DNA from: a virus | Reading direction: 5' to 3' (one strand) | Virus record (IMG/VR): IMGVR_UViG_3300033145_001721 | Coordinates: 1-64,000 of that record | Length of the DNA: 64,000 nucleotides | Shown: positions 1 through 64,000 of the stretch, piece by piece | Numbering within the stretch: position 1 is the first letter of the stretch | How the letters are laid out: each line of letters opens with the position of its first letter | Notes under the pieces: generated by a model | Seen by the model: only the letters and a program-made list of their open reading frames with translations | Told to the model about the DNA's origin: nothing | Databases searched by the model: none | Made by a program: the position numbers and the translations under genes

Positions 1-167
1 TTCGCGCCCACATTGTACCCATAGTATTTGATGATATAGTTCCACAATTCACCAAACGAGAAGCTGAAGATTGGGGTTGGAAGATTATTCAATTCAATCC
101 TGAAAATGGATTCATTCGTGCCCAATTTAATAACGAGGAAATCCAATGCCTCCGCGTAAAGGAATGA
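1..167 (+). CDS. partial hypothetical protein (5' truncated by window)
   Basis: Open frame 3 from the window start to TGA at 165-167, overlapping the next ATG (ATGA). Confidence 0.5.
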   Translation, partial: RAHIVPIVFDDIVPQFTKREAEDWGWKIIQFNPENGFIRAQFNNEEIQCLRVKE

Positions 168-394
168 AGTATCTGAAAACCAACTGCCGGGGATGCATGG
201 GACTCGTAAATGGTTTGTGCATTTTTCATATTCCCATCGAACATTTGATCGATGTCACGACAGGAAATACCACAATCAAACCATTGAGACCCTGCCTTAA
301 ACCCCGAACTAGAAAAAAGCTGGAGAAAGCCCTAGCAGCCCACGTAAGCGATAAAACCGAAAACCTACCCTATCGTACCCCCGTAGGTAGATAG
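164..394 (+). CDS. hypothetical Cys-containing protein
   Basis: ORF 146..394; ATG at 164 is coupled to the upstream stop; CRGC..C motif. Confidence 0.5.
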   Translation: MKYLKTNCRGCMGLVNGLCIFHIPIEHLIDVTTGNTTIKPLRPCLKPRTRKKLEKALAAHVSDKTENLPYRTPVGR

Positions 395-468
395 GCCACT
401 ACACAGGCTGTCTGTGGCCAGAATATTGTTGGAAACGAGGAGAATCGGCCGCAACAAGGAATAAAGGG

Positions 469-528
469 AAAAAAGCGCCCGTGGCTCTTAGTTGGCACAC
501 ACTTTTGGAAAGGCGGCCACGGGCGCTT
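469..528 (-). terminator. intrinsic terminator of the minus-strand arm, with an unusually long 30-nt loop
   Basis: Perfect 13-bp inverted repeat AAGCGCCCGTGGC (473-485) / GCCACGGGCGCTT (516-528), with a U-run on the minus strand, between convergent genes. Confidence 0.75.
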
Positions 529-534
529 GAAAAA

Positions 535-1170
535 CTATCCATATGTGTACAGCTTACATCGTTTAGGCATTGACTTCTCGTTTGAAAAAGACCAAGACCA
601 CGCCTTATGTCGTTTGTAAATTTCCTTCATACTTCCATACCACATTCTGTCCATATGGCACTGTCGAAATTTAGCACCGCTATACAATCCATTTGTATAA
701 ACCGGCGGAATGCAATCTGAACTGAGATGACTCCCATTCGCAAAGCATATGTCTGTCAACATGAGCCTAATCGATAATCTCAGTGTAACAAGATCAAATG
801 TAAACCTATGATCCCCGTGACCATACTCTCCCATTGGATTATGTGTGAAAACACATTCAGGTTTCCATGTATGAATAAACTTGTCAATCTGAATTTGAAA
901 TTGGTTTATCACCATCGGCAATGTAAAATCCTTCGGGTTTGGACTGCGAGGCGACACCCTAGAGAAGTTTGTATCTAACCGATGAAAGGGAACAATTTCA
1001 ATCTTGTTTTGTTTGCTTACTTCTTTCAACGCATCTATGGGTCCAGATCCATATTTTTCGTGATTGTCAGCAAGCGTGATCAACGCTACTTCATGCTCAT
1101 CCCCTTGTAAGATGGGCCACCCAAAAAGGACTTCATCATCCGGGTGTGCCATAATCATTAAGATTCGCAT
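535..1170 (-). CDS. PIG-L/LmbE family N-deacetylase
   Basis: AHPDDE and GEYGHGDH motifs. Confidence 0.85.
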   Translation of the reverse strand: MRILMIMAHPDDEVLFGWPILQGDEHEVALITLADNHEKYGSGPIDALKEVSKQNKIEIVPFHRLDTNFSRVSPRSPNPKDFTLPMVINQFQIQIDKFIHTWKPECVFTHNPMGEYGHGDHRFTFDLVTLRLSIRLMLTDICFANGSHLSSDCIPPVYTNGLYSGAKFRQCHMDRMWYGSMKEIYKRHKAWSWSFSNEKSMPKRCKLYTYG

Positions 1171-1199
1171 CAGTCAACGCCCCCTATTATGTGTGTGGA

Positions 1200-1751
1200 C
1201 TATTCCAATCCGTCATTTCTTAGGTAGTACTTAATTTGTGATATGACATCGGCCCAACTGTTACGAAAGACTACAACGTGAATGCCCAGAGCTTCAATCT
1301 TCTTAGCAATTTCACGCCGGAAAGTACCTATCGCATTTTCCTGACCCGTCATAAAATCATCCACATAAACATAGGGTTTCATTGCAGTCAAAATCGCAAT
1401 CTTTGCAGCCATGTTTGGAACGACGGTCACACTCTCAGGATTAGGCACTTTCAAATTCTTCAACTGACGAATAGTCAACACACCATCCAAGTCATATCCC
1501 CGTGCTGTCAAATATCGTATTTCATTCACAGCAGACAAACCCCAGAGAGTTTCGAGACATTCTATAGGATTCCCAGTAAAATTATCCATTTCCAACTCAG
1601 GCCAAGTCCAAGCCTTTCTGTGTATCTTACCTCCAGGCCATCGGGGAACCGTATTGCATCTAATCCTACGCCAATGATCAACGATTGTACTATCAACATC
1701 AAAGACAAATAGCTTCTTAGTCTCCATGCAAACTTCTCCGCAATGATGCAT
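1200..1751 (-). CDS. HAD-superfamily hydrolase
   Basis: FDVDST motif I, LTAR motif II, YVDD motif IV; start likely at METKK. Confidence 0.75.
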   Translation of the reverse strand: MHHCGEVCMETKKLFVFDVDSTIVDHWRRIRCNTVPRWPGGKIHRKAWTWPELEMDNFTGNPIECLETLWGLSAVNEIRYLTARGYDLDGVLTIRQLKNLKVPNPESVTVVPNMAAKIAILTAMKPYVYVDDFMTGQENAIGTFRREIAKKIEALGIHVVVFRNSWADVISQIKYYLRNDGLE

Positions 1752-2787
1752 ATGCCCGGTCGAACATGGCGTTTTTGTTTAGCCAGTAATTCGTGTAAAA
1801 CGGAATCTCCTTTTGCAATCTGAACTTTTCACGTTTCAAAAATTCAACAAGGGCTGGGGGGCGACTTGGATTATAAAACGGAGGATTCCAATTCGCACGA
1901 TTGAAATATCCCGTAGAAAATCCAGGTTGGACTTCAAGGAAATATGGATTGTTATTCTGGTCGAGAATTACATCAACTCCCTGAAAATTCAATCCTAATA
2001 CACGCACAGACTTAACCAGCATATCCTCATGCTGATGACAAAAATCAGAACAGACTTTTTGACATGTTATAAAAGTCTCTTCCATTTGTGATTCAAAACG
2101 ATTGGTGATAGCAATCCAATCAGAAGGCGATCCCAATCGAGCATACCCTGTAACGACCTTGTCTGCAGCTACAATGATCCGAAAGGACATAATCACATTT
2201 TCGGGTCGCACTGTAGATATGAATTTCACAGCTAGAAGCCTTCGTAACGCCCCACCCTTTTTCAAATCGCCACGAGTCTTTGACATATAAGAATCAAGGT
2301 CTTTCAACGCTTGTTTCGCTTCACCCTCGTCATTCACCAGATATGAATGATAGCCGGTATTAGCGTTGTTAACTCGCACCAACATAGGGAAGTCAAAACT
2401 TTCCTTTTTCTTCTCCCAAAAGTCTTTTGAATTTGAAAATTCAAACCAATCTGGAACTGGAATGGAATTATCCCTCCAGACTTTGAATGCCTCCTCCTTT
2501 GCGTGTGACGCCATCCATCCGCGCGGATCGTTGATATGCTTAATACCTGATGGAAGACGCCTAATTATATCCACACAACGTTTCCATAGATTTTCATCTG
2601 TATATTCTGTATGGAGCTTCCAAACTATCGTATCCGCTTTTGAATGCAAAATCTCGTCCACTGTAATGAAATCTGGCATGTCCTCCAAAACTATTGGCCC
2701 CATATATGTTTCACACATTTCCTTTTCATATGCACGCCAACTAACTCCATGGCCTTTTATGGAGACCACTGAATGTGATTCACTCAT
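1717..2787 (-). CDS. ATP-grasp ligase (RimK-like)
   Basis: FPMLVR, GVDVILD..PYFLEVQ (LEVN-like) motifs. Confidence 0.7.
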   Translation of the reverse strand: MSESHSVVSIKGHGVSWRAYEKEMCETYMGPIVLEDMPDFITVDEILHSKADTIVWKLHTEYTDENLWKRCVDIIRRLPSGIKHINDPRGWMASHAKEEAFKVWRDNSIPVPDWFEFSNSKDFWEKKKESFDFPMLVRVNNANTGYHSYLVNDEGEAKQALKDLDSYMSKTRGDLKKGGALRRLLAVKFISTVRPENVIMSFRIIVAADKVVTGYARLGSPSDWIAITNRFESQMEETFITCQKVCSDFCHQHEDMLVKSVRVLGLNFQGVDVILDQNNNPYFLEVQPGFSTGYFNRANWNPPFYNPSRPPALVEFLKREKFRLQKEIPFYTNYWLNKNAMFDRAYASLRRSLHGD

Positions 2788-3674
2788 TTGTTCAACCTTT
2801 CCGTTTCTAACATTTCTCGAATAGCCACAACAACAGCTTCAAAACTTTGGTCATCACCCGCATACAAAAATAGCTGATATCCTTTCAATGATCGATACAG
2901 ACTAAAACGTTGAGCCAGTGCATTTGTAAAATCGTTTACAACTAACGTAAGCACTGGACCTTCTCCGATTATATAATCGGATGGAATTAAGCTTTCCAAC
3001 AAAGCGCGCCGCTCATCCATCTTAATCCTAAATTTGCCAATATCAAACTTATCTACCGTTTCAAGCAAATCCCAATACAACGGAATAGCAGGTGTGGCTG
3101 GTGTCTCAGATTTCTCCCTGAATCTGAGATATCGACGAAGACTCAAAACACTATCAGTTTCAAGTTTGAAAAACTTATCTACAGACAACCGTTTGCGTAT
3201 ACCTATAATGCTGATGACAGGGTAAGCCCCCAATTGCTTACTGCCGACAGTGGTAAAAATATCAACATCCTCTGGTACAGGATAGTATGGAAAAGCACTT
3301 ACCATATCGGCAAAAAGAATTGATTGGAATGGTTTTAGGTGTGTTGGATTAACTTGTGAACAACTTGTCTCATACAAACAAAAAGCCATGCACAATATTG
3401 GTGGGTCTACTGCGTGAAGCTTTTCAAGTCTATCTAACCTGCCCCCAAATTCGTCTTTGGCGTAGAGACATGTTGTGCCTACATTCAAACTGGAAAGGAC
3501 GATCTCATTAGCCATCGTACCGCTACCAGTAACGAATATGAGATTGAAATCATCCAATCGAGGAAACGTAGTTTTCATTTGGGCTTCTAACAACTGAAGC
3601 AGTTCATGAAACGTATCGTCCCTATGATGATGCACAGGTTTTGCAATCATCGATTTCGCGTTCGGGCCGAACAT
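2784..3674 (-). CDS. PLP-dependent class V aminotransferase (PhnW/serine-pyruvate-like)
   Basis: MFGP..HHRD, TGSGTMANE, DMVSAF, GSKQLG (PLP lysine). Confidence 0.8.
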   Translation of the reverse strand: MFGPNAKSMIAKPVHHHRDDTFHELLQLLEAQMKTTFPRLDDFNLIFVTGSGTMANEIVLSSLNVGTTCLYAKDEFGGRLDRLEKLHAVDPPILCMAFCLYETSCSQVNPTHLKPFQSILFADMVSAFPYYPVPEDVDIFTTVGSKQLGAYPVISIIGIRKRLSVDKFFKLETDSVLSLRRYLRFREKSETPATPAIPLYWDLLETVDKFDIGKFRIKMDERRALLESLIPSDYIIGEGPVLTLVVNDFTNALAQRFSLYRSLKGYQLFLYAGDDQSFEAVVVAIREMLETERLNK

Positions 3675-4819
3675 CTTCCAATCCTTCCATAAACAAATTT
3701 CTTTCCCAGATATTTAAGTACTGCAATACGGTGCATTCCATCCCATGGGTCTTCCGCATTTCTAGGCATCAACCTAATAGGAGTTTCCTGTCCATGTTCG
3801 TTTGCAGTCTTAACCAAATTGATGTAAGACAGAACACGTTCTCTTGCTATTTTTGGGCCCCAAGCTGTAGACCCACAATGTCCATCTCGTTGCCATCTAT
3901 AACATGCAGAATCCGCCAAATTTGATTCATCTGTTCGATTGGATAGCACATCCTTTATGAACTCAGGAAAAATCTTCTGGTAAAATACAGCATTGTAAGG
4001 ATTTAGGGCTATCTGCTTTTCCCAACAATCCTGTATAGGAAGCCGTTTTAATGAACGACTGCGAAACAATAAAACGGTTAAATCTTTCACACGACCTTTC
4101 GCATTCTGCCCCAACAACTTTGCAGGTGTAGAAATACGATGTGTGAAAATCCAATCAGACAAAGGTTTCATTAAATGCTGTAGATATGCAGACTTCGGAT
4201 CGATTACACCTCCTGCATTTTCATCCAGCAGCACAACCAAATACAAACTCTTAGAAGATAATACCCGCAAATATTCAACTAACGCATTTACGCGCATATG
4301 GTAATGAACACAAGACAGCATCGTGATATCTACAATAGGGAACGTATGCATATCAAGTGGCTTCGCATCTGGATGGGCTATGTTAGGTTCCAACGGACCT
4401 ATGCCTCGATTGTATACCTCCAAAGGCATCTTATCATAATAATCACGTGTAACAAGTAATTGATCGAAAGCTCCCAGCCCCGCATCCACCCCAATCAGTC
4501 TATCAAATTTATACTTTTGCCACGCGCGTAAAAGAAACAAACCGGCACTACAACCTACTTCACACAAGGAACTTTGTTCAGATTGTATCCCCAACTTATT
4601 TATATGTTCTAACATCGGTTTTATGTAATGGGTCCACCGGCCATCCCCATATGATCTGTCATTCGTTTTGCCATCCCCAAAATGTGTATTGGGGGACGAA
4701 ATATTGCCATAAGGAACAGACTGATACCAACGTCGCTTTTTCCCAGCTTGATCAATACGCGTTTTCAATTCAGTATCACTCAGCATAATCAATCTCCACA
4801 TTTTTGATGACGACAGCAA
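3647..4819 (-). CDS. SAM-dependent methyltransferase fused to a C-terminal ParB-like domain
   Basis: EVGCSAG SAM motif, VHYH; C-terminal DGMHRIAVLKYLG. Confidence 0.65.
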   Translation of the reverse strand: MLSSSKMWRLIMLSDTELKTRIDQAGKKRRWYQSVPYGNISSPNTHFGDGKTNDRSYGDGRWTHYIKPMLEHINKLGIQSEQSSLCEVGCSAGLFLLRAWQKYKFDRLIGVDAGLGAFDQLLVTRDYYDKMPLEVYNRGIGPLEPNIAHPDAKPLDMHTFPIVDITMLSCVHYHMRVNALVEYLRVLSSKSLYLVVLLDENAGGVIDPKSAYLQHLMKPLSDWIFTHRISTPAKLLGQNAKGRVKDLTVLLFRSRSLKRLPIQDCWEKQIALNPYNAVFYQKIFPEFIKDVLSNRTDESNLADSACYRWQRDGHCGSTAWGPKIARERVLSYINLVKTANEHGQETPIRLMPRNAEDPWDGMHRIAVLKYLGKKFVYGRIGRCSARTRNR

Positions 4820-5480
4820 CAGGAAAAGACCTTATGCCAAGATCCACAAGCTGTATATCATTGATGTCGTCTCGTTTTTTTAGAAACGCATCTATGTCCG
4901 CATATCGAATCATTTGAGGATGATCTATGTTCCCCTGCGTTTTGCGTCTTTCGATTTCATTCTCATCGTCCCCACGACAATCAAACGCCAGGAAGCACAA
5001 TTTGCTCACACGCATACATTCGGAAAGAGTATCAAAGATGTTCCATCCATGATCCAAACAATTATAGCTGACAAGAACATCAATTGAATTATCATCCAAT
5101 GGAATCTTTTCAGCTGCCGATTCTACGTATGTTGCATCTTCGGGCCATTCGCAAAAATCCAAATCAACTAATTCACGTTGAATATAATCGATGAACACCT
5201 TTTTCTTAGCGGGCAAATTGCAAACTTGTAGCACACCCCCAAACGGCCCGGCCCCTACCTCACCCACAATCTTCGTTTCATCTATGTAAAATGGAATGTC
5301 AAATTGGTTCAGAAATTGTTCATAATAAGGCTTCCTGCACACATCCTCCTTGTCCCTATTCTTTATCCACCACGCTATGTTTCTTGCTATGAATTCTCCC
5401 CTAGACTCCAAACCGCCCCTGTGATTTTCCACATCACTCACATGAGTAATCCAATGTAAATTTCGGCTATCTGTACTCAT
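4776..5480 (-). CDS. class I SAM-dependent methyltransferase
   Basis: EVGAGPFG, AEKIPLDDNSIDVLVSYNCLDH. Confidence 0.8.
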   Translation of the reverse strand: MSTDSRNLHWITHVSDVENHRGGLESRGEFIARNIAWWIKNRDKEDVCRKPYYEQFLNQFDIPFYIDETKIVGEVGAGPFGGVLQVCNLPAKKKVFIDYIQRELVDLDFCEWPEDATYVESAAEKIPLDDNSIDVLVSYNCLDHGWNIFDTLSECMRVSKLCFLAFDCRGDDENEIERRKTQGNIDHPQMIRYADIDAFLKKRDDINDIQLVDLGIRSFPVAVVIKNVEIDYAE

Positions 5481-6239
5481 TCAAATACTCCTTTCTGAAA
5501 ATGCATTCCGAACTCCACACTGGCCCCAATGCAACATCATGCATTCGATGGGGGTTTTTTTGCCTTGTATTTGTTTCGTATAATCCCGCATATACTTGGC
5601 ACCGCTTGCCCCCACACACCATTGCTCAGGAAGATAAACAGGAGTGATACCAGTCTTCCATGAAGCACGCCAAAAGGCAAGCGTGCCCCTCATGCAATTC
5701 TGTAGTTCTGCTAAATAAGCAGATAGAAGAATGTGTGCCCTTTCATCCTTCCTATATACAAATAAGGGACTGACGTTACATGCAGGGGCATGTGGTGGGC
5801 CACTGTACTCGTTGTAAGGAATAAAATCCTCTGGCTTTGTATCTGCACCCCTGGCATTGTACTTCACGTATATTCTCGGATTTGTAGGCACACAAACCCC
5901 GAAACGTTCAGCCAATAAAAAGCCATCGGTAAATTCGGAATGTACAATACGCATATCGTCATTGATAACACAATAGGAATCTGCATAAGGTTCTAATGCA
6001 AAACGCGCTGATAGAACATTACAGTTGCGCACACCCCAACGTGGGCTTTCCAACCATTGAAGTTCATTATGAGGAACGATCAATTGTGTGATTTCTTTGG
6101 GTAAATTTCTCTGGTGATCTGTTACCACATAAACGGGAATATTGGGGCTGACTTGTTTCAGATTCTCTAACAACCCATGAACGTTTTTCTCCCTTCCAGG
6201 TCCCAAACTGACGATTAGAATTGCGCGTTTTATTTCCAT
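5481..6239 (-). CDS. putative GT-A fold glycosyltransferase
   Basis: VYVVTD, INDDM (DxD-like) motif; cluster context. Confidence 0.5.
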   Translation of the reverse strand: MEIKRAILIVSLGPGREKNVHGLLENLKQVSPNIPVYVVTDHQRNLPKEITQLIVPHNELQWLESPRWGVRNCNVLSARFALEPYADSYCVINDDMRIVHSEFTDGFLLAERFGVCVPTNPRIYVKYNARGADTKPEDFIPYNEYSGPPHAPACNVSPLFVYRKDERAHILLSAYLAELQNCMRGTLAFWRASWKTGITPVYLPEQWCVGASGAKYMRDYTKQIQGKKTPIECMMLHWGQCGVRNAFSERSI

Positions 6240-7039
6240 CCTAGTCTTTCTTTCTTATCATGCCGAATCATCACATTCGGAAACAAATTCGTTTCGTAAA
6301 TCATCTTTTTCAACTTAGATTTCAAATGAATAACTGCCGCTGTATCTGTATCCCCAATTGCAGCACGAACAAGATTGAAAGCCTCATCCCCCATTGTATC
6401 TGTAGCAGGGCAGTAGTTATATCGTGGGCCAGCGTCAACAATTGACAACCCACGTAATTTCTTCAAAGCGTCTCTTTCCAACCAAGTCGCAACCAAGAAA
6501 TCCTGGCCGACACTCCAGTCCAATCCAAATCGAAAATGATTGTATTTCTTCCTAACTGCTATATATGCATCCCAAGTATTTTCAAATATTTCATCCACGT
6601 GCCAAGCCACCCATTTTCTAACACATGAATTCACACGCAAGTAGAAGATCCCACCATTGATTGGAAACAGATGTTTGTATCCCCTTGTTGTAATCCCTAT
6701 ATCCATACCCCTGTTATCTTCAAATGGTTTGAAAGGATCTGCCTGAAAATACACATCTACATCAGACACAAGAATTTTGTCGTTGTACGAAAAATATTGC
6801 TGAAAACAGTGGAGCAACATTTCAATCTTGCATGTTGCGCGACGTTTAAGCATTTGCTTTGGATCGACCATCTGCCACCAGACATTGTAATTATCAGATA
6901 GAAACGATTTCACAATGTCTGGAACTCCATCGGTAACAATAATGATCTGGACATCAGATGTAACTTCACGCAAACTGTGAATACACGTTTCCAGCATGTT
7001 GTTGTCTCTTTGATGGTACGTGAAGTACGCAAATTTCAT
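6230..7039 (-). CDS. nucleotide-diphospho-sugar transferase
   Basis: DVDVYF..DPF, INGGIFY, GQD..V, YNY, IHLK. Confidence 0.75.
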   Translation of the reverse strand: MKFAYFTYHQRDNNMLETCIHSLREVTSDVQIIIVTDGVPDIVKSFLSDNYNVWWQMVDPKQMLKRRATCKIEMLLHCFQQYFSYNDKILVSDVDVYFQADPFKPFEDNRGMDIGITTRGYKHLFPINGGIFYLRVNSCVRKWVAWHVDEIFENTWDAYIAVRKKYNHFRFGLDWSVGQDFLVATWLERDALKKLRGLSIVDAGPRYNYCPATDTMGDEAFNLVRAAIGDTDTAAVIHLKSKLKKMIYETNLFPNVMIRHDKKERLGWK

Positions 7040-7656
7040 TACAATCTCCTTGCTTTGCTACCTTGAACATTTACGATACGCCGAAATCGACGGGATGCTT
7101 GATAGTGTACGATAACTCCATTGTGGACGTTTCGCATTAGATCAAATATCTTACAGTACTGGGCTGGAAGGCATCCAAATTTGAGATCATACTTTTTGGA
7201 GTTTATCAGTTCTTGTAGCAAATCTGGATTGCGTTTTCTCCACTTTTTCTCCATGCACAATTCTGCCCAATCGACAACAAACTTTTGCACAATAGGAGTA
7301 TTGCGAAAAAAGATAGTTCCACCTAAAAGTTCATTACGGTGCCAGGGAAAATCATGTACATGAGCTGCAATGTCTGCAATGAATTTCGGGTCTTCAAAGA
7401 GAATCGGATATCGTTCAAAAACCGCGTCGGCATCAACCCGCAAAATATCCCTATCAGGAAAACGATACAAAGCATCTTGAATAACTCTGCTACAAAAGTT
7501 GCTATTCTTTCTCCAAGTTCCTAGAGATTTGATGGGAGTTAGATCCAACTCCAATTTCCATTTCCGACACGATTCAACAAGGTTCTTCACCTCCTCTTCA
7601 TACGGTGTATCTACCGTATAATGTGACACAATCAAAGGCATTGTCATTCTAGTCAA
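7039..7656 (-). CDS. glycosyltransferase (GT-A)
   Basis: VDADA DxD motif, LGGTIFF, LPAQYC, IVHYQASR. Confidence 0.75.
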   Translation of the reverse strand: MTRMTMPLIVSHYTVDTPYEEEVKNLVESCRKWKLELDLTPIKSLGTWRKNSNFCSRVIQDALYRFPDRDILRVDADAVFERYPILFEDPKFIADIAAHVHDFPWHRNELLGGTIFFRNTPIVQKFVVDWAELCMEKKWRKRNPDLLQELINSKKYDLKFGCLPAQYCKIFDLMRNVHNGVIVHYQASRRFRRIVNVQGSKARRL

Positions 7657-8260
7657 TCTCCTTTCTATATTCGATATATTCGTTTAGCTTACTTGTAGGA
7701 GAATGACTGATCACTTCCAATCCTGCTTCTTTTATCTTTTCCAATGCCGTCACAAAATGCCCAAAATATTCTGTAAGATGTGTAACACCACTACGATATT
7801 GAGCATGAAAATTACTTCCACCGTTATGATGTAAATCCATTCCCAATAGATGAATCCTTTTCGCCCCTAATATTATTGCTAACTGCATTCCACAAAATCC
7901 GCTATTTTGACCTGTGCAAAATCCATTCCCATTAACATAAATCTGTCCGTCAAATCGAGTGGGTTTGATATGCCAATCATATTGTTTCAAAAAAGGTTCT
8001 ACTCTATGAAAGAATTTGTGATCTTCCCGCATCACAAGAACCTTGCAACATGCACATCCCCAAAAATTGTTAACTGCCGCGCATCGAGCATATACACTAT
8101 CGGCAGTTAAAAAATATGAAGGTTTTGGAACAAACTTAATGGCTCCATTGATTGCAATCGTTGATTTTGAACGTATTTGCTCCCAATCAAAATCTTTCAG
8201 AGAAGGCCCACATCCTATGACATACACATCGTCAGAAATGTTATAATTTCGATCATCCAT
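7649..8260 (-). CDS. MptE/Maf-like (glycosyltransferase-associated Rossmann-fold) protein
   Basis: VIGCGPSL, AIN, NSG..GMQLAIILGAKRIHLLGMD; paralog of 25458..26111. Confidence 0.65.
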   Translation of the reverse strand: MDDRNYNISDDVYVIGCGPSLKDFDWEQIRSKSTIAINGAIKFVPKPSYFLTADSVYARCAAVNNFWGCACCKVLVMREDHKFFHRVEPFLKQYDWHIKPTRFDGQIYVNGNGFCTGQNSGFCGMQLAIILGAKRIHLLGMDLHHNGGSNFHAQYRSGVTHLTEYFGHFVTALEKIKEAGLEVISHSPTSKLNEYIEYRKEID

Positions 8261-8274
8261 ATCAGTATTCCGTC

Positions 8275-11200
8275 TTATGCTGTCACGTCAACCTTAACTT
8301 CCAAAAGAGCTACAATTCTACATCGAGCATCCGTATCGAATCTGATAGCCTTCCAAGCGGCCCCAACGGTCAAGTAGCTTGAAATATCAATATCTAATTG
8401 ATCTCCACTATACGAACCGATTTGTGCCCCAAATCCAGAACCATCGTCAATATGAAAATCAACGTTTACAGAATTGCTCTCTTCAAAGATATTATAATTC
8501 AAATCGTGATTATGCATAGGTGTTGTATGAGAATGGGTTGGAACCGTAACGCTGTGTGTATGTGTTGCTGTGATATTGTGGGTGTGGCCATTAACGCTAT
8601 GTATATGATTATTAAGTCCATGCATATGAGTAGTAATAGCATGCTGATGACTTCCAGTTCCATCTGCATATTGTGTATATGGTGTTCCGCCCGATGCAGT
8701 ACTACCCGAAGCTCCACCTGTTTGTGTTCCGCTATCTGTTGATGTATTTAGAGAATTCCCAGAACCTGTTGTACCACTACCTCCTGCAACTATACTGGTA
8801 GTCATTCCAGCATCATTAGCGGCTCCTGTAGCGTATGCTCGATAATCCTTTATCTTGAACGAAAGCTTAGCCGAAATAAGAGCAGTAGTTTCACTAGGTA
8901 ACTTAAAATCGAATGTATATGGGTGATTAGCATCTAAAGAATCCTCACCAGTCCAAGCCATTGTTTGTCGCAGCTCAGCATAAGACTCTGCTCTTATAGT
9001 TCCAGCCAAGACTAAGCCAGCATGTAGCAATTGCATTGGAGTTGAACATACATGGACTTCGTTGTCCTTCAAGATAGCTACAACCCAATTGCCAGAAGCA
9101 ATTGCAGTATTAAGATCATCTGTTGACAAAAATCGATCTGTAAAATCTGGGTCCCAATAGATGTATTCTTTTGTAGATAAATCAGCAGTTATCTCATACG
9201 TTACGCCTCGATATCGGAAAGTAATAGGCTCCCCCACAGTTCGAGCATCCCAAGATACGGTTGTTCCCCCTGAATCTGACGTCCATTCACAATTGCTTAT
9301 CCAAGGAATATCAATATTTGGTTGTGGTGGCAACTGTTTGTTAATCAAATCAGAAATGTTACGCCACGTAACAGGAACATCTTCCAAACCAGAACGTTTC
9401 GACGGTGCAGGCCAAATATAATCAGGATTTGGATTGTCTGGATCAAAAGAGTCTTCATCTGTAAACAAAGCAGATGTGTAGGTTTCCACTGTAATTTCAT
9501 AATAGTTATCTACCGACTGTGCGATTTTGATTATTCGCCTCGTTTTTACGGCACTATCTGTTTTCGATGCAGCAGCTACATCGTCTTTCTGGGGGATAGG
9601 ATCTAAGGGTTCTTCAAAAGTTACAGAACACCCGACCTTGCTTGCTACTGTATACGACTTAACCTGAACATCGTTGACACCTGATGAACTATCAAATGCA
9701 CGGATGTAAAATAAATCACCCACAGCCACATCAACTACCCTATCAAATGTAGCTGTGTACACATTTGATTCTACAGACACGACACGATAGTTTTCGCCCC
9801 AATTAGGAGTCTTTGCTTGCAAACAAATAACATCACCCAAATGATGACGAATAGCGTCCTTATGCATTTTGAATTTGTTGATATTTCTGATCAATCGATT
9901 TCGATCTAGTGCAAATTTGGCTATTCGTACAGTGCCACTCCATCGAGTTTCACCGGAGCCTTCGATTTCGATAGAACGCGTGTACACACCACTGTCTTCA
10001 TCGCTGTATGGATATGACGTGCGTTCATATCCAATATCCTCATCACGATAAAACACGTTGATTGTACCCGCCATTTCGCTTTGACCTATCCATACATTCT
10101 CCCAACTGCGAGATATGATGTTGTCCCACGTAACTAAATCTGAATCAGCATCTGCGACTTCAGCATCTAGCCATCCACTTAATTTAGTCCCCTCCCAAAA
10201 CAACTTAGCTCTGCCTACTTGAGCCAATTTGTATGCTAATGAAAACAGATTCTGTTTTGTGTCTACATTAAAATTGCAAACAGATCTTTCTTCTGTGCCA
10301 CCCTTCCCGTCAGGCACAAGAGTAGCGCACCAAACAGCCCATTCGTAAAAGAAAGCAGTATCAATATTCGCAATAGGAATTCCTTCGTATCGCTCTATAA
10401 CGTATGGATCGCCACTTTCCCCTGTACCACTAATGACAGGTTGTGTTACTATATCCAAAACAACCCATGCTCGATTGTTACTGTATTTAAGAGACCAAGA
10501 CATACCATCATAGACATTAACGATTCTGCCCTGCCGGACACCTTTTACATCCAACGACGTATTCAAAGATCCTGTAGCTAATGCCGTTACGCCCATTAAG
10601 ATTCTACCAGGTCGCGTAAAAGCTACGTCTATCACCTCACGTATAGATTTGAGGTATGATTTTGTAGTGCGACGTTCATCGTCAGCAGATGTTGAGCGTG
10701 TAAACTTCACATCATATTGAGTACCCCTTTCTATAATAAAAGAATACTCCGAATCCAGTTCAGATACTTTGATGCTAACGAACTTGGCTGTTAACTGCTC
10801 CCCCGTTATGTTTTCATCATAAATCGTAGACCAAGAATTCAAACCCCTTTTGCTCATCTCGATTTTGATATGTACAGTAGCATGCGTTTCGCTTCCGTCG
10901 TGATGATATTTGATAAGTCCATAAGGAAAAGATATTGTAAACTCAAGATCATCAAAAAAGTTATTTGGAGTAGTAAAAGTTTGGGCTCCTCCGTCCTTAG
11001 TCAATTCCCAATTAAGAGAATACTCAATTTTCTCTTTTTCAAAACCCTCCATCACAGTTTGATTCATTGTGCCCAAGCGTTCTTGAGTAACAACATCTGC
11101 AAAATTGCCAGCCGGTTGGTCGTTTAAGTATTGAATGTTAGCTCCGGCTCCAGCTACCGGACCTTCACCATAATCGATAATTAAATTTAGGATTTCATTA

Positions 11201-11715
11201 TCGTCGTCATTTACAGACGTCCACTCAGAAACAACATTGCCATGCATCATTAAGTTGCCATAAGGTCTAGGTCTTGCAAGACCCTCACGCTTTCTTGTTC
11301 GGGGATTCCAACTATAATTTTCTGACGGATCGTCTCCACCTTGTGTTTCATCATAATCTTGATTGAACAGCATCCCGCCCAAATAAGAAAAAGCAAAAGC
11401 AATTGCCACTTGCACAGCTATAGGCCAAACATAAACTATAGCAGCCCATATGAATGCAAAAAATTCAACATCAGGTAAAAACTCAACTTTACAACCTGGA
11501 CGAACTCTGGTAGTTTTCCAATCGCATTTAGAAATTATTTGCCCATCTAAGCGTATAACCCAATGACCTTCTGGCACGCAACGCTTTTTCAATGTAGATA
11601 ACCGCTCGCGCCTACAAATGTATTCGCCTATATCAGCTTGGGGTGCCTGATCTTTAACTGGGTGTCTCCAGATGTGGATGTAAAAAGTACTACACATGTG
11701 AATAGTATCCTTCAA
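8275..11715 (-). CDS. tail tip / host specificity protein (lambda gpJ-like) with N-terminal gpI-like part and C-terminal His-repeat needle
   Basis: PRPYG..HGNV, GEGP, NRAWVVLD, GDVI; C-terminal HxH repeats; position in tail module. Confidence 0.85.
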   Translation of the reverse strand: MKDTIHMCSTFYIHIWRHPVKDQAPQADIGEYICRRERLSTLKKRCVPEGHWVIRLDGQIISKCDWKTTRVRPGCKVEFLPDVEFFAFIWAAIVYVWPIAVQVAIAFAFSYLGGMLFNQDYDETQGGDDPSENYSWNPRTRKREGLARPRPYGNLMMHGNVVSEWTSVNDDDNEILNLIIDYGEGPVAGAGANIQYLNDQPAGNFADVVTQERLGTMNQTVMEGFEKEKIEYSLNWELTKDGGAQTFTTPNNFFDDLEFTISFPYGLIKYHHDGSETHATVHIKIEMSKRGLNSWSTIYDENITGEQLTAKFVSIKVSELDSEYSFIIERGTQYDVKFTRSTSADDERRTTKSYLKSIREVIDVAFTRPGRILMGVTALATGSLNTSLDVKGVRQGRIVNVYDGMSWSLKYSNNRAWVVLDIVTQPVISGTGESGDPYVIERYEGIPIANIDTAFFYEWAVWCATLVPDGKGGTEERSVCNFNVDTKQNLFSLAYKLAQVGRAKLFWEGTKLSGWLDAEVADADSDLVTWDNIISRSWENVWIGQSEMAGTINVFYRDEDIGYERTSYPYSDEDSGVYTRSIEIEGSGETRWSGTVRIAKFALDRNRLIRNINKFKMHKDAIRHHLGDVICLQAKTPNWGENYRVVSVESNVYTATFDRVVDVAVGDLFYIRAFDSSSGVNDVQVKSYTVASKVGCSVTFEEPLDPIPQKDDVAAASKTDSAVKTRRIIKIAQSVDNYYEITVETYTSALFTDEDSFDPDNPNPDYIWPAPSKRSGLEDVPVTWRNISDLINKQLPPQPNIDIPWISNCEWTSDSGGTTVSWDARTVGEPITFRYRGVTYEITADLSTKEYIYWDPDFTDRFLSTDDLNTAIASGNWVVAILKDNEVHVCSTPMQLLHAGLVLAGTIRAESYAELRQTMAWTGEDSLDANHPYTFDFKLPSETTALISAKLSFKIKDYRAYATGAANDAGMTTSIVAGGSGTTGSGNSLNTSTDSGTQTGGASGSTASGGTPYTQYADGTGSHQHAITTHMHGLNNHIHSVNGHTHNITATHTHSVTVPTHSHTTPMHNHDLNYNIFEESNSVNVDFHIDDGSGFGAQIGSYSGDQLDIDISSYLTVGAAWKAIRFDTDARCRIVALLEVKVDVTA

Positions 11716-12013
11716 TAATTAGAGACCACGGCCATTGTGTCAATCGTCCTTTACGCACAACATAAGTCCCGTTCTTTTCCACCTCTGCATGCACAAAATG
11801 CAAACCATCAGGCCACACAACACCTGCGTGCCAATCGCTACTGACTCTCAATAATACAACAGCACCAACCCTCGGAGAATCAATCTTAACCATATCCGTA
11901 GGTTCAAATGGTTTATGAATACCTTGCAATACTCCCACACACCAAACAGCAAAGTTCCAGCAATTGCCATCCCATACTTTGCCAATTTGATTTTGAATCG
12001 TATTATTCATCAC
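11690..12013 (-). CDS. NlpC/P60 tail assembly protein (gpK-like)
   Basis: NCW, HAGV, FVHA catalytic pattern between gpL-like and gpJ-like genes. Confidence 0.75.
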   Translation of the reverse strand: MMNNTIQNQIGKVWDGNCWNFAVWCVGVLQGIHKPFEPTDMVKIDSPRVGAVVLLRVSSDWHAGVVWPDGLHFVHAEVEKNGTYVVRKGRLTQWPWSLIIEGYYSHV

Positions 12014-12636
12014 AATGTCATTCCATTTGGATCTAATCCTAAATCAGCACCAAAACGTGCTTGATTTCCTTTGGCATAACAATCATCATACGTTCCTGTA
12101 CATTCTGTATCGGCTCCAGCATAACCACATTCAGGCCCCTTGAACAAAGATGGTGTGGCCCAAGGGCAAGACTTGCTAGTGTAGATCCTTTTCGGTACTG
12201 CAACAGTAAGTGGATTTGGAATGCCCAACGTGAACGTCACCCAATCATCGTCCGAAGCTGCCGCCAAAATATCATAATCTGCTTGCAATGCCGGAATGGG
12301 TGTATCCAAAAAGTTTTCACCCACTTTGATAACAGATATAGTACCGTCAATCCCTCCTTGTGTATCATTAATGATATTTTCTATTGCCCGTGACCGATCC
12401 TGTGCAACCCGCAATGTTATTCTGGGAACGCTTCCATCACAAGACCAAATTTGTTCACTGACATCAAAGCTGTGAGCATCATAATCTTGTCCAGCAAATG
12501 TAACATCCTCTGTGTTACGAGCTAGGTACTGGGTATTTTGTGTAGGGATAGCTATTTCGCACAGTACGAGCCAAGCTCCACCACTATATGGGCGAATAGA
12601 GTCTTCGGCTACGTTTGCTGGTAATGTTTTAGGCAT
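12010..12636 (-). CDS. minor tail protein (gpL-like, Fe-S)
   Basis: CPW..FKGPECGY..C..TYDDC..RFG motif. Confidence 0.8.
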   Translation of the reverse strand: MPKTLPANVAEDSIRPYSGGAWLVLCEIAIPTQNTQYLARNTEDVTFAGQDYDAHSFDVSEQIWSCDGSVPRITLRVAQDRSRAIENIINDTQGGIDGTISVIKVGENFLDTPIPALQADYDILAAASDDDWVTFTLGIPNPLTVAVPKRIYTSKSCPWATPSLFKGPECGYAGADTECTGTYDDCYAKGNQARFGADLGLDPNGMTL

Positions 12637-12645
12637 CGTCCAATC

Positions 12646-15021
12646 CTACCAATCCATCAATAACGTATATAACATGCTGAAATGAAATATTACAGGATCT
12701 GCAGTTGGGCTTGCCCCATCATCGGGAGCGACACGCTTTAGCTGCAAACCAATACCATCCCCAGCATCTATGTTTGTCGCAGCAATTGTTCCCAACGTAT
12801 ATTCCATCATTGCATTTGCTTCGGTTGGAATGTTCAAATCGCCGGAATCTATAGTTCCTGTTTGTCCCTCAGATGTGATTATTTCAGTGCCATCTTTCTT
12901 TACTGTACGCCAAGGAATCTCCCATTGTATTTCACCACTTGCAGTGGCATAAGCTTCATCAGTCGCAACACAAATTTTAATTGTCAAATCTTCAGATGTA
13001 TCACAATCATCTGGCACGTCTATTGTGAATATAGAATCGTCACCAATATCATAACTAACACCTTCAAAATACCCCACAATAACTGAATCAGGTCCTTGCG
13101 AACCTAATGACAAATCTTGCGGGACACGACGAATATTTCGAGTATCGCGTGCTGCTGTAGTAATAAGACCATCAGCGTCAATATGCAAAAATCCTGTTTC
13201 GTCTATCTCAACGTCTGTTGGCAAAGTGATCGGATGATCGGCTGTTGAAGCTGGACCAATTAGTTTAATATAGTTGCTACCGTTGTCGCTATCCTCATAA
13301 AGATCGATGTAACCGGCGGATGTGACTCCGTTGCAAACAGCCAAGCCAGCCTGGGCCATCAGGGGCATGGTGGATTCCGGAACAAATTTGGCTTCATTGA
13401 TGAACTTCTCGGCTAACTCGGCACTGGCGAACTCCACCAGTTGCATGTTGGCTATCAGGAAGGTTGGATTCGCCGTGGCGTGTTCATTCCAGAGGCGGCA
13501 ATTGGCCGACGATGTCGTTCCCTCTGTGTGACGGGCAACGCCCCAATATCGTGTCCATCGATCCGTATATGCCCGCATATTCCGGGATCGCAAGACGGTT
13601 GAAGTCGATCTGAACGCAACTGAGAGATATCCTTCGCTCGTGACACTCTTTAAGTCCAAGCTCCAGACGTACCACTTAGCTGTCGTAATCGTATAATTCG
13701 GCCACAATATTACGCCATCATCCACTTCCTGTCCCGCTTGGTCGAACGTTACTGTCATGCAGTTGCCATGAATCGGAGCGGAGTAAGCCGATGAAAATTC
13801 CACCGTGTTATCGTTCGCATCTGTAGGCGTAAATGACGAAATCATTGAACCATTCGTCAATTTATTCGTCTTGGTTCGGTCCAGTGTGGTGGCCATGGGT
13901 CCGGGAGCAATCTGCGAAAACGCAAAGGAACTGGTCAGCCAACGACTGGTATGATACACGTCGTTCAGGGCATAACCTGACGTGTGTGCACTGTAGGGAG
14001 TACCGTGGTTGGCCGTCACGGTATAAGTCGTTCCGCTGTCAGTCTCTAGTGTCCAGTTGTCCACATCAATTGTGCATCCGTCCAGTACCACGCGACAGGC
14101 TCCAGACAGTTTGATACTATGTAAATCCAGGTTCCTCAGAGTCACATTGCGAACTCCAGAAAAGTAAAACTCAAAGGGGGCTGTAGGAGTGCCATCAATC
14201 AAAACGGTTTCCCCGATGCAATTGCCCTCCAGGTGAGTCGAGTCGAAGATCACTGGAAACGACTGGTCGTGCCCTTCCATATAGGTGACGAATCCTACTG
14301 TGTTTTCAATGATTCCTCCCCGCACAAGAATTTCGCCGAGAGCGTTATCGGATCGCAGAGCGGCTATTTTGGCACCTGAGGAATAACAATTGTCTATCAG
14401 GGCACTGGCCGACTGCATCGCCGGAAGTCCCTCGGTATACCAATCGTAGTTATTGTTTATAAGATAACAGTCTCGAAAGCACCATCCAAAGCAACCCAAA
14501 GATGTAAACGCATGTCCACATTCGGAAAAGATGCATTTTTCCACGGTCAGATTTGCGATTCCTCCCGTAGTGGAATTGACCTTGTAGATTCCATGTTTTG
14601 TGTTTGATGCCCCTTGAAATTTAATCCCTGAAACCTTTTGATTGCCGCCCGAACCACTAAGCGTCAAGGCATACTCGCTGGCATTGACCGCTTCCATTAT
14701 CGTTGCACTCGGACCCGCCCCTTCAATACGCACGTACTTGTTTGCCGTGACCGTAGCCAAGTATATTCCCGCAGGCAGTTTGACCGTCCCATAAGGACTG
14801 GTGCCTGCCTTGTCAAAGGCCGCCTGAATTGCATCGGAATCGTCCGTCACACCGTCACCCTTGGCGCCGAAAGCCCACACATTAAAAACAGGCGATTTCT
14901 TACTAACCACATCGGTAGCAAAAAGTATTTCCCGTTCGGGCGGTAATGTGGGAGCATCCGCAGAAACCAAACCACAACACGCAAACATCAAAACAAATGT
15001 ATACACCAAAAACGTTTTCAT
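12646..15021 (-). CDS. pectate-lyase-like beta-helix protein (tailspike/depolymerase-like) with N-terminal signal peptide
   Basis: FNVWAFGAKGDGVTDDSDAIQAA..LPAGIY motif; hydrophobic N-terminus ending VSA. Confidence 0.75.
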   Translation of the reverse strand: MKTFLVYTFVLMFACCGLVSADAPTLPPEREILFATDVVSKKSPVFNVWAFGAKGDGVTDDSDAIQAAFDKAGTSPYGTVKLPAGIYLATVTANKYVRIEGAGPSATIMEAVNASEYALTLSGSGGNQKVSGIKFQGASNTKHGIYKVNSTTGGIANLTVEKCIFSECGHAFTSLGCFGWCFRDCYLINNNYDWYTEGLPAMQSASALIDNCYSSGAKIAALRSDNALGEILVRGGIIENTVGFVTYMEGHDQSFPVIFDSTHLEGNCIGETVLIDGTPTAPFEFYFSGVRNVTLRNLDLHSIKLSGACRVVLDGCTIDVDNWTLETDSGTTYTVTANHGTPYSAHTSGYALNDVYHTSRWLTSSFAFSQIAPGPMATTLDRTKTNKLTNGSMISSFTPTDANDNTVEFSSAYSAPIHGNCMTVTFDQAGQEVDDGVILWPNYTITTAKWYVWSLDLKSVTSEGYLSVAFRSTSTVLRSRNMRAYTDRWTRYWGVARHTEGTTSSANCRLWNEHATANPTFLIANMQLVEFASAELAEKFINEAKFVPESTMPLMAQAGLAVCNGVTSAGYIDLYEDSDNGSNYIKLIGPASTADHPITLPTDVEIDETGFLHIDADGLITTAARDTRNIRRVPQDLSLGSQGPDSVIVGYFEGVSYDIGDDSIFTIDVPDDCDTSEDLTIKICVATDEAYATASGEIQWEIPWRTVKKDGTEIITSEGQTGTIDSGDLNIPTEANAMMEYTLGTIAATNIDAGDGIGLQLKRVAPDDGASPTADPVIFHFSMLYTLLMDW

Positions 15022-15032
15022 CTTGTCAACTC

Positions 15033-15797
15033 CTACAAAAATTGTCCACCGAAAATCAAACCAAAACCAGGCATGTTAGCCGCCGTACCACACATTACGT
15101 TCAATAGCAAAATATCACCCGTACTCAATGTTGTGTAATCAGTATCAAGTAAACTAGACAAATCAACTGAATCCGAAGTAGGTGGTTGATTTGCAGTGTT
15201 GAAAGTTTTGGTCAGTAATGTCTGCCCCCCTTCATTTTTCAAAGACAAAACAACCGTATTAGAATCGTCAATTCCGGCAGGTGTTCCTTGCGTAAATAAA
15301 ATCACGCTATCGATTACAAGACCTGTACTTGCTGCGTAGACGATGCGGTCAGTTATATCTGCTCCTGCCGCAAGATTTTCTACCATTATCATTGCATCGC
15401 CTCCGTAGAATTGATGGGTTAAATATGTAACATCTAATGTGGTGGAGCTAGATTGTCTCAGAGTTTGAGAAATTGTCCAAAGCTCTTTGTTGTCGTTATT
15501 TTGTATGAAAGGGATTGGACGTTCAACAAACACCACTTCGTAAACAGTATTATCCTGTTCATTCAGCCAGTAAAAAGGCAGAGCTTTATTCGCTTGATAA
15601 AACGCCATCCATGTTTCTTTGTCCGTTTCAGAAACATTTCGTCGTCTTTCTTGGAATATGCGAGGATCAAAAGTAAACAACTCATTTATGCAAGGATACC
15701 CACTTGCGAAAGAAGATCGCTGCACGGCATCGTCACTATACTGATCCCCAAACCCTTCTATCTCAGGTTTAGCCGTTAGCGTTGGAAATGTATTCAT
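15033..15797 (-). CDS. distal tail protein (Dit/gpM-like) with C-terminal extension
   Basis: Directly follows tape measure; FY...PFYW motif. Confidence 0.6.
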   Translation of the reverse strand: MNTFPTLTAKPEIEGFGDQYSDDAVQRSSFASGYPCINELFTFDPRIFQERRRNVSETDKETWMAFYQANKALPFYWLNEQDNTVYEVVFVERPIPFIQNNDNKELWTISQTLRQSSSTTLDVTYLTHQFYGGDAMIMVENLAAGADITDRIVYAASTGLVIDSVILFTQGTPAGIDDSNTVVLSLKNEGGQTLLTKTFNTANQPPTSDSVDLSSLLDTDYTTLSTGDILLLNVMCGTAANMPGFGLIFGGQFL

Positions 15798-15809
15798 AAT
15801 TTAACCCAA

Positions 15810-18668
15810 TCAAGTGCTGATCTTATGTGCTCTGCGATATGCACCGTTTGTTCCAGCAGCTGCAATTGTAACATCCAAAATTCTTTGATCCCCCAACATG
15901 TATTTTTCTTCTTTTGTTACCTGCACAGGCTGCCCCGTCTCGTTGATTATATTTACAGTTGTGTTGCCACCTAATGAACCCAACTTTGAGAAGGGTGTAA
16001 TCAATTCAGGTTCATTCTCAGCAAGACTGGCCATTTGTGGACGCCAAGCAACTCCACCTTCAGCATATTGATGATAGCCCCCACTGCCTGCTTGCCCCAT
16101 TCCACCACCTTCACCACCACCCGACATTCCATCTATAATAGCAGATCCAATTTGGGCAAACGCACTCGCTGCCGCTGAAGCCGCCGGTTGAATGAAGGCT
16201 ATGCGAATAGCCTCATAATATACCTCCTCCAATACCTTCTTTACATGCTCGCCCCAATTATCTAAATCGCGAGACATAGATTGCAAGCCGTTGGATATTG
16301 ATTGTTCCATTGACTGGGCAAACTCGTATGCTTTCTCTCCCGCTGTTTTGAAAGACCTTTCGGTTTCCAGTGCGAATGCTTTTAATCCCCCAGCCCACGT
16401 ACCACCTTGTTTCAATTCTTCAATTTCAAGTAAAACCTTTTGCTCTTTTTCGTATGCCCTAATCAGACTCAACACCGCAGCTTCTTCCGTACCAAATTGT
16501 TGGGCGATGGCAGCTGTGTTGGCCTTCCACAATTTCACTTCCTCTTTCAAACGACCATATTGGAAATTGAAATATTCAGCTGACTTATGATTCAATCCGT
16601 TGTACATACGATCCCACGCAGATCGTATAGCTTCCTCTGACATTTCAGTTAATTCGACTATATCGTCAAAAGCTTTTTGCATTTGAGGATAAGCCCCAGC
16701 CCACTTCCAATCACTTTCACTGGGCTGTGTAACAGGACCGATAGGCATACCTCCCATTGACTGCATAGCTTCATCAATAGCTGAAGTTAAATTTGGCATC
16801 GCTTGCTTTACAATATCAACAATGCCCTCAAAATCTTGTGCAAACTGAGCCTTAACAGCCCCCAGCAAATCCCCAAGATGCTCTACTGAAGCTTCCCCAA
16901 AAGCTTTTATGGCTAATGGAATGCTTGCAAACTTTTCATGCACATACAAAGCCGCATCGTCTGCTGCAGGTTTAAGTGAATCGAATGTATGCTCAAATGC
17001 CGATGCCCACTCTGTTTGAGCTTTTGTCAATCCTTCCTTGAATCGTGTTATCATAGTAGCAATATCAGGTGCCGTCCATGCATCTGAAATAGCATCTTTC
17101 ATCTCACGCAAAAACGATCCAGCGCCCATAGCCATAGCAGCAATATCTACTAGAGCATCAACCCAACCTTTTCTGATTGTATCATAGGCATCCATAAAGC
17201 CTTCAACAAAATACCCAAGAAACTTACCGATTGGCGAATCCCATAACCATGCTAATCCAGTCTTGAAAGCTTCTAACCACTCTTCCATACGGTCCTTAAT
17301 GGTGCTCAAATTCTGCTCCCAAGCTGCACGTAATGTATATGCAATACTTGCTAACAATACAGCTGCACCCAACCACCCCATAGCTGCTACATTTAACGAT
17401 GCAAAAACACCCACCAACACTGACCCCGCCTTTACAACTAACGCCATAGCCAATGCTAACGGGCCCAAAGATGCTGCAAGTACAGCAACGATTCCTACAG
17501 TCCGTTGAGTCTCTTCATTCAGATTCAACCAAAAAGTAGTAAATATCTTCACACTCTTTCCCACTTTTAGAATCATTGGCTCCAACGTACTCCCAAAAGA
17601 AGAAGCCACAGCCTTAACATGATTCCAAATAATCCGCAACTGACTACCAAAAGATTCTAACTGCTTGTTGGCTACCTCTTCTGTTGTTCCAGCTGCATTC
17701 CTAAGCTCTTTTTCATATTTTTCAATCGCATCCGCCATACCAAGAAGGGGAAAAATCGTTTGCTGACTTCTAGCTTGGAATCCGAGCATCGTTAATGTTG
17801 CAACTTTTTGTTTGATAGACATCTCACCCAAAACACCAGTAAGATCCCGCACAATAGCTGAAATAGGTTTAAGATTTCCCTGGGCATTATACAACTCGAT
17901 ATTGAAATGAGCCCATGCATCCTGATGGTCTTGAAAACCTTTTGTCATCAAACGTAACATCCGACTAAAAAGTGTACCAGCCTCTTCAGCTTTTCTACCT
18001 TGATCAGCATATGCAGCCAAAACAGCAACGCCCTCTTCAACCTGAACTCCAAATGTCTTCATCGCCGAACCAGCTTCAGAAGTCAACGCTGTTGCAAATT
18101 GACTTGTACTGGCATTAGCCAAAGTGTTTGCCTTCACTAATACATCAGACACCCTAACCATATTGGTCATATTTTGGATAGAATCCTTGACGGTGAGTCC
18201 CAAAGCACTTTGAGCATCTGTAACCAAATCCGTAGCTGTAGAAAGGCTGAACGCACCAGCAGTTGCAAATTTCTGCACAACAGGAAGTGCCGCCAGAGAT
18301 TGTTGTACATCTAAACCAGCACTAGCCAAGAAGAAATACGATTCAGCCAATTGCGTAGCTGACTGCACACCATTCAAAGATAATGACCGAGCCAACGATC
18401 TCAACTTTACATCCATCTCATCAGTCATACCAGCCATAATAGCTGTAGATCGTACCATCGCATCATCAAAAGAGGCAAACGTTTTCGTAGCAGCAGCACC
18501 CAAAGCCAAAAGTGGAACTGTAACTTTCATAGTCATGTTACGACCGAAAGAATTTAACCTTCTCTCAGCCTGAGTCAAACGAGTTTCCACATTTCGCATG
18601 ACCCCGGTCCACTGACCACTTTCAAGCTTTAGATGCACGAGCAAATTGCCCAAGTCCAAACTAAACAT
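15810..18668 (-). CDS. tail tape measure protein (TP901-like)
   Basis: 952 aa, Ala-rich helical; FDDAM, LASAG, G..AEEAGT; C-terminal YAEGG..LAE.EPE. Confidence 0.92.
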   Translation of the reverse strand: MFSLDLGNLLVHLKLESGQWTGVMRNVETRLTQAERRLNSFGRNMTMKVTVPLLALGAAATKTFASFDDAMVRSTAIMAGMTDEMDVKLRSLARSLSLNGVQSATQLAESYFFLASAGLDVQQSLAALPVVQKFATAGAFSLSTATDLVTDAQSALGLTVKDSIQNMTNMVRVSDVLVKANTLANASTSQFATALTSEAGSAMKTFGVQVEEGVAVLAAYADQGRKAEEAGTLFSRMLRLMTKGFQDHQDAWAHFNIELYNAQGNLKPISAIVRDLTGVLGEMSIKQKVATLTMLGFQARSQQTIFPLLGMADAIEKYEKELRNAAGTTEEVANKQLESFGSQLRIIWNHVKAVASSFGSTLEPMILKVGKSVKIFTTFWLNLNEETQRTVGIVAVLAASLGPLALAMALVVKAGSVLVGVFASLNVAAMGWLGAAVLLASIAYTLRAAWEQNLSTIKDRMEEWLEAFKTGLAWLWDSPIGKFLGYFVEGFMDAYDTIRKGWVDALVDIAAMAMGAGSFLREMKDAISDAWTAPDIATMITRFKEGLTKAQTEWASAFEHTFDSLKPAADDAALYVHEKFASIPLAIKAFGEASVEHLGDLLGAVKAQFAQDFEGIVDIVKQAMPNLTSAIDEAMQSMGGMPIGPVTQPSESDWKWAGAYPQMQKAFDDIVELTEMSEEAIRSAWDRMYNGLNHKSAEYFNFQYGRLKEEVKLWKANTAAIAQQFGTEEAAVLSLIRAYEKEQKVLLEIEELKQGGTWAGGLKAFALETERSFKTAGEKAYEFAQSMEQSISNGLQSMSRDLDNWGEHVKKVLEEVYYEAIRIAFIQPAASAAASAFAQIGSAIIDGMSGGGEGGGMGQAGSGGYHQYAEGGVAWRPQMASLAENEPELITPFSKLGSLGGNTTVNIINETGQPVQVTKEEKYMLGDQRILDVTIAAAGTNGAYRRAHKIST

Positions 18669-19005
18669 GCTTGTTCCTCGTTTTAGATGTTTGTTTCATG
18701 CTGCTGGAAGACAAAAGGAAATAACGCCAGTACGCTTTCATACGATTAATGCTTTGCTCCTTTTCTGCAGGTGTAAGATGCTTAGGTTTCTTTTTTCCAT
18801 GTATCAAAAAAGATTCCAGCTTGATTTGTTTTGGATCCTTTGCATGTGTCTTTACGATATACATAGCAATCTGAGCCAAATACGTCTCTTGCACTTGTTC
18901 CCTACAGGTTTTTGCTTCTACCCTTTCATCCTCTTCTTTGAAAATGATTCTCCATTTGTAAAACTCTGTAGCTGTTGTCTCTTGTTGGCACCTTTGTTTT
19001 GACAT
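18661..19005 (-). CDS. tail assembly chaperone, frameshifted C-terminal part (gpT-like)
   Basis: In the -1 frame of 19050..19418 and open from the slippery site. Confidence 0.8.
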   Translation of the reverse strand: MSKQRCQQETTATEFYKWRIIFKEEDERVEAKTCREQVQETYLAQIAMYIVKTHAKDPKQIKLESFLIHGKKKPKHLTPAEKEQSINRMKAYWRYFLLSSSSMKQTSKTRNKHV

Positions 19006-19049
19006 ATGTAATCGGGTAGCGAGTCGGTACCAACTACGCTCCCGAACCG

Positions 19050-19418
19050 TCAGTTTCCCTCAGTCTCATCTTCCTCGTCAAGCTTGTTGAGCTTTTGTGC
19101 AATTTCAAACAATTCCTTTTGAACCTTATGCGGAAACTTACCGATCTCCGGTACACTTACTTTCACCCCATCTGCTTTGAACAAACAGACAGATAGCAAC
19201 GAACTGTACATACCCTTATAACTCTTGATAGACTTCACCCGCACTTTGCCATTCTCATCCACCTCAACATCCAATCTGTCTCGATTGGATTCGAGATAGC
19301 CTTCCAAATCATCCCCAGACATTTCCCGCAAGATGAATGTTTCTTCTTGTCCCGCCACATTGATGAGAACGACGCGTTGCTCTTTCAGTTTCAAACTTAG
19401 CTTGATCGGATCATTCAT
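19050..19418 (-). CDS. tail assembly chaperone (gpG-like)
   Basis: Upstream of tape measure; ends GAG GGA AAC TGA. Confidence 0.8.
   Translation of the reverse strand: MNDPIKLSLKLKEQRVVLINVAGQEETFILREMSGDDLEGYLESNRDRLDVEVDENGKVRVKSIKSYKGMYSSLLSVCLFKADGVKVSVPEIGKFPHKVQKELFEIAQKLNKLDEEDETEGN
19053..19059 (-). other. -1 programmed ribosomal frameshift slippery site GGGAAAC
   Basis: The -1 frame reads GKLTVRERSWYRLATRLHMSKQR into 18661..19005 with no stop. Confidence 0.85.
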
Positions 19419-19449
19419 TTTGCTAACCTTTCCATTTTTGTGTATGCCG

Positions 19450-19938
19450 CTATTTCAATGAAGCCAACAACTTCACCGATAGAATATCTCTTTGCTTTGA
19501 ATCTACACTTTCGTGCTCAATACCATTCATCGTACTAACATTCAAAATCGTGTAGACCCTTCCATTAACCGTAGCGTATTGATTAGTGATTTGAGCGAAC
19601 GTATAAATCACAGCAGACAATTTAGCCCAAGCAGCTAAATACGATGCTCCTCTAACATGCAACAAAACACCGTAGCGTTGATACTCCTCACCGTTCATAT
19701 CTTTACATTGGTAATCCCCTTCAACATCAAAAACAGCGGCAGCAGAATCCTCAACACTATTATGATCAGGCAAATTGCCAGTGAACAGGGGCCAATCGCC
19801 AGCCACTTCAGGCTTTGTAAAAAGCTCCAACGTAGTTGTCAGATACTCAGCCAAAACATCTGCTGCTGATCCTACTGTATCAATCAAGGCTGACATCGAG
19901 ATCACCAATAGCAAAACTTGCTGTATCCCCGTCACCAA
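19450..19938 (-). CDS. tail terminator/completion-like protein (stand-alone copy)
   Basis: Similar to the C-terminal ~140 aa of 20774..23098 (WPLFTGNLPD vs WPIFTGRFPD, HVRG vs RVRG); start likely at MSALID. Confidence 0.6.
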   Translation of the reverse strand: MVTGIQQVLLLVISMSALIDTVGSAADVLAEYLTTTLELFTKPEVAGDWPLFTGNLPDHNSVEDSAAAVFDVEGDYQCKDMNGEEYQRYGVLLHVRGASYLAAWAKLSAVIYTFAQITNQYATVNGRVYTILNVSTMNGIEHESVDSKQRDILSVKLLASLK

Positions 19939-20275
19939 TAGTTTTGGATGCTGTCAAAGTGCCATATGCCAACATTTGCCCGTCAGTTTCAGCATTGAAA
20001 AGCGCAAAGTGCGTCACCTCACCCCAATCCCCCGACGCTTCCGCAAAATCAATAGCCGCAGCATTGGCTAAAGCACCAACAGCTGCAGCATCCCAATCTG
20101 ATCCTGACGTTTCTACACGCACATACCCATTGCCACTGGGCTCAGCCAACCCACCACCACTTTCTGCTGGATCGGCAGTAGACAAACCTACCCAAATCGT
20201 AGGTGGATTGTAAACACCTTTCCCAAACAAATGATCCAGAATCTCGTTTTCCCAGTAGTTTGAAAAACTTCCCAT
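19880..20275 (-). CDS. virion structural protein (fibre/spike-base-like)
   Basis: MGSFSNYWENEILDH..VGLSTADP..GYVR..WGEVTHFALF pattern common in phage structural modules. Confidence 0.65.
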   Translation of the reverse strand: MGSFSNYWENEILDHLFGKGVYNPPTIWVGLSTADPAESGGGLAEPSGNGYVRVETSGSDWDAAAVGALANAAAIDFAEASGDWGEVTHFALFNAETDGQMLAYGTLTASKTIGDGDTASFAIGDLDVSLD

Positions 20276-20332
20276 TTGACTATCCTTTCATTTCTGTTCA
20301 ATGCCTATTGCAGCAAACAGATCATTCAATCA

Positions 20333-20761
20333 TTATCCCAATACAGGTGCAATCTCATCGCCACTGTCATCTTGATTGCTAACCTCAATCGTAACCGTAG
20401 CCGAAGGCGGACTTCCTTCAACAATTTCATTCGGCATGAACTTGTCGATCCATCCCCAAAAAGTCCAGGTTTGCTCATCCGGGAAGGTAAGCAAAATAGA
20501 CTGGTTGGTGTTGATCATGTCCAAAATACCTTCGATAAAAGCCGGATCGTAATGGCATGTCAATTGCGATCCTGACAAACTCTTGAGCGTCTTTGGCTGT
20601 TGTGTCCTCCATGCTGTATTTCGCATGTTTGTTGTATCGTTCGGGCCACCCCCATCTACACCAGGAGGAGTGACAGCTTGCTCTTCAAAATACAAGGCCA
20701 CACCCGAATCAGCTTCTGAAAACGTCATCGTTGTTGGAAATCCTTCTGTCATAATACTCAT
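20333..20761 (-). CDS. major tail tube protein
   Basis: VTPPGVDGG..DTT..P.TL; ILLTFPD..TWTFWGWI; position. Confidence 0.75.
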   Translation of the reverse strand: MSIMTEGFPTTMTFSEADSGVALYFEEQAVTPPGVDGGGPNDTTNMRNTAWRTQQPKTLKSLSGSQLTCHYDPAFIEGILDMINTNQSILLTFPDEQTWTFWGWIDKFMPNEIVEGSPPSATVTIEVSNQDDSGDEIAPVLG

Positions 20762-20773
20762 AATTCATACTCC

Positions 20774-23098
20774 TTAAAGTTCCGTGTACGCCAATAACAA
20801 ATTAGTAACAAAATGGTCTCTGCGTTTTCCATCCCGTTCCAAATGATAAACGGTCGATGTGCGCTGAACGTTGTGTATCTTAAACACCCTACTTTCTACC
20901 GTTACAGTTTCCCCCGCTACAGTTTTCAGAGCATTCAACGTTAACGCCAATTTGGAACTGGTATCTCTGTAATTAACACCCCTCACTCTGAATTGTATTC
21001 CATGCCGTTCGTTTACAGTATTTTGCATACCCTTTCCGTCTACAATACCTGGTGTATCGTAGAGACATCCAAGATTGTTCGGCACATCACTTGCATCAGG
21101 AAATCTTCCGGTAAAAATAGGCCACTCATCATCATCAGAAGGTTCAGAAAATAAATCTTGAGCCTTCAAGTAGGCCGCAAGAATAATCGATTGTGGAAGC
21201 GTGCCCACAGATATAACGGGGGCACTTGTAACGCTCAATGCGCCTGATACAGAAGATTGCGATGCTATTGACCCTATCAATTCCGTAAGTATTGTTGACA
21301 AATCAGCAGAAAGCGATGAAGTAGCAGCCAAGCTTCCTGCTAAGCTCACAACACGACTAACGGAACCCGTAACAACTGATTGTGCTACTATCGTACCTTG
21401 TATTTTCCGTGCTACTGAAACGGTACAAGTAACAATTGACTGTGCTGCAATAGAACCCTGCAAAACAACAAACACTTCTTCAACTGTAAGCGTACCACTT
21501 ACAACGGATTGGGATGTTGCTGATCCAACCAATTTTTTACTGACCGAAAGCGCGCCCGTAACAACTGATTGTGTGGCTATAGATCCTTTCAATTCCACTT
21601 GACCGACAACAGAAAGCGAACCACTAACAGCCGATTGTGCTGTTATTAATCCCTGTACTTTCTTATCAGCAGAAAGGGAACCACTTACAATTGATTGACT
21701 TGTTATAACTCCTTGTATTTCTTTCGACGTTGAAAGTGCACCGCTTACATCCGATTGGGATGTAACAGAGCCTATCAACTTCTTATCAGCAGAAAGCGCA
21801 CCCGCAACAACTGATTGTGATGATGTAAATCCAACTAACTTCTTATCAGCAGAAAGGAAACCGCTTACATCCGATTGGGATGTTACCGATCCTTTCAACT
21901 CCACTTGACCAGTAGCAGAAAGTGAACCACTTACATCCGATTGGGATGTAACAGAGCCTATCAACTTCTTATCAGCAGAAAGCGCACCACTTACATCCGA
22001 TTGACTTGTTATAACTCCTTGTATTTCTTTTGATATTGAAAGCGAACCACTAACATCCGATTGGGATGTTACAACTCCCTCTATAGTTCGGGTGGGTGTT
22101 AAACCACCCGAAAGAGCAATAACCGCCGCAACCGTACCACTAACACCCCGTACAACCGCCACACTGCCCGTTAGATCCGATATACCAGCGATAGGGCCGG
22201 ATATACCCCTATTAACCGAAAGCCCAGCAGAAACAGCCGTAGTGGCTGCCGTAGACCCTGCTAATGATGCAGCAAAAGACATAGAACCAAAAACAATTGA
22301 TTGTGCGGCGATAGTACCAGCCAAAACCTGAACTACCCCGCCACCACCACCCAGCACAGCGCCCCACAACTCGATGGGATCGCGACGGTAAATGGCGTAA
22401 GGGTCGGCGTAGAGTTGGCGGATTTCGGAGGGGGCCAGGGCACGATTATAAAAACACGTCTTCGATAACCGGCCATCAAACGCATAGTCCGTGTCTATTG
22501 TGCCAATCCATGCCGAGTCCGTGCCAGTGCCCAGCGCGGCAGCCACGCCATTATCGCCATAGTCATACCCCGGCTGCTTGCCATTAATATAAAAAGCAAC
22601 TTTCTCGCTCGCGCTGCCGTCAAATACAGTTGCTATCTGATACCACTTCCTCGCTACCAATGTTCCGCTATCTAGCCAATACTGAATATATTTCATGTTT
22701 TGGTCGTACAGCCGTATAGCCCTATCGCCAATCTCTAATCGCACGACAAAGTCATTGTCCTCCCAGGGCGTCCCTTTGCCAAACAAACCCATTGTACTCT
22801 CTGTATTATCCCGCCAGACCTGTACAATTAACGTGAATTGTGTAAGACCACTGAAATCGGCAGCGTGCGGAATGACGACTTTGGGAGCGTCCCCAGAGAA
22901 ATCCAAGCATGACCCGTTAGAGCGGATGTCCCATACCACTGCCCCAGAGAACGTCCCATCATTCCCATGCCCACTCAGATCAATCAGCTTATCACCACCC
23001 ATTCCCTGGACACGAGGGTCCCAGAGGCCGACGAGACCCTTGGCGAGAGGATGGCTCAGAATTGGTCGCGATCCAGGTCGTGGCAACCAAATGCTCAT
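20774..23098 (-). CDS. LamG-like domain + Ser/Gly/Val repeat stalk + tail-terminator-like domain fusion
   Basis: GLVGLW..DLSGHGNDGT..WYQIATVFDG..FYNRAL; ~22-aa repeats (GSVTSQSDVSGALS); C-terminal paralog of 19450..19938. Confidence 0.75.
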   Translation of the reverse strand: MSIWLPRPGSRPILSHPLAKGLVGLWDPRVQGMGGDKLIDLSGHGNDGTFSGAVVWDIRSNGSCLDFSGDAPKVVIPHAADFSGLTQFTLIVQVWRDNTESTMGLFGKGTPWEDNDFVVRLEIGDRAIRLYDQNMKYIQYWLDSGTLVARKWYQIATVFDGSASEKVAFYINGKQPGYDYGDNGVAAALGTGTDSAWIGTIDTDYAFDGRLSKTCFYNRALAPSEIRQLYADPYAIYRRDPIELWGAVLGGGGGVVQVLAGTIAAQSIVFGSMSFAASLAGSTAATTAVSAGLSVNRGISGPIAGISDLTGSVAVVRGVSGTVAAVIALSGGLTPTRTIEGVVTSQSDVSGSLSISKEIQGVITSQSDVSGALSADKKLIGSVTSQSDVSGSLSATGQVELKGSVTSQSDVSGFLSADKKLVGFTSSQSVVAGALSADKKLIGSVTSQSDVSGALSTSKEIQGVITSQSIVSGSLSADKKVQGLITAQSAVSGSLSVVGQVELKGSIATQSVVTGALSVSKKLVGSATSQSVVSGTLTVEEVFVVLQGSIAAQSIVTCTVSVARKIQGTIVAQSVVTGSVSRVVSLAGSLAATSSLSADLSTILTELIGSIASQSSVSGALSVTSAPVISVGTLPQSIILAAYLKAQDLFSEPSDDDEWPIFTGRFPDASDVPNNLGCLYDTPGIVDGKGMQNTVNERHGIQFRVRGVNYRDTSSKLALTLNALKTVAGETVTVESRVFKIHNVQRTSTVYHLERDGKRRDHFVTNLLLAYTEL
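21420..22080 (-). repeat. imperfect coding tandem repeats (~66-72 bp)
   Basis: Recurrent ACATCCGATTGGGATGT and TTCTTATCAGCAGAAAG units encoding G.(V/I)TSQS.VSG.LS. Confidence 0.8.
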
Positions 23099-23101
23099 AG
23101 G

Positions 23102-23530
23102 TTAGCTCGCAAGAGGAATAGTGGTCTGTTGGATGTTAATCGTCACGGCAACTTCCTGCCCCGCTTGATTGTAAATATGGACCTTGAATTTTGGCATATC
23201 CACGCCGTGAATTGTGAAACACAGCCGCTCGGTCGCATTTTGAGCCTGATCGATAGCAAAGCCCTGTACGCTCGCATCGTCCTTGTCTTGCCAACCCTCA
23301 GAGTCGGGGTCCATATCCGGGGCCAAGATGTAGACGTTCACATTGCCGTCACAAGCCCCTGTATTATCCTCAAGAGTCATCACACAGACTGCTGTTGAGC
23401 CTTTGATGTCCTGGGAAATCTCATCGGTTGTTTGCACTCCTTCATCGGCTATTGCTACATCATCAAAAGGTGTACCCGTACCATAGGTTGCATGTGCCGC
23501 AGCACTCCAATTGTATCCTGACTCAGCCAC
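23102..23530 (-). CDS. putative virion structural protein
   Basis: Acidic beta-rich ORF in the neck/tail module upstream of the LamG gene. Confidence 0.55.
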   Translation of the reverse strand: MAESGYNWSAAAHATYGTGTPFDDVAIADEGVQTTDEISQDIKGSTAVCVMTLEDNTGACDGNVNVYILAPDMDPDSEGWQDKDDASVQGFAIDQAQNATERLCFTIHGVDMPKFKVHIYNQAGQEVAVTINIQQTTIPLAS

Positions 23531-23822
23531 GGGCCACCTCCAATTTCTCTAGCTCAATGACAATGCTTGCGTCTGCTATGTTACCAACAATTGTCTCCCT
23601 GGCAGCCGCCTTCGCGGCGCTTCGCTCATATGCTGCCTGTAAAGCTGCTGCAATAGCCACCTCTGGCTTTTCCGCAGGCAAAACAGTTTTGATTCGGTGC
23701 TGCGTTACGCTCTCGCCATCAGTCCGTGTTGCACAAATCACCACGCCACGTGGGTACGCTTTGTCCACAGGCTCGTGGATTGCATACTCCTTTTTACTAT
23801 CAATAGTCCATGTAACCGCCAT
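23523..23822 (-). CDS. hypothetical protein
   Basis: Coupled ORF in operon. Confidence 0.6.
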   Translation of the reverse strand: MAVTWTIDSKKEYAIHEPVDKAYPRGVVICATRTDGESVTQHRIKTVLPAEKPEVAIAAALQAAYERSAAKAAARETIVGNIADASIVIELEKLEVARG

Positions 23823-23832
23823 AATCTATCGC

Positions 23833-23949
23833 CTACTTTCTGCCTTGGCCGGTTGAACGTGTAGTACTACAACCACCCCTGCCACGATTTCCTCGTTTTC
23901 CACCTCCACTACCATCTCGCTTCGGCACGCCTTTAATTGATTTTGCCAT
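23833..23949 (-). CDS. 38-aa basic Gly/Arg-rich peptide (not in ORF track)
   Basis: AAAGGAG RBS; MAKSIKGVPKRDGSGGGKRGNRGRGGCSTTRSTGQGRK. Confidence 0.65.
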   Translation of the reverse strand: MAKSIKGVPKRDGSGGGKRGNRGRGGCSTTRSTGQGRK

Positions 23950-23964
23950 GAGTTATCTCCTTTG

Positions 23965-24342
23965 CTATATTTTGCCCGCTACTATAGCGAGTATCTTCCT
24001 GCGATTCAGCCTTATCGGATTTTCAAGATACTTTGCCGTCTTTCCTGGTTTATGTCTAGCCTGCAAATTCTCATGCACATATACAGCATAATGAGCTGTG
24101 TAACCAACAATGATATCTGCCGTAAATCCAATCCCTTTCAACTTGCGTGTAAAAGCCGAATTTTTCAACACACCAAATTCCACAGGCACCACTTTTTGAC
24201 TCTCTCGCTGAACAAACAAACCCGCCTTTTTAAGGTGGCCTTCCATAATCATTCCCTGTTGCACACCACCAGCACGGAGTTTTGCCATGATACTTGAAAC
24301 ACCAGTAACATGAGTTATCCTTGCCATTATAAGTAAGCCCAC
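23965..24342 (-). CDS. neck protein (HK97 gp10-like)
   Basis: VPVEFGVLKNS, VGYTAHYAVYVHE, AKYLE. Confidence 0.8.
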   Translation of the reverse strand: MGLLIMARITHVTGVSSIMAKLRAGGVQQGMIMEGHLKKAGLFVQRESQKVVPVEFGVLKNSAFTRKLKGIGFTADIIVGYTAHYAVYVHENLQARHKPGKTAKYLENPIRLNRRKILAIVAGKI

Positions 24343-24701
24343 CTAAACATCACAGTTGCTTTTCGATTGGGTATCGTATCATACCTTTTGATTTGGTAAG
24401 CCCCTTGATTCAACAAAGGGTTGTCCTCATCTGTAATATCATCCAAAGTTCCTAGCATCAAAACTCCACCCGCCGCAACACCATCTACCATCACCACAGC
24501 TTTGCTTACAACTTCCTCCCCCTTATCATCCATAAACTTTTCTATTCTACCCTCCCATCGACACTTCAACTCTTGAGGGTCGGCAAACTGGGGCTCCCCG
24601 TAGCTATTATAACTCTGAGCACCTGACTCAGTAAGATTCAGGGGCCAGTACACACAATCCTGATTTTGGATACGTGTTTTGTTAGGCATCTTTTTTCTCA
24701 A
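24327..24701 (-). CDS. head closure protein
   Basis: YG.P.F..P..LKCRWE..F.D..GEEVVS; position. Confidence 0.7.
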   Translation of the reverse strand: MRKKMPNKTRIQNQDCVYWPLNLTESGAQSYNSYGEPQFADPQELKCRWEGRIEKFMDDKGEEVVSKAVVMVDGVAAGGVLMLGTLDDITDEDNPLLNQGAYQIKRYDTIPNRKATVMFRWAYL

Positions 24702-25038
24702 CCAAAACCTGGACCCTATTCAATACAACAATCATTTTTTCAAACTGAGTATCTTGTGCTTTACGATTTTCTCTCTGTGTATCCAAATCTTCCTTCCGCT
24801 GCGAAACTATCGTTTCAAACATCGTGTCGAAACGTTTGACTATCTGTTGACAGTTGTCAGCATATTGAACCGTACTCAATTTACGATCTAACTCATCCCT
24901 CGTCACAGCTTGTTTCAAACTTCCGTTATTCTTGGTTCCATTATTCTTGGTTCGACTTATAAATCCAAAAACCTCCCTCAAAACAACGATACAAAAAATA
25001 CCACCAATACCAAGCTGCGTTAATGGTAAACCCTCCAT
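24682..25038 (-). CDS. membrane-anchored coiled-coil protein (holin-like)
   Basis: N-terminal TM helix LGIGGIFCIVVL followed by a coiled coil. Confidence 0.5.
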   Translation of the reverse strand: MEGLPLTQLGIGGIFCIVVLREVFGFISRTKNNGTKNNGSLKQAVTRDELDRKLSTVQYADNCQQIVKRFDTMFETIVSQRKEDLDTQRENRKAQDTQFEKMIVVLNRVQVLVEKKDA

Positions 25039-25047
25039 TGTAACCCC

Positions 25048-25458
25048 TCAAGAACTTGTTTCTATCGAATTTGGATTTTCCGTACCTGCCCAATCTAAAT
25101 CCACGGTCCTTCCTAAACCATCCTTCATCGATTTGTCCAGTGCCGCAAGGGCACCACTCCAATCCAATCTCATTGCGGTTTGACCAAACTCCGTTGAATT
25201 GAAACCAAGATCCTCCGCGTGTTGGTAAGTCTCCGCGATTGTACTCACTTTTTCTGAGGTTGTTCGTCGGTATTTCAACGAATACAAATGAGCAGTTAGA
25301 TACCGTTCAATCAATTCCAATTCAGTTGCCGTGAATCCTGTATCTGTGCAATGTTTCGTTACAATTACATTTGCAACTGTGATAATAGAATCAATGGTTG
25401 TATCCGAATCCAACTCAACTATTGTGCCAACCAATATTGATGTTGTCCTGACAGCCAT
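25048..25458 (-). CDS. head-tail adaptor
   Basis: IERYLTAHL, ST.FGQ.A..LD. Confidence 0.75.
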   Translation of the reverse strand: MAVRTTSILVGTIVELDSDTTIDSIITVANVIVTKHCTDTGFTATELELIERYLTAHLYSLKYRRTTSEKVSTIAETYQHAEDLGFNSTEFGQTAMRLDWSGALAALDKSMKDGLGRTVDLDWAGTENPNSIETSS

Positions 25459-26111
25459 CAGTCCATCCCTTTCCCGCGCTTACGATCAGCCCAAAAATCA
25501 GTTGGATTCAACCAAGGAATAAGATCAGACGACAAAGCACTACAATCTGTCACGTTATAGATTTCGACATCAGAAAACTTCGCTTTCCAATCATGCACAA
25601 GCCTCTTGAAACCCGATATGAACATTTTGTAAATCTTTGGTGTAGTTGCAGCCGGTCTGATGTTATCTGCATGCCAATTAGCTTTGTCATCTATTCGCTG
25701 CATATCAAAACCCAGTAAATAGATTCGCTTAGCACCCAACAATATAGCTAAGTTGATAGCTGCTGCACCTGTGTTGCCATTCCAACCTATTCCATTTGCA
25801 TGTAATCCCGTGCCATACCGTTTCACAGACCACAACCAGGGAACTGTAGATTTCCGCAAGCCTGTAACGTTGGTAAAAACTGGATTGGAAAATTGAGACA
25901 AATTATCTTTGTGGTGTTTGTACCATGTCATGTCACCAAAGAAACATATCTTGCAAACCTTCTCACCCCACTTGTAGGCATCATTACATCCAATCGTATG
26001 CTCATCATATAGCAGTGACCTATCAAACTGCATCTTTTGCAAGCTATGGCCACCACCTATGATAAACACATCATCACCATACCAAACGGGATCTATCTGC
26101 CAAACAGGCAT
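25458..26111 (-). CDS. MptE/Maf-like protein (paralog of 7649..8260)
   Basis: IIGGGHSL, GCNDAY, NTGAAAINLAILLGAKRIYLLGFD. Confidence 0.65.
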   Translation of the reverse strand: MPVWQIDPVWYGDDVFIIGGGHSLQKMQFDRSLLYDEHTIGCNDAYKWGEKVCKICFFGDMTWYKHHKDNLSQFSNPVFTNVTGLRKSTVPWLWSVKRYGTGLHANGIGWNGNTGAAAINLAILLGAKRIYLLGFDMQRIDDKANWHADNIRPAATTPKIYKMFISGFKRLVHDWKAKFSDVEIYNVTDCSALSSDLIPWLNPTDFWADRKRGKGMD

Positions 26112-26114
26112 AGT

Positions 26115-26528
26115 TTACTCTGCAAGTCCGTCCAGATAGTTTTCCAGAGATACGATTTGTTTCATCCTCACAAGAATCTTGTTGTCTTTCTTCACAGCAA
26201 ATCGCTTTGTCTTAGTATTATACAAAACCACAACACCGACCGCTTGCGCTTGCGGATAGTCCTCTGTCAGATCGAGTAGCGTAGAACGAGCGGGGCTCCG
26301 CATGGGTCTCGCCCCGCCGTTCCGCTCGATGGGTGTCGGTTTACTTCCTGCAATCACAGGACGCACTACATCAGCATCCGAAGATAGCAACTCAAACTTG
26401 TTGCGCAGAAGCTTAGACAGATCAACATCACTTTCGACTGTATCACCAGGGTGATAAATCTTATCTCCCTCAATGTGAATACCTGTCTTGTTGCCCTGCT
26501 CATCCTGTGTCTTCAATCTAAACAACAT
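26115..26528 (-). CDS. hypothetical protein downstream of capsid
   Basis: GGAAAGG RBS; YHPGDTVESD. Confidence 0.6.
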   Translation of the reverse strand: MLFRLKTQDEQGNKTGIHIEGDKIYHPGDTVESDVDLSKLLRNKFELLSSDADVVRPVIAGSKPTPIERNGGARPMRSPARSTLLDLTEDYPQAQAVGVVVLYNTKTKRFAVKKDNKILVRMKQIVSLENYLDGLAE

Positions 26529-26593
26529 ACTAATCGCCTTTCCAAACGAGGTTATCAGATTTCAGTGAAACGCAATTCTATCAATCACCAGAA

Positions 26594-27703
26594 TTACGTT
26601 GCTACTGTCAAATGGCACACACCACAATTCCCGTCATAGTCGCTGCGAATTTGTGGTACACGAATACCGAGAATACGCCAGTTGAGCAAATTGCCGCCCT
26701 GCTCTTCCCACTGAACCGTAGTCCAATCCATACCGATGATTTCACGAACGGTTTCCGTTTCCATCTGCACGATCAGAATATCCCAACCTGTCAAATAATC
26801 AAGCGAGCGAATATCTTGAATTTGTCCGTGCTTGAGAATACGCTCACGAGTGGTAATAGTGGTTGTCTGACCTGCTGTCGTAGATACGTAGTCATTCTCC
26901 AGGTATCTATCCCACGCAGGCGCAAGATACACCATATACGGACCATACTTCTTGACTGCGATCAACGCCTGAATGGCCGTCAACACTTCACCAAGCAGAG
27001 TCGATCCAACCCAGCCATCTGTCGTCGGTGCCGTGATAGTTCCGGTAACACGAGAACCAAAATCAGTATACCCGTAAATCTTAGCGTTGGCGATGTACTG
27101 ATACTCATCATAATCGCTGTTGCCGATAAGCATTTTCTCAGCCAGTTCAGCACAAGCAAACGCCTGATCCTCAGCCGAAGCCAAATCCAACGGCAATCCA
27201 CCACGACGGCTCACAGCCAGTTCACGTGCTCCAAAACCCCAATCAGCCCAAATACAAGGCAATGGAATCAAAACCGTATCATTTACGTGCCGATCTTTGG
27301 GACCTGTCTGGATCGGGTCCATTCCAAGGTTTGCGGTCCCAACACGGCTGGCTCGTTGAGTCATGAGTGCCTGCACAGCAAATCCGTTAGGAATGTTACG
27401 GACCAAACCTGCCTGCTCCACGTCAGCCACGGCTTTCAAACGCTTCTGCATGGAACGTGTGACTGTCTGATCGATTTCCAACCACACCTCGTGGGGCAAC
27501 GTCGCCGTATTGTAAGGGACGCGATGCACTTGCCGTTTGCCAGCGTTCTTGTTGTACAGTTCCACGTAACATTTACCGTCGTGCTGGAACGGACGCAGGA
27601 TACCTGGATCACCTTCAGCATCCATAAGCTTCAGGAGGCTGGGGCCGTCCAATCCACCAATTTGTGCATTCAAAGTTCTACGATTCATTGTATTGCCTTT
27701 CAT
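26594..27703 (-). CDS. major capsid protein (HK97 fold, linocin/encapsulin-like)
   Basis: ~365 aa after protease and decoration genes; W.EID, PLP..WAD, REL..SR..GLPLD, GPY. Confidence 0.85.
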   Translation of the reverse strand: MKGNTMNRRTLNAQIGGLDGPSLLKLMDAEGDPGILRPFQHDGKCYVELYNKNAGKRQVHRVPYNTATLPHEVWLEIDQTVTRSMQKRLKAVADVEQAGLVRNIPNGFAVQALMTQRASRVGTANLGMDPIQTGPKDRHVNDTVLIPLPCIWADWGFGARELAVSRRGGLPLDLASAEDQAFACAELAEKMLIGNSDYDEYQYIANAKIYGYTDFGSRVTGTITAPTTDGWVGSTLLGEVLTAIQALIAVKKYGPYMVYLAPAWDRYLENDYVSTTAGQTTTITTRERILKHGQIQDIRSLDYLTGWDILIVQMETETVREIIGMDWTTVQWEEQGGNLLNWRILGIRVPQIRSDYDGNCGVCHLTVAT

Positions 27704-27756
27704 TCAATGTTATCTGTCATTGTTTTGTTTTGATGTGGTCAATCCCTGACTAATCG

Positions 27757-28203
27757 TTACACAGCTACCATACGCACAAGCACATTGTCAGACCCACTGC
27801 CGATTTCCTCATCCTCCAGTGCTTGGGCTACCGTATCCCCCTTGTCACCACTGTCGGAATTGCTGATGAACAACCCAGAACTATTTCGCGTGAGCATTTC
27901 ACCGATTGTGATATCCTGCCCGGCAGGAACGAGCCCATGAAACTCTTCGCCCGCTCGGAATTGAATCGCACGCACTGGATAATCGATAGTATACGCATCG
28001 TCCACCGTATGACCTTGCAGTGCATCCTCAATCGCAACAATCAGAGGACCATCCCCACCCTCACTGTCGAAGAGAGCATAGTCGTCCGAACTATCAATCT
28101 TCAATGCCATGCCAGGATAAATCCCAGCCTCAGCGGCATTGCGCTCGTGGTAAACCATACCACCAAAGTTTTTGACTGCAATCATCTGCTTACTAAGACT
28201 CAT
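27757..28203 (-). CDS. capsid decoration/cement protein
   Basis: AGIYPGM, EDALQG.TVDDAY, ITIGEML; sits between protease and capsid. Confidence 0.7.
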   Translation of the reverse strand: MSLSKQMIAVKNFGGMVYHERNAAEAGIYPGMALKIDSSDDYALFDSEGGDGPLIVAIEDALQGHTVDDAYTIDYPVRAIQFRAGEEFHGLVPAGQDITIGEMLTRNSSGLFISNSDSGDKGDTVAQALEDEEIGSGSDNVLVRMVAV

Positions 28204-28268
28204 TATCTTATCTCCTATTTACTTGTGTTGTTCTTCTTGTTATCAACGCAACCTTACATACGCTAATG

Positions 28269-29765
28269 TTAGGCTGTCTTTTCTTCTTTCTTCTGATTAA
28301 AAGTCATAGGCAATGGCAACGAGGGAACACCTGCTGTATCATCGTTGGTCACCGGATCACCCTGTCCTTCATAGTTGAAACGCAGTACATTCGGCACACT
28401 GTCTTGCTTGTCCTGAGTTTCGTCTTTGGCCAAATCGGCAAGATTTTGCAGCATCTCAACATCCTGCGTTTTGAGCCATTCCGGAGTAAACTTACTCTTT
28501 TCGTTTTTGGTGATAATACCAATAAGCCGGTCCTTCTCAACCTCCTCGTTATGAACGAGTGTTTCCCAGCGTTTGCGAAAGGCCGGAGGCATGGAGTTCA
28601 GATACTCCTCATCCGTTTGCGTTTCGACTTTCGGTGTCTCCTTGTTTTTCACCTTCTCGTCAATCACATCCTTCTTGACTTCAGGTTTGGCCTCGGACTT
28701 AGTTTTGGGTTCCTCTTCCTTGTTTTCCACAGGCTGCAACTTCTCCAGCTGCTCGTCTTTCAAACCGTCAAGGAATTCGCGGTCGTCTTCCTCCCACTTA
28801 GTCGATTCGTTAGCGATGAGACCGTCAATAGTTTTCTTGTGGTTCATGATTTTACCTTTCTTAACTTTAGCACCATTATTTGTATTCTTACTTAAAGCCA
28901 CGTAGGTTATCTTTCGCTCTACTGCCTCTGGCAATCCTTCCATCGCAACAACATCACCATCAACCTTGTAATCACGCTTGAACAATTTGCTACTATTACC
29001 CAAGGAATAAACAAAGTATGTGTCGAAAACATCTTCAACATAATTGTACTCACCATCCTTATAGATGGCTTCATCCAAAAGCTTCCGCAAATCATTAGCA
29101 GATTGCTCATTTTCAAATTTCTTCAACCAATTCGGGGGAATGTGAATTTTCTCATTGGCTTGATTACGGTACAAACCCGCACCATCTTCAATAGAACAAG
29201 CGCCAACTTGATCCGGTAGAACAGCTAAATGATCTGGACCGAAATTGGATAGTGTACCCTGATACTCTTCATCATTCCACACTCCTGGAGTCTCGTCACT
29301 ATCAGCAAACAATCCAGTAGACACTTCCAACATTTCTTCATTTGTAACAGCATCCGAAATGCGATCATCAATCAACTCCACTCGATCCTTATCCAACCAC
29401 GCTTCGGCTGACAGTTTGTCCTTGCTCCATTTGGTGTTCATGATAACACCGATACCACGAGTATTGAGCACCAAGGGCGAACAAGCACTGGGCTCATTGG
29501 GGTGGTAAACTACGATGGGTTTGGAATTCCACATCACGGGGCGCTTCTTGATTTCGCTGGCAGGATAGTAATAAGGCCCCTCACTTCCATTGTGCACACC
29601 TTCCAACATCATAACCATCGGCACAACCAGATATTCTTTACCCTGTAAGTTATCTAATCGCATATCCTTTGGTTTGAGATTGCAGACAACACGATGGAAT
29701 GTTTTGCCTTTCTTATCAATCGCTGTCGAATTTTTGGGCTTCATACTATCTCCTATGTCTATCAA
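28269..29765 (-). CDS. DUF2213-type prohead protease with C-terminal scaffold
   Basis: PIVVYHP, EVSTGL, DHLAVL..GACS..DG; charged C-terminus. Confidence 0.8.
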   Translation of the reverse strand: MIDIGDSMKPKNSTAIDKKGKTFHRVVCNLKPKDMRLDNLQGKEYLVVPMVMMLEGVHNGSEGPYYYPASEIKKRPVMWNSKPIVVYHPNEPSACSPLVLNTRGIGVIMNTKWSKDKLSAEAWLDKDRVELIDDRISDAVTNEEMLEVSTGLFADSDETPGVWNDEEYQGTLSNFGPDHLAVLPDQVGACSIEDGAGLYRNQANEKIHIPPNWLKKFENEQSANDLRKLLDEAIYKDGEYNYVEDVFDTYFVYSLGNSSKLFKRDYKVDGDVVAMEGLPEAVERKITYVALSKNTNNGAKVKKGKIMNHKKTIDGLIANESTKWEEDDREFLDGLKDEQLEKLQPVENKEEEPKTKSEAKPEVKKDVIDEKVKNKETPKVETQTDEEYLNSMPPAFRKRWETLVHNEEVEKDRLIGIITKNEKSKFTPEWLKTQDVEMLQNLADLAKDETQDKQDSVPNVLRFNYEGQGDPVTNDDTAGVPSLPLPMTFNQKKEEKTA

Positions 29766-29808
29766 TCTTACTTACACTCCCAAATCTACTAGCTGTAATA
29801 TCACAAAG

Positions 29809-29862
29809 CTATAAATTTCGCATGGGTCTTACGCGCGTACCTATTAAGTCCATGCGAAATTT
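29809..29862 (-). promoter_or_regulatory. putative late promoter motif overlapped by a 13-bp inverted repeat
   Basis: Minus strand ATGCGAAATTTATAG (29823-29809); AAATTTCGCATGG/CCATGCGAAATTT inverted repeat. Confidence 0.5.
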
Positions 29863-30107
29863 CTAAATCTTGCGTATAAGGGTGCAAAATCGTCAGGGGG
29901 TACCATAGGGTATAGAAAACAGAGTTAAGCCACTACGTGGGCTGCTAGGGGCTTATATACTATGGATAGTAGGGCTGATAGGGTAAAAAATCTTAGTTAT
30001 TTAGCTTTTGTCTGGATCAAAGCTAAAGTCACCACACAAAATAGCCGATACTAAAAGTGTCTTGTGATTCTTGAATATGTCCGAAATCTAATAAGGGGAC
30101 TTGAACG

Positions 30108-30503
30108 ATGCTTATGTTAACCTTTTGTATTTTGGCAATACATCCTACAATCTCCGAATCTCAACAAAGAGATTTATTCCGAACAATCACTGCAATTTGT
30201 ATGGTGGAATCATCTGGGGGTCGTGACTGTCGTGATGGGGATAACGGAATGGCCGTTGGCCCGCTACAAATTCACATGGTTGTCTTATCCGATGTCAACC
30301 ACCACTACGGAACCACATACAAATCGGCAGACCGGCGCAACTTCGAATCATCGATAGGAATTTGCCTGCGGTATCTACTGCTGTGGGCCCCAAATGGCAC
30401 GCCAGAGCGTTGGGCTAGAATATGGAATGGAGGACCGAAAGGGGATAAGAAAACTTCAACGATAGCCTATTGGAACAAAGTTCGCCGACACTTATTGCCG
30501 TAG
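30108..30503 (+). CDS. lysozyme-like muramidase (i-type/destabilase-like) with hydrophobic N-terminus
   Basis: ICMVESS..GD.G.AVGPLQI, WARIWNGGPKG, YWNKV. Confidence 0.7.
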   Translation: MLMLTFCILAIHPTISESQQRDLFRTITAICMVESSGGRDCRDGDNGMAVGPLQIHMVVLSDVNHHYGTTYKSADRRNFESSIGICLRYLLLWAPNGTPERWARIWNGGPKGDKKTSTIAYWNKVRRHLLP

Positions 30504-30522
30504 TGTTGGCACATCCATCGTG

Positions 30523-31056
30523 TCATATCTTATCTTGTTCTAATGCCTCCAGCAGGATACAGCAGCGTGTACGTGACATATTCAACATAAAAGTAAGAAG
30601 CCCATTAGCCAGTGATTCAATATGTGTATCCCCTGGATGCGAATATGCACGGGCTATAATCCATAATGTCTCTTTATTAACCCGTCTCAATAGTTTATCT
30701 GCCAAATCGGCCCAGCTTCCATTCGCAGGGTTGGGGATAGAACATGGTGCATACATATCAACATTATCTTTATGGCATTTCTTACATTTCGTACATGTAG
30801 AAATGTCTGCGCCTTCACAAACAATTGTCACGTCAATATCATGCATCCAAACACTGTAAACCTCAGAACTGATTTTATCGTGAATAGATTCCAACACTTT
30901 GGATATTTCTATCCTAAGATCAATATCATTTAGGTCCGTGTACTGCTTAGGTATCATGGCCTGCTTCCGTTTCCGGTTCTCAACACAAACACGGTTGGCG
31001 TAATCAATCGTGTGTTGAGGTATGTCACCCCAAAAAGCTTTTTCTTGCTCATTCAT
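30523..31056 (-). CDS. hypothetical protein
   Basis: ORF 30523..31164; start likely MNEQEK after GAGG. Confidence 0.55.
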   Translation of the reverse strand: MNEQEKAFWGDIPQHTIDYANRVCVENRKRKQAMIPKQYTDLNDIDLRIEISKVLESIHDKISSEVYSVWMHDIDVTIVCEGADISTCTKCKKCHKDNVDMYAPCSIPNPANGSWADLADKLLRRVNKETLWIIARAYSHPGDTHIESLANGLLTFMLNMSRTRCCILLEALEQDKI

Positions 31057-31057
31057 T

Positions 31058-31219
31058 TCAACCTCGTAGATCCTGGCCACACAAAATACAATAATCCTTC
31101 TTGGATTGCACAAACTTACACTTGGGGCATGTAACTGTTTTCGTTTCTCCCTGGGGTTCAACATTAACTATCTCAATGCGCTTACGCTCCTTAGCTTTCT
31201 GTTTTGATATTTTACTCAT
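31058..31219 (-). CDS. 53-aa zinc-ribbon protein (not in ORF track)
   Basis: MSKISK..CPKCK..YCILCG; start overlaps the upstream stop. Confidence 0.6.
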   Translation of the reverse strand: MSKISKQKAKERKRIEIVNVEPQGETKTVTCPKCKFVQSKKDYCILCGQDLRG

Positions 31220-31883
31220 CGCGTAGTATTCCTATTTTGCTAAACCGTGCGAATTCATTTTCTACAACCAGCTTCACCCTATCTGCCCAACACAATTGGC
31301 TCCAAGACTCCATTCGCTCAACTATATCTACATTGCCGGTGTCAATGATCTTTAGATTAGAAATCTCAGCATCATTATTGACCTTTACAGAATCCAAATC
31401 AGAAACGCGCACCCAATACACCACACCCAGATGACGCTCACTCACTTCATTTGAATCGTCATTGATAATGCCCACAATATTCTGCATATAATTATAAGGC
31501 AATAAAAGTTCCTCATGCAATTCACGAATCACACAGGCATTCAATAAACCCAACAACGATTGTAGTTGATCTGTCGGATTTACATGCCCCCCAAAGCCAA
31601 TACTAATCTTTGCTTTCAACCTATCATCACACTGCTTACCCCGTGTATAAATCAAAAACCGAACACCATCGGTAACAATAACATACGGAATAATTTGTTT
31701 GACTGTGTCATCTTTCTCAGCTTCATCCCGCACCATGAATCGCATGTTACAAAGATGATATGTGTCAAGCTTCAATAAATTATGAACACACTTGCAACCT
31801 ACTACCAACCCAAGGGGTTGTACAACATGCTGACTCAAAGCTACACGATTTGCTACCAGTACTTGTTCTCCGTCAAAATTCAT
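31212..31883 (-). CDS. NUDIX-family phosphoesterase (COG4112-like)
   Basis: KQIIPY, YTRG, SIGFGGHVN, RELHEEL, INDD..VS..HLG, ESWS. Confidence 0.8.
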   Translation of the reverse strand: MNFDGEQVLVANRVALSQHVVQPLGLVVGCKCVHNLLKLDTYHLCNMRFMVRDEAEKDDTVKQIIPYVIVTDGVRFLIYTRGKQCDDRLKAKISIGFGGHVNPTDQLQSLLGLLNACVIRELHEELLLPYNYMQNIVGIINDDSNEVSERHLGVVYWVRVSDLDSVKVNNDAEISNLKIIDTGNVDIVERMESWSQLCWADRVKLVVENEFARFSKIGILRDE

Positions 31884-31926
31884 ATTTCTAACCCCATTCC
31901 TACATCACCTACATATTGTATTTTAC

Positions 31927-32175
31927 TCATTCCGAAGGTACAAGTTGAAAATGTTTATCAAAACTTTCTTTGGGACTCCACCACTCGTGTTTATCACCTA
32001 CAAAGTTGATCTTGTATCCAACGTCAGGATTATCACTAACAGATAAGCCTGATGTTGTCCAACCACGATACTCGATCCATTCACCCAATGTCATGGGCTC
32101 TGCTTCTACATAATTAAGTGATGCATATATCACTGCCATGAATCCCACTTTCTCTATTTCTTTGTAGTATACCAT
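31927..32175 (-). CDS. conserved phage hypothetical protein
   Basis: VEAEPMT..GY..WSPKESF pattern. Confidence 0.6.
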   Translation of the reverse strand: MVYYKEIEKVGFMAVIYASLNYVEAEPMTLGEWIEYRGWTTSGLSVSDNPDVGYKINFVGDKHEWWSPKESFDKHFQLVPSE

Positions 32176-32190
32176 AATCCCGCCTACATA

Positions 32191-32237
32191 AAAATAAAAG
32201 GGTTGGAGTGGTAAGCCATGTCCCCCAACCCTTTATT
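32191..32237 (-). terminator. intrinsic terminator
   Basis: Minus strand AAAGGGTTGGGG..CTCCAACCCTTT followed by a U-rich tract. Confidence 0.6.
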
Positions 32238-32534
32238 CACTTGCGTTACAAACTCGTCGTAAGATTGTTTATCTATATACTAGCATGGGGCTAGCCATAC
32301 GTGCTGGGTTTCTGGCACGTTCGCCACACAGTAGCTCTTATTATGTAGCACGCAGAGTCCATTGCAGTTTGAACTATGATTGCTATTGGGAATGTGAAAG
32401 TGCAAAGAAGTGATATAATGAAAATGCATCGGAACCAACATCGGTTCCCAACAACAAACATTTTGTGAAACCACATAAACATCTACTTTGTACTCTCCTA
32501 CTCATTACGGCAAAAACTCTGGACACCTATATTA

Positions 32535-32789
32535 TCACTTCATCTCTTTTAGTTGATCTATGAGACGCCTATCATTTTCACTTAAAGGCCTGTTCCTACT
32601 AAGCCAATCAATCATTATCCATTTCAATTGATTGATTTTAAGATTTGACATGTTGGGCTTGATTGCAATGAATCGTCGGATCCGCCTTCGATACAGAATA
32701 CAAATAACCCCTTGAATCACATACATCGAAAGTAGCGAAAAAGCTACCATAATCCAAATAATGGCGAAAAGGCTCGATATTTCGTACAT
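32535..32789 (-). CDS. small membrane protein
   Basis: N-terminal TM segment. Confidence 0.55.
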   Translation of the reverse strand: MYEISSLFAIIWIMVAFSLLSMYVIQGVICILYRRRIRRFIAIKPNMSNLKINQLKWIMIDWLSRNRPLSENDRRLIDQLKEMK

Positions 32790-32793
32790 TATA

Positions 32794-32979
32794 TTACCCC
32801 CTCATGTCCCGCGTCACTTGATGCAAAGTGTACCAAATCATCTTAAGCACATAACGTAAGACCTTAAACGCAACAATCCCAGCAAAAACCATACAAACCG
32901 GGATAAATACTAACATAGCCTTACCAAATACTTCAGTATAAAGTGGACTTTCAAGTATTAACTTGAACATATTCAACAT
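32794..32979 (-). CDS. small membrane protein
   Basis: GGAG RBS; one TM segment. Confidence 0.5.
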   Translation of the reverse strand: MLNMFKLILESPLYTEVFGKAMLVFIPVCMVFAGIVAFKVLRYVLKMIWYTLHQVTRDMRG

Positions 32980-32994
32980 CGCACTATCTCCTAT

Positions 32995-33345
32995 TCACTC
33001 ACACACATATCCCTGTGATACAGCCCACATTTCTGCCTCCACCAAATTCTGATACCTACCACGGCGCATTACCACGGCAGAATATGGAGCGACAAATGGT
33101 GTGTTTGGATCAATCAATATAACCTCTTTGCTTGCCTGTAGCACAATGGGCATCAATGGATCTGCCGACTCGCATCCACTGCTGATAATACTTATGAGCA
33201 GAAACAGCATTGCCATCACGCAAAGCTTTCGCATGCAAATCTCGCAAACCGCTAAATTGTTTATGCAACAAATCATATTTCTTCCTCCACTGTGCTTTAG
33301 CACCCCAACGATCCTGGTACAACGTCTGAAAGAATTTGATTGCAT
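32995..33345 (-). CDS. lipoprotein (o-spanin-like)
   Basis: MAMLFLLISIISSG-C lipobox; overlaps 33110..33382; true start probably internal. Confidence 0.5.
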   Translation of the reverse strand: MQSNSFRRCTRIVGVLKHSGGRNMICCINNLAVCEICMRKLCVMAMLFLLISIISSGCESADPLMPIVLQASKEVILIDPNTPFVAPYSAVVMRRGRYQNLVEAEMWAVSQGYVCE

Positions 33346-33382
33346 TACTAAACAAAGACACTATGGCCATTAAAGATTTCAT
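33110..33382 (-). CDS. hypothetical protein (possible i-spanin-like)
   Basis: Hydrophobic N-terminus; overlaps the lipoprotein gene. Confidence 0.35.
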   Translation of the reverse strand: MKSLMAIVSLFSNAIKFFQTLYQDRWGAKAQWRKKYDLLHKQFSGLRDLHAKALRDGNAVSAHKYYQQWMRVGRSIDAHCATGKQRGYID

Positions 33383-33855
33383 GTCATTCTCTCCACTCTC
33401 AAATCGCTAAGTAATCTACCCACCCATCCCCTCCATGTCTCCACATGCATCCAACCTATCATCTGAGACTCTGGTCCCAACTTCGATGTACACAAATCAA
33501 CAGGTAGGTACAAAGGTTCACATCCACATAAACGCATATACCCAATCAATTTGCCCTCATTAGTTCCACGCGTCCCATAAATTTTGTATATATCACTTAC
33601 CCATTTAATTTGTTTAGCATCTGAATCTCGCATCTCATCCCTTTCGTTCCTGCTCAGCTTTACGCTTCCATGCATCCCACAAAAACGGATCAATTACAAC
33701 TACTCGAATTTTGAATACAATTCCGAACATCCACAACAAATCCGACAAATCAAACAAAGACATTTCGGGGAATCTTCTCGCCAATTCAGCATAACCAATA
33801 GTCTGACTCGGAAATCCCGAAACTTCTAACCGCATATCCCAATCCATTTCAATCC

Positions 33856-34110
33856 CTAAATAACTGGTGTTTCTGGCTTCGGAGACGGCACAGGATGGCC
33901 TAAACGCTGGGCAGCCACATCTTGTATCAGCTGAGCTACAATGACTGCTATAGATAGCCCAAAGATCATCCATGATGGGGCATCCCCTTTGCTCAACATC
34001 CACATACCAAACAACGCTGCGGCAAATTTCTTTTTCATGATGTTTTGAACCGATGCAGAAATCGCACCATCGATCTTCGTTGCTGTTTCCATTTTGTTCT
34101 CCTTGATCAA
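33856..34110 (-). CDS. two-TM holin-like protein
   Basis: KKKFAAALFG.. plus a second TM; GGAG RBS. Confidence 0.5.
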   Translation of the reverse strand: MIKENKMETATKIDGAISASVQNIMKKKFAAALFGMWMLSKGDAPSWMIFGLSIAVIVAQLIQDVAAQRLGHPVPSPKPETPVI

Positions 34111-34119
34111 AATTAAACC

Positions 34120-34178
34120 AAAAGGGGAGTGGCTTTATATCTTCAATAGATGTAAATCAAAGATACTCTACCACTCCC
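34120..34178 (-). terminator. intrinsic terminator
   Basis: GGGAGTGG/CCACTCCC stem plus an inner G-U-containing stem, with UUUU on the minus strand. Confidence 0.6.
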
Positions 34179-34194
34179 AGAACAGGAGGGTGTT

Positions 34195-34779
34195 TTATTG
34201 GGAAACAAGAACATATCCACTACGCCCCAACACATATGTGCCTTCACGCTTCGCTAATTCCATCAAAGCCTTTTGCTTCATACGCATCCGCGCTGTAAAT
34301 GTCTGCAACGTAAGTACTGGGGGTTTGTTTGCTGTATGTACATGCACAATCCAAGTACCCACACGTGATTTCTGATCTGGATGGTCATCTGTGGCTATCA
34401 ACGTTATTGGAACTACTCCGGTTTCCTCACAATGATATACGATTGTATAGTCACCGTGCTCGTTCAACGGAATTGATTCACCACTGTCATAATAATACAA
34501 CGTAACTGTTTGTTGTGTATTCGGATCGCAAGCGCGTCCACAAATCACCAAATCCTGTCCAACATAAGCATCCCACACACCCAAATACAAATGTTGTCCC
34601 GACTCGGGATCAATGGGCACTAGATTTAGATCTACGTTCGCGGGTATATCCAAAAACACTTGTACACACATCGTATCATCATCTGCTTCATCCGCTATGC
34701 TTGGTGTTGTTACTGCCTGAATCCAAGGCAATACACCAAGCACAAGAACAAACACAAATCCAATTAGTCGATATTTCAT
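34195..34779 (-). CDS. secreted Ig-like/cadherin-like protein
   Basis: GAAAGGA RBS before MKYRL; signal peptide; ACDP, LIATDD, NKPPVL. The ORF track's 5' extension runs through non-coding hairpins. Confidence 0.55.
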   Translation of the reverse strand: MKYRLIGFVFVLVLGVLPWIQAVTTPSIADEADDDTMCVQVFLDIPANVDLNLVPIDPESGQHLYLGVWDAYVGQDLVICGRACDPNTQQTVTLYYYDSGESIPLNEHGDYTIVYHCEETGVVPITLIATDDHPDQKSRVGTWIVHVHTANKPPVLTLQTFTARMRMKQKALMELAKREGTYVLGRSGYVLVSQ

Positions 34780-34796
34780 ACATACCATCCTTTCAT

Positions 34797-35120
34797 AAAA
34801 GGACTGGGGGAACTTATCCGGAGACAAATGTACGAATTTGACAAGTCCCCCAATCCCAGAGCAGGAAGAAAAGATAAGTAAACTAAAATGAAACTGGTTG
34901 CCTAGAAGTAAATCACCAAAGCACAAAACCAAAATCACAAAAGGGTTCCCGTCCACCTCGGCAATATATGGGTGTGCTATGTTTCCCGCATCATCGACAA
35001 CCAGTTTCAAAGACTGAAATATTCATTTGTCAAATAAGGATGCTGAATTGCTAAACGAAAAGGCAACCATTCACAATCCATTCACAATAAACCATCCATG
35101 TGCAATTCAGCATCCCTTAT
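34797..35120 (-). ncRNA. candidate small-RNA array: three tandem long-loop hairpins
   Basis: Stems 35038-35051/35102-35115 (14 bp), 34889-34900/34998-35009 (12 bp), 34801-34818/34840-34856 (17 bp with G-U); each followed by a U-rich tract. Confidence 0.5.
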
Positions 35121-35126
35121 CTACCT

Positions 35127-35139
35127 ATATTATCGCATG
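35127..35139 (-). promoter_or_regulatory. putative phage promoter -10 motif CATGCGATAATAT
   Basis: Identical 13-mer at 59913-59925 (+); related copies upstream of several operons. Confidence 0.55.
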
Positions 35140-35149
35140 CCCATTATTG

Positions 35150-36265
35150 CTAAATCAATAACCCCTTGGAACCTACGCAATGAGGACTTAGAAACAAACA
35201 TTCCTTATGCCGATTTGTTTTACCACGTGTTTGCTTTGCGCCCGAAGTATTCCCATAACCACCCCCCGATTTCCAATGATGCGCACGCCAACCATACTGT
35301 AACAACTCCTTGTGTTCATCATAGTAACCAGCCAAAACAATACGATATTTCTTACGATTGCCCCGCTTCAAACACCATTGTTGTACATCATGTGCCACCT
35401 GTAAACTATCCTCAGCATAAATTCCCGCAGTACGATCAGCCACGTCACTATAAGGTGGATCAAAGAAAATACCTACAGGTATTCCAGACTTATGCTGCCA
35501 ATCACCACCACAAACACGTGACCAATCACCACAAACTACTCGAACGTTTCGCAGCCTTTCACTGAGTTCCCTAAACCAATCATAAATTGGCGTCTTGTAA
35601 GGTTCTTGCACACCCTCACCCCTAGCCAAATTTGGTATCGAACCTTTAGCATGTACACCCTCACCCCTAGCCAAATTTGGTATCGAACCTTTAGCATGTA
35701 CACCCTTACCAGCATTAGCCAAATTTGGTCTCTGACCTTTTGCATGTACACCCTTACCAGCATTAGCCAAATTTGGTCTCTGACCTTTTGCATGTACACC
35801 CTTACCAGCATTAGCCAAATTTGGTCTCTGACCGGGACATATCAAACCAGCCCCAATCCAACAAGAGGCTGCCCATATATAATATCCAGCCAGTTTAGGA
35901 TCGTAGTATTCGTCATCAGCACATAATCGCTCTAGCAACGTTTCAGTGTTAAGATTGAGCTTGCGTTTACGAGCAATCAAATCAGCATGATTAACAGGCC
36001 AATCACACCACTTAGCTACCTCATCGGGATTAGCTTGCAAGCTGCGCCATACGTTAGCAATATGACCATCCTTATCTACTACAGTTTCCACATGCTGTTG
36101 TGGATTCCAATGAGGCCTTGCCAATAATACAGCACACGATCCGCAAAAAGGTTCCAAGTAATGATTGACATTACCCAGAGCCTTCCAAACCCTAGAGGCC
36201 ACTGTGGCTTTACCACCAAAATACGAAAATGGGGCTTTCAAACATTTCGACATTTTACATCCCAA
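35150..36265 (-). CDS. D12-class N6-adenine DNA methyltransferase with internal repeats
   Basis: YFGGK, YLEPFCGS, FFDPPY. Confidence 0.85.
   Translation of the reverse strand: MGCKMSKCLKAPFSYFGGKATVASRVWKALGNVNHYLEPFCGSCAVLLARPHWNPQQHVETVVDKDGHIANVWRSLQANPDEVAKWCDWPVNHADLIARKRKLNLNTETLLERLCADDEYYDPKLAGYYIWAASCWIGAGLICPGQRPNLANAGKGVHAKGQRPNLANAGKGVHAKGQRPNLANAGKGVHAKGSIPNLARGEGVHAKGSIPNLARGEGVQEPYKTPIYDWFRELSERLRNVRVVCGDWSRVCGGDWQHKSGIPVGIFFDPPYSDVADRTAGIYAEDSLQVAHDVQQWCLKRGNRKKYRIVLAGYYDEHKELLQYGWRAHHWKSGGGYGNTSGAKQTRGKTNRHKECLFLSPHCVGSKGLLI
35606..35833 (-). repeat. coding tandem repeat 3x48 bp + 2x45 bp
   Basis: Encodes (GQRPNLANAGKGVHAK)3(GSIPNLARGEGV..)2. Confidence 0.9.
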
Positions 36266-36267
36266 AT

Positions 36268-36840
36268 CTACGGTTGTGATTGTTTACCTATTGGCTTCGT
36301 AACACCGAACAGCAATTTGATCTCGTCATCTATATTATCGCTGTTACTTTCCGGCAGATAATAATCCAACCATACTGTAGGCTGTGCAAACCAATCGGGG
36401 AAGAATCGCAGTTCCGTACTCGGCTTGAAAATCCAATTATGCTGATCGGTATCATAGAGCATAGACACACCACCGTAAAGCTTTGCTGGATATTGGGACA
36501 ATCCCCAATTGCCTGGAATGACTCTATCTACTACATCCCCAGCAACATCACCCATATTGAATTTGGTGTACAATCCTACTGCTACATCCTCATCCTCAAA
36601 ATCCGATCCTCCCACCACCTCAATACCAATGCTGCTGTTATTCGCATCCGCAATAACACCCAGAGCACCACGTGTTGCATTATCCCCGCCACCCAACTGC
36701 ATTTCATATCCATATTCTGTACATCCAGTAAACACAAACACAGATACAATCAGCAATACTACCAACAGAATGTTTCTATTGCGATTCATCGTTCTTACCC
36801 CTTTGTACATCACTAATGATTTTTGCTTTTTGTATGGCAC
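36268..36840 (-). CDS. lipoprotein / outer-membrane beta-barrel-like protein
   Basis: Signal peptide ..VFTG-C; alternating aromatic/Gly beta strands; start likely MNRNRN. Confidence 0.5.
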   Translation of the reverse strand: MPYKKQKSLVMYKGVRTMNRNRNILLVVLLIVSVFVFTGCTEYGYEMQLGGGDNATRGALGVIADANNSSIGIEVVGGSDFEDEDVAVGLYTKFNMGDVAGDVVDRVIPGNWGLSQYPAKLYGGVSMLYDTDQHNWIFKPSTELRFFPDWFAQPTVWLDYYLPESNSDNIDDEIKLLFGVTKPIGKQSQP

Positions 36841-36876
36841 TTATATTCAACCGATAATGTCATCGGATTATTTACA

Positions 36877-37116
36877 TCATTGTATTCTTGTCATCGTAAC
36901 AAAATCACCTTTTTGTTCTATCAGCTTCTTACCACAATGACGACATACAGTCATACGTCCTCTTGGATGTCCCATCCCTGGATTTTTATTCTCTGTCGCA
37001 ATCCAATAAGCCTTATTTTTACAACGCCAACGCTTAACCGGTCCAAAAGACATAAACGTTCCATTCGCCCGCAAACACTGACAACGTTTCAAATCGATTG
37101 GTGTTAACTTTTTCAT
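36877..37116 (-). CDS. Cys-rich hypothetical protein
   Basis: RCQC..RC..CRHC. Confidence 0.55.
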   Translation of the reverse strand: MKKLTPIDLKRCQCLRANGTFMSFGPVKRWRCKNKAYWIATENKNPGMGHPRGRMTVCRHCGKKLIEQKGDFVTMTRIQ

Positions 37117-37119
37117 CGT

Positions 37120-37416
37120 TCATTCTCCCACACATTTCATCTTTTGTACACTTTCACTTGGTTTCTTAGGTACAAACGTCTTGATGATATCAAGCACATC
37201 ATCACACAATAAAACATCAGCCGGACTGTAATATACTACAGTTATTGTTGGAGGCTCATCTGGTATAATTTCCAACGTTAGAGACTTCACATGCCCTGGA
37301 AAATGTTCTCGCAAAGCCCTACCTAATGCCGTATCACTATTCCACAAATCGCATCCTGATCCAAAATAACAAAGTGATTTGGATTTATCATCCTGATTGT
37401 TTGCTTGTGTTCCCAT
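37120..37416 (-). CDS. hypothetical protein
   Basis: AAGGAG RBS; in operon. Confidence 0.55.
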   Translation of the reverse strand: MGTQANNQDDKSKSLCYFGSGCDLWNSDTALGRALREHFPGHVKSLTLEIIPDEPPTITVVYYSPADVLLCDDVLDIIKTFVPKKPSESVQKMKCVGE

Positions 37417-37422
37417 TGTTAT

Positions 37423-37737
37423 TTACTCCTTTTCTTCTTTGTTATCTTTAGACCCCTTCTGTTTCTTCTGGTTTAGGTCAAACCAAAAAAACAAATCTTT
37501 CAATTGTTTCGTTTGGCCTGTTAATTCATCAGCCTCTGCTTTGATAGTTGCTAACGCAGCTTCCTCTCCTTCCATTTCTACATTATCGGCATAATAATAC
37601 AGAAAATCAAGCACCCTCTCAATCCTATCACAATAGCCGCCCACATCGAAGTCACTCATACCCGTTTCTAACCTCCTAACAGCCCATGTAACTGGCGATC
37701 TAGTACGAAGCCACGTTAGTGTACTCCCCCTAAACAA
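37423..37737 (-). CDS. hypothetical protein
   Basis: Likely start MSDFD after GGAGG. Confidence 0.5.
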   Translation of the reverse strand: MFRGSTLTWLRTRSPVTWAVRRLETGMSDFDVGGYCDRIERVLDFLYYYADNVEMEGEEAALATIKAEADELTGQTKQLKDLFFWFDLNQKKQKGSKDNKEEKE

Positions 37738-37963
37738 AATCCCTTAAACCACTTCCTCCAATGGGCAATTTTTCTCTTGGCTATTACCCTCACAGCAATC
37801 CCGATTATCCGGATAATTACAAAACGTCAACAACACATCACTTTCACTGGAATCCTCTTCTCCCTTCCAAACAAAAAACGGACAAATCGCCACACCCAAT
37901 TTCGTTTTACAAAACTCCATTTATGAATCATAATAAGGTTAAGATTTCTATGCTCTATTAATA

Positions 37964-38509
37964 TTATCGCACACCCGCAAACACTGACTGAAAACTAGAC
38001 ACAGCTTTATTTCGACGTAGATTGATTGTGCTTTCCGGCCGATCCAAATCCTCACCAATCTCACGATCACATTTGTATTCCATGTACCGCTTATGCAATA
38101 ACAACCAATCAGAAGGGTTGAAAAACCGCTTCCAAAATTCTAATTCATCCTGTAGTTCAAACATGTTTGGTTCTTCTGGCCCCGATATCATACTAACCAA
38201 TGTATTGTATTTACCATCCACTGCCATTTGACTAAATGGTATTTGGTACTTACGTGTTCCAATCTTTCTGGTTTTAGTAAGTGTCCGCACTTTTTCCAAC
38301 ATTGCATAATACATAACACTTTTAACATAAGTATCAAATGGACCTCGATCTTCATTCCATCGTTTGTGACACTTAACAGTAGCCATCAACGCTGCCCCCA
38401 CCAAATCTTCACGATCTATCCACAATCTGCTCGTGTTAAAACAATATGACAATTGCCGTGCTGCGTTCATCGCTTCTGTTGCTTGATGCTCCGTCATCTG
38501 TCCATCCAT
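37964..38509 (-). CDS. sigma-70/ECF-like sigma factor
   Basis: DREDLVGAALM..WNEDRGPFDTY (region 2); LL..RY..DREIGE.L (region 4 HTH). Confidence 0.7.
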   Translation of the reverse strand: MDGQMTEHQATEAMNAARQLSYCFNTSRLWIDREDLVGAALMATVKCHKRWNEDRGPFDTYVKSVMYYAMLEKVRTLTKTRKIGTRKYQIPFSQMAVDGKYNTLVSMISGPEEPNMFELQDELEFWKRFFNPSDWLLLHKRYMEYKCDREIGEDLDRPESTINLRRNKAVSSFQSVFAGVR

Positions 38510-38519
38510 GATTATCTCC

Positions 38520-38960
38520 TTATTCGTAAATGTGTGCTGCTTTTTCCTTGCGTATTAATTCCACCATCAACACGTACGACCAACCGTAACGATTGCATAT
38601 GCTTTTCAAATACTTACAAGACGGATACGAATCTCCCGACTTCCAATGACTCACACGCATATCATCGACACCCAACAATTTTGCTAGTCGTTTGCCTTCC
38701 CCATATCCCCCAGACGCTTTCATTGCTTCCCGCAATACTTCTACGAAAGTCTTTGGATTACTCGATTCTTGGCCTGTTGTAATCCATTGAATCAGTGACT
38801 CCATAGTATGCATCGGAATAGCATGCATAGTCAAATCTTGAATAGAAGTCGAATCGGGTACTAATATTTCAAACACGCGACCACATCGTCGCAAAGATAA
38901 TTTTGAAGATAGCTGAAACTCTTGATAAGCCATATTTATTCCGCAGGAATCCAAGCACAA
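38520..38960 (-). CDS. XRE-type HTH protein
   Basis: LAKLLGVDDMRVSHWKSGDSYP. Confidence 0.65.
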   Translation of the reverse strand: MCLDSCGINMAYQEFQLSSKLSLRRCGRVFEILVPDSTSIQDLTMHAIPMHTMESLIQWITTGQESSNPKTFVEVLREAMKASGGYGEGKRLAKLLGVDDMRVSHWKSGDSYPSCKYLKSICNRYGWSYVLMVELIRKEKAAHIYE

Positions 38961-39799
38961 CGTCCATTTGGATGGTGTGGTATCAATCCATGGGCGTCTT
39001 CAATTTTGTAAACTTCCCCCTCCTGATCCGCACAATATGGACACACACGATCATCACCTGCCGTTGACCATTCTACTTTTGCAGATACCTCTTTCACGCC
39101 CAACAAAGTAAAACTATCAAGCTGTCCCTCAGCATGAGCGTAAACAATCTCTGTCCGTGCAATGGTTGATGCGCGCCCACGCGAAAGCGTCTTAATGGAC
39201 TTTCGCATTTCCCTTGCCACTTTTCTTGCACCTTGTCCATGTGCTACACCATCAGCCAGAATCCGACCCAACTGATTTTTCATTGTGTCAGTCAAACCCT
39301 TCATATTCTCAAATGCTCGCTCGTACAGCATTTCGATTTTGCTAATCATTTCCGGCTGTAAAAAAGCACTCTTCAAAAACTGCTCCTGCGATCCACCATA
39401 CCAAGCAGGAGACACTACCAAGTCAGCTTTGTGTACATCCGTATACGAACGCATCATTCCTTTGTGATATGCTGAATCAACATATGTTGCTGTCCATGCC
39501 TTTTTACCCAACACAGCATCGGTTTCCAAAACACCAGCGTTCACCTGCTGAGTAAGCCACGTTCTGAATTGCTTAACCTTCTGCGGATTAGTCAGAAACT
39601 TGTATTGATGGCGTATAGCGTTTTGCTGCATTGATAATTGAAAAGGTTTTGTCTCTTCCAAACCGAACGCATCCATCGTCACAATTAAATTCCACAACTC
39701 CTTATCCAACCATCGCAACCGCCTACGTATATCTCGCACATAACGCATCCGCAATGAATAAGTGCGGGAAGGATCTATATTCAACCAATGTGCTGGCAT
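38936..39799 (-). CDS. head morphogenesis protein (SPP1 gp7/Mu gpF-like)
   Basis: RASTIARTE, W.TAGDDRVCPYC, PHHPNGRC. Confidence 0.9.
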   Translation of the reverse strand: MPAHWLNIDPSRTYSLRMRYVRDIRRRLRWLDKELWNLIVTMDAFGLEETKPFQLSMQQNAIRHQYKFLTNPQKVKQFRTWLTQQVNAGVLETDAVLGKKAWTATYVDSAYHKGMMRSYTDVHKADLVVSPAWYGGSQEQFLKSAFLQPEMISKIEMLYERAFENMKGLTDTMKNQLGRILADGVAHGQGARKVAREMRKSIKTLSRGRASTIARTEIVYAHAEGQLDSFTLLGVKEVSAKVEWSTAGDDRVCPYCADQEGEVYKIEDAHGLIPHHPNGRCAWIPAE

Positions 39800-40071
39800 C
39801 GTCTTCCTTCCTTACGGGGTTTCTCCAAAACCATCCATGGTGTTTTGTATGTATGGGCTTGGGGTGTTTGAAGGTATGATTCAATAGGTTGCTGCAAACA
39901 TCGCTCCAAATATTTACAACGCTTCCAATAATGCCCCATGCAATTGCCACCCCAACACCGCATCAATCCCAATCGTGCCGTACCTGAATCCAAAAACAAA
40001 AACTTCCAGCATCGCGTCAAATGTTTACGTTTCATACTTATCTCCAGCAAAAGCGATTCATATCCCTTATA

Positions 40072-41553
40072 TTATCGCTTCTCACCAGATTGTAGTTGGG
40101 GCTCAGGCAATTCCAGATCTTCCAAATCATCTTCTCTGTCTACAACATTATCCCCAATAGCTTCTGCTTGATCTTCATCAAGACCCAAAATCGTAACCAA
40201 GAAATCCTTTTCCGATATCAATGCATCGACTTGGCCTTGCACATACTTAGACATAGCCTCTGTTTGGTCTTTTGCTGTTTCGGCTTTTTCCTTTGGAGTA
40301 GGTGTATCACGTTCCGGCCATTTAACGATGCATGGCTCCTCCGTCACAGGCAAAATACCTAACAACTGTAATCGCTCAACAAACGGTCGAATAAGTAAAG
40401 GCGTAACATAGTTTTTCTGCCGACCACACACACGCTCCAGCCACGTCTTTCGATCCTGACCACCTGCCAACTTACCTTCCTCAGTACCCATAAAAACGCG
40501 ATACGGAACATCAATACCAATACAAATGAGCAGAATTTGGGATTTGATATACGGTTCCGGATCGGTTAATTTTGGTGAGATGTCTTGTGCTTTCATACCG
40601 GATGAAAATAAATAACGTTGCATACCATCATAGTAATCACTCAAAGCTTCCTTCATCTCAGTTTTTTGATCAGCAGTCAACACAGTGCCCGCTGGCACAA
40701 TTTCCGGATCGACGCCCCAAGCAGTACCACTAATACCAGCACGCCAAAACATCTCACCACTACTGGAACTGATCTTACGCAAATCGAGAATATTATTGTA
40801 GACAGCTTGCAATCGAGACTCCCCAAACAACTCACTCGTCAAACGATTGTCCGCATAATGCAGTACTCTTGTCCAATGAATACGAATGTCCTTAGAAATA
40901 CCCCCAGTACCCCCAGTAGTCACATTCTCCATCGTCACTTTGTAAAACAATGGCAATCCATAACGCGGACTATTGGTGCTAGTTTCTCGCTTTTCAATAG
41001 TTACAGCCGATTCGTCAAAACATTTCACAAACAATAAACGGTGTCCTTTTGTAGCACCTGCAAAATCATCAGGCATCACACCGTCTACAATTTCAACCGA
41101 CTCCACTGGAGTATCCAATTTACCACCATCATCAATACCCAAAAGCATCAGACCATAACGACCAATCCCCGACAGCACATCCATGCGCTTCAAAAAATGC
41201 AAGACGTGTTTCTTTCGGCACAGCAAATCCCACGTCTTTTCAAACTCAGTCTCATCCTTTGTGTCCTCTGTTTCATACACATCCGGCAAACCCACCCAGC
41301 ACTCATCAGGCCAAAGATTTACAACACGCCGCGCCACCCCATTACGATCAAACAACTTACGACATTGTGACGATTCAATATCTGCTGGATAGCGACATTC
41401 ATAATCGATATCCAAACCAGGGCTCAAAAACTGCAACAACGAATTCACACGCGATTGAGATCGCAATACATTTTGGTACAGCCCCTGCAATTGTTGATTC
41501 TCGACTGATGTATCTGACGATTTTGCCTTGTGTATTACTTTTTTCTTGGCCAT
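40072..41553 (-). CDS. portal protein (DUF1073-like)
   Basis: Follows TerL; ARRVVN..PDECW, IHWTRVLH, GES.L, VPYRVFMG..G.LA. Confidence 0.85.
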   Translation of the reverse strand: MAKKKVIHKAKSSDTSVENQQLQGLYQNVLRSQSRVNSLLQFLSPGLDIDYECRYPADIESSQCRKLFDRNGVARRVVNLWPDECWVGLPDVYETEDTKDETEFEKTWDLLCRKKHVLHFLKRMDVLSGIGRYGLMLLGIDDGGKLDTPVESVEIVDGVMPDDFAGATKGHRLLFVKCFDESAVTIEKRETSTNSPRYGLPLFYKVTMENVTTGGTGGISKDIRIHWTRVLHYADNRLTSELFGESRLQAVYNNILDLRKISSSSGEMFWRAGISGTAWGVDPEIVPAGTVLTADQKTEMKEALSDYYDGMQRYLFSSGMKAQDISPKLTDPEPYIKSQILLICIGIDVPYRVFMGTEEGKLAGGQDRKTWLERVCGRQKNYVTPLLIRPFVERLQLLGILPVTEEPCIVKWPERDTPTPKEKAETAKDQTEAMSKYVQGQVDALISEKDFLVTILGLDEDQAEAIGDNVVDREDDLEDLELPEPQLQSGEKR

Positions 41554-41568
41554 GATTTATCCTCACAA

Positions 41569-43044
41569 TTACAAATTGTTGAATCCTATTTGGAATGTTC
41601 CCTGGCACGTCTGTCCAAATGCCCCGGATAACGCATCAACTTGATCCTTGAATTTGCTGAACGGAAAATATTGTATCTCACCAATAAACGGTGCGTGCCA
41701 TGCCTCTGGCAATCCGTCAATGTACCCCTCCGGGGCCAAATACATGTTTCCACCATTCACTTGGGATGCTACCGGATCAGCACGCAACTCTTTACTGCCA
41801 GTAGGTCGATCAGCTACAATACGCCACCCAGCTAGATTGCGCATAGTGGCTTGTGCATCCCCCTTACCCGAACCCCCTGGTTCCTGTTCAATCCCAACAA
41901 CCACATGTTTACCATCTAACTCTGCTCGCTGCCTAATTCGATTTTCCCGTGCGCGGCTTTCTAACCGAAATCGATCCACATGAAGAATGCACCAATTCCC
42001 ATCCAAATCTTTGCCCAACCGCAATCCTACCGTCCAACAACCATCATCATAGGTGGCAGCTTTATCCCAATACCGAATCTGTTTAACCCATTTTCTAGGA
42101 TTGGTAGGATCGGGAGGAGATTTGACAATCAATTTATTAGCCTGAAACATACCACCCCCGACGGGAACAGGTGATTGGTCATATTGACCCGCATACATAA
42201 AATCGCCACTTGCTTTGAGTTCCCGAAGTGCTGCCCGACCTAAACGTTTGGGGTTGAGCATTTTGTCTTGATCATAATAATATTTCTTTAGGCTCGCAGG
42301 CTTTACCAATGGCGATAATGTAGCAGGCAAACAAACATGTTTCACACGAATCTCCCCGCGTTCCGCCATATCCAAAAGAAATCCTGTAGGATCTTCTTGA
42401 GACAACCGCTGCATTATGAGTATAGTAGGCACTAAATCTATTGAGCGCTTTCTGGATGGCAATGCTTCCAGAATAAACTCTTTGACTGCTTTCGTTTCTG
42501 CAATAGACCTAGCTGCCCTAGGATTTAATGGATCATCTATAACCACCAAATCTCCATGCTTCCCAGTTATGCTGCCTTGTGTGCCCGCACTATATCTCAC
42601 GCCACCAGCTTTCGTGCCATACGTGCCGACAGCATTCATGTCACCTCGAATTACAACTTCTGGAAAGCAATCTTTGTACTTTTCACTCCGTATCAAATCT
42701 CTAGCTTTACGCGCATGCCCCACCATCAAATTTTGCTCGTAAGAACAACCGATGAAATTCATAGATGGGTTTCTAGCCCATATCCATCCATGCAAAAACA
42801 TCGCAAATATCGTAGACTTGAGACTGACCGGGGGGATATTGTATATGATATAATCATAACGTTTCTTTTTGCGTGCTAGTATTCGCTCCACTTCGCGTTG
42901 TGCATCCCAACACAAATACTTAATGTGCCAATTGGATTGGAGCGGTTCATTCTGTACGACTATAGGCCAAAACTCTTTCACGAATTCGTAGAAAGATTTC
43001 CGCGTAATACTCCGGATGATATCGTATTCACGAAACGAAATCAT
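41569..43044 (-). CDS. terL: terminase large subunit
   Basis: NIPP..LKST, VIDDP, IMQRL..EDP, RYWDKA, EQEPGGSGK, KDQVDA. Confidence 0.93.
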   Translation of the reverse strand: MISFREYDIIRSITRKSFYEFVKEFWPIVVQNEPLQSNWHIKYLCWDAQREVERILARKKKRYDYIIYNIPPVSLKSTIFAMFLHGWIWARNPSMNFIGCSYEQNLMVGHARKARDLIRSEKYKDCFPEVVIRGDMNAVGTYGTKAGGVRYSAGTQGSITGKHGDLVVIDDPLNPRAARSIAETKAVKEFILEALPSRKRSIDLVPTILIMQRLSQEDPTGFLLDMAERGEIRVKHVCLPATLSPLVKPASLKKYYYDQDKMLNPKRLGRAALRELKASGDFMYAGQYDQSPVPVGGGMFQANKLIVKSPPDPTNPRKWVKQIRYWDKAATYDDGCWTVGLRLGKDLDGNWCILHVDRFRLESRARENRIRQRAELDGKHVVVGIEQEPGGSGKGDAQATMRNLAGWRIVADRPTGSKELRADPVASQVNGGNMYLAPEGYIDGLPEAWHAPFIGEIQYFPFSKFKDQVDALSGAFGQTCQGTFQIGFNNL

Positions 43045-43847
43045 GCGACAACCTCAGCCTCTATCGCTTTCGCCTTACGTACATGTGCAAGTATTTGCTT
43101 CTGTATGGGCAATGGCAAATCCAAACTCTCCATAGGAAACACTTTATGATTGTGATCGATTTGGCCTTGTATATTAACATCCACAGACGCTTTATCCCCA
43201 TACCCCCGTTTTTTCAATCGTGATCGCGCTACTGCCAATGTAGCCGACTCACTGCCAGCTTGCACTAAACGAATCAAACTGCTCTCAAACATATCGTCCT
43301 TTATGTCCTCAATTTCATGAACAAGCTTTTGAAAATCAGGATCTAAATACCATGTTTGAAATGTAGCTCGCTTAATGCCCACTTTACGACAAGCGGCCGC
43401 TATGGAAAAGGAAGATTTGACGAGAGCACACAAAAACAAATGTTGACGAAAATCTTTTCCGTAGTGGGCAAACATGGCTTCCACTTTTTCAATACCAACG
43501 TTCGCCCGATGCATACGGTCAAGCTTATGCCAAAGCTGCTTCATTGGCTCACTCAGCCTGTCATAAACATAATCCCCCATATCGTAAGTACACTTACGCG
43601 ATTCCTTGCGCCAACGTCGCCCTCTGTGAATTGCATAACGAAACGTCGGACGTGTTTGAATCCAATTGTCAATCGTAGGTTTACTGATATTCAAAACTTT
43701 GGCTATCTGTGATAGCTTCAATCCATCACGTGCTAATTCATAGCCCACAATAGCCAATTCGGGTTTCCACTTCCTCATCCACTTTTTCTTGCCCCCAACC
43801 ATTTGCATTGTACTCCTTCTAAAAACAAAAACCGAATATACACACAT
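43041..43847 (-). CDS. terS: terminase small subunit (HTH)
   Basis: Two HTH segments; KKRGYG; directly upstream of TerL. Confidence 0.75.
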   Translation of the reverse strand: MCVYSVFVFRRSTMQMVGGKKKWMRKWKPELAIVGYELARDGLKLSQIAKVLNISKPTIDNWIQTRPTFRYAIHRGRRWRKESRKCTYDMGDYVYDRLSEPMKQLWHKLDRMHRANVGIEKVEAMFAHYGKDFRQHLFLCALVKSSFSIAAACRKVGIKRATFQTWYLDPDFQKLVHEIEDIKDDMFESSLIRLVQAGSESATLAVARSRLKKRGYGDKASVDVNIQGQIDHNHKVFPMESLDLPLPIQKQILAHVRKAKAIEAEVVA

Positions 43848-43874
43848 TAGATATACACCATATATACAAAATTA

Positions 43875-43889
43875 CTATAATTTTCGCAT
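43875..43889 (-). promoter_or_regulatory. putative late promoter motif ATGCGAAAATTATAG
   Basis: 14/15 identical to the motif upstream of the head operon (29809-29823). Confidence 0.5.
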
Positions 43890-43980
43890 AAAAAAGTATC
43901 GATTCTAAACTAATAACCCATATTTTAGATAAAAACTTACATTTCGACTTCTAAAAATCTAAGATTTCTAAGCTTTTCGC

Positions 43981-44009
43981 TTTACCCAATAAGCTACTGT
44001 AGATATACT
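43981..44009 (+). promoter_or_regulatory. sigma70-type promoter
   Basis: TTTACC-N17-TATACT upstream of AGGAGG RBS. Confidence 0.6.
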
Positions 44010-44056
44010 AACGGTACCACAAACAAGGACTGAAATATTAACACAGGAGGTATCAA

Positions 44057-44614
44057 ATGTCTAGTATGTCTTTACATAAAGACGTAACTGCTGACAAAGC
44101 TTTACACGAAGACATTTCAACCGAAACGTTTGAACAGTGCAAAAATCTAATGTACCAATACGTCTGGAAATTCTACAACCGCTATGGAGGCGATTTCAAC
44201 GACTGGGTCAGTGAAGGTCATCTGATATTCATGAAATGTATAGTCTCATACAACAATAAATATGCTTTCACAACCTGGTTTACATTCAAGCTCCAAAAGG
44301 GTTTCATCTCTGTCATACGGAAAAAATTAGCACAATCGGTACCCAACATCACGTATAACACTAAGCTCACAAAGGCTCTAAACCCCGCATACCACACAAC
44401 ATTCTTCACCAGGCGAGAACAAGTATCTGATCGTACATGGACCCTCCACCAAGTAATCCAATATCCACCACGTGAACTAGATGGTGAAATTGACGCTGAT
44501 GATCCAATCAATACACTAGATGCCATCATGTGGTACTGTGCTACAAAATTCCAATGGACAAAATTACAAGTCCTTGAAAGCCTAATCGAACTATGGGAAT
44601 GCAGTCAACTATGA
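44057..44614 (+). CDS. sigma-factor-like protein
   Basis: Region 2-like: DFNDWVSEG..FMKC..Y...AFTTW. Confidence 0.6.
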   Translation: MSSMSLHKDVTADKALHEDISTETFEQCKNLMYQYVWKFYNRYGGDFNDWVSEGHLIFMKCIVSYNNKYAFTTWFTFKLQKGFISVIRKKLAQSVPNITYNTKLTKALNPAYHTTFFTRREQVSDRTWTLHQVIQYPPRELDGEIDADDPINTLDAIMWYCATKFQWTKLQVLESLIELWECSQL

Positions 44615-44645
44615 CATCGCTATATAAATATCAAAAGGAAATAAA

Positions 44646-45182
44646 ATGCCTACAGGAATATACCATAGAACAAAAACCCAATTGAAAGCGGTTAAAAAGA
44701 ACCTCGCAAAAGGACGAACCAAAAAAGCCAGAAAGAAAGCAGCCAAAACACTTACAAAAATTGCTAAAGACCCGAAATGGAGATCCATGGTATCTGAAAA
44801 TACAAAAAAAGCAATGCATGACCCAATAATTAGAAAAAAACATTTAGATGGGATGGCGAAGGCACACAAAAAATACGGTGTGAATTTCAAAGGTGGAAAT
44901 GGACTGTCCCCTACTCCCATCATACGATTAGCTGATAGATTACTAAAACTTTGTGGATACGAAAGAGAACTTGCAGTAAAAACAAAACCCGTAAGATCCA
45001 AATTCAGAAACAAAAAACTGCCAGATTGTTACAAAATTGATTTTGGAAATCGTGAAGAAATGATAGCCATAGAATTTGATGGGCAGTGCCACCAATCCCT
45101 TCGACAACAAAAAATAGACAAGAAGAAAACAAAGGTTCTACAAGAACTCGGATGGACGGTTGTTAGGTTGAAACACAAATGA
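44646..45182 (+). CDS. DUF559/Vsr-like endonuclease with basic N-terminal DNA-binding region (homing-endonuclease-like)
   Basis: MPTGIY.R; YKIDF..IAIEFDG..H..D..K...L..LGWTVVR. Confidence 0.75.
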   Translation: MPTGIYHRTKTQLKAVKKNLAKGRTKKARKKAAKTLTKIAKDPKWRSMVSENTKKAMHDPIIRKKHLDGMAKAHKKYGVNFKGGNGLSPTPIIRLADRLLKLCGYERELAVKTKPVRSKFRNKKLPDCYKIDFGNREEMIAIEFDGQCHQSLRQQKIDKKKTKVLQELGWTVVRLKHK

Positions 45183-46531
45183 CTAAACTATTCCCATATC
45201 AAAAGCAAGGTATATTAGCAATAGAACGGCTCAATGGCCGTGCGTTGTTGGCTGATTCCATGGGTCTGGGCAAAACCATCCAAGCTCTATACTACATTCG
45301 CCGAAATCGAGCAGCCACAACCCCTACGCTCATCATATCCCCAGCTATAGCCAAATGGGAATGGCAAGAGCAAGCACGCAAGCACGCACAACTCAACATC
45401 ACCGTAGGCGAATCCTTTACCGCCCCCAAACATTTCGATCCGAAACGACACAAACGCATAGTCATCAATTATGAAATTGCACTGTACTGGTCACGATTCA
45501 TTATCCGCCACATGCATCCACAATGTCTAATCCTTGATGAATCCCATTACATCAAATCTATAGATGCCGAACGCACCGAAATCATTCGTAAAATCGGTGC
45601 AAACATTCCCCACATCATAGCCATATCCGGTACACCACTACTCAGTCGCCCCATCGAACTGTTCCCTACCATCAATCTACTTTGGCCTAAATCCTTTCCC
45701 AATTTCCTATCATACGCCACACGCTACTGCAAACCCAAAATTACATTCGGACGATGGGACTTTACAGGTGCCTGTAAATTGCCATTGCTGCAAGCCAAAC
45801 TAAAACGACTGGGAATGATTCGACGACTGACGAAAGATGTACAAAAAGAACTGCCCAACATACACCGAATCATCAAACTTGTACACATTGACAATGGGAC
45901 TGAATACTCCAAAGCACGCGACGATTTCAAAGCGTGGATATCTAAAACCAAAGGCCAAAAAAAGAACCGTGAATGGAGCGCTGAACGATTAGTCCGCAAT
46001 GGCTATCTACGTCGATTGGCAGCGCAAGGAAAAATAACCGCAATCATCGAATGGATCGAATCATTCCTGGAAGAGAATAACGGCAAACTTGTATTGTTTG
46101 CACACCACCACTTTGTAATCGATGCTATACTGAAACGATTTTCCAGCTGCGCCGTTTCCGTTTATGGAAAAACCGATGGCAAAGCAAAACACCGCATCGT
46201 AAAACAATTTCAAACATCCAAACGCATCCGCATATTTATCGGATCGTTGGCTGCAAAAGAAGCCATTACACTCACAGCAGCTAACACATTAGCCTTTGCT
46301 GAATTGTGGGATGTGCCCGGTTGGCACAAACAAGCTGAACAGCGCATCCGTCGAATCGGACAAAAAAGCAAACACGTGCTAGTCTACTATTTTATCGCCG
46401 AAGGAACTGTTGATATCGAAGTAGCCGAACGCATAGAAAGAAAACAAAATATTGTTACCCAAACGCTTGATGGTAAACGAAAAGATCAACAGCTAAACAT
46501 TCACACATTATACCTCAGGAGCCAAAAATGA
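45179..46531 (+). CDS. SNF2-family helicase
   Basis: LADSMGLGKT, DESH, SGTP, QAEQRIRRIGQ. Confidence 0.9.
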   Translation: MTKLFPYQKQGILAIERLNGRALLADSMGLGKTIQALYYIRRNRAATTPTLIISPAIAKWEWQEQARKHAQLNITVGESFTAPKHFDPKRHKRIVINYEIALYWSRFIIRHMHPQCLILDESHYIKSIDAERTEIIRKIGANIPHIIAISGTPLLSRPIELFPTINLLWPKSFPNFLSYATRYCKPKITFGRWDFTGACKLPLLQAKLKRLGMIRRLTKDVQKELPNIHRIIKLVHIDNGTEYSKARDDFKAWISKTKGQKKNREWSAERLVRNGYLRRLAAQGKITAIIEWIESFLEENNGKLVLFAHHHFVIDAILKRFSSCAVSVYGKTDGKAKHRIVKQFQTSKRIRIFIGSLAAKEAITLTAANTLAFAELWDVPGWHKQAEQRIRRIGQKSKHVLVYYFIAEGTVDIEVAERIERKQNIVTQTLDGKRKDQQLNIHTLYLRSQK

Positions 46532-46692
46532 AACACCAAAAACATGTATCCATCCTATTCATTAAAACAGGAGAAACATTCCCGGAAGAACTGAAAAATG
46601 CTTTCTCCGCAGAATGCCGACGTCGTGGCACCACTATGACCAAAGCGCTGGCACGACTTATCCGTAAATGGCTACAAAACCCCACAGCATAA
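46528..46692 (+). CDS. 54-aa ribbon-helix-helix-like regulator (not in ORF track)
   Basis: AGGAG RBS; FPEELKNAFSAECRRRGTTMTKALARLIRKW. Confidence 0.6.
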   Translation: MKHQKHVSILFIKTGETFPEELKNAFSAECRRRGTTMTKALARLIRKWLQNPTA

Positions 46693-46706
46693 GATAAGGT
46701 TGACCC

Positions 46707-47579
46707 ATGGATTTTGAAACACTATTACAATCAAATGGGATACGTATAGCACCAGAAGGGCACCACCATGCTAGATATGGGTGGTTGCAATTTGACTGCC
46801 CATTCTGTGGTACAAACAGTGGCAAATATCATATGGGCTATGACCTCACCAACAAATACGTCAACTGTTGGAACTGTGGTCACCATTCCATTATCGAAAC
46901 CATGGCAGTCCTATTTGGCATATCTTATACTGAAGCCAAAACGATTGCCAAAAGTATTCGGCCGGAACGACAGAAACTAAAATCACACACAGGTCAATTC
47001 GTCAAACCGGCTGAAGTAGGCTCATTGCACGCCGCACACAAACGGTACATAAAATCCCGTGGATTCGACTGGCATCACATCGCTGAATTATGGTCTGTGC
47101 AAGGCATTGCCTTAGCTAATCCCGCTATGCAATGGCGATTGTTCCTACCCATATTTTATCAAGGCGAACGTGTCAGTTGGACAACCAGGGCTATCGATGC
47201 CAACATACGTCCCCGATATCTTTCTGCCAAACCAAAATACGAAACCATTCCACACAAAACGTTATTGTATGGGGAAGACTTCGCACGGCATGCAATCGTC
47301 ATCGTAGAGGGACCAATAGACGCATGGGCTATTGGCCCTGGAGCAGTTGCAACCTTTGGTTTGTCCATCACCTCCGCACAAGTTCTCAAAATGTCAAAAT
47401 ACCCCATACGCGCCGTCTGCCTCGATAATACAAAAGAGGCACAAGCCACTGCCAGAAAGCTTGTAGACTCGTTGTCCGGATATGAAGGCGAAACGTACAA
47501 TATACAATTGAGTGGAAAAGACGCAGCTGAATCGCCTTCCACTGAATTGGAACGAATCAGAAAGGAGATTTTAACATGA
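46707..47579 (+). CDS. DNA primase (Zn finger + TOPRIM)
   Basis: CPFC..CWNC, VEGPIDA, CLD, KDAAE. Confidence 0.85.
   Translation: MDFETLLQSNGIRIAPEGHHHARYGWLQFDCPFCGTNSGKYHMGYDLTNKYVNCWNCGHHSIIETMAVLFGISYTEAKTIAKSIRPERQKLKSHTGQFVKPAEVGSLHAAHKRYIKSRGFDWHHIAELWSVQGIALANPAMQWRLFLPIFYQGERVSWTTRAIDANIRPRYLSAKPKYETIPHKTLLYGEDFARHAIVIVEGPIDAWAIGPGAVATFGLSITSAQVLKMSKYPIRAVCLDNTKEAQATARKLVDSLSGYEGETYNIQLSGKDAAESPSTELERIRKEILT
47496..47579 (+). repeat. 84-bp direct repeat copy 1 (primase 3' end + RBS)
   Basis: 76/84 identical to 49068-49151. Confidence 0.9.
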
Positions 47580-48538
47580 AAATCAAAGTTTCCAGAATCA
47601 AACCAAATCCATACCGGCGGATCAAAACCTATCCGATAGACGAAGATAAAGTCAAGCGGCTTGAAACCTCAATCCAAGAAACAACTTTTTGGGATAACCT
47701 CGTTGCACGTCCCCATCCTAAAAGAGAGGGATATTTCCAATTAGCATATGGACACCATCGACTTATGGCTCTCGAAAATCTGGGTATCAATACAATAGAC
47801 ATCCCAGTCCGTAACATCGACAATGCCACGATGCTCCGAATCATGGCTAATGAAAACCTGGAATGGAATCAATGCCCCGCCGTCATCAACGAAACCGTCC
47901 ATGCCGCCCGTGATTTCTTGGACAGGGAACTGAAAAAGTATGCTACATGGGAAGAAGCTAAATGCCCTAATAAATTTATTAGGGCATTATTCACCGGAAC
48001 AAAAGGAGACTTCAAACATTGCAAAAATCATGGTGTAGGCCAAACAACCATCCTCAAGTTCCTCGGCAAGAACTGGGAAGGTAAACGGTGGATGATTCAG
48101 GAGGCTTTAAGTCTCTTAGACAACAAAGATGATGTCGATATTGAAGCCGTAGAAAGTCTTGAGACTATGGGAAAGGCTCGGGAGTTTCACAAGGCTATAA
48201 AAGAGCACAAAATCCCAAAAGAACGACATAAGAAACTAGCGAAGAAGTGCAAAAATAAAGGCGATAAGAAAATAGGCCAACGCAGAATACGAGAGATAGT
48301 GCGGGAGGAATCAGACGATCCATCAATTGACTTGGAAAAGAAGTTCAATGAGATGAAAACAGCATCGAAGCATTTGCGTGAAGCAGTCGTAGCCTTTCAA
48401 ACTTTCTGCAATGACCTGAATGTCACAACACTCAAAGGGATGGAAGTCGAAGCGGGCTGGATGGAACTTGCACTGTGCATGCGGACTATCAAAGATTTTG
48501 TGGCCTCTATGAAAGAATCAGAAGATGAAAACGAGTGA
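47576..48538 (+). CDS. ParB/Srx-domain protein
   Basis: IKPNPYR, L..SI, YQL-like FQLAYGHHRL.AL, MANENL. Confidence 0.8.
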   Translation: MKIKVSRIKPNPYRRIKTYPIDEDKVKRLETSIQETTFWDNLVARPHPKREGYFQLAYGHHRLMALENLGINTIDIPVRNIDNATMLRIMANENLEWNQCPAVINETVHAARDFLDRELKKYATWEEAKCPNKFIRALFTGTKGDFKHCKNHGVGQTTILKFLGKNWEGKRWMIQEALSLLDNKDDVDIEAVESLETMGKAREFHKAIKEHKIPKERHKKLAKKCKNKGDKKIGQRRIREIVREESDDPSIDLEKKFNEMKTASKHLREAVVAFQTFCNDLNVTTLKGMEVEAGWMELALCMRTIKDFVASMKESEDENE

Positions 48539-49064
48539 ACTATACAACCGTCTATATGAAGCATTCCGCAACTTCAAAACAAAAAAACATGGAAAAGATT
48601 ATTCAAACGACCAATGGGTGCAGCTATCCTATCTACAGGTTGACCGTGCTTTGGGTTTACCAAAAATGCCGAGTCGAAAGTTTCCAGGCCCCCGAAGACT
48701 TCACGGCCTACGTCGATCCCAACTGATCGGCAAAATTGACAAATACACCAGAAGACACGAGAAGCCATTCCGATTTGAAATTCTGCCGAAACAAGGCTGT
48801 CAGATTTGGCACACGTCAACTGATATTGCCCAATATGAAATCAGACGTGCAAACAAGTATTCTTTACACAGGGCTAAACTCAACAGAAAACGTCTGGACG
48901 ATACTCTCATACTACCCGACATCGATCCAAAACACCGACAAATGATAAAAGCCAAACGAGCACGAGAATTAGCTGATGTCAAATCATACAATGAGATGGA
49001 AAAATTACTCGTCATGTACGAACAACCTCCATCAAAACAAAAAGCATTGCCCAAACCAAAATAG
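48525..49064 (+). CDS. basic hypothetical protein
   Basis: Coupled to the ParB gene. Confidence 0.6.
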   Translation: MKTSELYNRLYEAFRNFKTKKHGKDYSNDQWVQLSYLQVDRALGLPKMPSRKFPGPRRLHGLRRSQLIGKIDKYTRRHEKPFRFEILPKQGCQIWHTSTDIAQYEIRRANKYSLHRAKLNRKRLDDTLILPDIDPKHRQMIKAKRARELADVKSYNEMEKLLVMYEQPPSKQKALPKPK

Positions 49065-49067
49065 ACA

Positions 49068-49151
49068 TACAATATACAATTGAGCGGGAAAGACGCAGCC
49101 GAATCGCCTTCCGATGAATTGAAACGAATTAGAAAGGAAATTTTAACATGA
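49068..49151 (+). repeat. 84-bp direct repeat copy 2 (orphan primase 3' end)
   Basis: Encodes YNIQLSGKDAAESPSDELKRIRKEILT with no start codon. Confidence 0.9.
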
Positions 49152-49573
49152 GCGAAAAACAAAATCCAGAAATCCTGAAAGCTTGGAACGAAAGACAAAA
49201 GCTCTGGGCTGAAGGTGACAAGCTTTGGACGGAAGACTACAAGCTCAAAGCAGAAGGTGACAAGCTTTGGGCAAAAGGCAACAAGCTCAAAGCAGAAGGT
49301 GACAAGCTCTATGCAGAAGGCGACAAGCTCTGGGCAGAAGGCGACAAGCTCAGAGCAGAAGGCGACAAGCTCAGAGCAGAAGGCGACAAGCTCAGAGCAG
49401 AAAGCGACAAGCTCAGTGCTGAAGGCGACAAACTTTGGGCAAAAGGCAGCAAGATCCAAACAGAAGGAGACCTAATCTTCATCAACAAAGTCATCGAGAT
49501 ACATGGAAACATTGAAGTTGAATGGAAAGGGGGCGCCTGCTATCTCAACAATGGAGAAGTGTACGGCGCATAA
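49148..49573 (+). CDS. heptad-repeat coiled-coil protein
   Basis: About 12 copies of KL(W/R)AEGD from 21-bp repeats (49198-49470). Confidence 0.75.
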   Translation: MSEKQNPEILKAWNERQKLWAEGDKLWTEDYKLKAEGDKLWAKGNKLKAEGDKLYAEGDKLWAEGDKLRAEGDKLRAEGDKLRAESDKLSAEGDKLWAKGSKIQTEGDLIFINKVIEIHGNIEVEWKGGACYLNNGEVYGA

Positions 49574-49605
49574 ACCGAAACACCAAAAAGCATTGAGATT
49601 TAACC

Positions 49606-50439
49606 ATGAAACCTACCAAATCCAATAGCTTACGGCTCGATGGTAACACGATTGCTGAACTCCAACAATTCAACACCATCAACGAGCTTGCTGTGTATAT
49701 TTTCATCCGCTATGCACAAGCTTACACACCCCAAACAAAATACAGCAGCAAAACGTTGGTGAAACTATTGAGCATTGAACGGGAAGCCATACAAAATGCC
49801 ATACAAAATCTGATCAGTTTGGATTTGGTAGGTTGGAAGAAGAAAAAACCTGGTGTTGCTTTGGTATTTGCTATTGAAACTAAAACACCATCCCCCCTAT
49901 ATACCCCCCGACGGGAATATATCCCCCCCCCTAAAGGGGGGGTAATATATATTCCCTTTTCTGTGGTACGAAGTAAACACATACACCAAGGATTGCTAAT
50001 ACCTACATCACCAAATGATTACAAACATACACGTCAATACAAATTAGCCAGAAGGTTTTTCAATGCTATTCCACTCAAAATAAAAAGACGAATGAATAGA
50101 TTGCCCAAGAAAATCGATGGACATCGAGACTTTCGTTCTTGGGCTAAGGAATTCGCGCATGTACTCAATCGCAATTTATACACTACCAAAGAAATTCAAG
50201 GCGCTATTGACTGGTATGCAGATCATGTACTAGAACCTTACACACCCAAACTATATTCCGCCCGACGATTTTGCGATGAGTTATGGCGTGTGTTTGAATC
50301 GATGGAAAGAAGTCACAACAATATGCAACGCCAAGTAGTTGTGCCAAAAAGTCGAACGATTCGTAGGAAGGGACGCAAAGAAATAGTCGAATTGCCATGG
50401 CTAGACCCAGAAACGCCTAGCAGCCCATATGAGCTGTGA
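49606..50439 (+). CDS. putative replication initiator / replisome organiser
   Basis: N-terminal wHTH-like region; upstream of DnaB-like gene; contains a large palindrome. Confidence 0.5.
   Translation: MKPTKSNSLRLDGNTIAELQQFNTINELAVYIFIRYAQAYTPQTKYSSKTLVKLLSIEREAIQNAIQNLISLDLVGWKKKKPGVALVFAIETKTPSPLYTPRREYIPPPKGGVIYIPFSVVRSKHIHQGLLIPTSPNDYKHTRQYKLARRFFNAIPLKIKRRMNRLPKKIDGHRDFRSWAKEFAHVLNRNLYTTKEIQGAIDWYADHVLEPYTPKLYSARRFCDELWRVFESMERSHNNMQRQVVVPKSRTIRRKGRKEIVELPWLDPETPSSPYEL
49913..49956. other. palindrome, candidate replication origin element
   Basis: GGGAATATAT-C9-TAAA-G7-TAAT-ATATATTCCC. Confidence 0.45.
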
Positions 50440-50556
50440 TATTTTTAAGGGTGTATAATGTTACCCCTGAGCCATAGAAAATCGATTGTACTGGCTGCTA
50501 GGCCCCTTATTAAGATAATATACGCTGCGATTTAATAGCCATAAAAGGATTCTACT

Positions 50557-51960
50557 GTGAAGATCCGGAAATCACGCAACTCTGCTGATGAGCATACAGT
50601 ACTTGCAGCCATGGTAATGGATGATGTAGTATGCGGTCGTGTGGCAAGTAAATGGAAGTCTGATGCATTCAAATCGAAGTGGTCCAATCTGGTAGCAAGT
50701 TGGTGTGTCCGATATTACAACAAATATGAACATGCACCCAAACGTCGTATTCGCAATTTGTTTGAACGCTGGGCTGCAAAAACACAAGATGACTCACTGA
50801 TTGAAAGTGTGGAAACGTTTTTGGAGGAAGTATCAGACGAATTTGTACATGATAAAATAAACACCAACACGGAATATGTACTTGATGCAGCAGGCCGATT
50901 GTTTAACAGCGTTCATCTGGAACGCTTGCGAAACGAAATCGAAGACAGTTTGGAAAATAGCGATCCTGAAACTGCCATCGAAACAATCACCAATTGGAAT
51001 CGTATCAATCTTGGTGTGGGTGAATGGATCGATCCGTTTACAGATCAAGCCGTGTTGAAACAAGCGTTTGCACATTCTCATGATCCACTGATTCGTTATC
51101 CAGGTGACTTGGGTAAGTTTTTTGGTACACAATTAGAACGAGATGGATTGATTTCATTTGAAGGTCCAGAGAAGAGAGGAAAAACCTTCTGGCTTATGGA
51201 TATGGTATTTCGCGCTGTATTACAACGCAGGCGTGTAGCATACTACCAAGCGGGGGATATGTCACAAGATCAAATTGTCCGTCGCATGGCCTCTCGCATT
51301 TCCCGTAGACCTATATACCCTGGTGTATTTCGATATCCCGAAAAACTGAAAGTGCAACATCGTGGGAAACTTACTAAAGCCAGAGCTATACGCACACGTC
51401 GAACATTCAAACAAGGACTCAGTTGGCGACAAGTATACAAAGATGGTACGTCTTTCATGGCTAACAAAGCAAAAAGTGATCACAACCTGTTGCGTCTTTC
51501 CATTCATCCAAACGATAGTTTGCACGTACGTGATATTGATACCATGCTCAAAGAGTGGCAGCGCGACGGATGGCCGGTGGATGTTGTGGTGATTGACTAC
51601 GCAGATATTTTGGACATGACGTATAATGGCATTGAGGGGCGTGATCGAATCAACCAAACGTGGAAAGATTTGCGGCGAATATCACAAGTATACCATTGTC
51701 TTGTCATCACCGCTACGCAAACTAACAGCAGTTCATATCAAGCTACCGTTATCGACCGCCAGCATTTTAGCGAAGACAAACGAAAACGAGCACACGTTAC
51801 CGGATCAATAGGTCTCAACCAAACGGAGGAAGAAAAGAAGTCTGGCATCATGCGTTTGAATTGGGTAGTCAAGCGCGAAGGTGCTTATTTTCCGAGCAAA
51901 TGTGTGTATGTAGCAGGGTGTCCCGAAATTGGAAACTTGGCAATCCAATCGAGCTTCTGA
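50557..51960 (+). CDS. DnaB-like replicative helicase
   Basis: GPEKRGKT Walker A, VVIDYAD Walker B, TATQTN, SED..K. Confidence 0.85.
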   Translation: MKIRKSRNSADEHTVLAAMVMDDVVCGRVASKWKSDAFKSKWSNLVASWCVRYYNKYEHAPKRRIRNLFERWAAKTQDDSLIESVETFLEEVSDEFVHDKINTNTEYVLDAAGRLFNSVHLERLRNEIEDSLENSDPETAIETITNWNRINLGVGEWIDPFTDQAVLKQAFAHSHDPLIRYPGDLGKFFGTQLERDGLISFEGPEKRGKTFWLMDMVFRAVLQRRRVAYYQAGDMSQDQIVRRMASRISRRPIYPGVFRYPEKLKVQHRGKLTKARAIRTRRTFKQGLSWRQVYKDGTSFMANKAKSDHNLLRLSIHPNDSLHVRDIDTMLKEWQRDGWPVDVVVIDYADILDMTYNGIEGRDRINQTWKDLRRISQVYHCLVITATQTNSSSYQATVIDRQHFSEDKRKRAHVTGSIGLNQTEEEKKSGIMRLNWVVKREGAYFPSKCVYVAGCPEIGNLAIQSSF

Positions 51961-52128
51961 AATTATCAGGTTTAGATTATTGAATTTTTTTCTGCTTTCC
52001 TGGGCCAATATAGGTGGTTTTGAACAATTTTTGCAACTTTTCAGATTTTACACTAGTCAACTTGCGATAATCATCGTAAACTATAGACAGTAAGAGACAA
52101 GTGAATACAGAACAGAAAGGGCAGAAAG

Positions 52129-52308
52129 ATGGTAGTACATACAAATCCAATCACGTTGGAAGCTGAGCAGTACTTTGTTCACACAGACGAACGAACCGAG
52201 TACTTCGCCAGCTTGGATGCTGCTCAAGCCTTTATCGATATGCATTGTCTCAGCCGCATACACGGTAACAACGTTGAGCGTCTGCTGCGAACCAACGCTA
52301 TCAAATAA
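52129..52308 (+). CDS. 59-aa hypothetical protein (not in ORF track)
   Basis: GAAAGG RBS; MVVHTNPITLEAEQY..NAIK. Confidence 0.55.
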   Translation: MVVHTNPITLEAEQYFVHTDERTEYFASLDAAQAFIDMHCLSRIHGNNVERLLRTNAIK

Positions 52309-52337
52309 AGTCAAACCCGAGCAGAAAGGGCAGAAAG

Positions 52338-52646
52338 ATGGAAAACATGATCAGTAAAATTGCCAGTGACAACGCCATGCATCTTTTGGACTGTGCATCT
52401 GCACTAGAGGAAACCAAACGTGCGTACAAGATCGAATGTGACATCGATTTTGCAGCAAGTGATTTAGCGACCTCGCTCAAATCACTTCAGACCGAGATCA
52501 ACGACTTGCAGGAATTCTTGAAGGGAGAACGCAGCCTCACCAACACCGGTATCAATCACTACGCAGACAATGTGAAAACTGCCGTGACCAAGTTGATGAT
52601 CCTGATGCCACAGCGTAAACATCACAATCATCTACTCCAGGACTAA
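52338..52646 (+). CDS. hypothetical protein
   Basis: Same 20-nt leader as the 52129 gene. Confidence 0.6.
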   Translation: MENMISKIASDNAMHLLDCASALEETKRAYKIECDIDFAASDLATSLKSLQTEINDLQEFLKGERSLTNTGINHYADNVKTAVTKLMILMPQRKHHNHLLQD

Positions 52647-52751
52647 GTTAGAATGCCAGAATGGAAGAAAAGACTAATCTTGTGTATAGCAGCGTATGTA
52701 GCGTTGCTGTTTTGAAACAATGCATTAACCTCCTTTGGAAAGGCAACAATC

Positions 52752-53324
52752 ATGGCAGCGAAAAAGACAAACAAAACCGCACCGAAGGGAACCCACAAAA
52801 GCGCCCCGAAGGCACCCAAGACTCTGGTCGTGACTCGCAAGAACGGTGTGAGCCTGATGAAGACATTCGGATTCACGGCACCCCACAAGCTCACCAACGA
52901 AAAACTGCTCATGCGGCTGCGTAAAATCGGTCAGTACATGGAAGCGTTTGAGGGCAAGCTGTCTGGTGATGATCAAAAGCTGGTGGACACCATTATCGCT
53001 GCTGGCGATAATATCAGCGTTGACGTCAGCGATCCGGCATTCGCTGAGCCGAAGAACCCGGACGGAAAGAAAACGGATACAAAAAAGAAGTCAGCCAAAA
53101 AGACGGCCAAGAGGATTGATTGCGTATGTGCCATGCTCAAGAAACTACCAGACAAGGGCGCTTCTATCGAGCAAGTGGCGAAGCTCGCCAACCAGATGTA
53201 TGTGAAAGGTGGTGGGGATGACAATGTCAAACAGACCATCCATCACTTGCGTGTGGTGATGCCCACGCTCCAGAATTTCGACATTATCAAAGTTGAGGAT
53301 GGCAAACTCTTTCCGGTCAAGTAA
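52752..53324 (+). CDS. Lys-rich putative DNA-binding protein
   Basis: GGAAAGG RBS; K/A/P-rich N-terminus; wHTH-like C-terminus. Confidence 0.65.
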   Translation: MAAKKTNKTAPKGTHKSAPKAPKTLVVTRKNGVSLMKTFGFTAPHKLTNEKLLMRLRKIGQYMEAFEGKLSGDDQKLVDTIIAAGDNISVDVSDPAFAEPKNPDGKKTDTKKKSAKKTAKRIDCVCAMLKKLPDKGASIEQVAKLANQMYVKGGGDDNVKQTIHHLRVVMPTLQNFDIIKVEDGKLFPVK

Positions 53325-53339
53325 GATTCTTTCTGTTCG

Positions 53340-53381
53340 AAGCCCCGGTCGGTTTTATCACTCGCTGACCGGGGCTTTTTC
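53340..53381 (+). terminator. intrinsic terminator
   Basis: AAGCCCCGGTCGG..CTGACCGGGGCTT followed by a T-run. Confidence 0.8.
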
Positions 53382-53608
53382 ATTGGCCTTCCAAATAGCC
53401 CCTTCTAAGCTGTAGTCCCTCCGCATCCACACCGATATACCCTCAAACGACATATAGCCCACTACGCGGGTCGTCTGTGGCCTAAAATCAAAAGGTATGG
53501 GCTGTGCCGGACGCCCTTTAGCCAGAATATTCTTTGTATTAGTCTGAATTCTCTTCTTTGCGATAATATCTGTAGAGTCCAGTTGATATTTGTTAGGAGC
53601 CAAATTCA

Positions 53609-54658
53609 ATGAAAGAATACAAAAACCCGTTTTGCATACGCCACGCCCACATGAGTTGCCCACTACCAATAACCCTAGAATCCTATTGGGCTTGTGAAGC
53701 TGACTGCCATCACTGCCCAGGTCATAAGCTGAATGAAATATGGGGGAAAGAGCAACGAGTCACTGATCCAGTCAAAGCCATACACAAATTACACAACGCT
53801 CTGCGAAACCCCCACCCACGCAGTCCCCTAGCGGTTGCACTGGCCATGAAGAAGACACTCTGGCTGGGAAGAAAGACTGATCCCTACCAACCGTTGGAGG
53901 CTAGAACTAAAACCACTAGAACCATCGTCCGTGGCTTGAACAAATTGAAGTGGTCGTATGTAGTTTGCTCTCGGTATACTGATCTGATGAGGCGCGATGA
54001 AGATCTATTTCGTCAAGGGCAATCAACATTACTGGTGGAAATCACTCCAGGTGGAGAAAGTGATTGGTCTTTATTTGAACGTAAGCGAACTACCCCAATA
54101 GAATTTCGATTGTCAGCAGCTGCTCGTTGGAATGCTCTTGGTATAAATGTTGGTGTTCGGGGAGAACCTTTTATTCCCGGTTATCATACACCTAAACAAT
54201 TTGAAGATATGCTGCGAAGGCTGAAAAGCTATGGATTGTATAGCTACAATACATACAATCTCCATCTGAACGAATACAATGCACGCAGGTTGAGCAGTAT
54301 TGGATTGGACATAGAAAAGATTTGGCATCATAATCAAGATCGGTTGTGGCGACCGATACAACGCCAGCTTTGTGAAATAGCTGACAAACAAGGTATCATT
54401 CTAGGCTGTCCCGATTTCGTCAACGTGCCAAAAGGATGGTGCAGTCGTACCAATACGTGTTGTGGTGTATCTGTACCTAACCCATTCAAATTCAATACAC
54501 ACTGGTGGCGCAGGCTTTTGCAAAATGGTAAAACCCCTGAACAAACCATCAAGAAAACATGGGAAGGTATAGGTACAGAGGATGATCAGCAGGAAGGTCG
54601 AGCGATAATATTAGGAACGAGTAAAAACAAATATACAATAAAGGATGCTGAGTTATGA
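53609..54658 (+). CDS. radical SAM protein (SPL/SplB-like)
   Basis: CEADCHHC; GRKTDPYQP.E; RL.A..L..G..V.VRGEPFIPG; C-terminal CCG. Confidence 0.8.
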   Translation: MKEYKNPFCIRHAHMSCPLPITLESYWACEADCHHCPGHKLNEIWGKEQRVTDPVKAIHKLHNALRNPHPRSPLAVALAMKKTLWLGRKTDPYQPLEARTKTTRTIVRGLNKLKWSYVVCSRYTDLMRRDEDLFRQGQSTLLVEITPGGESDWSLFERKRTTPIEFRLSAAARWNALGINVGVRGEPFIPGYHTPKQFEDMLRRLKSYGLYSYNTYNLHLNEYNARRLSSIGLDIEKIWHHNQDRLWRPIQRQLCEIADKQGIILGCPDFVNVPKGWCSRTNTCCGVSVPNPFKFNTHWWRRLLQNGKTPEQTIKKTWEGIGTEDDQQEGRAIILGTSKNKYTIKDAEL

Positions 54659-55380
54659 TCTATACTATTGGAAACCAAAAGTTGGATATACCTGAAACCG
54701 GATCAAAGCGGAAGATACGAACACCACGTCAGGTTGTACCATGGCGGGACATGGCTGAAACTTGTCGCAATGTAGATGCAATTTGCAGCATTATTCAAAA
54801 ACCTCCGTGTACAATTGTGGACGGTATAGCGCGTGCTGGATTTTGGGGTGCTGTGTTTCGTAACAGGTGGCCCAAATGTAAACTGCTGATGAATGGAGAG
54901 AAAGAAGATTGCATACGTGTTCTCAAACAAAATTTCCCTCAAGATAGACACGTTCAAAAAAATATCAAACATTGGTGTCCTCCCGTATCTGATTTAGCCA
55001 TATTAGATTTTGATAAGTTCACACTGAAAAAGATGGACCAATGGGAAAGGGTTTTGTCTACATGGGCGGCAAGAACGCAGCACTTTATATTTGTGGATGG
55101 TGCTTGTTTTGGATTTAAGTTTGGTACATTAAAATCCTACAATATAAGCAATCCCAATGAGTATTACTATTTGTTGAACGAGCGTTTGAAAAAAATTATA
55201 AGCAAAAGAATTGTAGCTGTATCTGCATTTGGTAACGCTGCTACAATTCTTATGCAAGACCGACACCCCCGCAAAATCAAATTTGTACCCCCAACAAATT
55301 TATCTTTATCACGGGGAAATAAAGTCTACAAATTCAACCCCAATCCTAAAAGGTCTAGGCTTGGATTAGTTAACAAATGA
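54655..55380 (+). CDS. hypothetical protein, possibly Rossmann/MTase-like
   Basis: IVDGIARAG, DLAILDF. Confidence 0.4.
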   Translation: MIYTIGNQKLDIPETGSKRKIRTPRQVVPWRDMAETCRNVDAICSIIQKPPCTIVDGIARAGFWGAVFRNRWPKCKLLMNGEKEDCIRVLKQNFPQDRHVQKNIKHWCPPVSDLAILDFDKFTLKKMDQWERVLSTWAARTQHFIFVDGACFGFKFGTLKSYNISNPNEYYYLLNERLKKIISKRIVAVSAFGNAATILMQDRHPRKIKFVPPTNLSLSRGNKVYKFNPNPKRSRLGLVNK

Positions 55381-56372
55381 TAAATTGGACTGATGTATTG
55401 TCGGATGTTCAAGAGTTCAAATGCAAGAAAAAGACTCTTGGACAGCTAAATTGCTTAGCTGTTGATTCTCTATACGGATCAATGTGGGGACTCAATCATC
55501 GATACATGACTTTGCAGCAAGCTCTGACCAAAGATTTTTCAAGTATAACTGCTTACGCAATTCGTCGCATTCATCGCTTACTGGAAATTGGTCCTGTTTC
55601 ATTTCGTCCTCGCAAACTTCCAAAAGTTCGTCGTATAGGATTCGGCACATATGGATGGAAGTACGACTCTGAACTCATAGCTTTAGCGGTCAAGCATAAC
55701 CTTCTGATTGATACTGCCGAAGGTTATGGCTATGGCAAAGTGGAAACTGAATTAGGCAAAGCTTTGGTACATCACAACGCTGAAGTCACTACCAAGGTAT
55801 CACGATCTCACATGTCCCCAAAAGCTTTGCCATCAGCTGCACTCCGCAGCCGTAACAAACTTGGACTTATTCCTCACTACCAACTCCACTTTCCTCATAG
55901 CCTATATTCCGATGAGCAAATTGGGCAGTCGTTAGTACAAGTCCGTGAATCCAAAACGATCCAATCTATTGGGCTTGGCAATTGCAGCGTAGATATGATT
56001 GAATCTATGCAAGCTTTTCTGTCAGATTATTCTGGTGATGTTATTCGTAGTGTTCAAATGCGATACAATTTGGCCGACCGAAGAATTGAAAATGCATTGA
56101 TGCCTTATTGTCGAAAAAGAGGCATTGCGATAATAGCTTACAGTCCGTTGGGTCAAAAGTTTTCTACTTTGCAAACACCCACATTGAGTCATATAGCGCG
56201 GCGCTATCATTGTACGACGGCACAGATTGCTTTGGCTTGGGTGTTGCGAATGCCTGGGATTATACCTATCCCCCGTACTAATAATGTAGATCATTTGAAA
56301 GACAATATAAAGGCACTTAGTATTCATTTGACCAAAAACGAAATACACAAACTCAACAACGCTTATTTATGA
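55377..56372 (+). CDS. aldo/keto reductase
   Basis: IGFGTY, IDTAEGYG..E..LG, TKV, LHFP, IGLGN, AYSPLG, AQIALAW, IPIP. Confidence 0.9.
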   Translation: MINWTDVLSDVQEFKCKKKTLGQLNCLAVDSLYGSMWGLNHRYMTLQQALTKDFSSITAYAIRRIHRLLEIGPVSFRPRKLPKVRRIGFGTYGWKYDSELIALAVKHNLLIDTAEGYGYGKVETELGKALVHHNAEVTTKVSRSHMSPKALPSAALRSRNKLGLIPHYQLHFPHSLYSDEQIGQSLVQVRESKTIQSIGLGNCSVDMIESMQAFLSDYSGDVIRSVQMRYNLADRRIENALMPYCRKRGIAIIAYSPLGQKFSTLQTPTLSHIARRYHCTTAQIALAWVLRMPGIIPIPRTNNVDHLKDNIKALSIHLTKNEIHKLNNAYL

Positions 56373-56379
56373 GGATGTT

Positions 56380-57780
56380 ATGGACTACTATGAATTGCGA
56401 TCCGTTTTAAGTCGCATTATCCCACGTGAAACTTCATTGGTACCAACACACCATATGGTTAACGCCATAAAAGAAAAAGGGCGCAAACAAAACTACTCTG
56501 AATATAAATTGAACCAAGATAAATGGGTGAAACAAGAACGACTATTGAATGATCAAGAGATTTCTTCATTTATTGAAATCAGCTGCCGTGCAGCTGCGTG
56601 TCCAATGCCACTGAATTTGGATATCTGGGATGGTATTCTTTGTCCTTATGGATGTAAATACTGTTTCGCCAATCTATTTCGCGCATCTCTTTACACCGCC
56701 TTTTTTGATAATAGCAAAACACTAGGGCTGCGACATTGTAACCCTACAAAATACAAAAAGGAAATGGACAAACTTTTCAAGCATCGGGGAGAAAATCCAC
56801 ATGACGTTTCCAATTCTTTAGCCAAAGCCATCGCCATGGGATTGCCTATTCGCTTCGGAATTCGCTTTGAGGATTTTATAAAAGCAGAAGAACGACATGG
56901 CGTCAGCTTAGAGTTAATGAATTATTTAGCTGATCACAAATATCCCCTAATGATCAACACTAAATCAGATTTGGTATGTCATGATGAATATGTAGATGCC
57001 ATGATTCGAACAAAATCAGCTGTTCACGTAACACTCATATCCAGTAACAATAAAATCTTGAAAGCGTTAGAGCCCAATGCACCTTCCTATGAACGCCGAT
57101 TGGAAGCTATGCGAATTCTTTCTGCTGCAGGTATCAGAGTTGTTGCCCGCATTGAACCCTATCTGGTATATGTTACAGATCAAAAGGAGGATGTTGAAAA
57201 ATACATCAAAGACGTTTGGGATGCAGGTGTACGAAACATCACCTTTGATAACTATTCGTACAGTGCGAAAAACCCAGGTATCCGTCAAGCGTTTCGGAAT
57301 GAAGGTATTGATTTTGATCGGTTGTTTTTGTTGGGGTGTGATTCACAACCACTCAGCAGCTTATTGTTGGGTTCGTTTATGCAGATGTTTCGTGATGCAG
57401 GTTTCAGCTGTTCGACTTTTGACATGGGTAATGTTCCGGATAACGATCAGAATATATGTTGCGAAGTCGGTGATTGGTTTGGTTCCGGATTCAATTATGG
57501 TTGTGCTGTTATGGCTGCCAGATTCATTCAAAGTCGTAAAGGGCGTGAAACAACATGGAAGAATTTTGAAAGTTGGGTGGATGATCACGGAGGTTTTCTC
57601 CGTGATACATTGAAGCATGAAGTTCATCAACTGTGGAATTGCGAAGGGCTAGATGCATACAGTCATAGTTGGGCTAGAGGATTGGAAGCTGTGGGCAGCG
57701 ATAGTTCAGGTTTAGTGTGGGTTTGGCATGATACGGACTTCCGATTGGATCTCTACGATAATATAGCTAGAGGTTTGTAG
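56380..57780 (+). CDS. radical SAM protein (paralog of 53609..54658)
   Basis: CPYGCKYC; INTKS; LEPNAPS...RL.A...L..AGI.V..RIEP; C-terminal CCE. Confidence 0.85.
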   Translation: MDYYELRSVLSRIIPRETSLVPTHHMVNAIKEKGRKQNYSEYKLNQDKWVKQERLLNDQEISSFIEISCRAAACPMPLNLDIWDGILCPYGCKYCFANLFRASLYTAFFDNSKTLGLRHCNPTKYKKEMDKLFKHRGENPHDVSNSLAKAIAMGLPIRFGIRFEDFIKAEERHGVSLELMNYLADHKYPLMINTKSDLVCHDEYVDAMIRTKSAVHVTLISSNNKILKALEPNAPSYERRLEAMRILSAAGIRVVARIEPYLVYVTDQKEDVEKYIKDVWDAGVRNITFDNYSYSAKNPGIRQAFRNEGIDFDRLFLLGCDSQPLSSLLLGSFMQMFRDAGFSCSTFDMGNVPDNDQNICCEVGDWFGSGFNYGCAVMAARFIQSRKGRETTWKNFESWVDDHGGFLRDTLKHEVHQLWNCEGLDAYSHSWARGLEAVGSDSSGLVWVWHDTDFRLDLYDNIARGL

Positions 57781-57815
57781 ATTTCAAAGGTTGAACAAAA
57801 ACGAAAGGTCTGATC

Positions 57816-58241
57816 ATGGGTAAGGGACATACAGCACAAAACAGCAATTTAAGATTTACAAAGGCTGAAATGTGTTTACTTCTCAGTATATTTATACGGG
57901 GATGCCCGCCTCGTGTAATAAGATATATAGCAGAGATATTAGGTCGTTCGATTGAATCTATAGAGAGAGTAAAGCGTCGGTTATTATACGATGGTAGTGT
58001 TGAAGACTATGGGCACCCCCGTAGTTATTTGCAACCACCCAATTCCAACCCATGGACGACTTTAACAGGTTTCGCAAAGGAATACATTGAGGTACAATAT
58101 TTTAATCCTCATATCAAATGTTCCGTTTCAAAAATCAGCCAAAAAACAGGAATTCCAGAAGCTATTATTCAAGCAGAAGTTGACAAAGAGATCATTTCAA
58201 GAAACCGAAAAATCAAGAGGCACAAAAAGTTACTATCATAA
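57816..58241 (+). CDS. hypothetical HTH protein
   Basis: IAEILGRSIESI; ISQKTGIP. Confidence 0.5.
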   Translation: MGKGHTAQNSNLRFTKAEMCLLLSIFIRGCPPRVIRYIAEILGRSIESIERVKRRLLYDGSVEDYGHPRSYLQPPNSNPWTTLTGFAKEYIEVQYFNPHIKCSVSKISQKTGIPEAIIQAEVDKEIISRNRKIKRHKKLLS

Positions 58242-58268
58242 CCATCATCTACTAAAAGGGACAACCAT

Positions 58269-59006
58269 ATGAGCAAAATAAATGATCGCATCGAAACTAT
58301 ATTTTCACATGCTGTTGCACTCCAGCAGAGTGGACGCTTACGCAATACAATTTATTGTCGAGGATCATTTGTCTACATCTTCAACCAAGATCATACAGTG
58401 TTGATGCGATTCACTATTCCCTCTGCAAGTGTCAAATTCAAACACCCTATAAGCTTCTTTGCCAACGACTATGACAGTCGTCGTTTCACGGAGAAAGATG
58501 GGTGCATTTGTTTTATCCAAACAAGTAGTGACAACACCCACGAATATGTGCGTGTAAAATCTTGCCGCGTCCCGAATTTCAAAACCACAGACATCAAAAA
58601 GCTATTCGATAAGTATGAATCAAGATTTAAGAAGGTCAATGGCGTTGAAATATCTGAAGCTTTTTGTCAGTTTCTCGACAGTGCTTTGAGCCATGTCGAA
58701 TTCAGTAGTAAAGACGGAAAACTTATTGGCGTCCAGCGTAACATTTACACGGGTGCGGCAACAACAATCACACAAAATAAGAAGCAACAAAAACTTTTGA
58801 CATCGGAATCAAAATTACGAAACTTCGAGCCTATCGGATTGCGAACCAATGACTTCACAGCAATATTTACATTTGCAAAGTCTGTACAATTTTGGTTCGG
58901 CCGCAAGGGCACCGTTCGTTTTTGCAGCAAAGATCCTCGTATGCCCTTTGTGGGTTTCATTAGCCAATGTATGTATGATGAATTAGGAGTAGACTATGGG
59001 AGGTAA
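58269..59006 (+). CDS. hypothetical protein, possibly sliding-clamp-like
   Basis: 245 aa beta-rich; NQDHTVLMRF; context only. Confidence 0.35.
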   Translation: MSKINDRIETIFSHAVALQQSGRLRNTIYCRGSFVYIFNQDHTVLMRFTIPSASVKFKHPISFFANDYDSRRFTEKDGCICFIQTSSDNTHEYVRVKSCRVPNFKTTDIKKLFDKYESRFKKVNGVEISEAFCQFLDSALSHVEFSSKDGKLIGVQRNIYTGAATTITQNKKQQKLLTSESKLRNFEPIGLRTNDFTAIFTFAKSVQFWFGRKGTVRFCSKDPRMPFVGFISQCMYDELGVDYGR

Positions 59007-59157
59007 ATCACGAAAGACCGGGGGCATCAGTCTCAAACTGATCCAGAAAATAGCAAACCGAACCAATACAGGTAAAAGCTGTGGAACCAAAAAAAATCAA
59101 TCAAAACAGCGTCTTGGTTTATCTGAAAATTCTACAGATGACAAAGGTTCATCCTAA
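58996..59157 (+). CDS. 53-aa basic peptide (not in ORF track)
   Basis: AGGAG RBS; MGGKSRKTGGISLKLIQK.. Confidence 0.55.
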   Translation: MGGKSRKTGGISLKLIQKIANRTNTGKSCGTKKNQSKQRLGLSENSTDDKGSS

Positions 59158-59857
59158 TTTTTGGACAAGCAAAGACTATTTACATTACAGCGAAACTCCT
59201 TGGATTGAAAAGGATGGATTGTCTGGGTGGTGGGATGAAACAGAATGGCTGATTCCACCCTTAGATAATTTTGGATGTTTTGTAACGGCAGGTGTAAATG
59301 TATACGCTGGATGGCCTCAAATGCATAACGAGGATACTGATAAGTTTGTAGACCACCAATTCGTTTACAATCCTCAGGATTTCCTAAAAATGGAAGGTCA
59401 TTCATGGCAAACCTTCCGTAAAAACGTACGGAAGTTTCCTAGGCGAAACTCAGGTGATTTACAATACAGACGGTTCGACAACGAAGAGGGTTTGGAAAAA
59501 TTGCTTGTGCTTTGGGCTCAAGGCCGAACAATCTTTGATCCCGATACTATGGTAAGAACTATAATGCGTAGTCCCAACCGAAAAGGATTGTTCTTGAATG
59601 ACTGTTTGATTGGTGTCAACGTATGGGATGAAAACTGGATGTATGTGAACTACCGTTACTGCATTGATGATAGTTCAGGATTTCTCAATGAGTATTTGCG
59701 ATGGAGGTTTTATACAGATGAAGAAATTTTGAACAAAACCAAATTAGTCAACGATGGAGGTTCACTAGATTCTGATACACTCTATCGTTTCAAAATGAAA
59801 CTCAACCCTGTAACCGTATGGAAAGTCTATAGTATTAGGAGTATTAACAATGGCTAA
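59081..59857 (+). CDS. DUF2156/MprF-C-like GNAT-fold aminoacyl transferase
   Basis: FVY..DF..MEG.....RKNVRKF; VNDGG.L....LYRFKMKLNP; start may be 59138. Confidence 0.6.
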   Translation: MEPKKINQNSVLVYLKILQMTKVHPNFWTSKDYLHYSETPWIEKDGLSGWWDETEWLIPPLDNFGCFVTAGVNVYAGWPQMHNEDTDKFVDHQFVYNPQDFLKMEGHSWQTFRKNVRKFPRRNSGDLQYRRFDNEEGLEKLLVLWAQGRTIFDPDTMVRTIMRSPNRKGLFLNDCLIGVNVWDENWMYVNYRYCIDDSSGFLNEYLRWRFYTDEEILNKTKLVNDGGSLDSDTLYRFKMKLNPVTVWKVYSIRSINNG

Positions 59858-59903
59858 AATCAAACGTGAACTATTATTGAAAGAACTGAATTCAGTCGTT
59901 CCC
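59836..59903 (+). repeat. 68-bp direct repeat copy 1 (orphan 5' end of clamp gene)
   Basis: 66/68 identical to 60966-61033. Confidence 0.92.
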
Positions 59904-59940
59904 ATAAAATTCCATGCGATAATATATTATAATTGCACAC

Positions 59941-60957
59941 GTGTTTAGACTACGAATTATAGAAAGAGCTAATATGGGCAAGCCCAAAGTGCTTAAGTAT
60001 AACCTCGAAAACATACCAACTCGCAAAGACGTCTTCGGCAATGAACGAAAAGACTTATCGGTCAAAGGCCGAATAGGATTTGTACCAATATCTATTTGGC
60101 GGTGTGATTGGGGATTGGTTAAAAAACTGAAATGCATAATTGGCGATTTTGGTCAGGTCCGATCATTAGATCAAACACAGTCTTCGGGAATTTGCGGGCA
60201 TAGACATAAATCTCAAAATGCACGCACGTACGAAAATACATACTGTCACAGTATGCAAAACAAATCTACGGGTGGTTGGCACCGAATCGGTTCCCGATAT
60301 GGAGATCGCAGCACAGACGCTGATGATAACGTTTCCATATTCAATCCGCATTTAGCATTGATGATTCTTTCGGCGTACTGTCCAAAAGGGGCATACATTT
60401 ACGACCCATTTGCTGGGGGTGGCACGCGCGGATTCATCGCAACCGCAATGGGATTCAAATATTATGGGCGGGAGATACGTCAAATCGAAGTAAATCGGAT
60501 AAAACGAGTCCAAAAAAAATTGAAACTCAAATTTCATATCTTCTGTGCAGATGCGAAAAGCGATCCACCAAAAAATGAACGGTTTGACTTTAGTTACACA
60601 TGCCCCCCATATTGGAATATGGAAGTCTATTCCAATTTACCGGATGACATTTCTAATGCCAATACATACCAAGAGTTTCTCTCTGGTATGAAAAAAGCGT
60701 TGATCAGTACATACAAAGCCCTTAAACCCGGCACGTTATCAATTTGGGTTGTTGGAAATTTTAGGCAAGGACACAGATTAATTCATTTTAATGGTGATTT
60801 GATACACAAAGCAGAAGAAGTCGGTTTCCAACTTCATGATGAAATTATTTTCTGGGGAGGATCTGGACGAGCAGGCCTCCGCTCGGGGAACTTCGTAAAA
60901 AACAGAAAGTCAGTTAGAATTCACGAATATGTAATAATACTGAAAAAGCCGAATTAA
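59941..60957 (+). CDS. DNA amino-methyltransferase (N4C/N6A)
   Basis: YDPFAGGG motif I; TCPPYW motif IV; ALKPG; HEYVII. Confidence 0.8.
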   Translation: MFRLRIIERANMGKPKVLKYNLENIPTRKDVFGNERKDLSVKGRIGFVPISIWRCDWGLVKKLKCIIGDFGQVRSLDQTQSSGICGHRHKSQNARTYENTYCHSMQNKSTGGWHRIGSRYGDRSTDADDNVSIFNPHLALMILSAYCPKGAYIYDPFAGGGTRGFIATAMGFKYYGREIRQIEVNRIKRVQKKLKLKFHIFCADAKSDPPKNERFDFSYTCPPYWNMEVYSNLPDDISNANTYQEFLSGMKKALISTYKALKPGTLSIWVVGNFRQGHRLIHFNGDLIHKAEEVGFQLHDEIIFWGGSGRAGLRSGNFVKNRKSVRIHEYVIILKKPN

Positions 60958-60965
60958 CCAACATG

Positions 60966-61033
60966 TAGGAGTATTAACAATGGTTAAAATCAAACGTGAA
61001 CAATTATTGAAAGAACTGAATTCAGTCGTTCCC
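60966..61033 (+). repeat. 68-bp direct repeat copy 2 (RBS + first 18 codons of clamp gene)
   Basis: Matches 59836-59903. Confidence 0.92.
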
Positions 61034-62005
61034 GGGCTATCAGAGCGCGAGATTATTGAACAATCATCATGCTTTGTATTCAAGGACGGAAACGTTTACA
61101 CATTCAATGACGAAATAGCTTGTTGGGCTAAATCCTCTTTGGACATCACTGGAGCGGTATCCGCTAAAAAGCTGATAAGTCTACTGCAAAGTATGTCTGA
61201 AGAAAGGCTGGACGTCAACGCATCCAAAAACGGCAAGCTGGTTATCAAGGGGATACACAAGCGAGCTACATATGCTCTTGAATCTCGTATCGCTCTGCCC
61301 ATTGATTCTATCAAGAAACCCAAAACGTGGAAATCACTACCATCTGATTTTCTCGAAGGGCTGTCCCTAGTAGCTGATTGTGCAGGCCGAGATGAATCAA
61401 ACTTTGTTTTGACTTGTATCCATATCGCACCAGACAAACTTGAAGCAAGCGACAACGATCGTGTAGCTAAGTTCATCACAAAAACCCGCGTGCGTAAATC
61501 CATGCTTATCCGCAAAGACACCATCAAACATCTGGTCGCTGCCGGAGTGACTTATTTTGGAGAAACATCTGATTGGGTTCACTTTCGTACCGGCAAAGGC
61601 CCAATCATTTGTTGCCGACGATACACCGAAAGCTTCCCTAACACAGATAAGGCTTTTCAAATCAGCGGGAAGAAAATGAGCCTGCCGGAAGGGTTGGAAA
61701 AAGCTTCTCGTCGTGCTGCTATTTTCAGTGCTGACAATCCAGAAGACAGTGACATATTTGTCACACTCACTACCAATAGGGCCCTGATTAGAGGCACAGG
61801 CACAGGTGGGGAGTTTCAGGAAATCAAAAAGATAGCGTATACAGGAAAACCCTTAACCTTTTTGATTTCTCCCACACAACTGATTGCATTAACCCGCAAG
61901 CATAACAGCTGTATTGTAGCACAAGAAAAGCTAAAATGCAAAAGCGGACAATTTGAATTCGTAGCTGCGTTGGGTGTGACTCCGCAAGAAGATGAGAATG
62001 TGTAA
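60980..62005 (+). CDS. dnaN: DNA polymerase sliding clamp (beta subunit-like)
   Basis: IKREQLLKELNSV, DES..VLTCIHI....LEASD..R, FPN; 341 aa. Confidence 0.75.
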   Translation: MVKIKREQLLKELNSVVPGLSEREIIEQSSCFVFKDGNVYTFNDEIACWAKSSLDITGAVSAKKLISLLQSMSEERLDVNASKNGKLVIKGIHKRATYALESRIALPIDSIKKPKTWKSLPSDFLEGLSLVADCAGRDESNFVLTCIHIAPDKLEASDNDRVAKFITKTRVRKSMLIRKDTIKHLVAAGVTYFGETSDWVHFRTGKGPIICCRRYTESFPNTDKAFQISGKKMSLPEGLEKASRRAAIFSADNPEDSDIFVTLTTNRALIRGTGTGGEFQEIKKIAYTGKPLTFLISPTQLIALTRKHNSCIVAQEKLKCKSGQFEFVAALGVTPQEDENV

Positions 62006-62052
62006 TGCAATAAAACCCATACGAATCATTCATCAGTGCTTATCTCAAAAGA

Positions 62053-63330
62053 TTGAGGACCAAATCAAGCTATGAAAAAGTTGGAAGAAATGTGATGAGA
62101 AAAGGATTCTTTGTCCCAAGCGACATATCCACATCCAAATCTATGAGCACAACCCCTCGTTGTGGTTTGTGCAATTTACATCGTACATGCATACATCCCA
62201 AGATGCCGCCTACGGGTAAAGGCCACAAACGATTATTGTTTGTGGCTGAAGCTCCAGGTGGTTTGGAAGATGAAAAGAACACACAACTCATCGGAAAATC
62301 TGGGCAGTACTTGCGATCAATGTTGAAACGTTATGGAATAGACTTAGACAAAGATGCCCGAAAAACGAATGCTGTAATTTGTTGTCCACCAAAAAACGAA
62401 AAGCCAACAAGCGTTCAAATTGCGGCCTGCCGTCCAAACGTGCTGAAAGAAATTGTACGTTTCCAACCTACCTGTATCGTATTGTTAGGTGCCACAGCAG
62501 TTGAATCTGTCATACCTATTTTCTGGAAAGACAAAGTCGATGCATTCTCACGATGGACCGGATGGCAGATACCAATACAAAGCAAAAACGTTTGGGTGTG
62601 CCCTACTTATCATCCAGCGTACATACTACGCAAACCGGGAAAACAATACACACTGCTTTTCAAACAACACATCAAGGCTGCTGTCAAATTGCAAAAACCA
62701 CCATGGGTAAAGGTGCCAGATTTCAGTACTGGAATTGAAATTATCACATCCCCATCACAAGCGGGTCGATACCTACATCAACTATATCGATCTAAGCCCA
62801 CACACACCACCTGGGACTTGGAAACGTCCAGCCTGAAGCCTGATACCCCTGGATCGGAGATCGTTTGTTGTAGCGTGTGTACGGGGCCAGAAACAGTAGT
62901 GTTTCCCTGGGCTGGCGACGCAGTAGACGAAATGTTAGAGATTCTCCAAAATCCACACATCCGAAAGATAGCAGCCAACAATAAGTTTGAGCACCGTTGG
63001 ATTCTACACAAACACAAAGTGCACGTAAATGGTTGGTATTATGATGTAGTGCTTGGGGCACACGCTTTGGATAATAGACCAAAAGTCACAGGTGTAAAAT
63101 TCCAATCATTTGTGCGACTAGGGCAACAAAGTTACAATGATCATATCGAACCATACTTACGTGCAGCCTCGTACAAACTCAACAGAATCCTTCAACTGCC
63201 TATTACTGAAGTAATGTTGTACTGTGGAATAGATTCAAAAGTAGAAAACGAATTGGCACTAATACAAATACCCGAACTGATAAAACAAGGAAAGGTTCAC
63301 CGACGTGCAATGCAAACCTATAACGCATGA
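62053..63330 (+). CDS. family 4 uracil-DNA glycosylase domain fused to PolA 3'-5' exonuclease
   Basis: CGLC..C, AEAPG..ED, GKSG, NAVICCP, YHPAY; then DLET, N.KFE, Y...D; start likely MRKGFF. Confidence 0.85.
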   Translation: MRTKSSYEKVGRNVMRKGFFVPSDISTSKSMSTTPRCGLCNLHRTCIHPKMPPTGKGHKRLLFVAEAPGGLEDEKNTQLIGKSGQYLRSMLKRYGIDLDKDARKTNAVICCPPKNEKPTSVQIAACRPNVLKEIVRFQPTCIVLLGATAVESVIPIFWKDKVDAFSRWTGWQIPIQSKNVWVCPTYHPAYILRKPGKQYTLLFKQHIKAAVKLQKPPWVKVPDFSTGIEIITSPSQAGRYLHQLYRSKPTHTTWDLETSSLKPDTPGSEIVCCSVCTGPETVVFPWAGDAVDEMLEILQNPHIRKIAANNKFEHRWILHKHKVHVNGWYYDVVLGAHALDNRPKVTGVKFQSFVRLGQQSYNDHIEPYLRAASYKLNRILQLPITEVMLYCGIDSKVENELALIQIPELIKQGKVHRRAMQTYNA

Positions 63331-64000
63331 CGGATACCATTTGTTTCAACAAGGATCGATCACACTGGCTGAAATGGAGTGTAACGGATTTTGTATTGAT
63401 ACCGCATATATAGCACGTGCCCAAAAACATTTAAGCGTGAAAATTCAAACGCTTACAGAACGCATGAAAAAGGATAAGGTCTATCGTGTTTGGAAACGAA
63501 AGTATGGCCTTAAAATGAACTTTGGTAGTAGGGAACAATTAGGAGATATTGTTTTCAACGAACTTAAATTGGCGGAAGGCACGAAGACTAAAACAGGGAG
63601 GTACAAAGCCGACAAAGCAGCACTTGAAAATATCGACGTGCCCTTTTTAGAATGGTATACTAAACTCGAACAGTTTAAGAAAGCTAAAGGTACATACCTT
63701 AACGGAATTCAACGACATACAGATTCAGAAGGTTTCATACATCCATTTTTTGGTTTGGATACAGTCCGAACATTTCGGGGCTCGTGTGCTGATCCGAATC
63801 TACAAAATATACCAGTCCGCGATCCCATTATCAAAAAACTCATACGTCGTGGATTCATCCCACGCGAACCGAATAGACATATTGTGGAACATGATTTCAG
63901 CGGTGTAGAAGTAAAAACGGCTGCATGCTATAATCACGACCCAACACTTATCCAATACATTAAAGACAAAAAGTCTGACATGCACCGAGATATGTGCATG
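63305..64000 (+). CDS. family A DNA polymerase, polymerase domain (3' truncated)
   Basis: GTG start after GGAAAGG; LAEMECNGF.ID, NFGS.EQL, TFRGSC.DPNLQNIP, DFSGVEV, DMH. Confidence 0.88.
   Translation, partial: MQCKPITHDGYHLFQQGSITLAEMECNGFCIDTAYIARAQKHLSVKIQTLTERMKKDKVYRVWKRKYGLKMNFGSREQLGDIVFNELKLAEGTKTKTGRYKADKAALENIDVPFLEWYTKLEQFKKAKGTYLNGIQRHTDSEGFIHPFFGLDTVRTFRGSCADPNLQNIPVRDPIIKKLIRRGFIPREPNRHIVEHDFSGVEVKTAACYNHDPTLIQYIKDKKSDMHRDMCM

Follow-up and report, generated by a model that had tools for sequence, protein, structure and literature searches.

Some actinobacteriophages are described as carrying glycans at the C-termini of their capsid and tail-tube subunits (Freeman et al., 2023, Cell Host Microbe, as cited in PMC12619734), and phage GT-A and GT-B enzymes are reported to hypermodify 5hmC with diverse glycans (bioRxiv 10.1101/2023.12.21.572611). 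In the capsule of C. jejuni HS:2, the glucuronate amide is attributed to the PLP transaminase Cj1437, which yields serinol phosphate, the ATP-grasp amidoligase Cj1438C and the HAD phosphatase Cj1435, a logic that has been shown biochemically (PMC11800397, PMC11800379). New in the phage locus described here are a block kept in synteny across phages of 38–66% GC, a core trio of enzymes, a capsid-side paralogue of the first island gene and alternative sugar gene sets at the same site.

Organization of the locus

The window analyzed comprises 64,000 nucleotides (positions 1 to 64,000 of IMG/VR virus record IMGVR_UViG_3300033145_001721) of a complete 75-kb phage genome, hereafter G000. The carrier phage is known from metagenome data alone. 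Ten co-directional, overlapping minus-strand genes (g01–g10, 535–8260) follow the gpJ tail-tip gene, which is the final structural gene ahead of the island, and end at a terminator (Table 1). The gpJ ORF matches Pfam FNIII-A_GpJ with 50.7 bits (cut-off 27) and PHROG 31 ‘central tail fiber J’ at 1.2e-89, and the spacings from gpJ to g10 are 14, -8, -1, -10, 0, -44, -28, -4, -35 and 29 nt; the tightly coupled ten-gene block that the initial annotation had placed directly after gpJ is thus borne out. No terminator-like site was found on the minus strand from 8275 to 535 by a scan limited to loops of ≤8 nt, a limit by which the terminator closing the operon also escaped it. RNA folding of the hairpin 3′ of g10 gave -28.6 kcal/mol (z -4.31), and 0 of 200 shuffles were equally stable. 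Spacings between -44 and +29 nt, the lack of an internal terminator-like site and the strong terminator after g10 argue for a single late transcription unit, and on gene arrangement alone the island would be transcribed together with the late (tail) genes.

In none of the ten proteins does a 19-residue window reach a Kyte-Doolittle mean of ≥1.6 (maximum 1.39). All island enzymes thus appear to be soluble and are therefore expected to be active in the cytoplasm of the infected host. Together with the enzyme matches given below, this upholds the earlier view of the block as a glycan synthesis and tailoring module, now seen to consist of soluble enzymes only, and we regard the ten genes as very probably a glycan-building island.

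Table 1. Positions of the island genes and associated features in the window
Feature	Position	Strand	Description
Intrinsic terminator closing the late operon	469..527	-	12-bp GC-rich stem, inner helix, then U6 tract
g10, PIG-L family de-N-acetylase	535..1170	-	211 aa; PF02585, AHPDDE motif
g09, HAD-superfamily phosphatase	1200..1751	-	183 aa; invariant HAD motifs
g08, RimK/LysX/ArgX-like ATP-grasp ligase	1717..2787	-	356 aa; RimK Pfam, AF2 model, Foldseek
g07, short class V (fold type I) PLP aminotransferase	2784..3674	-	296 aa; profile vs PDB
g06, class I SAM methyltransferase + C-terminal ParB/Srx-like DGxHR motif	3647..4819	-	390 aa; Atlas matches
g05, class I SAM methyltransferase	4776..5480	-	234 aa; Methyltransf_11
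g04, GT-A-fold transferase	5481..6239	-	252 aa; Atlas structure matches
g03, GT-A-like nucleotide-diphospho-sugar transferase, DVD motif	6230..7039	-	269 aa; PF03407 sub-threshold
g02, GT-A-like nucleotide-diphospho-sugar transferase, DAD motif	7039..7656	-	205 aa; PF03407 sub-threshold
g01, minimal Maf/GT42-like (MptE-like) transferase	7649..8260	-	203 aa; PHROG, AF2 model fold matches
gpJ-type central tail fibre / tip attachment protein	8275..11715	-	1146 aa; Pfam FNIII-A_GpJ, PHROG 31
gX, second Maf/MptE-like gene, g01 paralogue	25458..26111	-	head module, two genes past major capsid gene
Major capsid gene	26594-27703		

Enzyme assignments

All ten enzyme assignments of the initial annotation are supported, the weakest being two GT-A calls below the Pfam threshold and a motif-only ParB fusion. 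The g01 protein matches PHROG 4603 (8.6e-20) and Pfam MptE-like (24.5 bits, under the 34.6 cut-off). Its AF2 model (pLDDT 92) resembles Maf 5mu5 (VIA Z 14.6), Cst-I (13.1), Cst-II (12.4) and the MptE kinase (11.7), and the family profile aligns with Cst-II at E 1.8e-5, including the N-terminal GxGPSL motif. The MptE-like fold is also that of pterin and thiamine pyrophosphokinases (Z 9–11.7); therefore, the fold by itself is no proof of transferase activity. We infer that g01 uses a CMP-ulosonic-acid donor. Pfam and other genome scans of G000 found neither an ulosonic-acid synthase nor a CMP-activating enzyme, so that the donor would have to be supplied by the host.

The PF03407 matches of g02 (19.4 bits) and g03 (20.5 bits) lie under the 22-bit cut-off; the family was matched in 3/4 and 3/5 of the respective orthologues, one above the cut-off in each case. 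For g04, which has no Pfam family and no PDB sequence match, Atlas structures match the Nucleotid_trans, GT8 and TOD1_MUCI70 clusters with TM 0.69–0.80, and D95 of its DD motif is invariant (alignment A3). Methyltransf_11 was matched by g05 (29 bits, cut-off 21.2), an optional gene that is missing from the version of the island in a second complete carrier, G002. The methyltransferase part of g06 covers residues about 12–256 (Atlas feature and structure matches to methyltransferase clusters), with invariant motifs in alignment A4; the Atlas version begins at residue 12, and codon 12 is probably the true start. The hhalign match of its C-terminus with the phage’s own ParB_N protein spans 17 columns only (E 0.056). 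Both of the methyltransferases proposed earlier are hence retained, while the proposed fusion of one of them to ParB comes down to this short motif. The g10 protein matches PF02585 with 42.5 bits (cut-off 28.2).

A conserved core trio

The conserved core of the island consists of a class V aminotransferase, a RimK/LysX-like ATP-grasp ligase and a HAD phosphatase: g07 adjoins g08 in 16 of the 18 tabulated loci and g09 in 14. A profile of g07 (A2) retrieved 3f0h (1.2e-14), the AEP-transaminase fusion 6pd1 (1.6e-12) and SerC (1.3e-11) from the PDB, with K146 and D123 unchanged across 13 sequences. The g08 protein matches RimK with 34.7 bits (cut-off 21) and belongs to a distinct small family, with 53 representatives at 1e-30 or better among 1.84 billion; Foldseek with its AF2 model (pLDDT 92) returned ArgX (6.8e-14), RimK (1.3e-13) and LysX (6.6e-13), then Ddl. 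In g09, residues D18, D20, T22, K117, D131 and D132 (DxDxT and DD motifs) are invariant in 12 sequences, and the protein or its relatives weakly match HAD-IIIA, PNK-phosphatase, NT5C and Acid_phosphat_B. Fusion of g08 to g09 occurs naturally in two proteins, P0037 and P0105 (BLASTP 2e-14; hhalign E 1e-46), and in the more distant relatives P0151 and P0159 a putative glycosyltransferase (DUF6716) is fused to ATP-grasp.

We propose that the enzymes build a short glycan and tailor it, most probably on the phage’s own virion proteins. The Maf/GT42-type transferase g01 would probably transfer an ulosonic sugar, with its carboxylate, from a CMP donor, the GT-A enzymes g02–g04 would add further sugars, g10 would take off an N-acetyl group, and g05 and g06 would provide methylation. 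The trio may install an amide decoration: g07 would make a phosphorylated amine, g08, presumably the amide-forming step, would join it by an amide bond to a sugar carboxylate, and g09 would then remove the phosphate. Alternatively, g08 could link a carboxylate of the g07 product to the amino group that g10 exposes. Given the conserved core and the ligase-phosphatase fusions, the amide-forming step suggested in the initial annotation is plausible; the trio mechanism as proposed, drawn by analogy, is held tentatively, a little short of an even chance. The nearest folds of g08, those of RimK, LysX and ArgX, act on protein C-termini and not on sugars, which speaks against the proposed reading.

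This property of the g08 folds fits a different role, in which g08 extends or caps the C-terminus of a virion or carrier protein, or the trio makes, with PIG-L and the glycosyltransferases, a soluble amino-sugar metabolite by a mycothiol- or aminoglycoside-like logic, with no protein-bound glycan. In favour of this, mycothiol synthesis proceeds in the order glycosyltransferase, phosphatase, PIG-L deacetylase and ligase, and several short loci contain the core trio without any glycosyltransferase nearby. However, ATP-grasp relatives are fused to a putative glycosyltransferase, and loci L022 and L018 hold the trio within large islands of sugar-nucleotide and glycosyltransferase genes. No LysW-like carrier gene was seen in the island, and among the virion proteins a conspicuously acidic C-terminus is confined to a 122-aa protein at 19050–19418. 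We consider such a product quite improbable.

Variability of the island

Independent phage contigs, with protein identities of about 80% and about 50%, preserve the entire block in synteny, and the carrier contigs span 38–66% GC. Ten of ten island genes are found in L005, L006 and L010 (66–84% identity), nine of ten in G002/L007 (41–52%), and partial sets in L009 and L012. Neighbours of the trio in L022 and L018 include a PseB-like dehydratase, a CTP_transf_3 enzyme and an MptE-like gene, together with GT2/GT4 transferases and an FkbM methyltransferase. The core of the L008/L015 lineage is found among replication genes and not tail genes; therefore, the tail-side position is not universal. In five further relatives, the gene immediately behind the tail protein is of the g01 type and precedes 8–13 differing sugar genes, which include NeuB (217.8 bits) with CTP_transf_3 in one relative, as well as MptE-GT2 fusions, polysaccharide pyruvyl transferase and GDP-mannose dehydratase. 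One island variant also encodes a predicted membrane protein (DUF2061). A large and widespread siphophage group carries a hypervariable glycan island at a constant position behind the tail genes, and the ten-gene block represents one of its versions. The earlier description of the block as appended to the tail operon is accurate as to position, but not as a one-off appendage.

G000 and G002 have the TerL, portal, MuF, head and tail genes and the island in common, while none of the plus-strand replication genes of G000 was detected in G002 at E 1e-5 or better; thus, the island travels with the structural module.

Probable target of the proposed glycan

The head module contains, as a fixed component, a second Maf/MptE-like gene, gX. 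This gene matches PHROG 4603 (4.8e-26) and is 26% identical to g01 (E 5e-12); the His that aligns with the GHS motif of Cst-II is present in g01 and absent from gX. Of 80 related viral loci, 71 have a capsid-gene homologue 1.4–1.7 kb upstream of the gX relative. In 8/9 complete relatives gX occurs without the trio, and the island is therefore not required for its role. The position of this paralogue right after the capsid gene links the island to the virion, and we slightly favour a virion protein as the acceptor. The explanation as a whole, a hypervariable island building a tailored glycan most likely on virion proteins, stands in our judgement at about an even chance.

The capsid-side paralogue and the inheritance of the island with structural genes also count against a live, if unlikely, rival, namely that the soluble enzymes modify lipid-linked or ABC-pathway intermediates of the host capsule, LPS or teichoic acid at the cytoplasmic face, or a host surface protein such as flagellin or pilin. 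Such remodelling would alter the receptor, so that fewer superinfections occur or fewer progeny are lost to cell debris. The Campylobacter trio, which acts on growing capsular polysaccharide with soluble enzymes, is a precedent, and a pectate-lyase-like, EPS-depolymerase-like tail protein (12646–15021) makes a host polysaccharide the probable receptor. Island variability could follow host glycan diversity, L022 may be a cellular sugar island, and the DUF2061 variant points the same way. Yet, none of the ten proteins is a flippase or polymerase or has a membrane segment, genome scans found no integrase and the phage looks virulent, and the late-operon position falls beyond the stage at which exclusion would be most useful. 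The lack of a transporter or membrane glycosyltransferase, cited earlier against serotype conversion, is confirmed, but it is only a partial argument: glycans that are lipid-linked or belong to an ABC pathway can also be substrates of soluble enzymes, as with the Campylobacter capsule enzymes.

Packaged DNA, the other target named in the initial annotation, is not supported. Transferases glycosylating a hydroxymethylated base, with the remaining enzymes tailoring that sugar, would agree with the known GT-A/GT-B hypermodification of 5hmC (bioRxiv 10.1101/2023.12.21.572611), the ParB-like motif of g06, the core among replication genes in L008 and L015, and the weak match of g09 relatives to the 5′-deoxynucleotidase family. 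In six-frame searches, however, neither complete carrier (G000, G002) was found to encode a ThyA-type synthase/hydroxymethylase (0/2; the control rings in 10/14 genomes) or a C5-cytosine methylase (0/2; control 9/14), and the sole thymidylate enzyme found is ThyX. A Tet_JBP search gave 0/2 (G000, G002) with the control also silent. Since both ThyA-type hydroxymethylase and C5-methylase genes are missing, the island is inherited with structural and not replication genes, and a Maf-like paralogue belongs to the head module, we consider DNA glycosylation highly improbable.

Comparison with known systems

Phage DNA hypermodification clusters likewise combine GT-A/GT-B genes with tailoring enzymes and are described as widespread in metagenomes; yet, as described, they adjoin genes for a C5-methylase and TET-like oxygenase or a ThyA-type hydroxymethylase, of which G000 and G002 lack the C5-methylase and ThyA-type genes (bioRxiv 10.1101/2023.12.21.572611). 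With virion glycosylation in actinobacteriophages, the island has in common phage glycosyltransferase genes in or beside the structural operon. Compared by published description, it differs in its Maf/GT42-like and PF03407-type GT-A enzymes and its deacetylase, ligase, aminotransferase, phosphatase and methyltransferases; unlike those glycans, the island is known from genes alone, on contigs of 38–66% GC.

Similar to Maf flagellin islands and Cst sialyltransferases (5mu5, 2p2v, 1ro7), g01 has the same fold (Z 12–14.6) and N-terminal nucleotide-binding motif, and NeuB, CMP-sugar synthetase genes and variable tailoring genes are common to Maf/GT42 systems and island relatives. In contrast to Maf with its flanking domains, g01 and gX comprise only the catalytic domain (about 200 aa) and, judged by context, flagellin is not the acceptor. 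An MptE-like gene directly after a large tail protein and ahead of lysis genes also occurs in the cultured phiCbK-like phages CcrColossus (gp126–gp131) and Bambus (a Brevundimonas phage), and in CcrColossus it is followed by an annotated nucleotide-diphospho-sugar transferase, a methyltransferase and a GT9-like gene. Homology to the island is detectable in the MptE-like gene only (25–32% identity), and both phages lack the trio and PIG-L; a literature search for phiCbK together with sialyltransferase returned nothing relevant.

As for the Campylobacter enzymes Cj1437, Cj1438C and Cj1435, compared from the published accounts by class and not by sequence, the ligase differs in type (TupA-like ATP-grasp in Cj1438C, RimK/LysX-like in g08), and g07 is, unlike its counterpart, a short class V enzyme. 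Yet, both systems have these three enzyme classes next to one another, ATP-grasp can be fused to a glycosyltransferase in the Campylobacter system as in island relatives, and the order of phospho-amine formation, ATP-dependent ligation and dephosphorylation would be the same.

Genome Organization and the Post-Tail Gene Block

The viral record examined here (G000) is 74,972 bp long, bears a terminal repeat of 114 bp and is estimated to be 100% complete; the window corresponds to its first 64 kb. The late operon, on the minus strand, starts at about 43.8 kb and ends at position 535, with genes for the small and large terminase, portal, MuF-like, scaffold-like, decoration and major capsid proteins, followed by those for connectors, tape measure, a pectate-lyase-like tail protein, tail L and the tail-tip protein gpJ. 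A module of replication genes on the plus strand (for helicases, primase, split PolA, a clamp-loader-like protein, recombinase, exonucleases and ThyX) extends from about 44 kb across the record end, converging on the same point as the late operon. No cultured phage matched window positions 1-12000 in a nucleotide search, nor was any found by tblastn with g08, the ATP-grasp ligase gene; by these comparisons the phage appears to have no close cultured relative.

We found that positions 535-8260 are filled by ten minus-strand ORFs (g01-g10, in transcription order), which start 14 nt after gpJ and are spaced by -8, -1, -10, 0, -44, -28, -4, -35 and +29 nt. The terminator scan detected no terminator-like site on the minus strand inside this island, and 3' of its last gene U6 follows a hairpin with a folding energy of -28.6 kcal/mol (z -4.3; 0 of 200 shuffles as stable). 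Because the genes are so tightly spaced, with no internal terminator-like site and a hairpin after the last of them, the block appears to close the transcription unit of the tail genes at its 3' end, as judged by gene arrangement rather than expression.

Several features were observed elsewhere in the genome (see the coordinates below). The pectate-lyase-like tail protein, which is also EPS-depolymerase-like, is strongly hydrophobic at its N-terminus (KD19 2.05 at residue 3), and relatives have different proteins at its place. The first 105 bases of the record recur in a third copy within or just after the ThyX gene, 154 bp upstream of the record end; this may be a true direct repeat or have arisen in assembly. 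ThyX itself has 273 aa and no intein, and the ThyX genes of the 80%-identical relatives (contig loci L005 and L006) encode 551 aa that include an intein splicing domain. Two ORFs encode the split family A DNA polymerase, the first of them with a uracil-DNA-glycosylase-superfamily domain. Two small sigma-factor-like genes (Sigma70_r2, 23.8 bits; PHROG 351) are found where the late and replication modules diverge. Finally, two PHROG 13321 genes, the second encoding a radical-SAM protein, enclose a 241-aa gene without assignment and an aldo-keto reductase gene, and may form a separate modification or metabolic pathway.

Coordinates of the features discussed in the text
Feature	Sequence	Positions	Strand	Remarks
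Terminal repeat, first copy	window	1-114
g01	window	7649-8260	-	MptE-like gene heading the island
gpJ	window	8275-11715	-	late operon
Pectate-lyase-like, EPS-depolymerase-like tail protein	window	12646-15021	-	late operon
Tape measure	window	15810-18668	-	late operon
gX	window	25458-26111	-	second MptE-like gene, two genes after the major capsid gene; from PHROG scan of the rest of the genome
Major capsid protein	window	26594-27703	-	late operon
Decoration protein	window	27757-28203	-	late operon
Sigma-factor-like gene	window	37964-38509	-
Sigma-factor-like gene	window	44057-44614	+
PHROG 13321 stretch	window	53609-57780	+
First PHROG 13321 gene	window	53609-54658	+
Aldo-keto reductase	window	55377-56372	+
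Second PHROG 13321 gene	window	56380-57780	+	radical-SAM protein
DNA polymerase, first ORF	window	62053-63330	+	uracil-DNA-glycosylase-superfamily domain
DNA polymerase, second ORF	G000	63305-64699	+
ThyX	G000	74068-74889		273 aa
Third copy of first 105 bases	G000	74705-74809
Terminal repeat, second copy	G000	74859-74972
ThyX of relative	L005	10783-12438		551 aa, intein
ThyX of relative	L006	12847-14502		551 aa, intein
ParB_N-methyltransferase fusion	L114	6067-7047		island of related phage G011
Sugar-gene locus	L022	1-21035		33% GC

Conservation and Variability of the Island

Relatives of the island were found by an alignment-based scan of viral and metagenomic contigs. All ten genes are present, at 66-84% identity, in L005, L006 and L010, which are near-identical at the protein level and were counted as a single lineage (L006 was therefore omitted from the 18-locus table). 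The complete phage G002 (locus L007; 58.7 kb, 64% GC) possesses nine of the ten, without the methyltransferase gene g05, at 41-52% identity and directly behind gpJ; partial sets occur in L009 and L012. The former, a 6.5-kb contig filed in a MAG titled Babeliales bacterium, begins with a phage tail protein gene, behind which come g01-g04, g07 and g08, and is apparently a piece of phage DNA that was binned with the genome of a cell. GC contents of the island loci range from 0.30 to 0.66.

Among the 18 loci, g08 is accompanied by the aminotransferase gene g07 in 16, by the HAD phosphatase gene g09 in 14 and by the PIG-L gene g10 in nine, several absences being contig ends. The frequent company of g07 and g09 thus makes g07-g08-g09 the core, around which the glycosyltransferase, methyltransferase and PIG-L genes vary. 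The structural genes and the island are common to G000 and G002, but none of the plus-strand replication genes of G000 was detected in G002 at E <=1e-5, which argues that the island travels with the virion module. Against this counts the L008/L015 lineage, where the core, together with GT4, GT-A, second ATP-grasp and PIG-L genes, is placed between primase-helicase and resolvase/SSB genes; in view of this core among replication genes, we rejected the post-tail position alone as proof of a virion role. In L022 the trio is located inside a co-directional sugar island of 24 genes, including those for GT4, GT2, an FkbM methyltransferase, a CTP_transf_3 fusion, an MptE-like protein, a PseB-like dehydratase, a second ATP-grasp protein (PylC-like) followed by PIG-L, and epimerases; L018 is similar. 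L022 also contains a SLOG/YspA-like gene, an HMGL-like-cytidylyltransferase fusion and a 2OG oxygenase gene, and is of viral or cellular origin.

We also searched the records behind the best 80 of 209 contigs matched by gX, the paralogue of g01 in the head module. The ATP-grasp gene was detected in one of 17 such records, mostly longer contigs, and in one of the nine at least 90% complete, in both cases G002, the positive control. With the g01 profile, 12 records were searched: seven (G000, G002, G005, G008, G009, G010 and G011) encode a g01-type gene besides gX and five have gX only. In all five of G005, G008, G009, G010 and G011 this gene lies behind a large tail protein and heads 8-13 co-directional genes, whose content differs from phage to phage. 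Judged by gene content, the post-tail island is hypervariable.

Gene content of the post-tail islands in five related complete phages
Phage	Locus	Products encoded
G008	L113	GT2, methyltransferase, rhamnosyltransferase-like, NeuB (217.8 bits), FkbM, SDR, CTP_transf_3
G011	L114	methyltransferases, GT2, ParB_N-methyltransferase fusion, radical SAM/SPASM enzyme, PF03407
G005	L115	MptE-GT2 fusion, FkbM, GT9-like, methyltransferase, PF03407
G009	L116	MptE-GT2 fusion, FkbM, polysaccharide pyruvyl transferase-nitroreductase fusion, GT2, GT4, PF03407
G010	L117	GT2, GT11-like, GDP-mannose 4,6-dehydratase, FkbM, cytidylyltransferase-like, DUF2061, PF03407

Putative Maf/MptE-Like Transferases Behind the Tail and Capsid Genes

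The first island gene, g01, matches PHROG 4603 at 8.6e-20. Its score with PF01973 (MptE-like) is 24.5 bits and that of gX 19.6 bits, both below the gathering cut-off of 34.6; of 37 listed g01-family proteins 22 carry a precomputed PF01973 mark, and the window's own protein, one of the 37, is without it. An AF2 model of g01 (pLDDT 92) was built from 26 sequences, i.e., gX and 25 of the 37 listed proteins, the window's own included. Its nearest structure is the Maf flagellin glycosyltransferase (VIA Z 14.6, rmsd 3.2, 172 residues aligned), followed by Cst-I (Z 13.1), Cst-II (Z 12.4) and the MptE pterin kinase (Z 11.7), with unrelated folds at Z <=4.5; the modelled fold is a sialyltransferase-like Rossmann variant. 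The family profile aligns with Cst-II at E 1.8e-5 over nearly the full length, and the two have in common an N-terminal GxGPSL motif, whose G16, G18, S20 and L21 are invariant in the 26 sequences of the g01/gX alignment. H168 of g01 is aligned with the His of the Cst-II GHS motif, where gX has Met; it is H152 instead that is nearly invariant across the family. We take the catalytic base of Cst-II to be His188.

The presence of NeuB and a CMP-sugar synthetase behind an MptE-like gene, together with the MptE-GT2 fusions, suggests that these MptE-like proteins are sialyltransferase-type glycosyltransferases and not kinases, and such neighbors and fusions are the best evidence here. By gene context, the putative donor for g01 and gX is a CMP-ulosonic acid: NeuB and CTP_transf_3 genes occur together in the G008 island, and CTP_transf_3 is found beside an MptE-like gene in L022.

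The paralogues gX and g01 share 26% identity (E 5e-12), and G002 has a gX orthologue in the same position of its head module. These two gX sequences matched the 209 viral contigs in a scan, and the best 80 contigs were retained. A capsid gene homologous to that of G000 is located 1.4-1.7 kb upstream of the gX-type gene in 71 of these 80 (some of the remaining nine loci are truncated upstream), and a DUF4054-like connector gene comes after the gX-type gene in 55. This recurrent context argues that gX is a fixed head-module member of a large phage group.

Predicted Glycosyltransferases and Methyltransferases

The ten enzyme assignments of the initial annotation, which had read the island as a glycan synthesis and tailoring pathway, stand, the softest being two GT-A calls and the ParB fusion. 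For g02 and g03, PF03407 scores are 19.4 and 20.5 bits against a cut-off of 22; orthologues match the same region at E <=0.01 in three of four cases for g02 and three of five for g03, one of them in each set above the cut-off. No Pfam family, PF03407 included, was matched by g04. The metal/nucleotide-sugar motif after a hydrophobic strand reads DAD in g02, DVD in g03 and DD in g04, where D95 is invariant. The Atlas model of g04 compares to GT-A clusters at TM 0.69-0.80, including 0.74 and 0.71 to clusters that reach the bar for PF03407; among g02-g04, a GT-A fold is thus shown by modelling for g04 only.

Of the two methyltransferases, g05 is a Methyltransf_11 protein and g06 has a class I methyltransferase core (Atlas). 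The g06 C-terminus matched no Pfam family, and its hhalign comparison with the phage's own ParB_N protein covers 17 columns around DGxHR at E 0.056; the resemblance to ParB appears to be at the level of this motif only. With an Atlas cluster of which 40% of the members have ParB_N, g06 scored only 0.84. A ParB_N-methyltransferase fusion with the reversed domain order is encoded in the G011 island (26.1 bits vs. a cut-off of 26.3). PDB sequences gave no meaningful match with the profiles of g04, g06 and g09, nor with g06 as a single sequence. The initial annotation had noted no transporter or membrane glycosyltransferase, and none of the ten island proteins has a membrane-type hydrophobic segment.

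A Predicted Amide-Forming Trio

The g07 profile matches more than 20 class V aminotransferase entries of the PDB at E 1.2e-14 to 1e-5, and the PLP lysine K146 and pyridine-binding aspartate D123 are invariant in 13 sequences. As g07 has 296 aa and solved class V enzymes have about 360-390 aa, its C-terminal domain is reduced.

The ligase g08 scores 34.7 bits with Pfam RimK (cut-off 21), and a model built from 22 of 41 listed proteins, the window's own included (pLDDT 92), has ArgX, RimK and LysX as nearest folds (Foldseek, 1e-13). Tailing of a protein by g08, suggested by these folds, or a small-molecule product appears quite unlikely to us. A pattern scan of viral contigs with the single protein gave no match and succeeded only with alignment A1. 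The ligase belongs to a distinct ATP-grasp family: of 1.84 billion proteins searched, only 53 representatives reached 1e-30 or better.

In g09, the HAD motifs D18, D20 and T22 (DxDxT), K117 (motif III) and D131 and D132 (motif IV) are invariant in 12 sequences, and all its family-model matches are below their cut-offs. The PIG-L protein g10 scores 42.5 bits with PF02585 (cut-off 28.2) and has an AHPDD zinc motif at residues 8-13. Natural ATP-grasp-HAD fusions among the g08 relatives (P0037 and P0105) argue that ligase and phosphatase act one after another on the same molecule. In more distant relatives (P0151 and P0159), a putative glycosyltransferase domain is fused to the ATP-grasp domain.

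Work on the Campylobacter jejuni HS:2 capsule (PMC11800397, PMC11800379) has demonstrated just such a series of three enzymes: Cj1437 transaminates dihydroxyacetone phosphate to serinol phosphate; Cj1438, with an N-terminal GT2, uses its C-terminal ATP-grasp part (Cj1438C) to join it to the C6 carboxylate of in-chain glucuronate; and the HAD protein Cj1435 takes the phosphate off after ligation. We infer that g07, g08 and g09 could act in this order, so that a phospho-amine would be made, ligated and dephosphorylated. A phosphorylated amine as the g07 product would fit, since solved class V relatives act on phosphoserine and aminoethylphosphonate. No TupA-like family was among the g08 Pfam matches at E <=0.01, which places g08 outside the Cj1438C family, although it may work like Cj1438C. 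The g10 protein could bare a sugar amine, serving as an alternative ligation partner or N-methylation site.

Possible Acceptors of the Proposed Glycan

The link to the virion is genomic position, i.e., that of the island within the late operon and of gX close to the capsid gene; we give a glycan on the virion an even chance. In a search for an obvious acceptor tail, the structural proteins showed nothing decisive in their C-termini or in their content of Ser and Thr. A less likely alternative is remodelling of the host surface by the island enzymes, for which speak the precedent of Campylobacter enzymes acting on capsule, the depolymerase-like tail protein of this phage and an island diversity that could mirror host glycans.

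Packaged DNA, which the initial annotation had offered as a second target besides virion proteins, fared worse. Glycosylation of DNA requires a hydroxymethylated base, and in both complete carrier genomes six-frame searches detected neither a ThyA-type hydroxymethylase (PF00303) nor a C5-methylase (PF00145), the positive controls giving hits for both families, so that we regard a glycosylated phage genome as highly improbable. PF12851 (Tet_JBP) was found in neither genome, but its control was silent as well, so that we draw nothing from this search.

Returning to the virion, we propose tentatively, and with the combination of all its parts rather doubtful, a large undescribed group of siphophages with a strain-variable, sialic-acid-like virion glycan. 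The Maf-like enzyme fixed beside the capsid gene would prime a head protein; the swappable post-tail island, anchored by a second Maf-like gene, would elaborate the glycan; and the variant in the window would add an amide-linked amino alcohol or amino acid via aminotransferase, ATP-grasp ligase and phosphatase. If true, this glycan with its ulosonic acid and amide decoration would be the first of its kind on a phage virion, and it would indicate diversifying selection on phage surface sugars.

Comparison With Known Systems

Phage-encoded virion glycosylation is known from actinobacteriophages, as cited in PMC12619734. What appears to be new is the enzyme set with its amide-decoration trio, the island-like variability and the Maf-like gene adjoining the capsid gene, conserved across a large uncultured group; no prior description of this glycan-island system was found in the searched literature, most subscription journals being outside its reach. 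A capsid-adjacent gX-type enzyme is encoded in 209 viral contigs. If our proposal is true, glycosylation of phage particles would be no peculiarity of actinobacteriophages, but a widespread, modular and fast-evolving trait, whose chemistry (ulosonic acids, amide decorations, pyruvylation and methylation) would rival that of bacterial surface glycans, with a bearing on evasion of host or animal recognition, sticking to particles or mucus, and phage stability. The island is also a source of small soluble glycan-tailoring enzymes, including the distinct ATP-grasp family of g08.

The XacN1 homologue lies among hypothetical proteins adjoining ribonucleotide reductase, surroundings that gave no functional clue. 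A simpler arrangement of the same type as the island is found in phiCbK-like phages: in CcrColossus and Brevundimonas phage Bambus an MptE-like gene lies behind a large tail protein and ahead of the lysis genes, and in CcrColossus annotated glycosyltransferase and methyltransferase genes are positioned in between. The likeness to the Campylobacter system is one of functional analogy, not of family membership, as g08 is outside the TupA-like type of Cj1438C. In its proposed role, the island would resemble the O-antigen and flagellin glycosylation islands of bacteria.

Follow-up and report, generated by a model that had tools for sequence, protein, structure and literature searches.

Leaders that sequester the Shine-Dalgarno (SD) sequence, among them the fourU and ROSE thermometers, leaders cut by RNase III, leaders bound by CsrA/RsmA, and the late leader of phage lambda are the described systems that most resemble the structured region analyzed here. 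RNA thermometers are short, with lengths of 40-100 nt. The substrates of RNase III consist of about two turns of nearly perfect double-stranded RNA. Intrinsic terminators combine a G+C-rich stem and a U-tract with a short loop (about 3-8 nt), which allows the hairpin to form during the pause of the polymerase.

The region described here lies on the minus strand of the window, by which we mean the whole stretch of phage DNA that was analyzed (64,000 nucleotides), and it is shared with one other lineage (the relative). Like the SD-sequestering leaders, it has a U/CU-rich strand that is predicted to pair with the SD beside a stable hairpin. It differs from the thermometers in that the putative leader spans about 345 nt and has two further large domains, in that the masking partner is not conserved, and in that there is no family match. 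Long and nearly perfect stems that close large loops are a feature shared with RNase III-dependent leaders (T7 R sites, lambda N leader) and with rRNA stalks. In particular, the third hairpin and its extension, about 29 predicted pairs next to the ribosome-binding site (RBS), are reminiscent of cases in which cleavage unmasks a start; stems 1 and 2, with 14-16 pairs, are at the short end for this enzyme. As in the CsrA/RsmA leaders (glgC, pgaA), a GGA is found in an apical loop (that of domain 1) in both lineages, and in the window AAGGAUG overlaps the SD. The relative has AUACAAGGAUGU near its 5' end, which we take to resemble a published high-affinity CsrA site. In contrast to these leaders, the SD-overlapping GGA is lost in the relative (AAAGGCGG), and a search of the phage genome for CsrA or Hfq found neither. 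The succession of promoter, structured non-coding transcript, terminator-like units and genes recalls the lambda late leader (PR', 6S transcript, tR') and the put sites of HK022, but the island that contains the region lies between head genes, and the loops are far longer than those of real terminators. A search of the literature for comparable phage elements found nothing specific.

Genomic setting and the promoter-like motif

The phage record is complete, with 74,972 bp and direct terminal repeats. By the large terminase, the closest cultured phages reach 33% identity, and they infect unrelated hosts. A scan for tRNA and tmRNA genes found none. The structured region lies in a 370-nt gap on the minus strand, with the gene for a D12-class (Dam-like) DNA methyltransferase (35150-36265, minus strand; Pfam PF02086) on one side and a 194-codon open reading frame with a signal peptide on the other. 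The gap sits within an island of small accessory genes, which encode a CII-like regulator, a sigma-70 region 2 protein, the methyltransferase, and secreted or membrane proteins. The island is inserted between a head-morphogenesis gene (38936-39799) and the genes for scaffold/protease-like, decoration and capsid proteins; terminase and portal are found immediately upstream. The genes for the sigma-70 region 2 protein (37964-38509) and the CII-like protein (38520-38960) are located just upstream of the leader region.

The downstream gene (34195-34779, minus strand) codes for a 194-aa secreted protein with a typical signal peptide. Neither Pfam nor PHROG provided a family for this protein, a language-model atlas gave a PKD/Ig-like lead only (0.91), and the AlphaFold model was unusable (pLDDT 33.6). 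Relatives were sought among the GenBank phages by DNA, in JGI metagenomes, in a database of 5.8 billion proteins and, using the pattern of the linker described below, in GTDB; IMG/VR was scanned with three flanking or nearby proteins and two DNA patterns. One other lineage was found, with identical recoveries from several metagenomes (L006, L027 and L028 are the same). Its downstream protein, carried on 22 + 18 contigs, is 83% identical to the one in the window, and the protein was found nowhere else. The methyltransferases of the two lineages are 75% (tblastn best segment) or 86% (aligned columns) identical and the head-morphogenesis genes 89%, and 30% of the four-fold degenerate sites in the adjacent gene differ. 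More distant phages that share the methyltransferase (L007-L023) have other downstream genes and no similar structure.

According to the preliminary description, the region starts with a recurring promoter-like motif. This motif was confirmed: CATGCGATAATAT is located at 35127-35139 (minus strand) and has an exact second copy at 59913-59925 (plus strand). With up to two mismatches, there are 9 matches versus 2.4 expected, a number that was reached in none of 100 shuffles. The core of the motif, the 10-mer GCGATAATAT, is present in 8 exact copies within the window and in further copies in the remaining genome. In the copies whose downstream sequence was read, a start codon in gene-sense orientation follows after about 25-80 nt, and so the motif seems to act like an mRNA promoter. 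Among these copies, a distance of about 345 nt to the start codon is unique to the copy in front of the structured region. The promoter-like site as a whole (35127-35158, minus strand) consists of a -35-like TTGATT (35153-35158), an 18-nt spacer and a TG-extended -10 GATAAT, the latter inside the recurring GCGATAATAT (35127-35136). The motif and the initial transcribed ATAGGTAGATA (to 35118) are identical in the relative. At genome position ~65657 (plus strand), the same motif is followed by ATAGGTAGA and precedes an ordinary short 5' UTR.

No further copy of the motif was seen between hairpins and start codon, and a scan of 34000-36000 for canonical intrinsic terminators found none; the phage uses such a terminator elsewhere (~32195-32240). 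A second promoter of the sigma-70 type at the TTGACA of the linker was considered and rejected, as there is no acceptable -10 in either lineage. Since terminator, motif copy and a convincing -10 after TTGACA are all missing, the downstream gene has no other evident promoter.

Three hairpin domains in two lineages

The three stems that had been reported for the minus strand are all present. The minus-strand (sense) RNA has a predicted folding energy of -118.7 kcal/mol (z -4.95), and none of 100 shuffles was as good; the plus-strand (antisense) fold has -82.8 kcal/mol (z -3.4). The whole 64-kb window has only 14 inverted repeats that measure 12 nt or more and have their arms within 150 nt, and among them only stems 1 and 2 have a spacing of at least 50 nt. 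The clustering of long-range stems is beyond chance. The relative shares the leader architecture and keeps all three stems, with about 40 extra nt between promoter and hairpin 1 and 15 nt fewer between hairpins 2 and 3.

Hairpin domain 1 (35036-35117, minus strand) has a 16-pair closing stem (35102-35117 / 35036-35051). As DNA, the stem is perfect over 14 bp (35038-35051 / 35102-35115) with a 50-nt loop, and the RNA extension brings it to 16 pairs. A weak extended hairpin is predicted for the 50-nt interior. Of the loop sequence, only the apical 9-mer AAUGGAUUG (35074-35082) is in common with the relative, the loops being otherwise unalignable, and this 9-mer places the GGA in the predicted apical loop in both lineages. 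In the same place, the relative has a perfect 15-pair stem with a 52-nt loop and mostly different arm sequence. The core UGCUG/CAGCA is shared; in its flanks, by-hand reading counted four pairs in which both bases differ and one in which a single base differs. We also considered that hairpin 1 could be a MITE-like mobile element, and rejected this idea on the grounds that its arms were found nowhere else in IMG/VR and are homologous to the arms of the relative.

Hairpin 1 is joined to hairpin 2 by the linker AUUUGACAAAUGAAUAUUUCAGUCU (35011-35035, minus strand), which is identical in the relative at 24 of its 25 positions (consensus AUUUGACAARUGAAUAUUUCAGUCU). It holds a perfect TTGACA and can form a weak mini-hairpin of 7 pairs, is single-copy within the window, and is not predicted to be especially unpaired. 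The linker pattern matched four times in GTDB genomes, with similarity confined to the matched block and two of the matches in a promoter-like context; we estimate that four is about the number expected by chance.

Hairpin domain 2 (34889-35009, minus strand) is closed by 14 pairs (34996-35009 / 34889-34902) around a 93-nt interior; as DNA, 12 bp are perfect (34889-34900 / 34998-35009) with a 97-nt loop. Conserved features are an inner helix of AUAUAUUGC (34961-34969) and UGUGAU (34934-34939) and a tail AUUUU after the domain. Compared with the relative (two sequences), the stem has 13 consensus pairs, one with a compensatory change from A-U to G-C, one with a one-sided change and none broken. 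A covariance model of this domain (R1), run against all fetched loci and five whole relative records, matched only the window and the relative.

Hairpin domain 3 (34801-34857, minus strand) consists of 17-18 pairs (34840-34857 / 34801-34819; as DNA 34801-34811 / 34846-34856), three of them G-U, and a loop of about 20 nt, with a conserved loop/arm sequence UGUCUCCRGAUAAGUUC. In the comparison of the two sequences, none of the 17 pairs is broken: 2 differ in both bases and 6 in one base. Minus-strand orientation had been read from the G-U pairs of this stem, and this holds in both lineages, each with three such pairs that become A-C mismatches on the other strand.

A U-rich tract after each stem, also noted before, is present as U4-5 in both lineages; in the window, the sequences behind the stems are UUAUUUG, AUUUUAGUUU and CCUUUUAUG, with only 4-5 U each, and the relative has equivalents. 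With loops of 50, 97 and about 20 nt, none of the three hairpins has the short loop of an intrinsic terminator. The proposed tandem array of like units did not stand up, as the three hairpins have no repeat in common. Rfam produced no match at gathering score over the whole window, and none for the region alone or for the relative. The best matches below this level were generic hairpins (G2 with 19-25 bits versus a threshold of 70, and plant or animal miRNA precursors with 13-18 bits). The element is a structured RNA without a known family.

Because every pair of two stems is kept through ten changes, and because of the asymmetry between the strands, the comparison of the two sequences argues strongly that a sense-strand RNA structure is under selection, and not an element at the DNA level. 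Inverted repeats that serve as protein-binding or cruciform sites (in recombination, replication or packaging, or as an operator) are in our view very unlikely. It is true that stems 1 and 2 are perfect palindromic arms in DNA and that the plus strand also folds better than its shuffles, but 8 of 17 stem-3 pairs differ between the lineages, all of them pairable only with sense-strand G-U, which leaves three mismatches per lineage in DNA or on the other strand. Arm sequences vary while pairing persists, whereas a protein site would keep its sequence, and there is no adjacent recombinase or replication gene. Even less probable, to the point that we give it hardly any credence, is a coding function, either of 34780-35010 as an N-terminal extension of the downstream protein or of an 11-codon micro-ORF in the linker (~35024) as a leader peptide. 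The frame in phase with the gene is open in both lineages (77 codons in the window, 114 in the relative), and database gene calls for the relative accordingly have 308 aa. Conservation of this extension as protein had been named beforehand as an outcome that would speak against an RNA element, and it was not observed: the two extensions have no amino-acid similarity, the conserved nucleotides are read in different frames, and the leader indels between the lineages are not multiples of three. The lack of protein conservation, which applies to every frame, in turn supports a conserved sense-strand RNA structure. Since every stop codon contains A and the sense strand has only 23% A, long open frames are also likelier here. 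The conservation of SD, ATG and signal peptide at 34779 in the relative indicates that this is the true start. As for the micro-ORF, the window has ATG as its start codon where the relative has GTG, and the two peptides resemble each other over the first 11 residues, but the micro-ORF has no SD, and its third positions are all identical, which points to constraint at the level of nucleotides rather than protein.

Complementarity of loops and linker

The preliminary description had interpreted the loops as anti-SD sequences and as a possible protein sponge. The features behind this interpretation exist, namely the CU-rich words and two AUGGA in loop 1, but the interpretation itself was not borne out. 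Of the CU-rich words, GUUGCCUUUUCG and CCCUUUUGUG are absent from the loops of the relative, and only UGUCUCC in domain 3 is kept. When the leader was compared with 92 phage RBS regions, complementarity was no better than for dinucleotide shuffles (best match 43/100, third best 36/100). The match of AAAGGCAAC to the RBS region at 52739-52747 is real, but lies at the level of chance, as rough arithmetic predicts more than 100 such complements of a 9-mer genome-wide. A sponge of the CsrB/RsmZ type can be discounted because GGA is not enriched, with 10 occurrences versus 7.7 +/- 2.0 in dinucleotide shuffles (93 of 500 shuffles reach 10); only one GGA in an apical loop is conserved. What stands of the preliminary description as a whole is a structured minus-strand RNA preceded by a promoter-like motif, without the anti-SD function, the sponge and the array of like units.

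Pairing with individual genes was also considered. The 3' arm of stem 1 contains an 11-mer (14 pairs with G-U) that could act as anti-RBS for gene 54655. About 20 such matches exist genome-wide, and the target sits in a cassette that is absent from the relative, so that we treat the match as chance. Among 92 5' UTRs, the best predicted duplex of the linker is with that of the gene for a sigma-factor-like protein at 44057 (site 44024-44039, 16 pairs, -21.9 kcal/mol), and was equalled by 1 of 100 shuffled linkers. This gene is the first of the opposite replication operon (PHROG 351, E-value 4.8e-7; Pfam Sigma70_r2, E-value 2.6e-4, below cut-off). In the relative, plain conservation accounts for the 14 of 16 positions that are retained, and a pair is broken by one double change, without compensation. 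Conservation of the target site does not exceed that of its surroundings. As the match was noticed before it was tested, we regard it as a lead only.

Predicted masking of the start site and competing explanations

Hairpin 3 ends about 20 nt ahead of the start codon in both lineages and adjoins the RBS. The translation start region (34777-34802, minus strand) comprises the SD AAAGGAUGG (34785-34793) and the ATG (34777-34779), followed by the signal peptide MKYRLIGFVFVLVLGVLP; a mini-hairpin CCUUU-UAUG-AAAGG is located at 34789-34802. In the window lineage only, the CU-rich tract UACUUAUCUUUU (34869-34880, minus strand), immediately 5' to hairpin 3, is the predicted partner of the SD region AAAGGAUGGUA, a pairing that would lengthen the base of hairpin 3 to an A-U/G-U-rich helix of about 29 pairs. 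The SD is thus predicted to be base-paired within the leader. Its predicted unpaired probability of 0.06 (folding window -120 to +40) is the lowest among 93 genes (median 0.48), in a comparison that uses genes called by a crude ORF rule and thermodynamic prediction of accessibility, and it is at most 0.22 in every folding window tried. The relative has a 15-nt deletion at the CU tract, with CUCCUCC instead, and its SD, which is predicted to pair with other partners, reaches unpaired probabilities of 0.23-0.45 across folding windows. This makes masking plausible, although the lineages do not share its detail.

The best explanation, to which we give an even chance, is that the element is a cis-acting structured 5' leader of the secreted-protein gene that controls translation or stability, possibly with attenuation or processing. 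A promoter of the recurring GCGATAATAT type would drive an mRNA that starts with the structured leader of about 345 nt and reads into the gene. The leader would fold into three independent hairpin domains, joined by the conserved linker, with the last next to the RBS. In the window lineage, pairing between the SD and the CU tract would produce an almost uninterrupted helix of about 29 pairs and thereby mask the start region, and translation of the moron gene would presumably be held low until the structure is opened or cut. Temperature could bring about the opening, as could an RNase that is specific for double strands (RNase III, for instance) or a protein that binds the linker or the GGA loop. 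The transcript may also gain stability from the 5'-proximal hairpin and the closed domains, and partial termination at the U-tracts (attenuation) may contribute to control. Two observations do not sit well with a leader. U-tracts and very long perfect stems are superfluous for simple translational control, and would fit terminated or processed RNAs equally. Moreover, the SD-masking partner is not conserved, and the SD of the relative is predicted to be only moderately occluded.

Stand-alone or processed small RNAs are an alternative that we consider rather unlikely. It retains the earlier idea of a cassette, minus the anti-SD function, and posits that either termination at the U-tracts or cleavage of the stems by an RNase III-type enzyme turns a precursor into one to three stable RNAs that act in trans via base pairing or protein binding. 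The U4-5 after every stem in both lineages, the resemblance of the long perfect closing stems to processing stalks, and the apical GGA that both lineages have in domain 1 would fit, as would the conservation of the linker together with its duplex with the 44057 5' UTR. However, loops of 50 and 97 nt are far beyond the norms of intrinsic terminators, the terminator scan was empty, and the gene would lose its promoter. The complementarity of the whole leader to RBS regions at the level of shuffles, the CU-rich words that are not conserved, and a linker that is not predicted to be open also speak against trans-acting RNAs, as do the GGA count and the uncompensated broken pair of the linker duplex in the relative. 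One specific version, in which the precursor is trimmed at the stems to stable RNAs and the linker pairs with the 44057 5' UTR as a switch on the phage sigma factor, has a slim chance; if true, it would tie the island of accessory genes to the transcription programme of the phage itself. Because no terminator and no motif copy were found between the hairpins and the gene, a 5' leader is the more economical reading compared with a cassette of small RNAs. The stem and U-tract units could also form a cascade of terminators under antitermination control, as in the lambda late leader, which would stop most of the transcription from a constitutive promoter until a phage factor permits read-through. 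The factor could be one of the two sigma-like proteins or the CII-like regulator, or the linker could act as a put-like RNA element. Three successive units from promoter to gene in both lineages, a conserved linker directly behind the first hairpin, and the sigma-70 region 2 and CII-like genes just upstream agree with such a cascade. We nevertheless judge it distinctly unlikely: the very long loops make efficient intrinsic termination doubtful, the region belongs to an accessory island within the head-gene block and not to an early/late boundary, the genes downstream are small accessory ones, and family scans of the neighboring genes detected no Q-, N- or LoaP-like protein.

With two lineages only, the general importance of the element is limited for now. 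Few structured RNAs of uncultured phages have been catalogued, and Rfam has no family for this one. It is compact, with one promoter, three helices with natural compensatory variants, and one start site. The gene behind it encodes a secreted protein specific to the lineage and belongs to an island of self-promoted accessory genes. If small RNAs from this locus aim at the phage sigma-like gene, they would represent a new phage regulatory circuit. If, as we favor, the RNA is a leader that gates the gene behind it, the element would be a case of post-transcriptional control of a phage moron.

Accessory content and the methyltransferase repeat

The core of the window is syntenic with that of the relative, the single other phage lineage found, at 76-85% DNA identity, and accessory content differs between the two. 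Between 53.3 and 59.8 kb the window has a 6.5-kb block (53323-59830) that is missing from the relative (G001, L033 7248-7377), which carries ~2 kb of additional DNA upstream of the methyltransferase region (L032 12693-14663, versus window 36873-37166).

The methyltransferase gene itself also varies. At 35623-35833 (minus strand) it contains an in-frame 48-bp tandem repeat (4.5 copies, 94% match), each copy of which specifies 16 residues, either GQRPNLANAGKGVHAK or a variant of it. Only ~1.5 repeat units are found in the relative's methyltransferase, which has 324 aa versus 371 aa in the window. The 48-bp repeat is a centrally placed insert of variable copy number in this D12-class methyltransferase.

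Leader variation and linker complementarity

In the relative, the leader, i.e., the structured RNA upstream of the secreted-protein gene, has a ~40-nt segment between promoter and hairpin 1 that is specific to its lineage (5003-5048 of L006, the locus with this leader). The segment includes AUACAAGGAUGU and a perfect AAGGAGG, which has no start codon suitably spaced from it. The 5' arm of stem 1 in the window also has a degenerate counterpart in this segment. In the window, 11 nt of the hairpin 1 loop are duplicated exactly in tandem (35067-35088, sense AUUGUGAAUGG twice), giving rise to the second AUGG(A/U)UUG motif of this loop; the duplication is not present in the relative.

The conserved linker of the leader is complementary to 44024-44039 (plus strand) over 16 pairs, one of them G-U, and the core of this complementarity, GGACUGAAAUA, is also present in the relative's 5' UTR. 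The complementary stretch lies in the 5' UTR of a gene for one of two separate sigma-70 region 2-like proteins in the window. This gene (44057-44614, plus strand) stands first in the rightward replication operon, and its product also matches PHROG 351 (E 4.8e-7). The other protein is encoded within the accessory island (37964-38509, minus strand). Pfam scores were marginal, at 23.8 (37964-38509) and 21.1 bits (44057-44614) against a cut-off of 24.

Recurring promoter-like motif and an intrinsic terminator

The 10-mer GCGATAATAT occurs in the window at 35136, 36341, 37970, 40078 and 32538 (minus strand) and at 53005, 53560, 54602 and 59916 (plus strand), and beyond it at about genome position 65657 (plus strand). 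ATAGGT often follows, and a start codon lies ~25-80 nt 3' of those copies whose downstream sequence was read; a conserved -35 is not present at the copies. The motif probably represents the phage's main promoter class, serving accessory and replication genes.

A canonical intrinsic terminator at about 32195-32240 (minus strand), with a 10-pair G+C-rich stem, an 18-nt loop and a U-tract, is followed by the TG-extended -10-like TGGTATACT and exemplifies the ordinary terminators of this phage.

Follow-up and report, generated by a model that had tools for sequence, protein, structure and literature searches.

A 6.5-kb, horizontally mobile island (53324-59829) lies among the replication genes of a phage with a complete, 75-kb DTR genome. 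With a probability of roughly 0.55, this island is a self-contained unit that modifies the bases of its own phage DNA during or just after replication, most likely by a route of base decoration for which no published description was found. The window is the whole stretch of DNA analyzed (64,000 nucleotides, positions 1 to 64,000 of IMG/VR record IMGVR_UViG_3300033145_001721); the phage and all of its relatives are uncultured metagenomic contigs. An earlier note proposed a candidate DNA hypermodification cluster at 53609-60957. That observation is confirmed, and the island is a functional unit inside the replisome genes whose best reading is DNA modification, but the membership and core of the cluster are redrawn here. 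All of the open reading frames listed in that note are present on the + strand at the coordinates given; missing from its list are two invariant genes within the same coordinates, the PCNA-like o245 and a 53-aa microprotein.

Extent and composition of the island

The features of the island and its downstream flank are as follows:

53324..53608, no strand: left junction of the island (blastn)
53609..54658, +: rSAM1, SPL-branch radical SAM, 349 aa (phrog_13321; PA0069/Rv2578c-type NCBIfam matches below cut-off)
54655..55380, +: o241, class-I methyltransferase-like Rossmann protein, accessory tailoring (weak profile and Pfam matches)
55377..56372, +: aldo-keto reductase (AKR), 331 aa, accessory tailoring (PF00248, E 4.8e-36; phrog_8735)
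56380..57780, +: rSAM2, SPL-branch radical SAM, 466 aa (PF04055, 30.5 bits against a cut-off of 29.5; Rv2578c, PA0069 and mob_pairB matches below cut-offs)
57816..58241, +: o141, lineage-specific small ORF outside the conserved module (faint HTH-like, weak phrog/Pfam matches)
58269..59006, +: o245, PCNA-like two-domain sliding-clamp protein (AF2 pLDDT 91; Foldseek)
58996..59157, +: microprotein, 53 aa (MGGKSRK...), between o245 and o258 in every locus
59081..59857, +: o258, soluble tandem-GNAT protein of DUF2156/MprF-C/FemX fold, presumed aminoacyl-tRNA-dependent transferase (AF2 and Foldseek)
59836..59903, +: first copy of a 68-nt direct repeat (RBS and first 18 clamp codons), 66/68 identical to 60966-61033
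59941..60957, +: N6/N4 DNA methyltransferase, separate inserted cassette (PF01555, E 7.6e-14; phrog_12517)
60980..62005, +: DnaN-like sliding clamp, backbone replication gene (phrog_947, E 4e-27; 82% nt identity to L090)
62053..63330, +: UDG-like/3'-5' exonuclease protein, backbone (PF03167, PF01612)
63305 to the window end at 64000, +: start of PolA, backbone (phrog_17)

The island is positioned between the DnaB and replicative clamp genes, and its bounds are defined by comparison with the closest sister phage, L090 (PolA 94% identical in amino acids, flanks 82-86% in nucleotides), which lacks exactly 53324-59829. When the window is aligned to L090 by blastn, 52400-53323 aligns, homology ends at 53323, and the next alignment starts at 59830. 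The real unit is thus 53324-59829, a clean insertion between shared flanks.

Co-conservation was counted over dereplicated, informative loci, with denominators that vary by gene. The invariant core consists of rSAM1 (47/49 loci), rSAM2, and the o245 clamp, the microprotein and o258 (57/57 each). Within the island, conservation is highest for rSAM2 (at least 548 homologs; identity of about 60% within its family). Twenty-nine PolA-related loci cover the stretch from DnaB to the clamp but have no rSAM2, and all of them are also devoid of every other module gene. The five core genes thus always occur together, in contrast to o241 (8/49), the AKR (7/49) and the methyltransferase at 59941-60957 (8/40). 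The o141 ORF has no counterpart in any of 80 loci searched by tblastn.

Rather than belonging to the core, o241 and the AKR are one of several interchangeable tailoring sets that occupy a variable slot between the rSAM1 and rSAM2 genes. Across relatives this slot carries PALP, FAD oxidase (DAO) with AKR, amidoligase or methyltransferase-like genes, and these cassettes resemble known hypermodification toolkits. Most relatives have a PLP gene in place of the o241/AKR cassette, 35% identical over 285 aa (E 1e-53) to gp52 of Pseudomonas phage M6. Because the window itself has no homolog of gp52, this subtype is tied only indirectly to amino-acid chemistry. No tRNA gene was found consistently linked to the module.

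The amino-methyltransferase annotation is sound (PF01555), but the gene is independent of the module: besides its low count, it occurs in sister L091, which lacks the module, and the two copies of the 68-nt repeat flank it. The repeat matches L090 5179-5249, and its first copy marks the original island/clamp junction. Clamp, UDG-exonuclease and PolA follow downstream in the order first described, the latter two being fused into 830-900-aa forms in L011, L030, L055 and others. Beside the DnaN-like gene, o245 is a second clamp gene.

Radical SAM enzymes and their tailoring partners

The two radical SAM enzymes are paralogs, as proposed from their sequences (BLASTP E 9e-8; hhalign of the family profiles 98.6%, E 9e-16, 280 columns). 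The CP.P and CC motifs pointed out earlier are genuine, as family alignments show them to be invariant in both: the invariant cysteines are C17 (CPL), C29/C33/C36 (CX3CX2C), C267, C284 and C285 in rSAM1, and C74 (ACPMP), C88/C92/C95 (CX3CX2C), C344, C360 and C361 in rSAM2. Each enzyme probably has an auxiliary Fe-S site. Both belong to the same radical SAM branch as spore photoproduct lyase (SPL), whose chemistry in DNA involves a thymine-methyl radical, and the uncharacterized COG1533 families (PA0069, Rv2578c, “mobile pair protein B”); in contrast to these, their NCBIfam scores fall far below cut-offs, and the extra cysteines (CP[LM]P ... C ... CC) occur specifically in the island's phage families. 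Neither enzyme has an RRE or SPASM Pfam match at E<=0.1, which is counted as no peptide-modifying signature.

Both families are homologous to the M6 isomerase gp53, in keeping with the idea of a phage radical SAM enzyme that acts on an amino-acid-modified base. The similarity is remote (about 20% identity); rSAM1 is the closer homolog (hhalign 96.5%, E 8.5e-10), followed by rSAM2 (87%, E 3.9e-6). M6 gp52 and gp53 act on amino-acid-modified thymidine in DNA, post-replicatively on the polymer (PMC8989533).

One alternative is a DNA repair role, in which SPL-like lyases on a PCNA-like clamp would undo base damage in phage DNA, of the UV type or otherwise. Many homologs are named “DNA repair photolyase” by JGI, there is a faint TIGR04070 (SPL) match (E 0.046), and the enzymes are associated with a clamp and neighbor replication and repair genes. 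Yet the SPL family match scores 12.7, whereas its cut-off is 400, and the closest characterized homolog, gp53, is a modification enzyme. Repair would also leave unexplained an obligatory aminoacyl-tRNA-type transferase and the exchangeable genes for PLP, oxidase, reductase and amidoligase enzymes. Near-identical phages dispense with the island, and sister phages use its slot for base-modification genes. Repair is thus very improbable.

Of the tailoring partners, the AKR was correctly identified; it has an N-terminal extension of 85 aa, and the motifs IDTAEGYG, TTKV and QLHFP, read off the sequence, are compatible with a D-Y-K-H tetrad. The ORF described as methyltransferase-like is so, though weakly (E about 0.01 to SAM methyltransferases, profile against PDB; scattered weak Pfam methyltransferase matches), and is an accessory gene. 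Its aligned motif I reads VDxxAGxGFW, followed by LDFDxFT in place of D/NPPY, and its basic C-terminal tail ends RLGL. The AKR pairs with o241, and in the rSAM1 phylogeny the loci with both make up a single clade (SH-aLRT 99).

Transferase, clamp and microprotein

The DUF2156/MprF-like assignment of o258 is upheld by its predicted structure (AF2 pLDDT 94). Foldseek places DUF2156 2hqy first (E 1e-9, TMq 0.71), followed by MprF, A-PGS, L-PGS, Sbb17, FemX and ATE1, a range (E 1e-9 to 1e-5, TMq 0.5-0.71) that includes aminoacyl-tRNA peptide synthases. The sole sequence-level match is weak (PF09924, E 0.016, below cut-off) and falls on a basic helix region, FRKNxRK. The tandem-GNAT fold is common to o258, DUF2156/MprF-C, the aminoacyl-phosphatidylglycerol synthases, FemX and Sbb17/Sba18, and on this modeled fold o258 is a presumed aminoacyl-tRNA-dependent transferase; GNAT-fold proteins can also use acyl-CoA. 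In contrast to that group, o258 has no membrane domain: the model is globular throughout its 258 aa, in agreement with the earlier reading that a TM region is lacking. Its setting among replisome genes speaks against a lipid or cell-wall substrate.

In phage Mu, the GNAT enzyme Mom uses Gly-tRNA(Gly) to attach glycine at N6 of dA in duplex DNA, post-replicatively and for restriction evasion (PMC13219725). Mom is a published precedent for tRNA-dependent aminoacylation of a DNA base, the role proposed for o258. However, Mom is a single-GNAT dimer that works alone, whereas o258 is of the tandem-GNAT DUF2156/FemX type and always occurs with two radical SAMs, a clamp and the microprotein. Among PDB matches ranked 1 to 50 for o258, none is Mom by entry description, whereas MprF, FemX and other tRNA-dependent transferases are listed.

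The top PDB matches of the o245 model are all PCNA (E about 1e-9, TM 0.5-0.6), and the island has its own dedicated PCNA-fold protein, which would form a ring. The start of the microprotein gene overlaps the o245 stop, and its 3' end overlaps the 5' end of o258 in another frame. Coding signs include third-position wobble, serine codons of both TCN and AGY types, arginine codons of both CGN and AGR types, and an upstream SD. The N-terminus (MGGKSRK-G--S--LI) is near-invariant in alignment; a variable, Lys-rich middle follows, and a G/P-[LF]-x-[LF] patch (RLGL in this phage) lies at the C-terminus. At 50% identity the family falls into about 300 clusters, nearly all of them stand-alone and 40-70 aa long; in P0133, another radical SAM enzyme carries the peptide fused to its C-terminal end. 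Both o241 and c8-type radical SAMs have comparable basic tails that end in LF.

The microprotein could itself be the substrate: o258 would aminoacylate its GGKSRK... segment and the radical SAMs would modify it, yielding a clamp-bound peptide or cofactor, RiPP-like or as protein tagging at the fork, with DNA bases unmodified. Consistent with this are the seven invariant first residues under clear purifying selection, the gene's place directly upstream of and overlapping o258, its presence with the enzymes in 57/57 loci, and the structural relatives of o258 (FemX, Sbb17, ATE1) that aminoacylate peptides or protein N-termini. Against it, the radical SAMs are of the SPL/gp53 branch and without RRE or SPASM matches, and the cassette PLP enzyme is closely homologous to a DNA-acting decarboxylase. 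The N-terminal glycine is not free in the P0133 fusion, and the LF-ending tails suggest a docking motif, not a substrate. A microprotein substrate is accordingly rather unlikely.

A proposed pathway for base modification

The M6 5-NedU pathway comprises an amino acid:DNA transferase (gp51, PF18724), a PLP decarboxylase (gp52), the radical SAM isomerase gp53, a 5-hmdU DNA kinase (gp54, PF18723) and a ThyA-like hydroxymethylase. In both systems tailoring enzymes adjoin a radical SAM gene. The island differs in having two radical SAMs where M6 has one, in adding a tRNA-type transferase, a PCNA-like clamp and a microprotein, and, in this window, in having a methyltransferase-like protein and an AKR where the PLP enzyme would be. 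Hydroxymethylase, kinase and amino acid:DNA transferase are absent: PF00303, PF18723 and PF18724 have no match at E<=1 in the complete DTR genome, nor at E<=0.1 in five other module-bearing genomes (three complete). The entry step therefore differs from known pathways.

Location offers circumstantial support for DNA modification, through positional equivalence and synteny. Nine sisters without the module carry the 7-deazaguanine genes QueD, QueE and FolE in the same DnaB-to-clamp slot. Phage clusters of this kind (FolE, QueD, QueE and partners) are likewise optional and cassette-like, whereas their enzymes and chemistry are unrelated and the window has no Que genes.

Alternatively, the enzymes might act before replication on free nucleotides, giving a modified dNTP, or on RNA, with host tRNA altered as counter-defence. 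Some phage hypermodifications start at the nucleotide level, the transferase fold binds tRNA, and Elp3 combines radical SAM and GNAT chemistry on tRNA uridine. Such targets are nevertheless quite unlikely, given the invariant, dedicated PCNA-fold clamp and the post-replicative action of the gp52 and gp53 homologs on the DNA polymer. Family scans of the island's genes and of ten genes downstream of PolA found no nucleotide kinase, and no dNTPase beyond the backbone UDG-like domain.

In the favored DNA-modification pathway, o258 would take an amino acid off host aminoacyl-tRNA, and the gp53-like rSAM1 and rSAM2 would make or rearrange the amino acid-base bond, steps that would substitute for the hydroxymethylase, kinase and amino acid:DNA transferase entry of known thymidine pathways. 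The o245 ring would hold the enzymes on DNA, with the microprotein and the similar o241 tail as possible docking or adaptor peptides. Radical and redox tailoring may thus follow aminoacylation, the adduct being finished by AKR carbonyl reduction and possibly o241 methylation, or in most relatives by gp52-type PLP decarboxylation. Because these finishing steps differ, the final base of this phage should differ from that of its relatives; its purpose would most likely be protection from host nucleases.

Genome setting and limits of the island

The virus record is a complete tailed-phage genome of 74,972 bp, rated 100% complete and bounded by direct terminal repeats, of which the window covers the first 64 kb. 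Its terminase and portal genes lie on the minus strand, and the replication arm runs along the plus strand from about 45 kb. All the open reading frames (ORFs) listed by the earlier note are present in the window.

Genes of the window discussed in the text
40072-41553, minus strand: portal
41569-43044, minus strand: terminase
Start of the replication arm, plus strand: SNF2 helicase, primase and ParB-like protein
50557-51960, plus strand: DnaB-like helicase
53609-54658, plus strand: rSAM1, first radical SAM enzyme
54655-55380, plus strand: o241, methyltransferase-like ORF
55377-56372, plus strand: AKR, aldo-keto reductase
56380-57780, plus strand: rSAM2, second radical SAM enzyme
58269-59006, plus strand: o245, PCNA-like clamp
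58996-59157, plus strand: 53-aa microprotein
59081-59857, plus strand: o258, putative transferase
59941-60957, plus strand: N6/N4 methyltransferase

The genes 3' of the island encode a DnaN-like clamp, a UDG-like/exonuclease protein and PolA, and those past the window end encode a clamp loader, a RecA-like protein, FEN, a PDDEXK nuclease, SbcCD-like proteins and ThyX. The UDG-like/exonuclease part (62053-63330) and the PolA polymerase part (63305 onward) are two overlapping ORFs in the window; many relatives (L011, L030, L055, L060, L063 and others) encode both in one fusion of 830-900 aa. The gene immediately 5' of the island (52752-53324), for a Lys/Ala-rich protein of 190 aa, belongs to the conserved backbone: 19 sister-locus ORFs at the same position encode it. 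Elsewhere in the replication arm, a 141-aa ORF (49148-49573, plus strand) is built from repeated (A/W)EGDKL(W/R/Y) heptad-like units, and the frame opposite it (48800-49459, minus strand) reads as ELVAFC repeats. Scans of the sequence for promoters and terminators performed no better than shuffled expectation, and tRNA scans found no tRNA genes in the phage genome; tRNAs are present in only 6 of 60 related loci, with mixed identities, and a linked glycine tRNA is therefore not a general feature. GenBank phages yielded no DNA or protein match. A genome contig search returned only six contigs, from metagenome-assembled genomes of mixed phyla, and so provided neither a host clue nor an isolate.

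An alignment-based scan of IMG/VR recovered 80 loci with rSAM2 homologs, where a single-protein scan of viral contigs had given none. Gene co-occurrence was counted by tblastn with the window proteins, followed by dereplication and a check that each contig reaches far enough to be informative.

Presence of window genes in informative loci with rSAM2 homologs
rSAM1: 47/49
o245: 57/57
o258: 57/57
Microprotein: 57/57
o241: 8/49
AKR: 7/49
N6/N4 methyltransferase: 8/40

These counts, together with the conservation of the microprotein, define a core of five genes: rSAM1, rSAM2, o245, the microprotein and o258. Co-conservation extends to this core and not to o241, the AKR or the methyltransferase. 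Chance juxtaposition of the genes is ruled out by their all-or-none co-occurrence. Most backbone relatives found in a PolA-based scan lack the module altogether. In the closest of these (L090; PolA 94% identical in amino acids, flanks 82-86% in nucleotides), the alignment runs to window position 53323 and restarts at 59830, so that the island is a 6.5-kb indel located exactly upstream of the clamp gene.

The methyltransferase has a separate history. It is bracketed by a 68-nt direct repeat (59836-59903 and 60966-61033, 66/68 identical) made up of the clamp gene's ribosome-binding site and its first 18 codons, and a sister phage (L091) carries the methyltransferase with the island absent. It thus represents a cassette of its own, which entered the same clamp-gene junction at a later time by junction duplication. 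Its proposed membership in the cluster as an amino-methyltransferase does not survive these observations, nor its presence in only 8 of 40 loci.

Components of the conserved core

The two radical SAM enzymes are paralogs, as first proposed from the sequence alone (BLASTP E 9e-8; family profiles aligned by hhalign at 98.6%, E 9e-16). Both contain the CX3CX2C motif. In rSAM2, C88/C92/C95 are invariant and a PF04055 score of 30.5 bits, against a cut-off of 29.5, places the protein in the radical SAM superfamily; in rSAM1, C29/C33/C36 are invariant, and the family, which has no Pfam match of its own, is assigned by its 98.6% hhalign probability to the rSAM2 family. The CP.P and CC motifs noticed earlier prove to be invariant across both families, as is a further cysteine (C344 in rSAM2, C267 in rSAM1). 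Each paralog thereby has four extra conserved cysteines (the CP.P cysteine, C344 or C267, and CC), enough for a putative auxiliary metal or Fe-S site.

Both enzymes fall in the SPL/COG1533 branch (matches to Rv2578c, PA0069 and “mobile pair B”), far under every family cut-off. A role in DNA repair is one, unlikely rival to base modification, and it would fit this branch of the superfamily; against the spore photoproduct lyase family itself (TIGR04070, cut-off 400), rSAM2 reaches 12.7 bits and rSAM1 has no match. Neither enzyme has a Pfam match at E<=0.1 to an RRE (PqqD-like) or SPASM domain, and at the sequence level rSAM1, rSAM2 and the rSAM2-family alignment profile had no meaningful match in the PDB. 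Several relatives show additional features around these genes: a 604-aa rSAM2 homolog (P0043) bears Hint/intein-type sequence, Hint/intein-type ORFs lie just 5' of the rSAM2 match in two loci (L051:8662-9900, with a DUF559 endonuclease-like part, and L078:8334-9329), and in some module-bearing loci the transferase and clamp genes are separated by an extra radical-SAM-like gene of 504 aa (L041:11754-13268, L045:8688-10211).

The o245 protein has a two-domain PCNA-type fold whose top PDB matches by structure search are all PCNA (E about 1e-9), making it a second clamp alongside the DnaN-like one. The sequence of o258 barely touches PF09924 (14.8 bits, E 0.016, below the gathering score of 27.5), though its AlphaFold2 model (pLDDT 94) is a tandem GNAT. 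Foldseek matches this model to the DUF2156 structure 2hqy (E 1e-9, TMq 0.71), to MprF, A-PGS and L-PGS (E about 1e-7) and to FemX (E 3e-5), with tRNA-dependent peptide synthases and ATE1 also among the structural matches; matches in BFVD are GNATs and weak only. On the strength of these matches, the call of a soluble, MprF-like transferase was right, and the modeled fold suggests aminoacyl-tRNA as the donor.

Between o245 and o258 lies the 53-aa microprotein ORF, whose start overlaps the o245 stop and whose 3' end overlaps the 5' end of o258 in another frame. A Shine-Dalgarno sequence precedes its ATG. The N-terminus, MGGKSRK-G--S--LI, is invariant in amino acids and freely variable at third codon positions, with TCN and AGY codons both in use for Ser5, and CGN and AGR codons both in use for Arg6. 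In a complete HMMER search of 1.8 billion representatives, about 300 clusters of this family were found, nearly all stand-alone proteins of 40-70 aa, and the ESM Atlas gave no usable match.

Towards its C-terminus the microprotein is Lys-rich and then carries a G/P-[LF]-x-[LF] patch. Similar C-termini occur in the o241 family (the window's copies of the two tails read ...RLGLVNK and ...QRLGLSE). A separate radical SAM family of about 300 aa, c8, is encoded 5' of the clamp gene in sisters that lack the module, and its members terminate in ...NLF or ...KLF. The microprotein is also known as a C-terminal fusion to a c8-type radical SAM (metagenomic protein P0133), and in a second metagenomic protein (P0134) its N-terminus is joined to a DUF3102 domain. 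Tails of this type look like a portable clamp-docking or adaptor peptide. In some module-less sisters the c8 gene lies directly 5' of the clamp gene (L101:5895-6806, L115:6269-7204), and its tail is basic. A second, less likely rival to base modification is that the microprotein is itself the substrate of the island's enzymes, which its invariant N-terminus would suit; the tails shared with enzymes, and the fusion to one of them, suggest an adaptor role instead.

The variable slot and known hypermodification pathways

The slot between rSAM1 and rSAM2 could be scored in 63 loci, 15 of which lack any ORF of at least 70 aa there.

Contents of the rSAM1-rSAM2 slot
PLP fold-type II enzyme alone: commonest; 29 distinct sequences
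o241 alone: some loci
o241 and AKR: type of the window
o241 and PLP enzyme: some loci
FAD oxidase (DAO) and AKR: L008, L024
PLP enzyme and amidoligase: L002
N6/N4 methyltransferase: some loci

The seven modules with o241 and AKR, including that of the window, form one clade in the rSAM1 tree (SH-aLRT 99), and the window module is therefore a distinct subtype; the clade is evidence of shared descent and not of co-evolution. The identity of the AKR is unambiguous (PF00248, 124.8 bits against a cut-off of 24, E 5e-36), and motifs of the catalytic D-Y-K-H tetrad were read by eye from its translation, with no alignment. The o241 protein is weakly methyltransferase-like. In this subtype the AKR has an 85-aa N-terminal extension (55377-55631) outside the AKR profile, which is missing from the DAO-associated AKRs (L008, L011, L024).

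The 5-NedU pathway of Pseudomonas phage M6 (gp51-gp54) is one of the closest described counterparts. Its cluster was placed on DQ163916 by the published gp53 motif and checked by Pfam (ADDT PF18724, PALP, radical SAM, HMUDK PF18723 and a ThyA-like gene). Homology to gp53 is detected for the families of both rSAM1 (hhalign 96.5%, E 8.5e-10) and rSAM2 (87%, E 3.9e-6). The gp52-like PLP enzyme of sister modules, encoded for example at L002:7672-8532, shares 35% identity with gp52 along its full length (E 1e-53). In M6, gp53 isomerises N-alpha-glycinyl-thymidine in DNA, and gp52 then decarboxylates the product (PMC8989533). In contrast to M6/ViI/PaMx11-type pathways, the window lacks a gp52-type PLP decarboxylase, which most sister modules have in the same slot.

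The phage also differs from these thymidine pathways at the entry steps. The complete genome has no match at E<=1 to a ThyA-like hydroxymethylase (PF00303, 5-hmdU supply), a 5-hmdU DNA kinase (PF18723) or an amino acid:DNA transferase/aGPT-Pplase (PF18724), and at E<=0.1 no hydroxymethylase, kinase or ADDT of these kinds is present in five further genomes with the module, of which three are complete. The only thymidylate synthase found is ThyX (PF02511). It was considered as a pathway component and rejected, being present in the module-less L090 record and in only one of the five other module-bearing genomes; ThyX is a backbone gene with no link to the module.

The step proposed for o258 has a chemical precedent in Mu Mom, a GNAT enzyme that uses Gly-tRNA to attach glycine to adenine in duplex DNA (PMC13219725). 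The two differ in family, o258 being a tandem GNAT and Mom a single GNAT with a Mom insertion, and no entry described as Mom occurs among the o258 Foldseek matches listed (ranks 1 to 50). A third, less likely rival is that the enzymes act on nucleotides or RNA, which the tRNA-binding fold of the transferase would suit; gp52 and gp53 act on DNA and the island has a PCNA-like clamp of its own, and DNA is the probable substrate here.

Of 29 sister loci that lack the module and cover the interval from DnaB to the clamp, nine hold QueD (PTPS), a QueE-like radical SAM and GTP cyclohydrolase I there, together with a protein of about 300 aa of no assigned family; in some cases a glycosyltransferase and one more radical SAM are present as well. 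This lineage keeps optional DNA-base-modification cassettes in the DnaB-to-clamp slot. In the Que-type loci (L107:1823-7609, L118, L123, L125, L136, L138, L147, L150, L154) the 300-aa protein is possibly a DNA transglycosylase, and the occasional additional radical SAM has 439 aa.

Proposed chemistry and implications

The reading with the best support is that the island is a clamp-associated, mobile system for DNA hypermodification that has a new entry route. Gene co-occurrence, the indel, the folds, the homologies and the lack of known entry enzymes are direct results of the analysis, from which DNA as substrate, aminoacyl-tRNA as donor, the sequence of steps and the part played by the microprotein are inferred. 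In a more speculative version of this reading, a gp53/SPL-like radical SAM enzyme would directly activate a canonical base of duplex DNA, such as thymine at its methyl group, and the FemX-type transferase would supply, from aminoacyl-tRNA, the amino acid to be coupled to that base. The reaction would be processive on the dedicated PCNA ring, with the microprotein as adaptor or carrier, and would do without the steps by which all described thymidine pathways begin (hydroxymethyl-dNTP, kinase and pyrophosphorylase). In the window's subtype, o241 suggests a SAM-dependent step and the AKR, with its catalytic motifs, the reduction of a carbonyl intermediate to an alcohol; the adduct, reduced (alcohol-type) or methylated, would be one not seen before and is expected to be unlike the product of the PLP-type relatives. 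Such chemistry, with direct radical activation of a canonical base and tRNA-fed coupling on a PCNA ring, would be new for nucleic acids and is a tentative proposal, to which we give about three chances in ten.

Hypermodified bases are the main phage escape route from restriction and some CRISPR nucleases, and hypermodification enzymes, such as glucosyltransferases, 5-hmU kinases and Mom, have been turned into tools. To our knowledge, Mom was the first tRNA-dependent DNA modifier. The literature searched contained no description of the module and no paper that combines radical SAM with PCNA, phage and hypermodification, or DUF2156 with phage and radical SAM. The module is widespread, with more than 500 rSAM2 homologs in addition to the roughly 300 microprotein clusters. 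Compact at 6.5 kb, all-or-none and fitted with swappable tailoring cassettes, the island is a natural combinatorial system open to heterologous expression. If the proposed chemistry is correct, it would be a second, independent case of tRNA-fed DNA chemistry and the first DNA-modification pathway with its own sliding clamp, and it may represent a radical route that modifies canonical bases directly.
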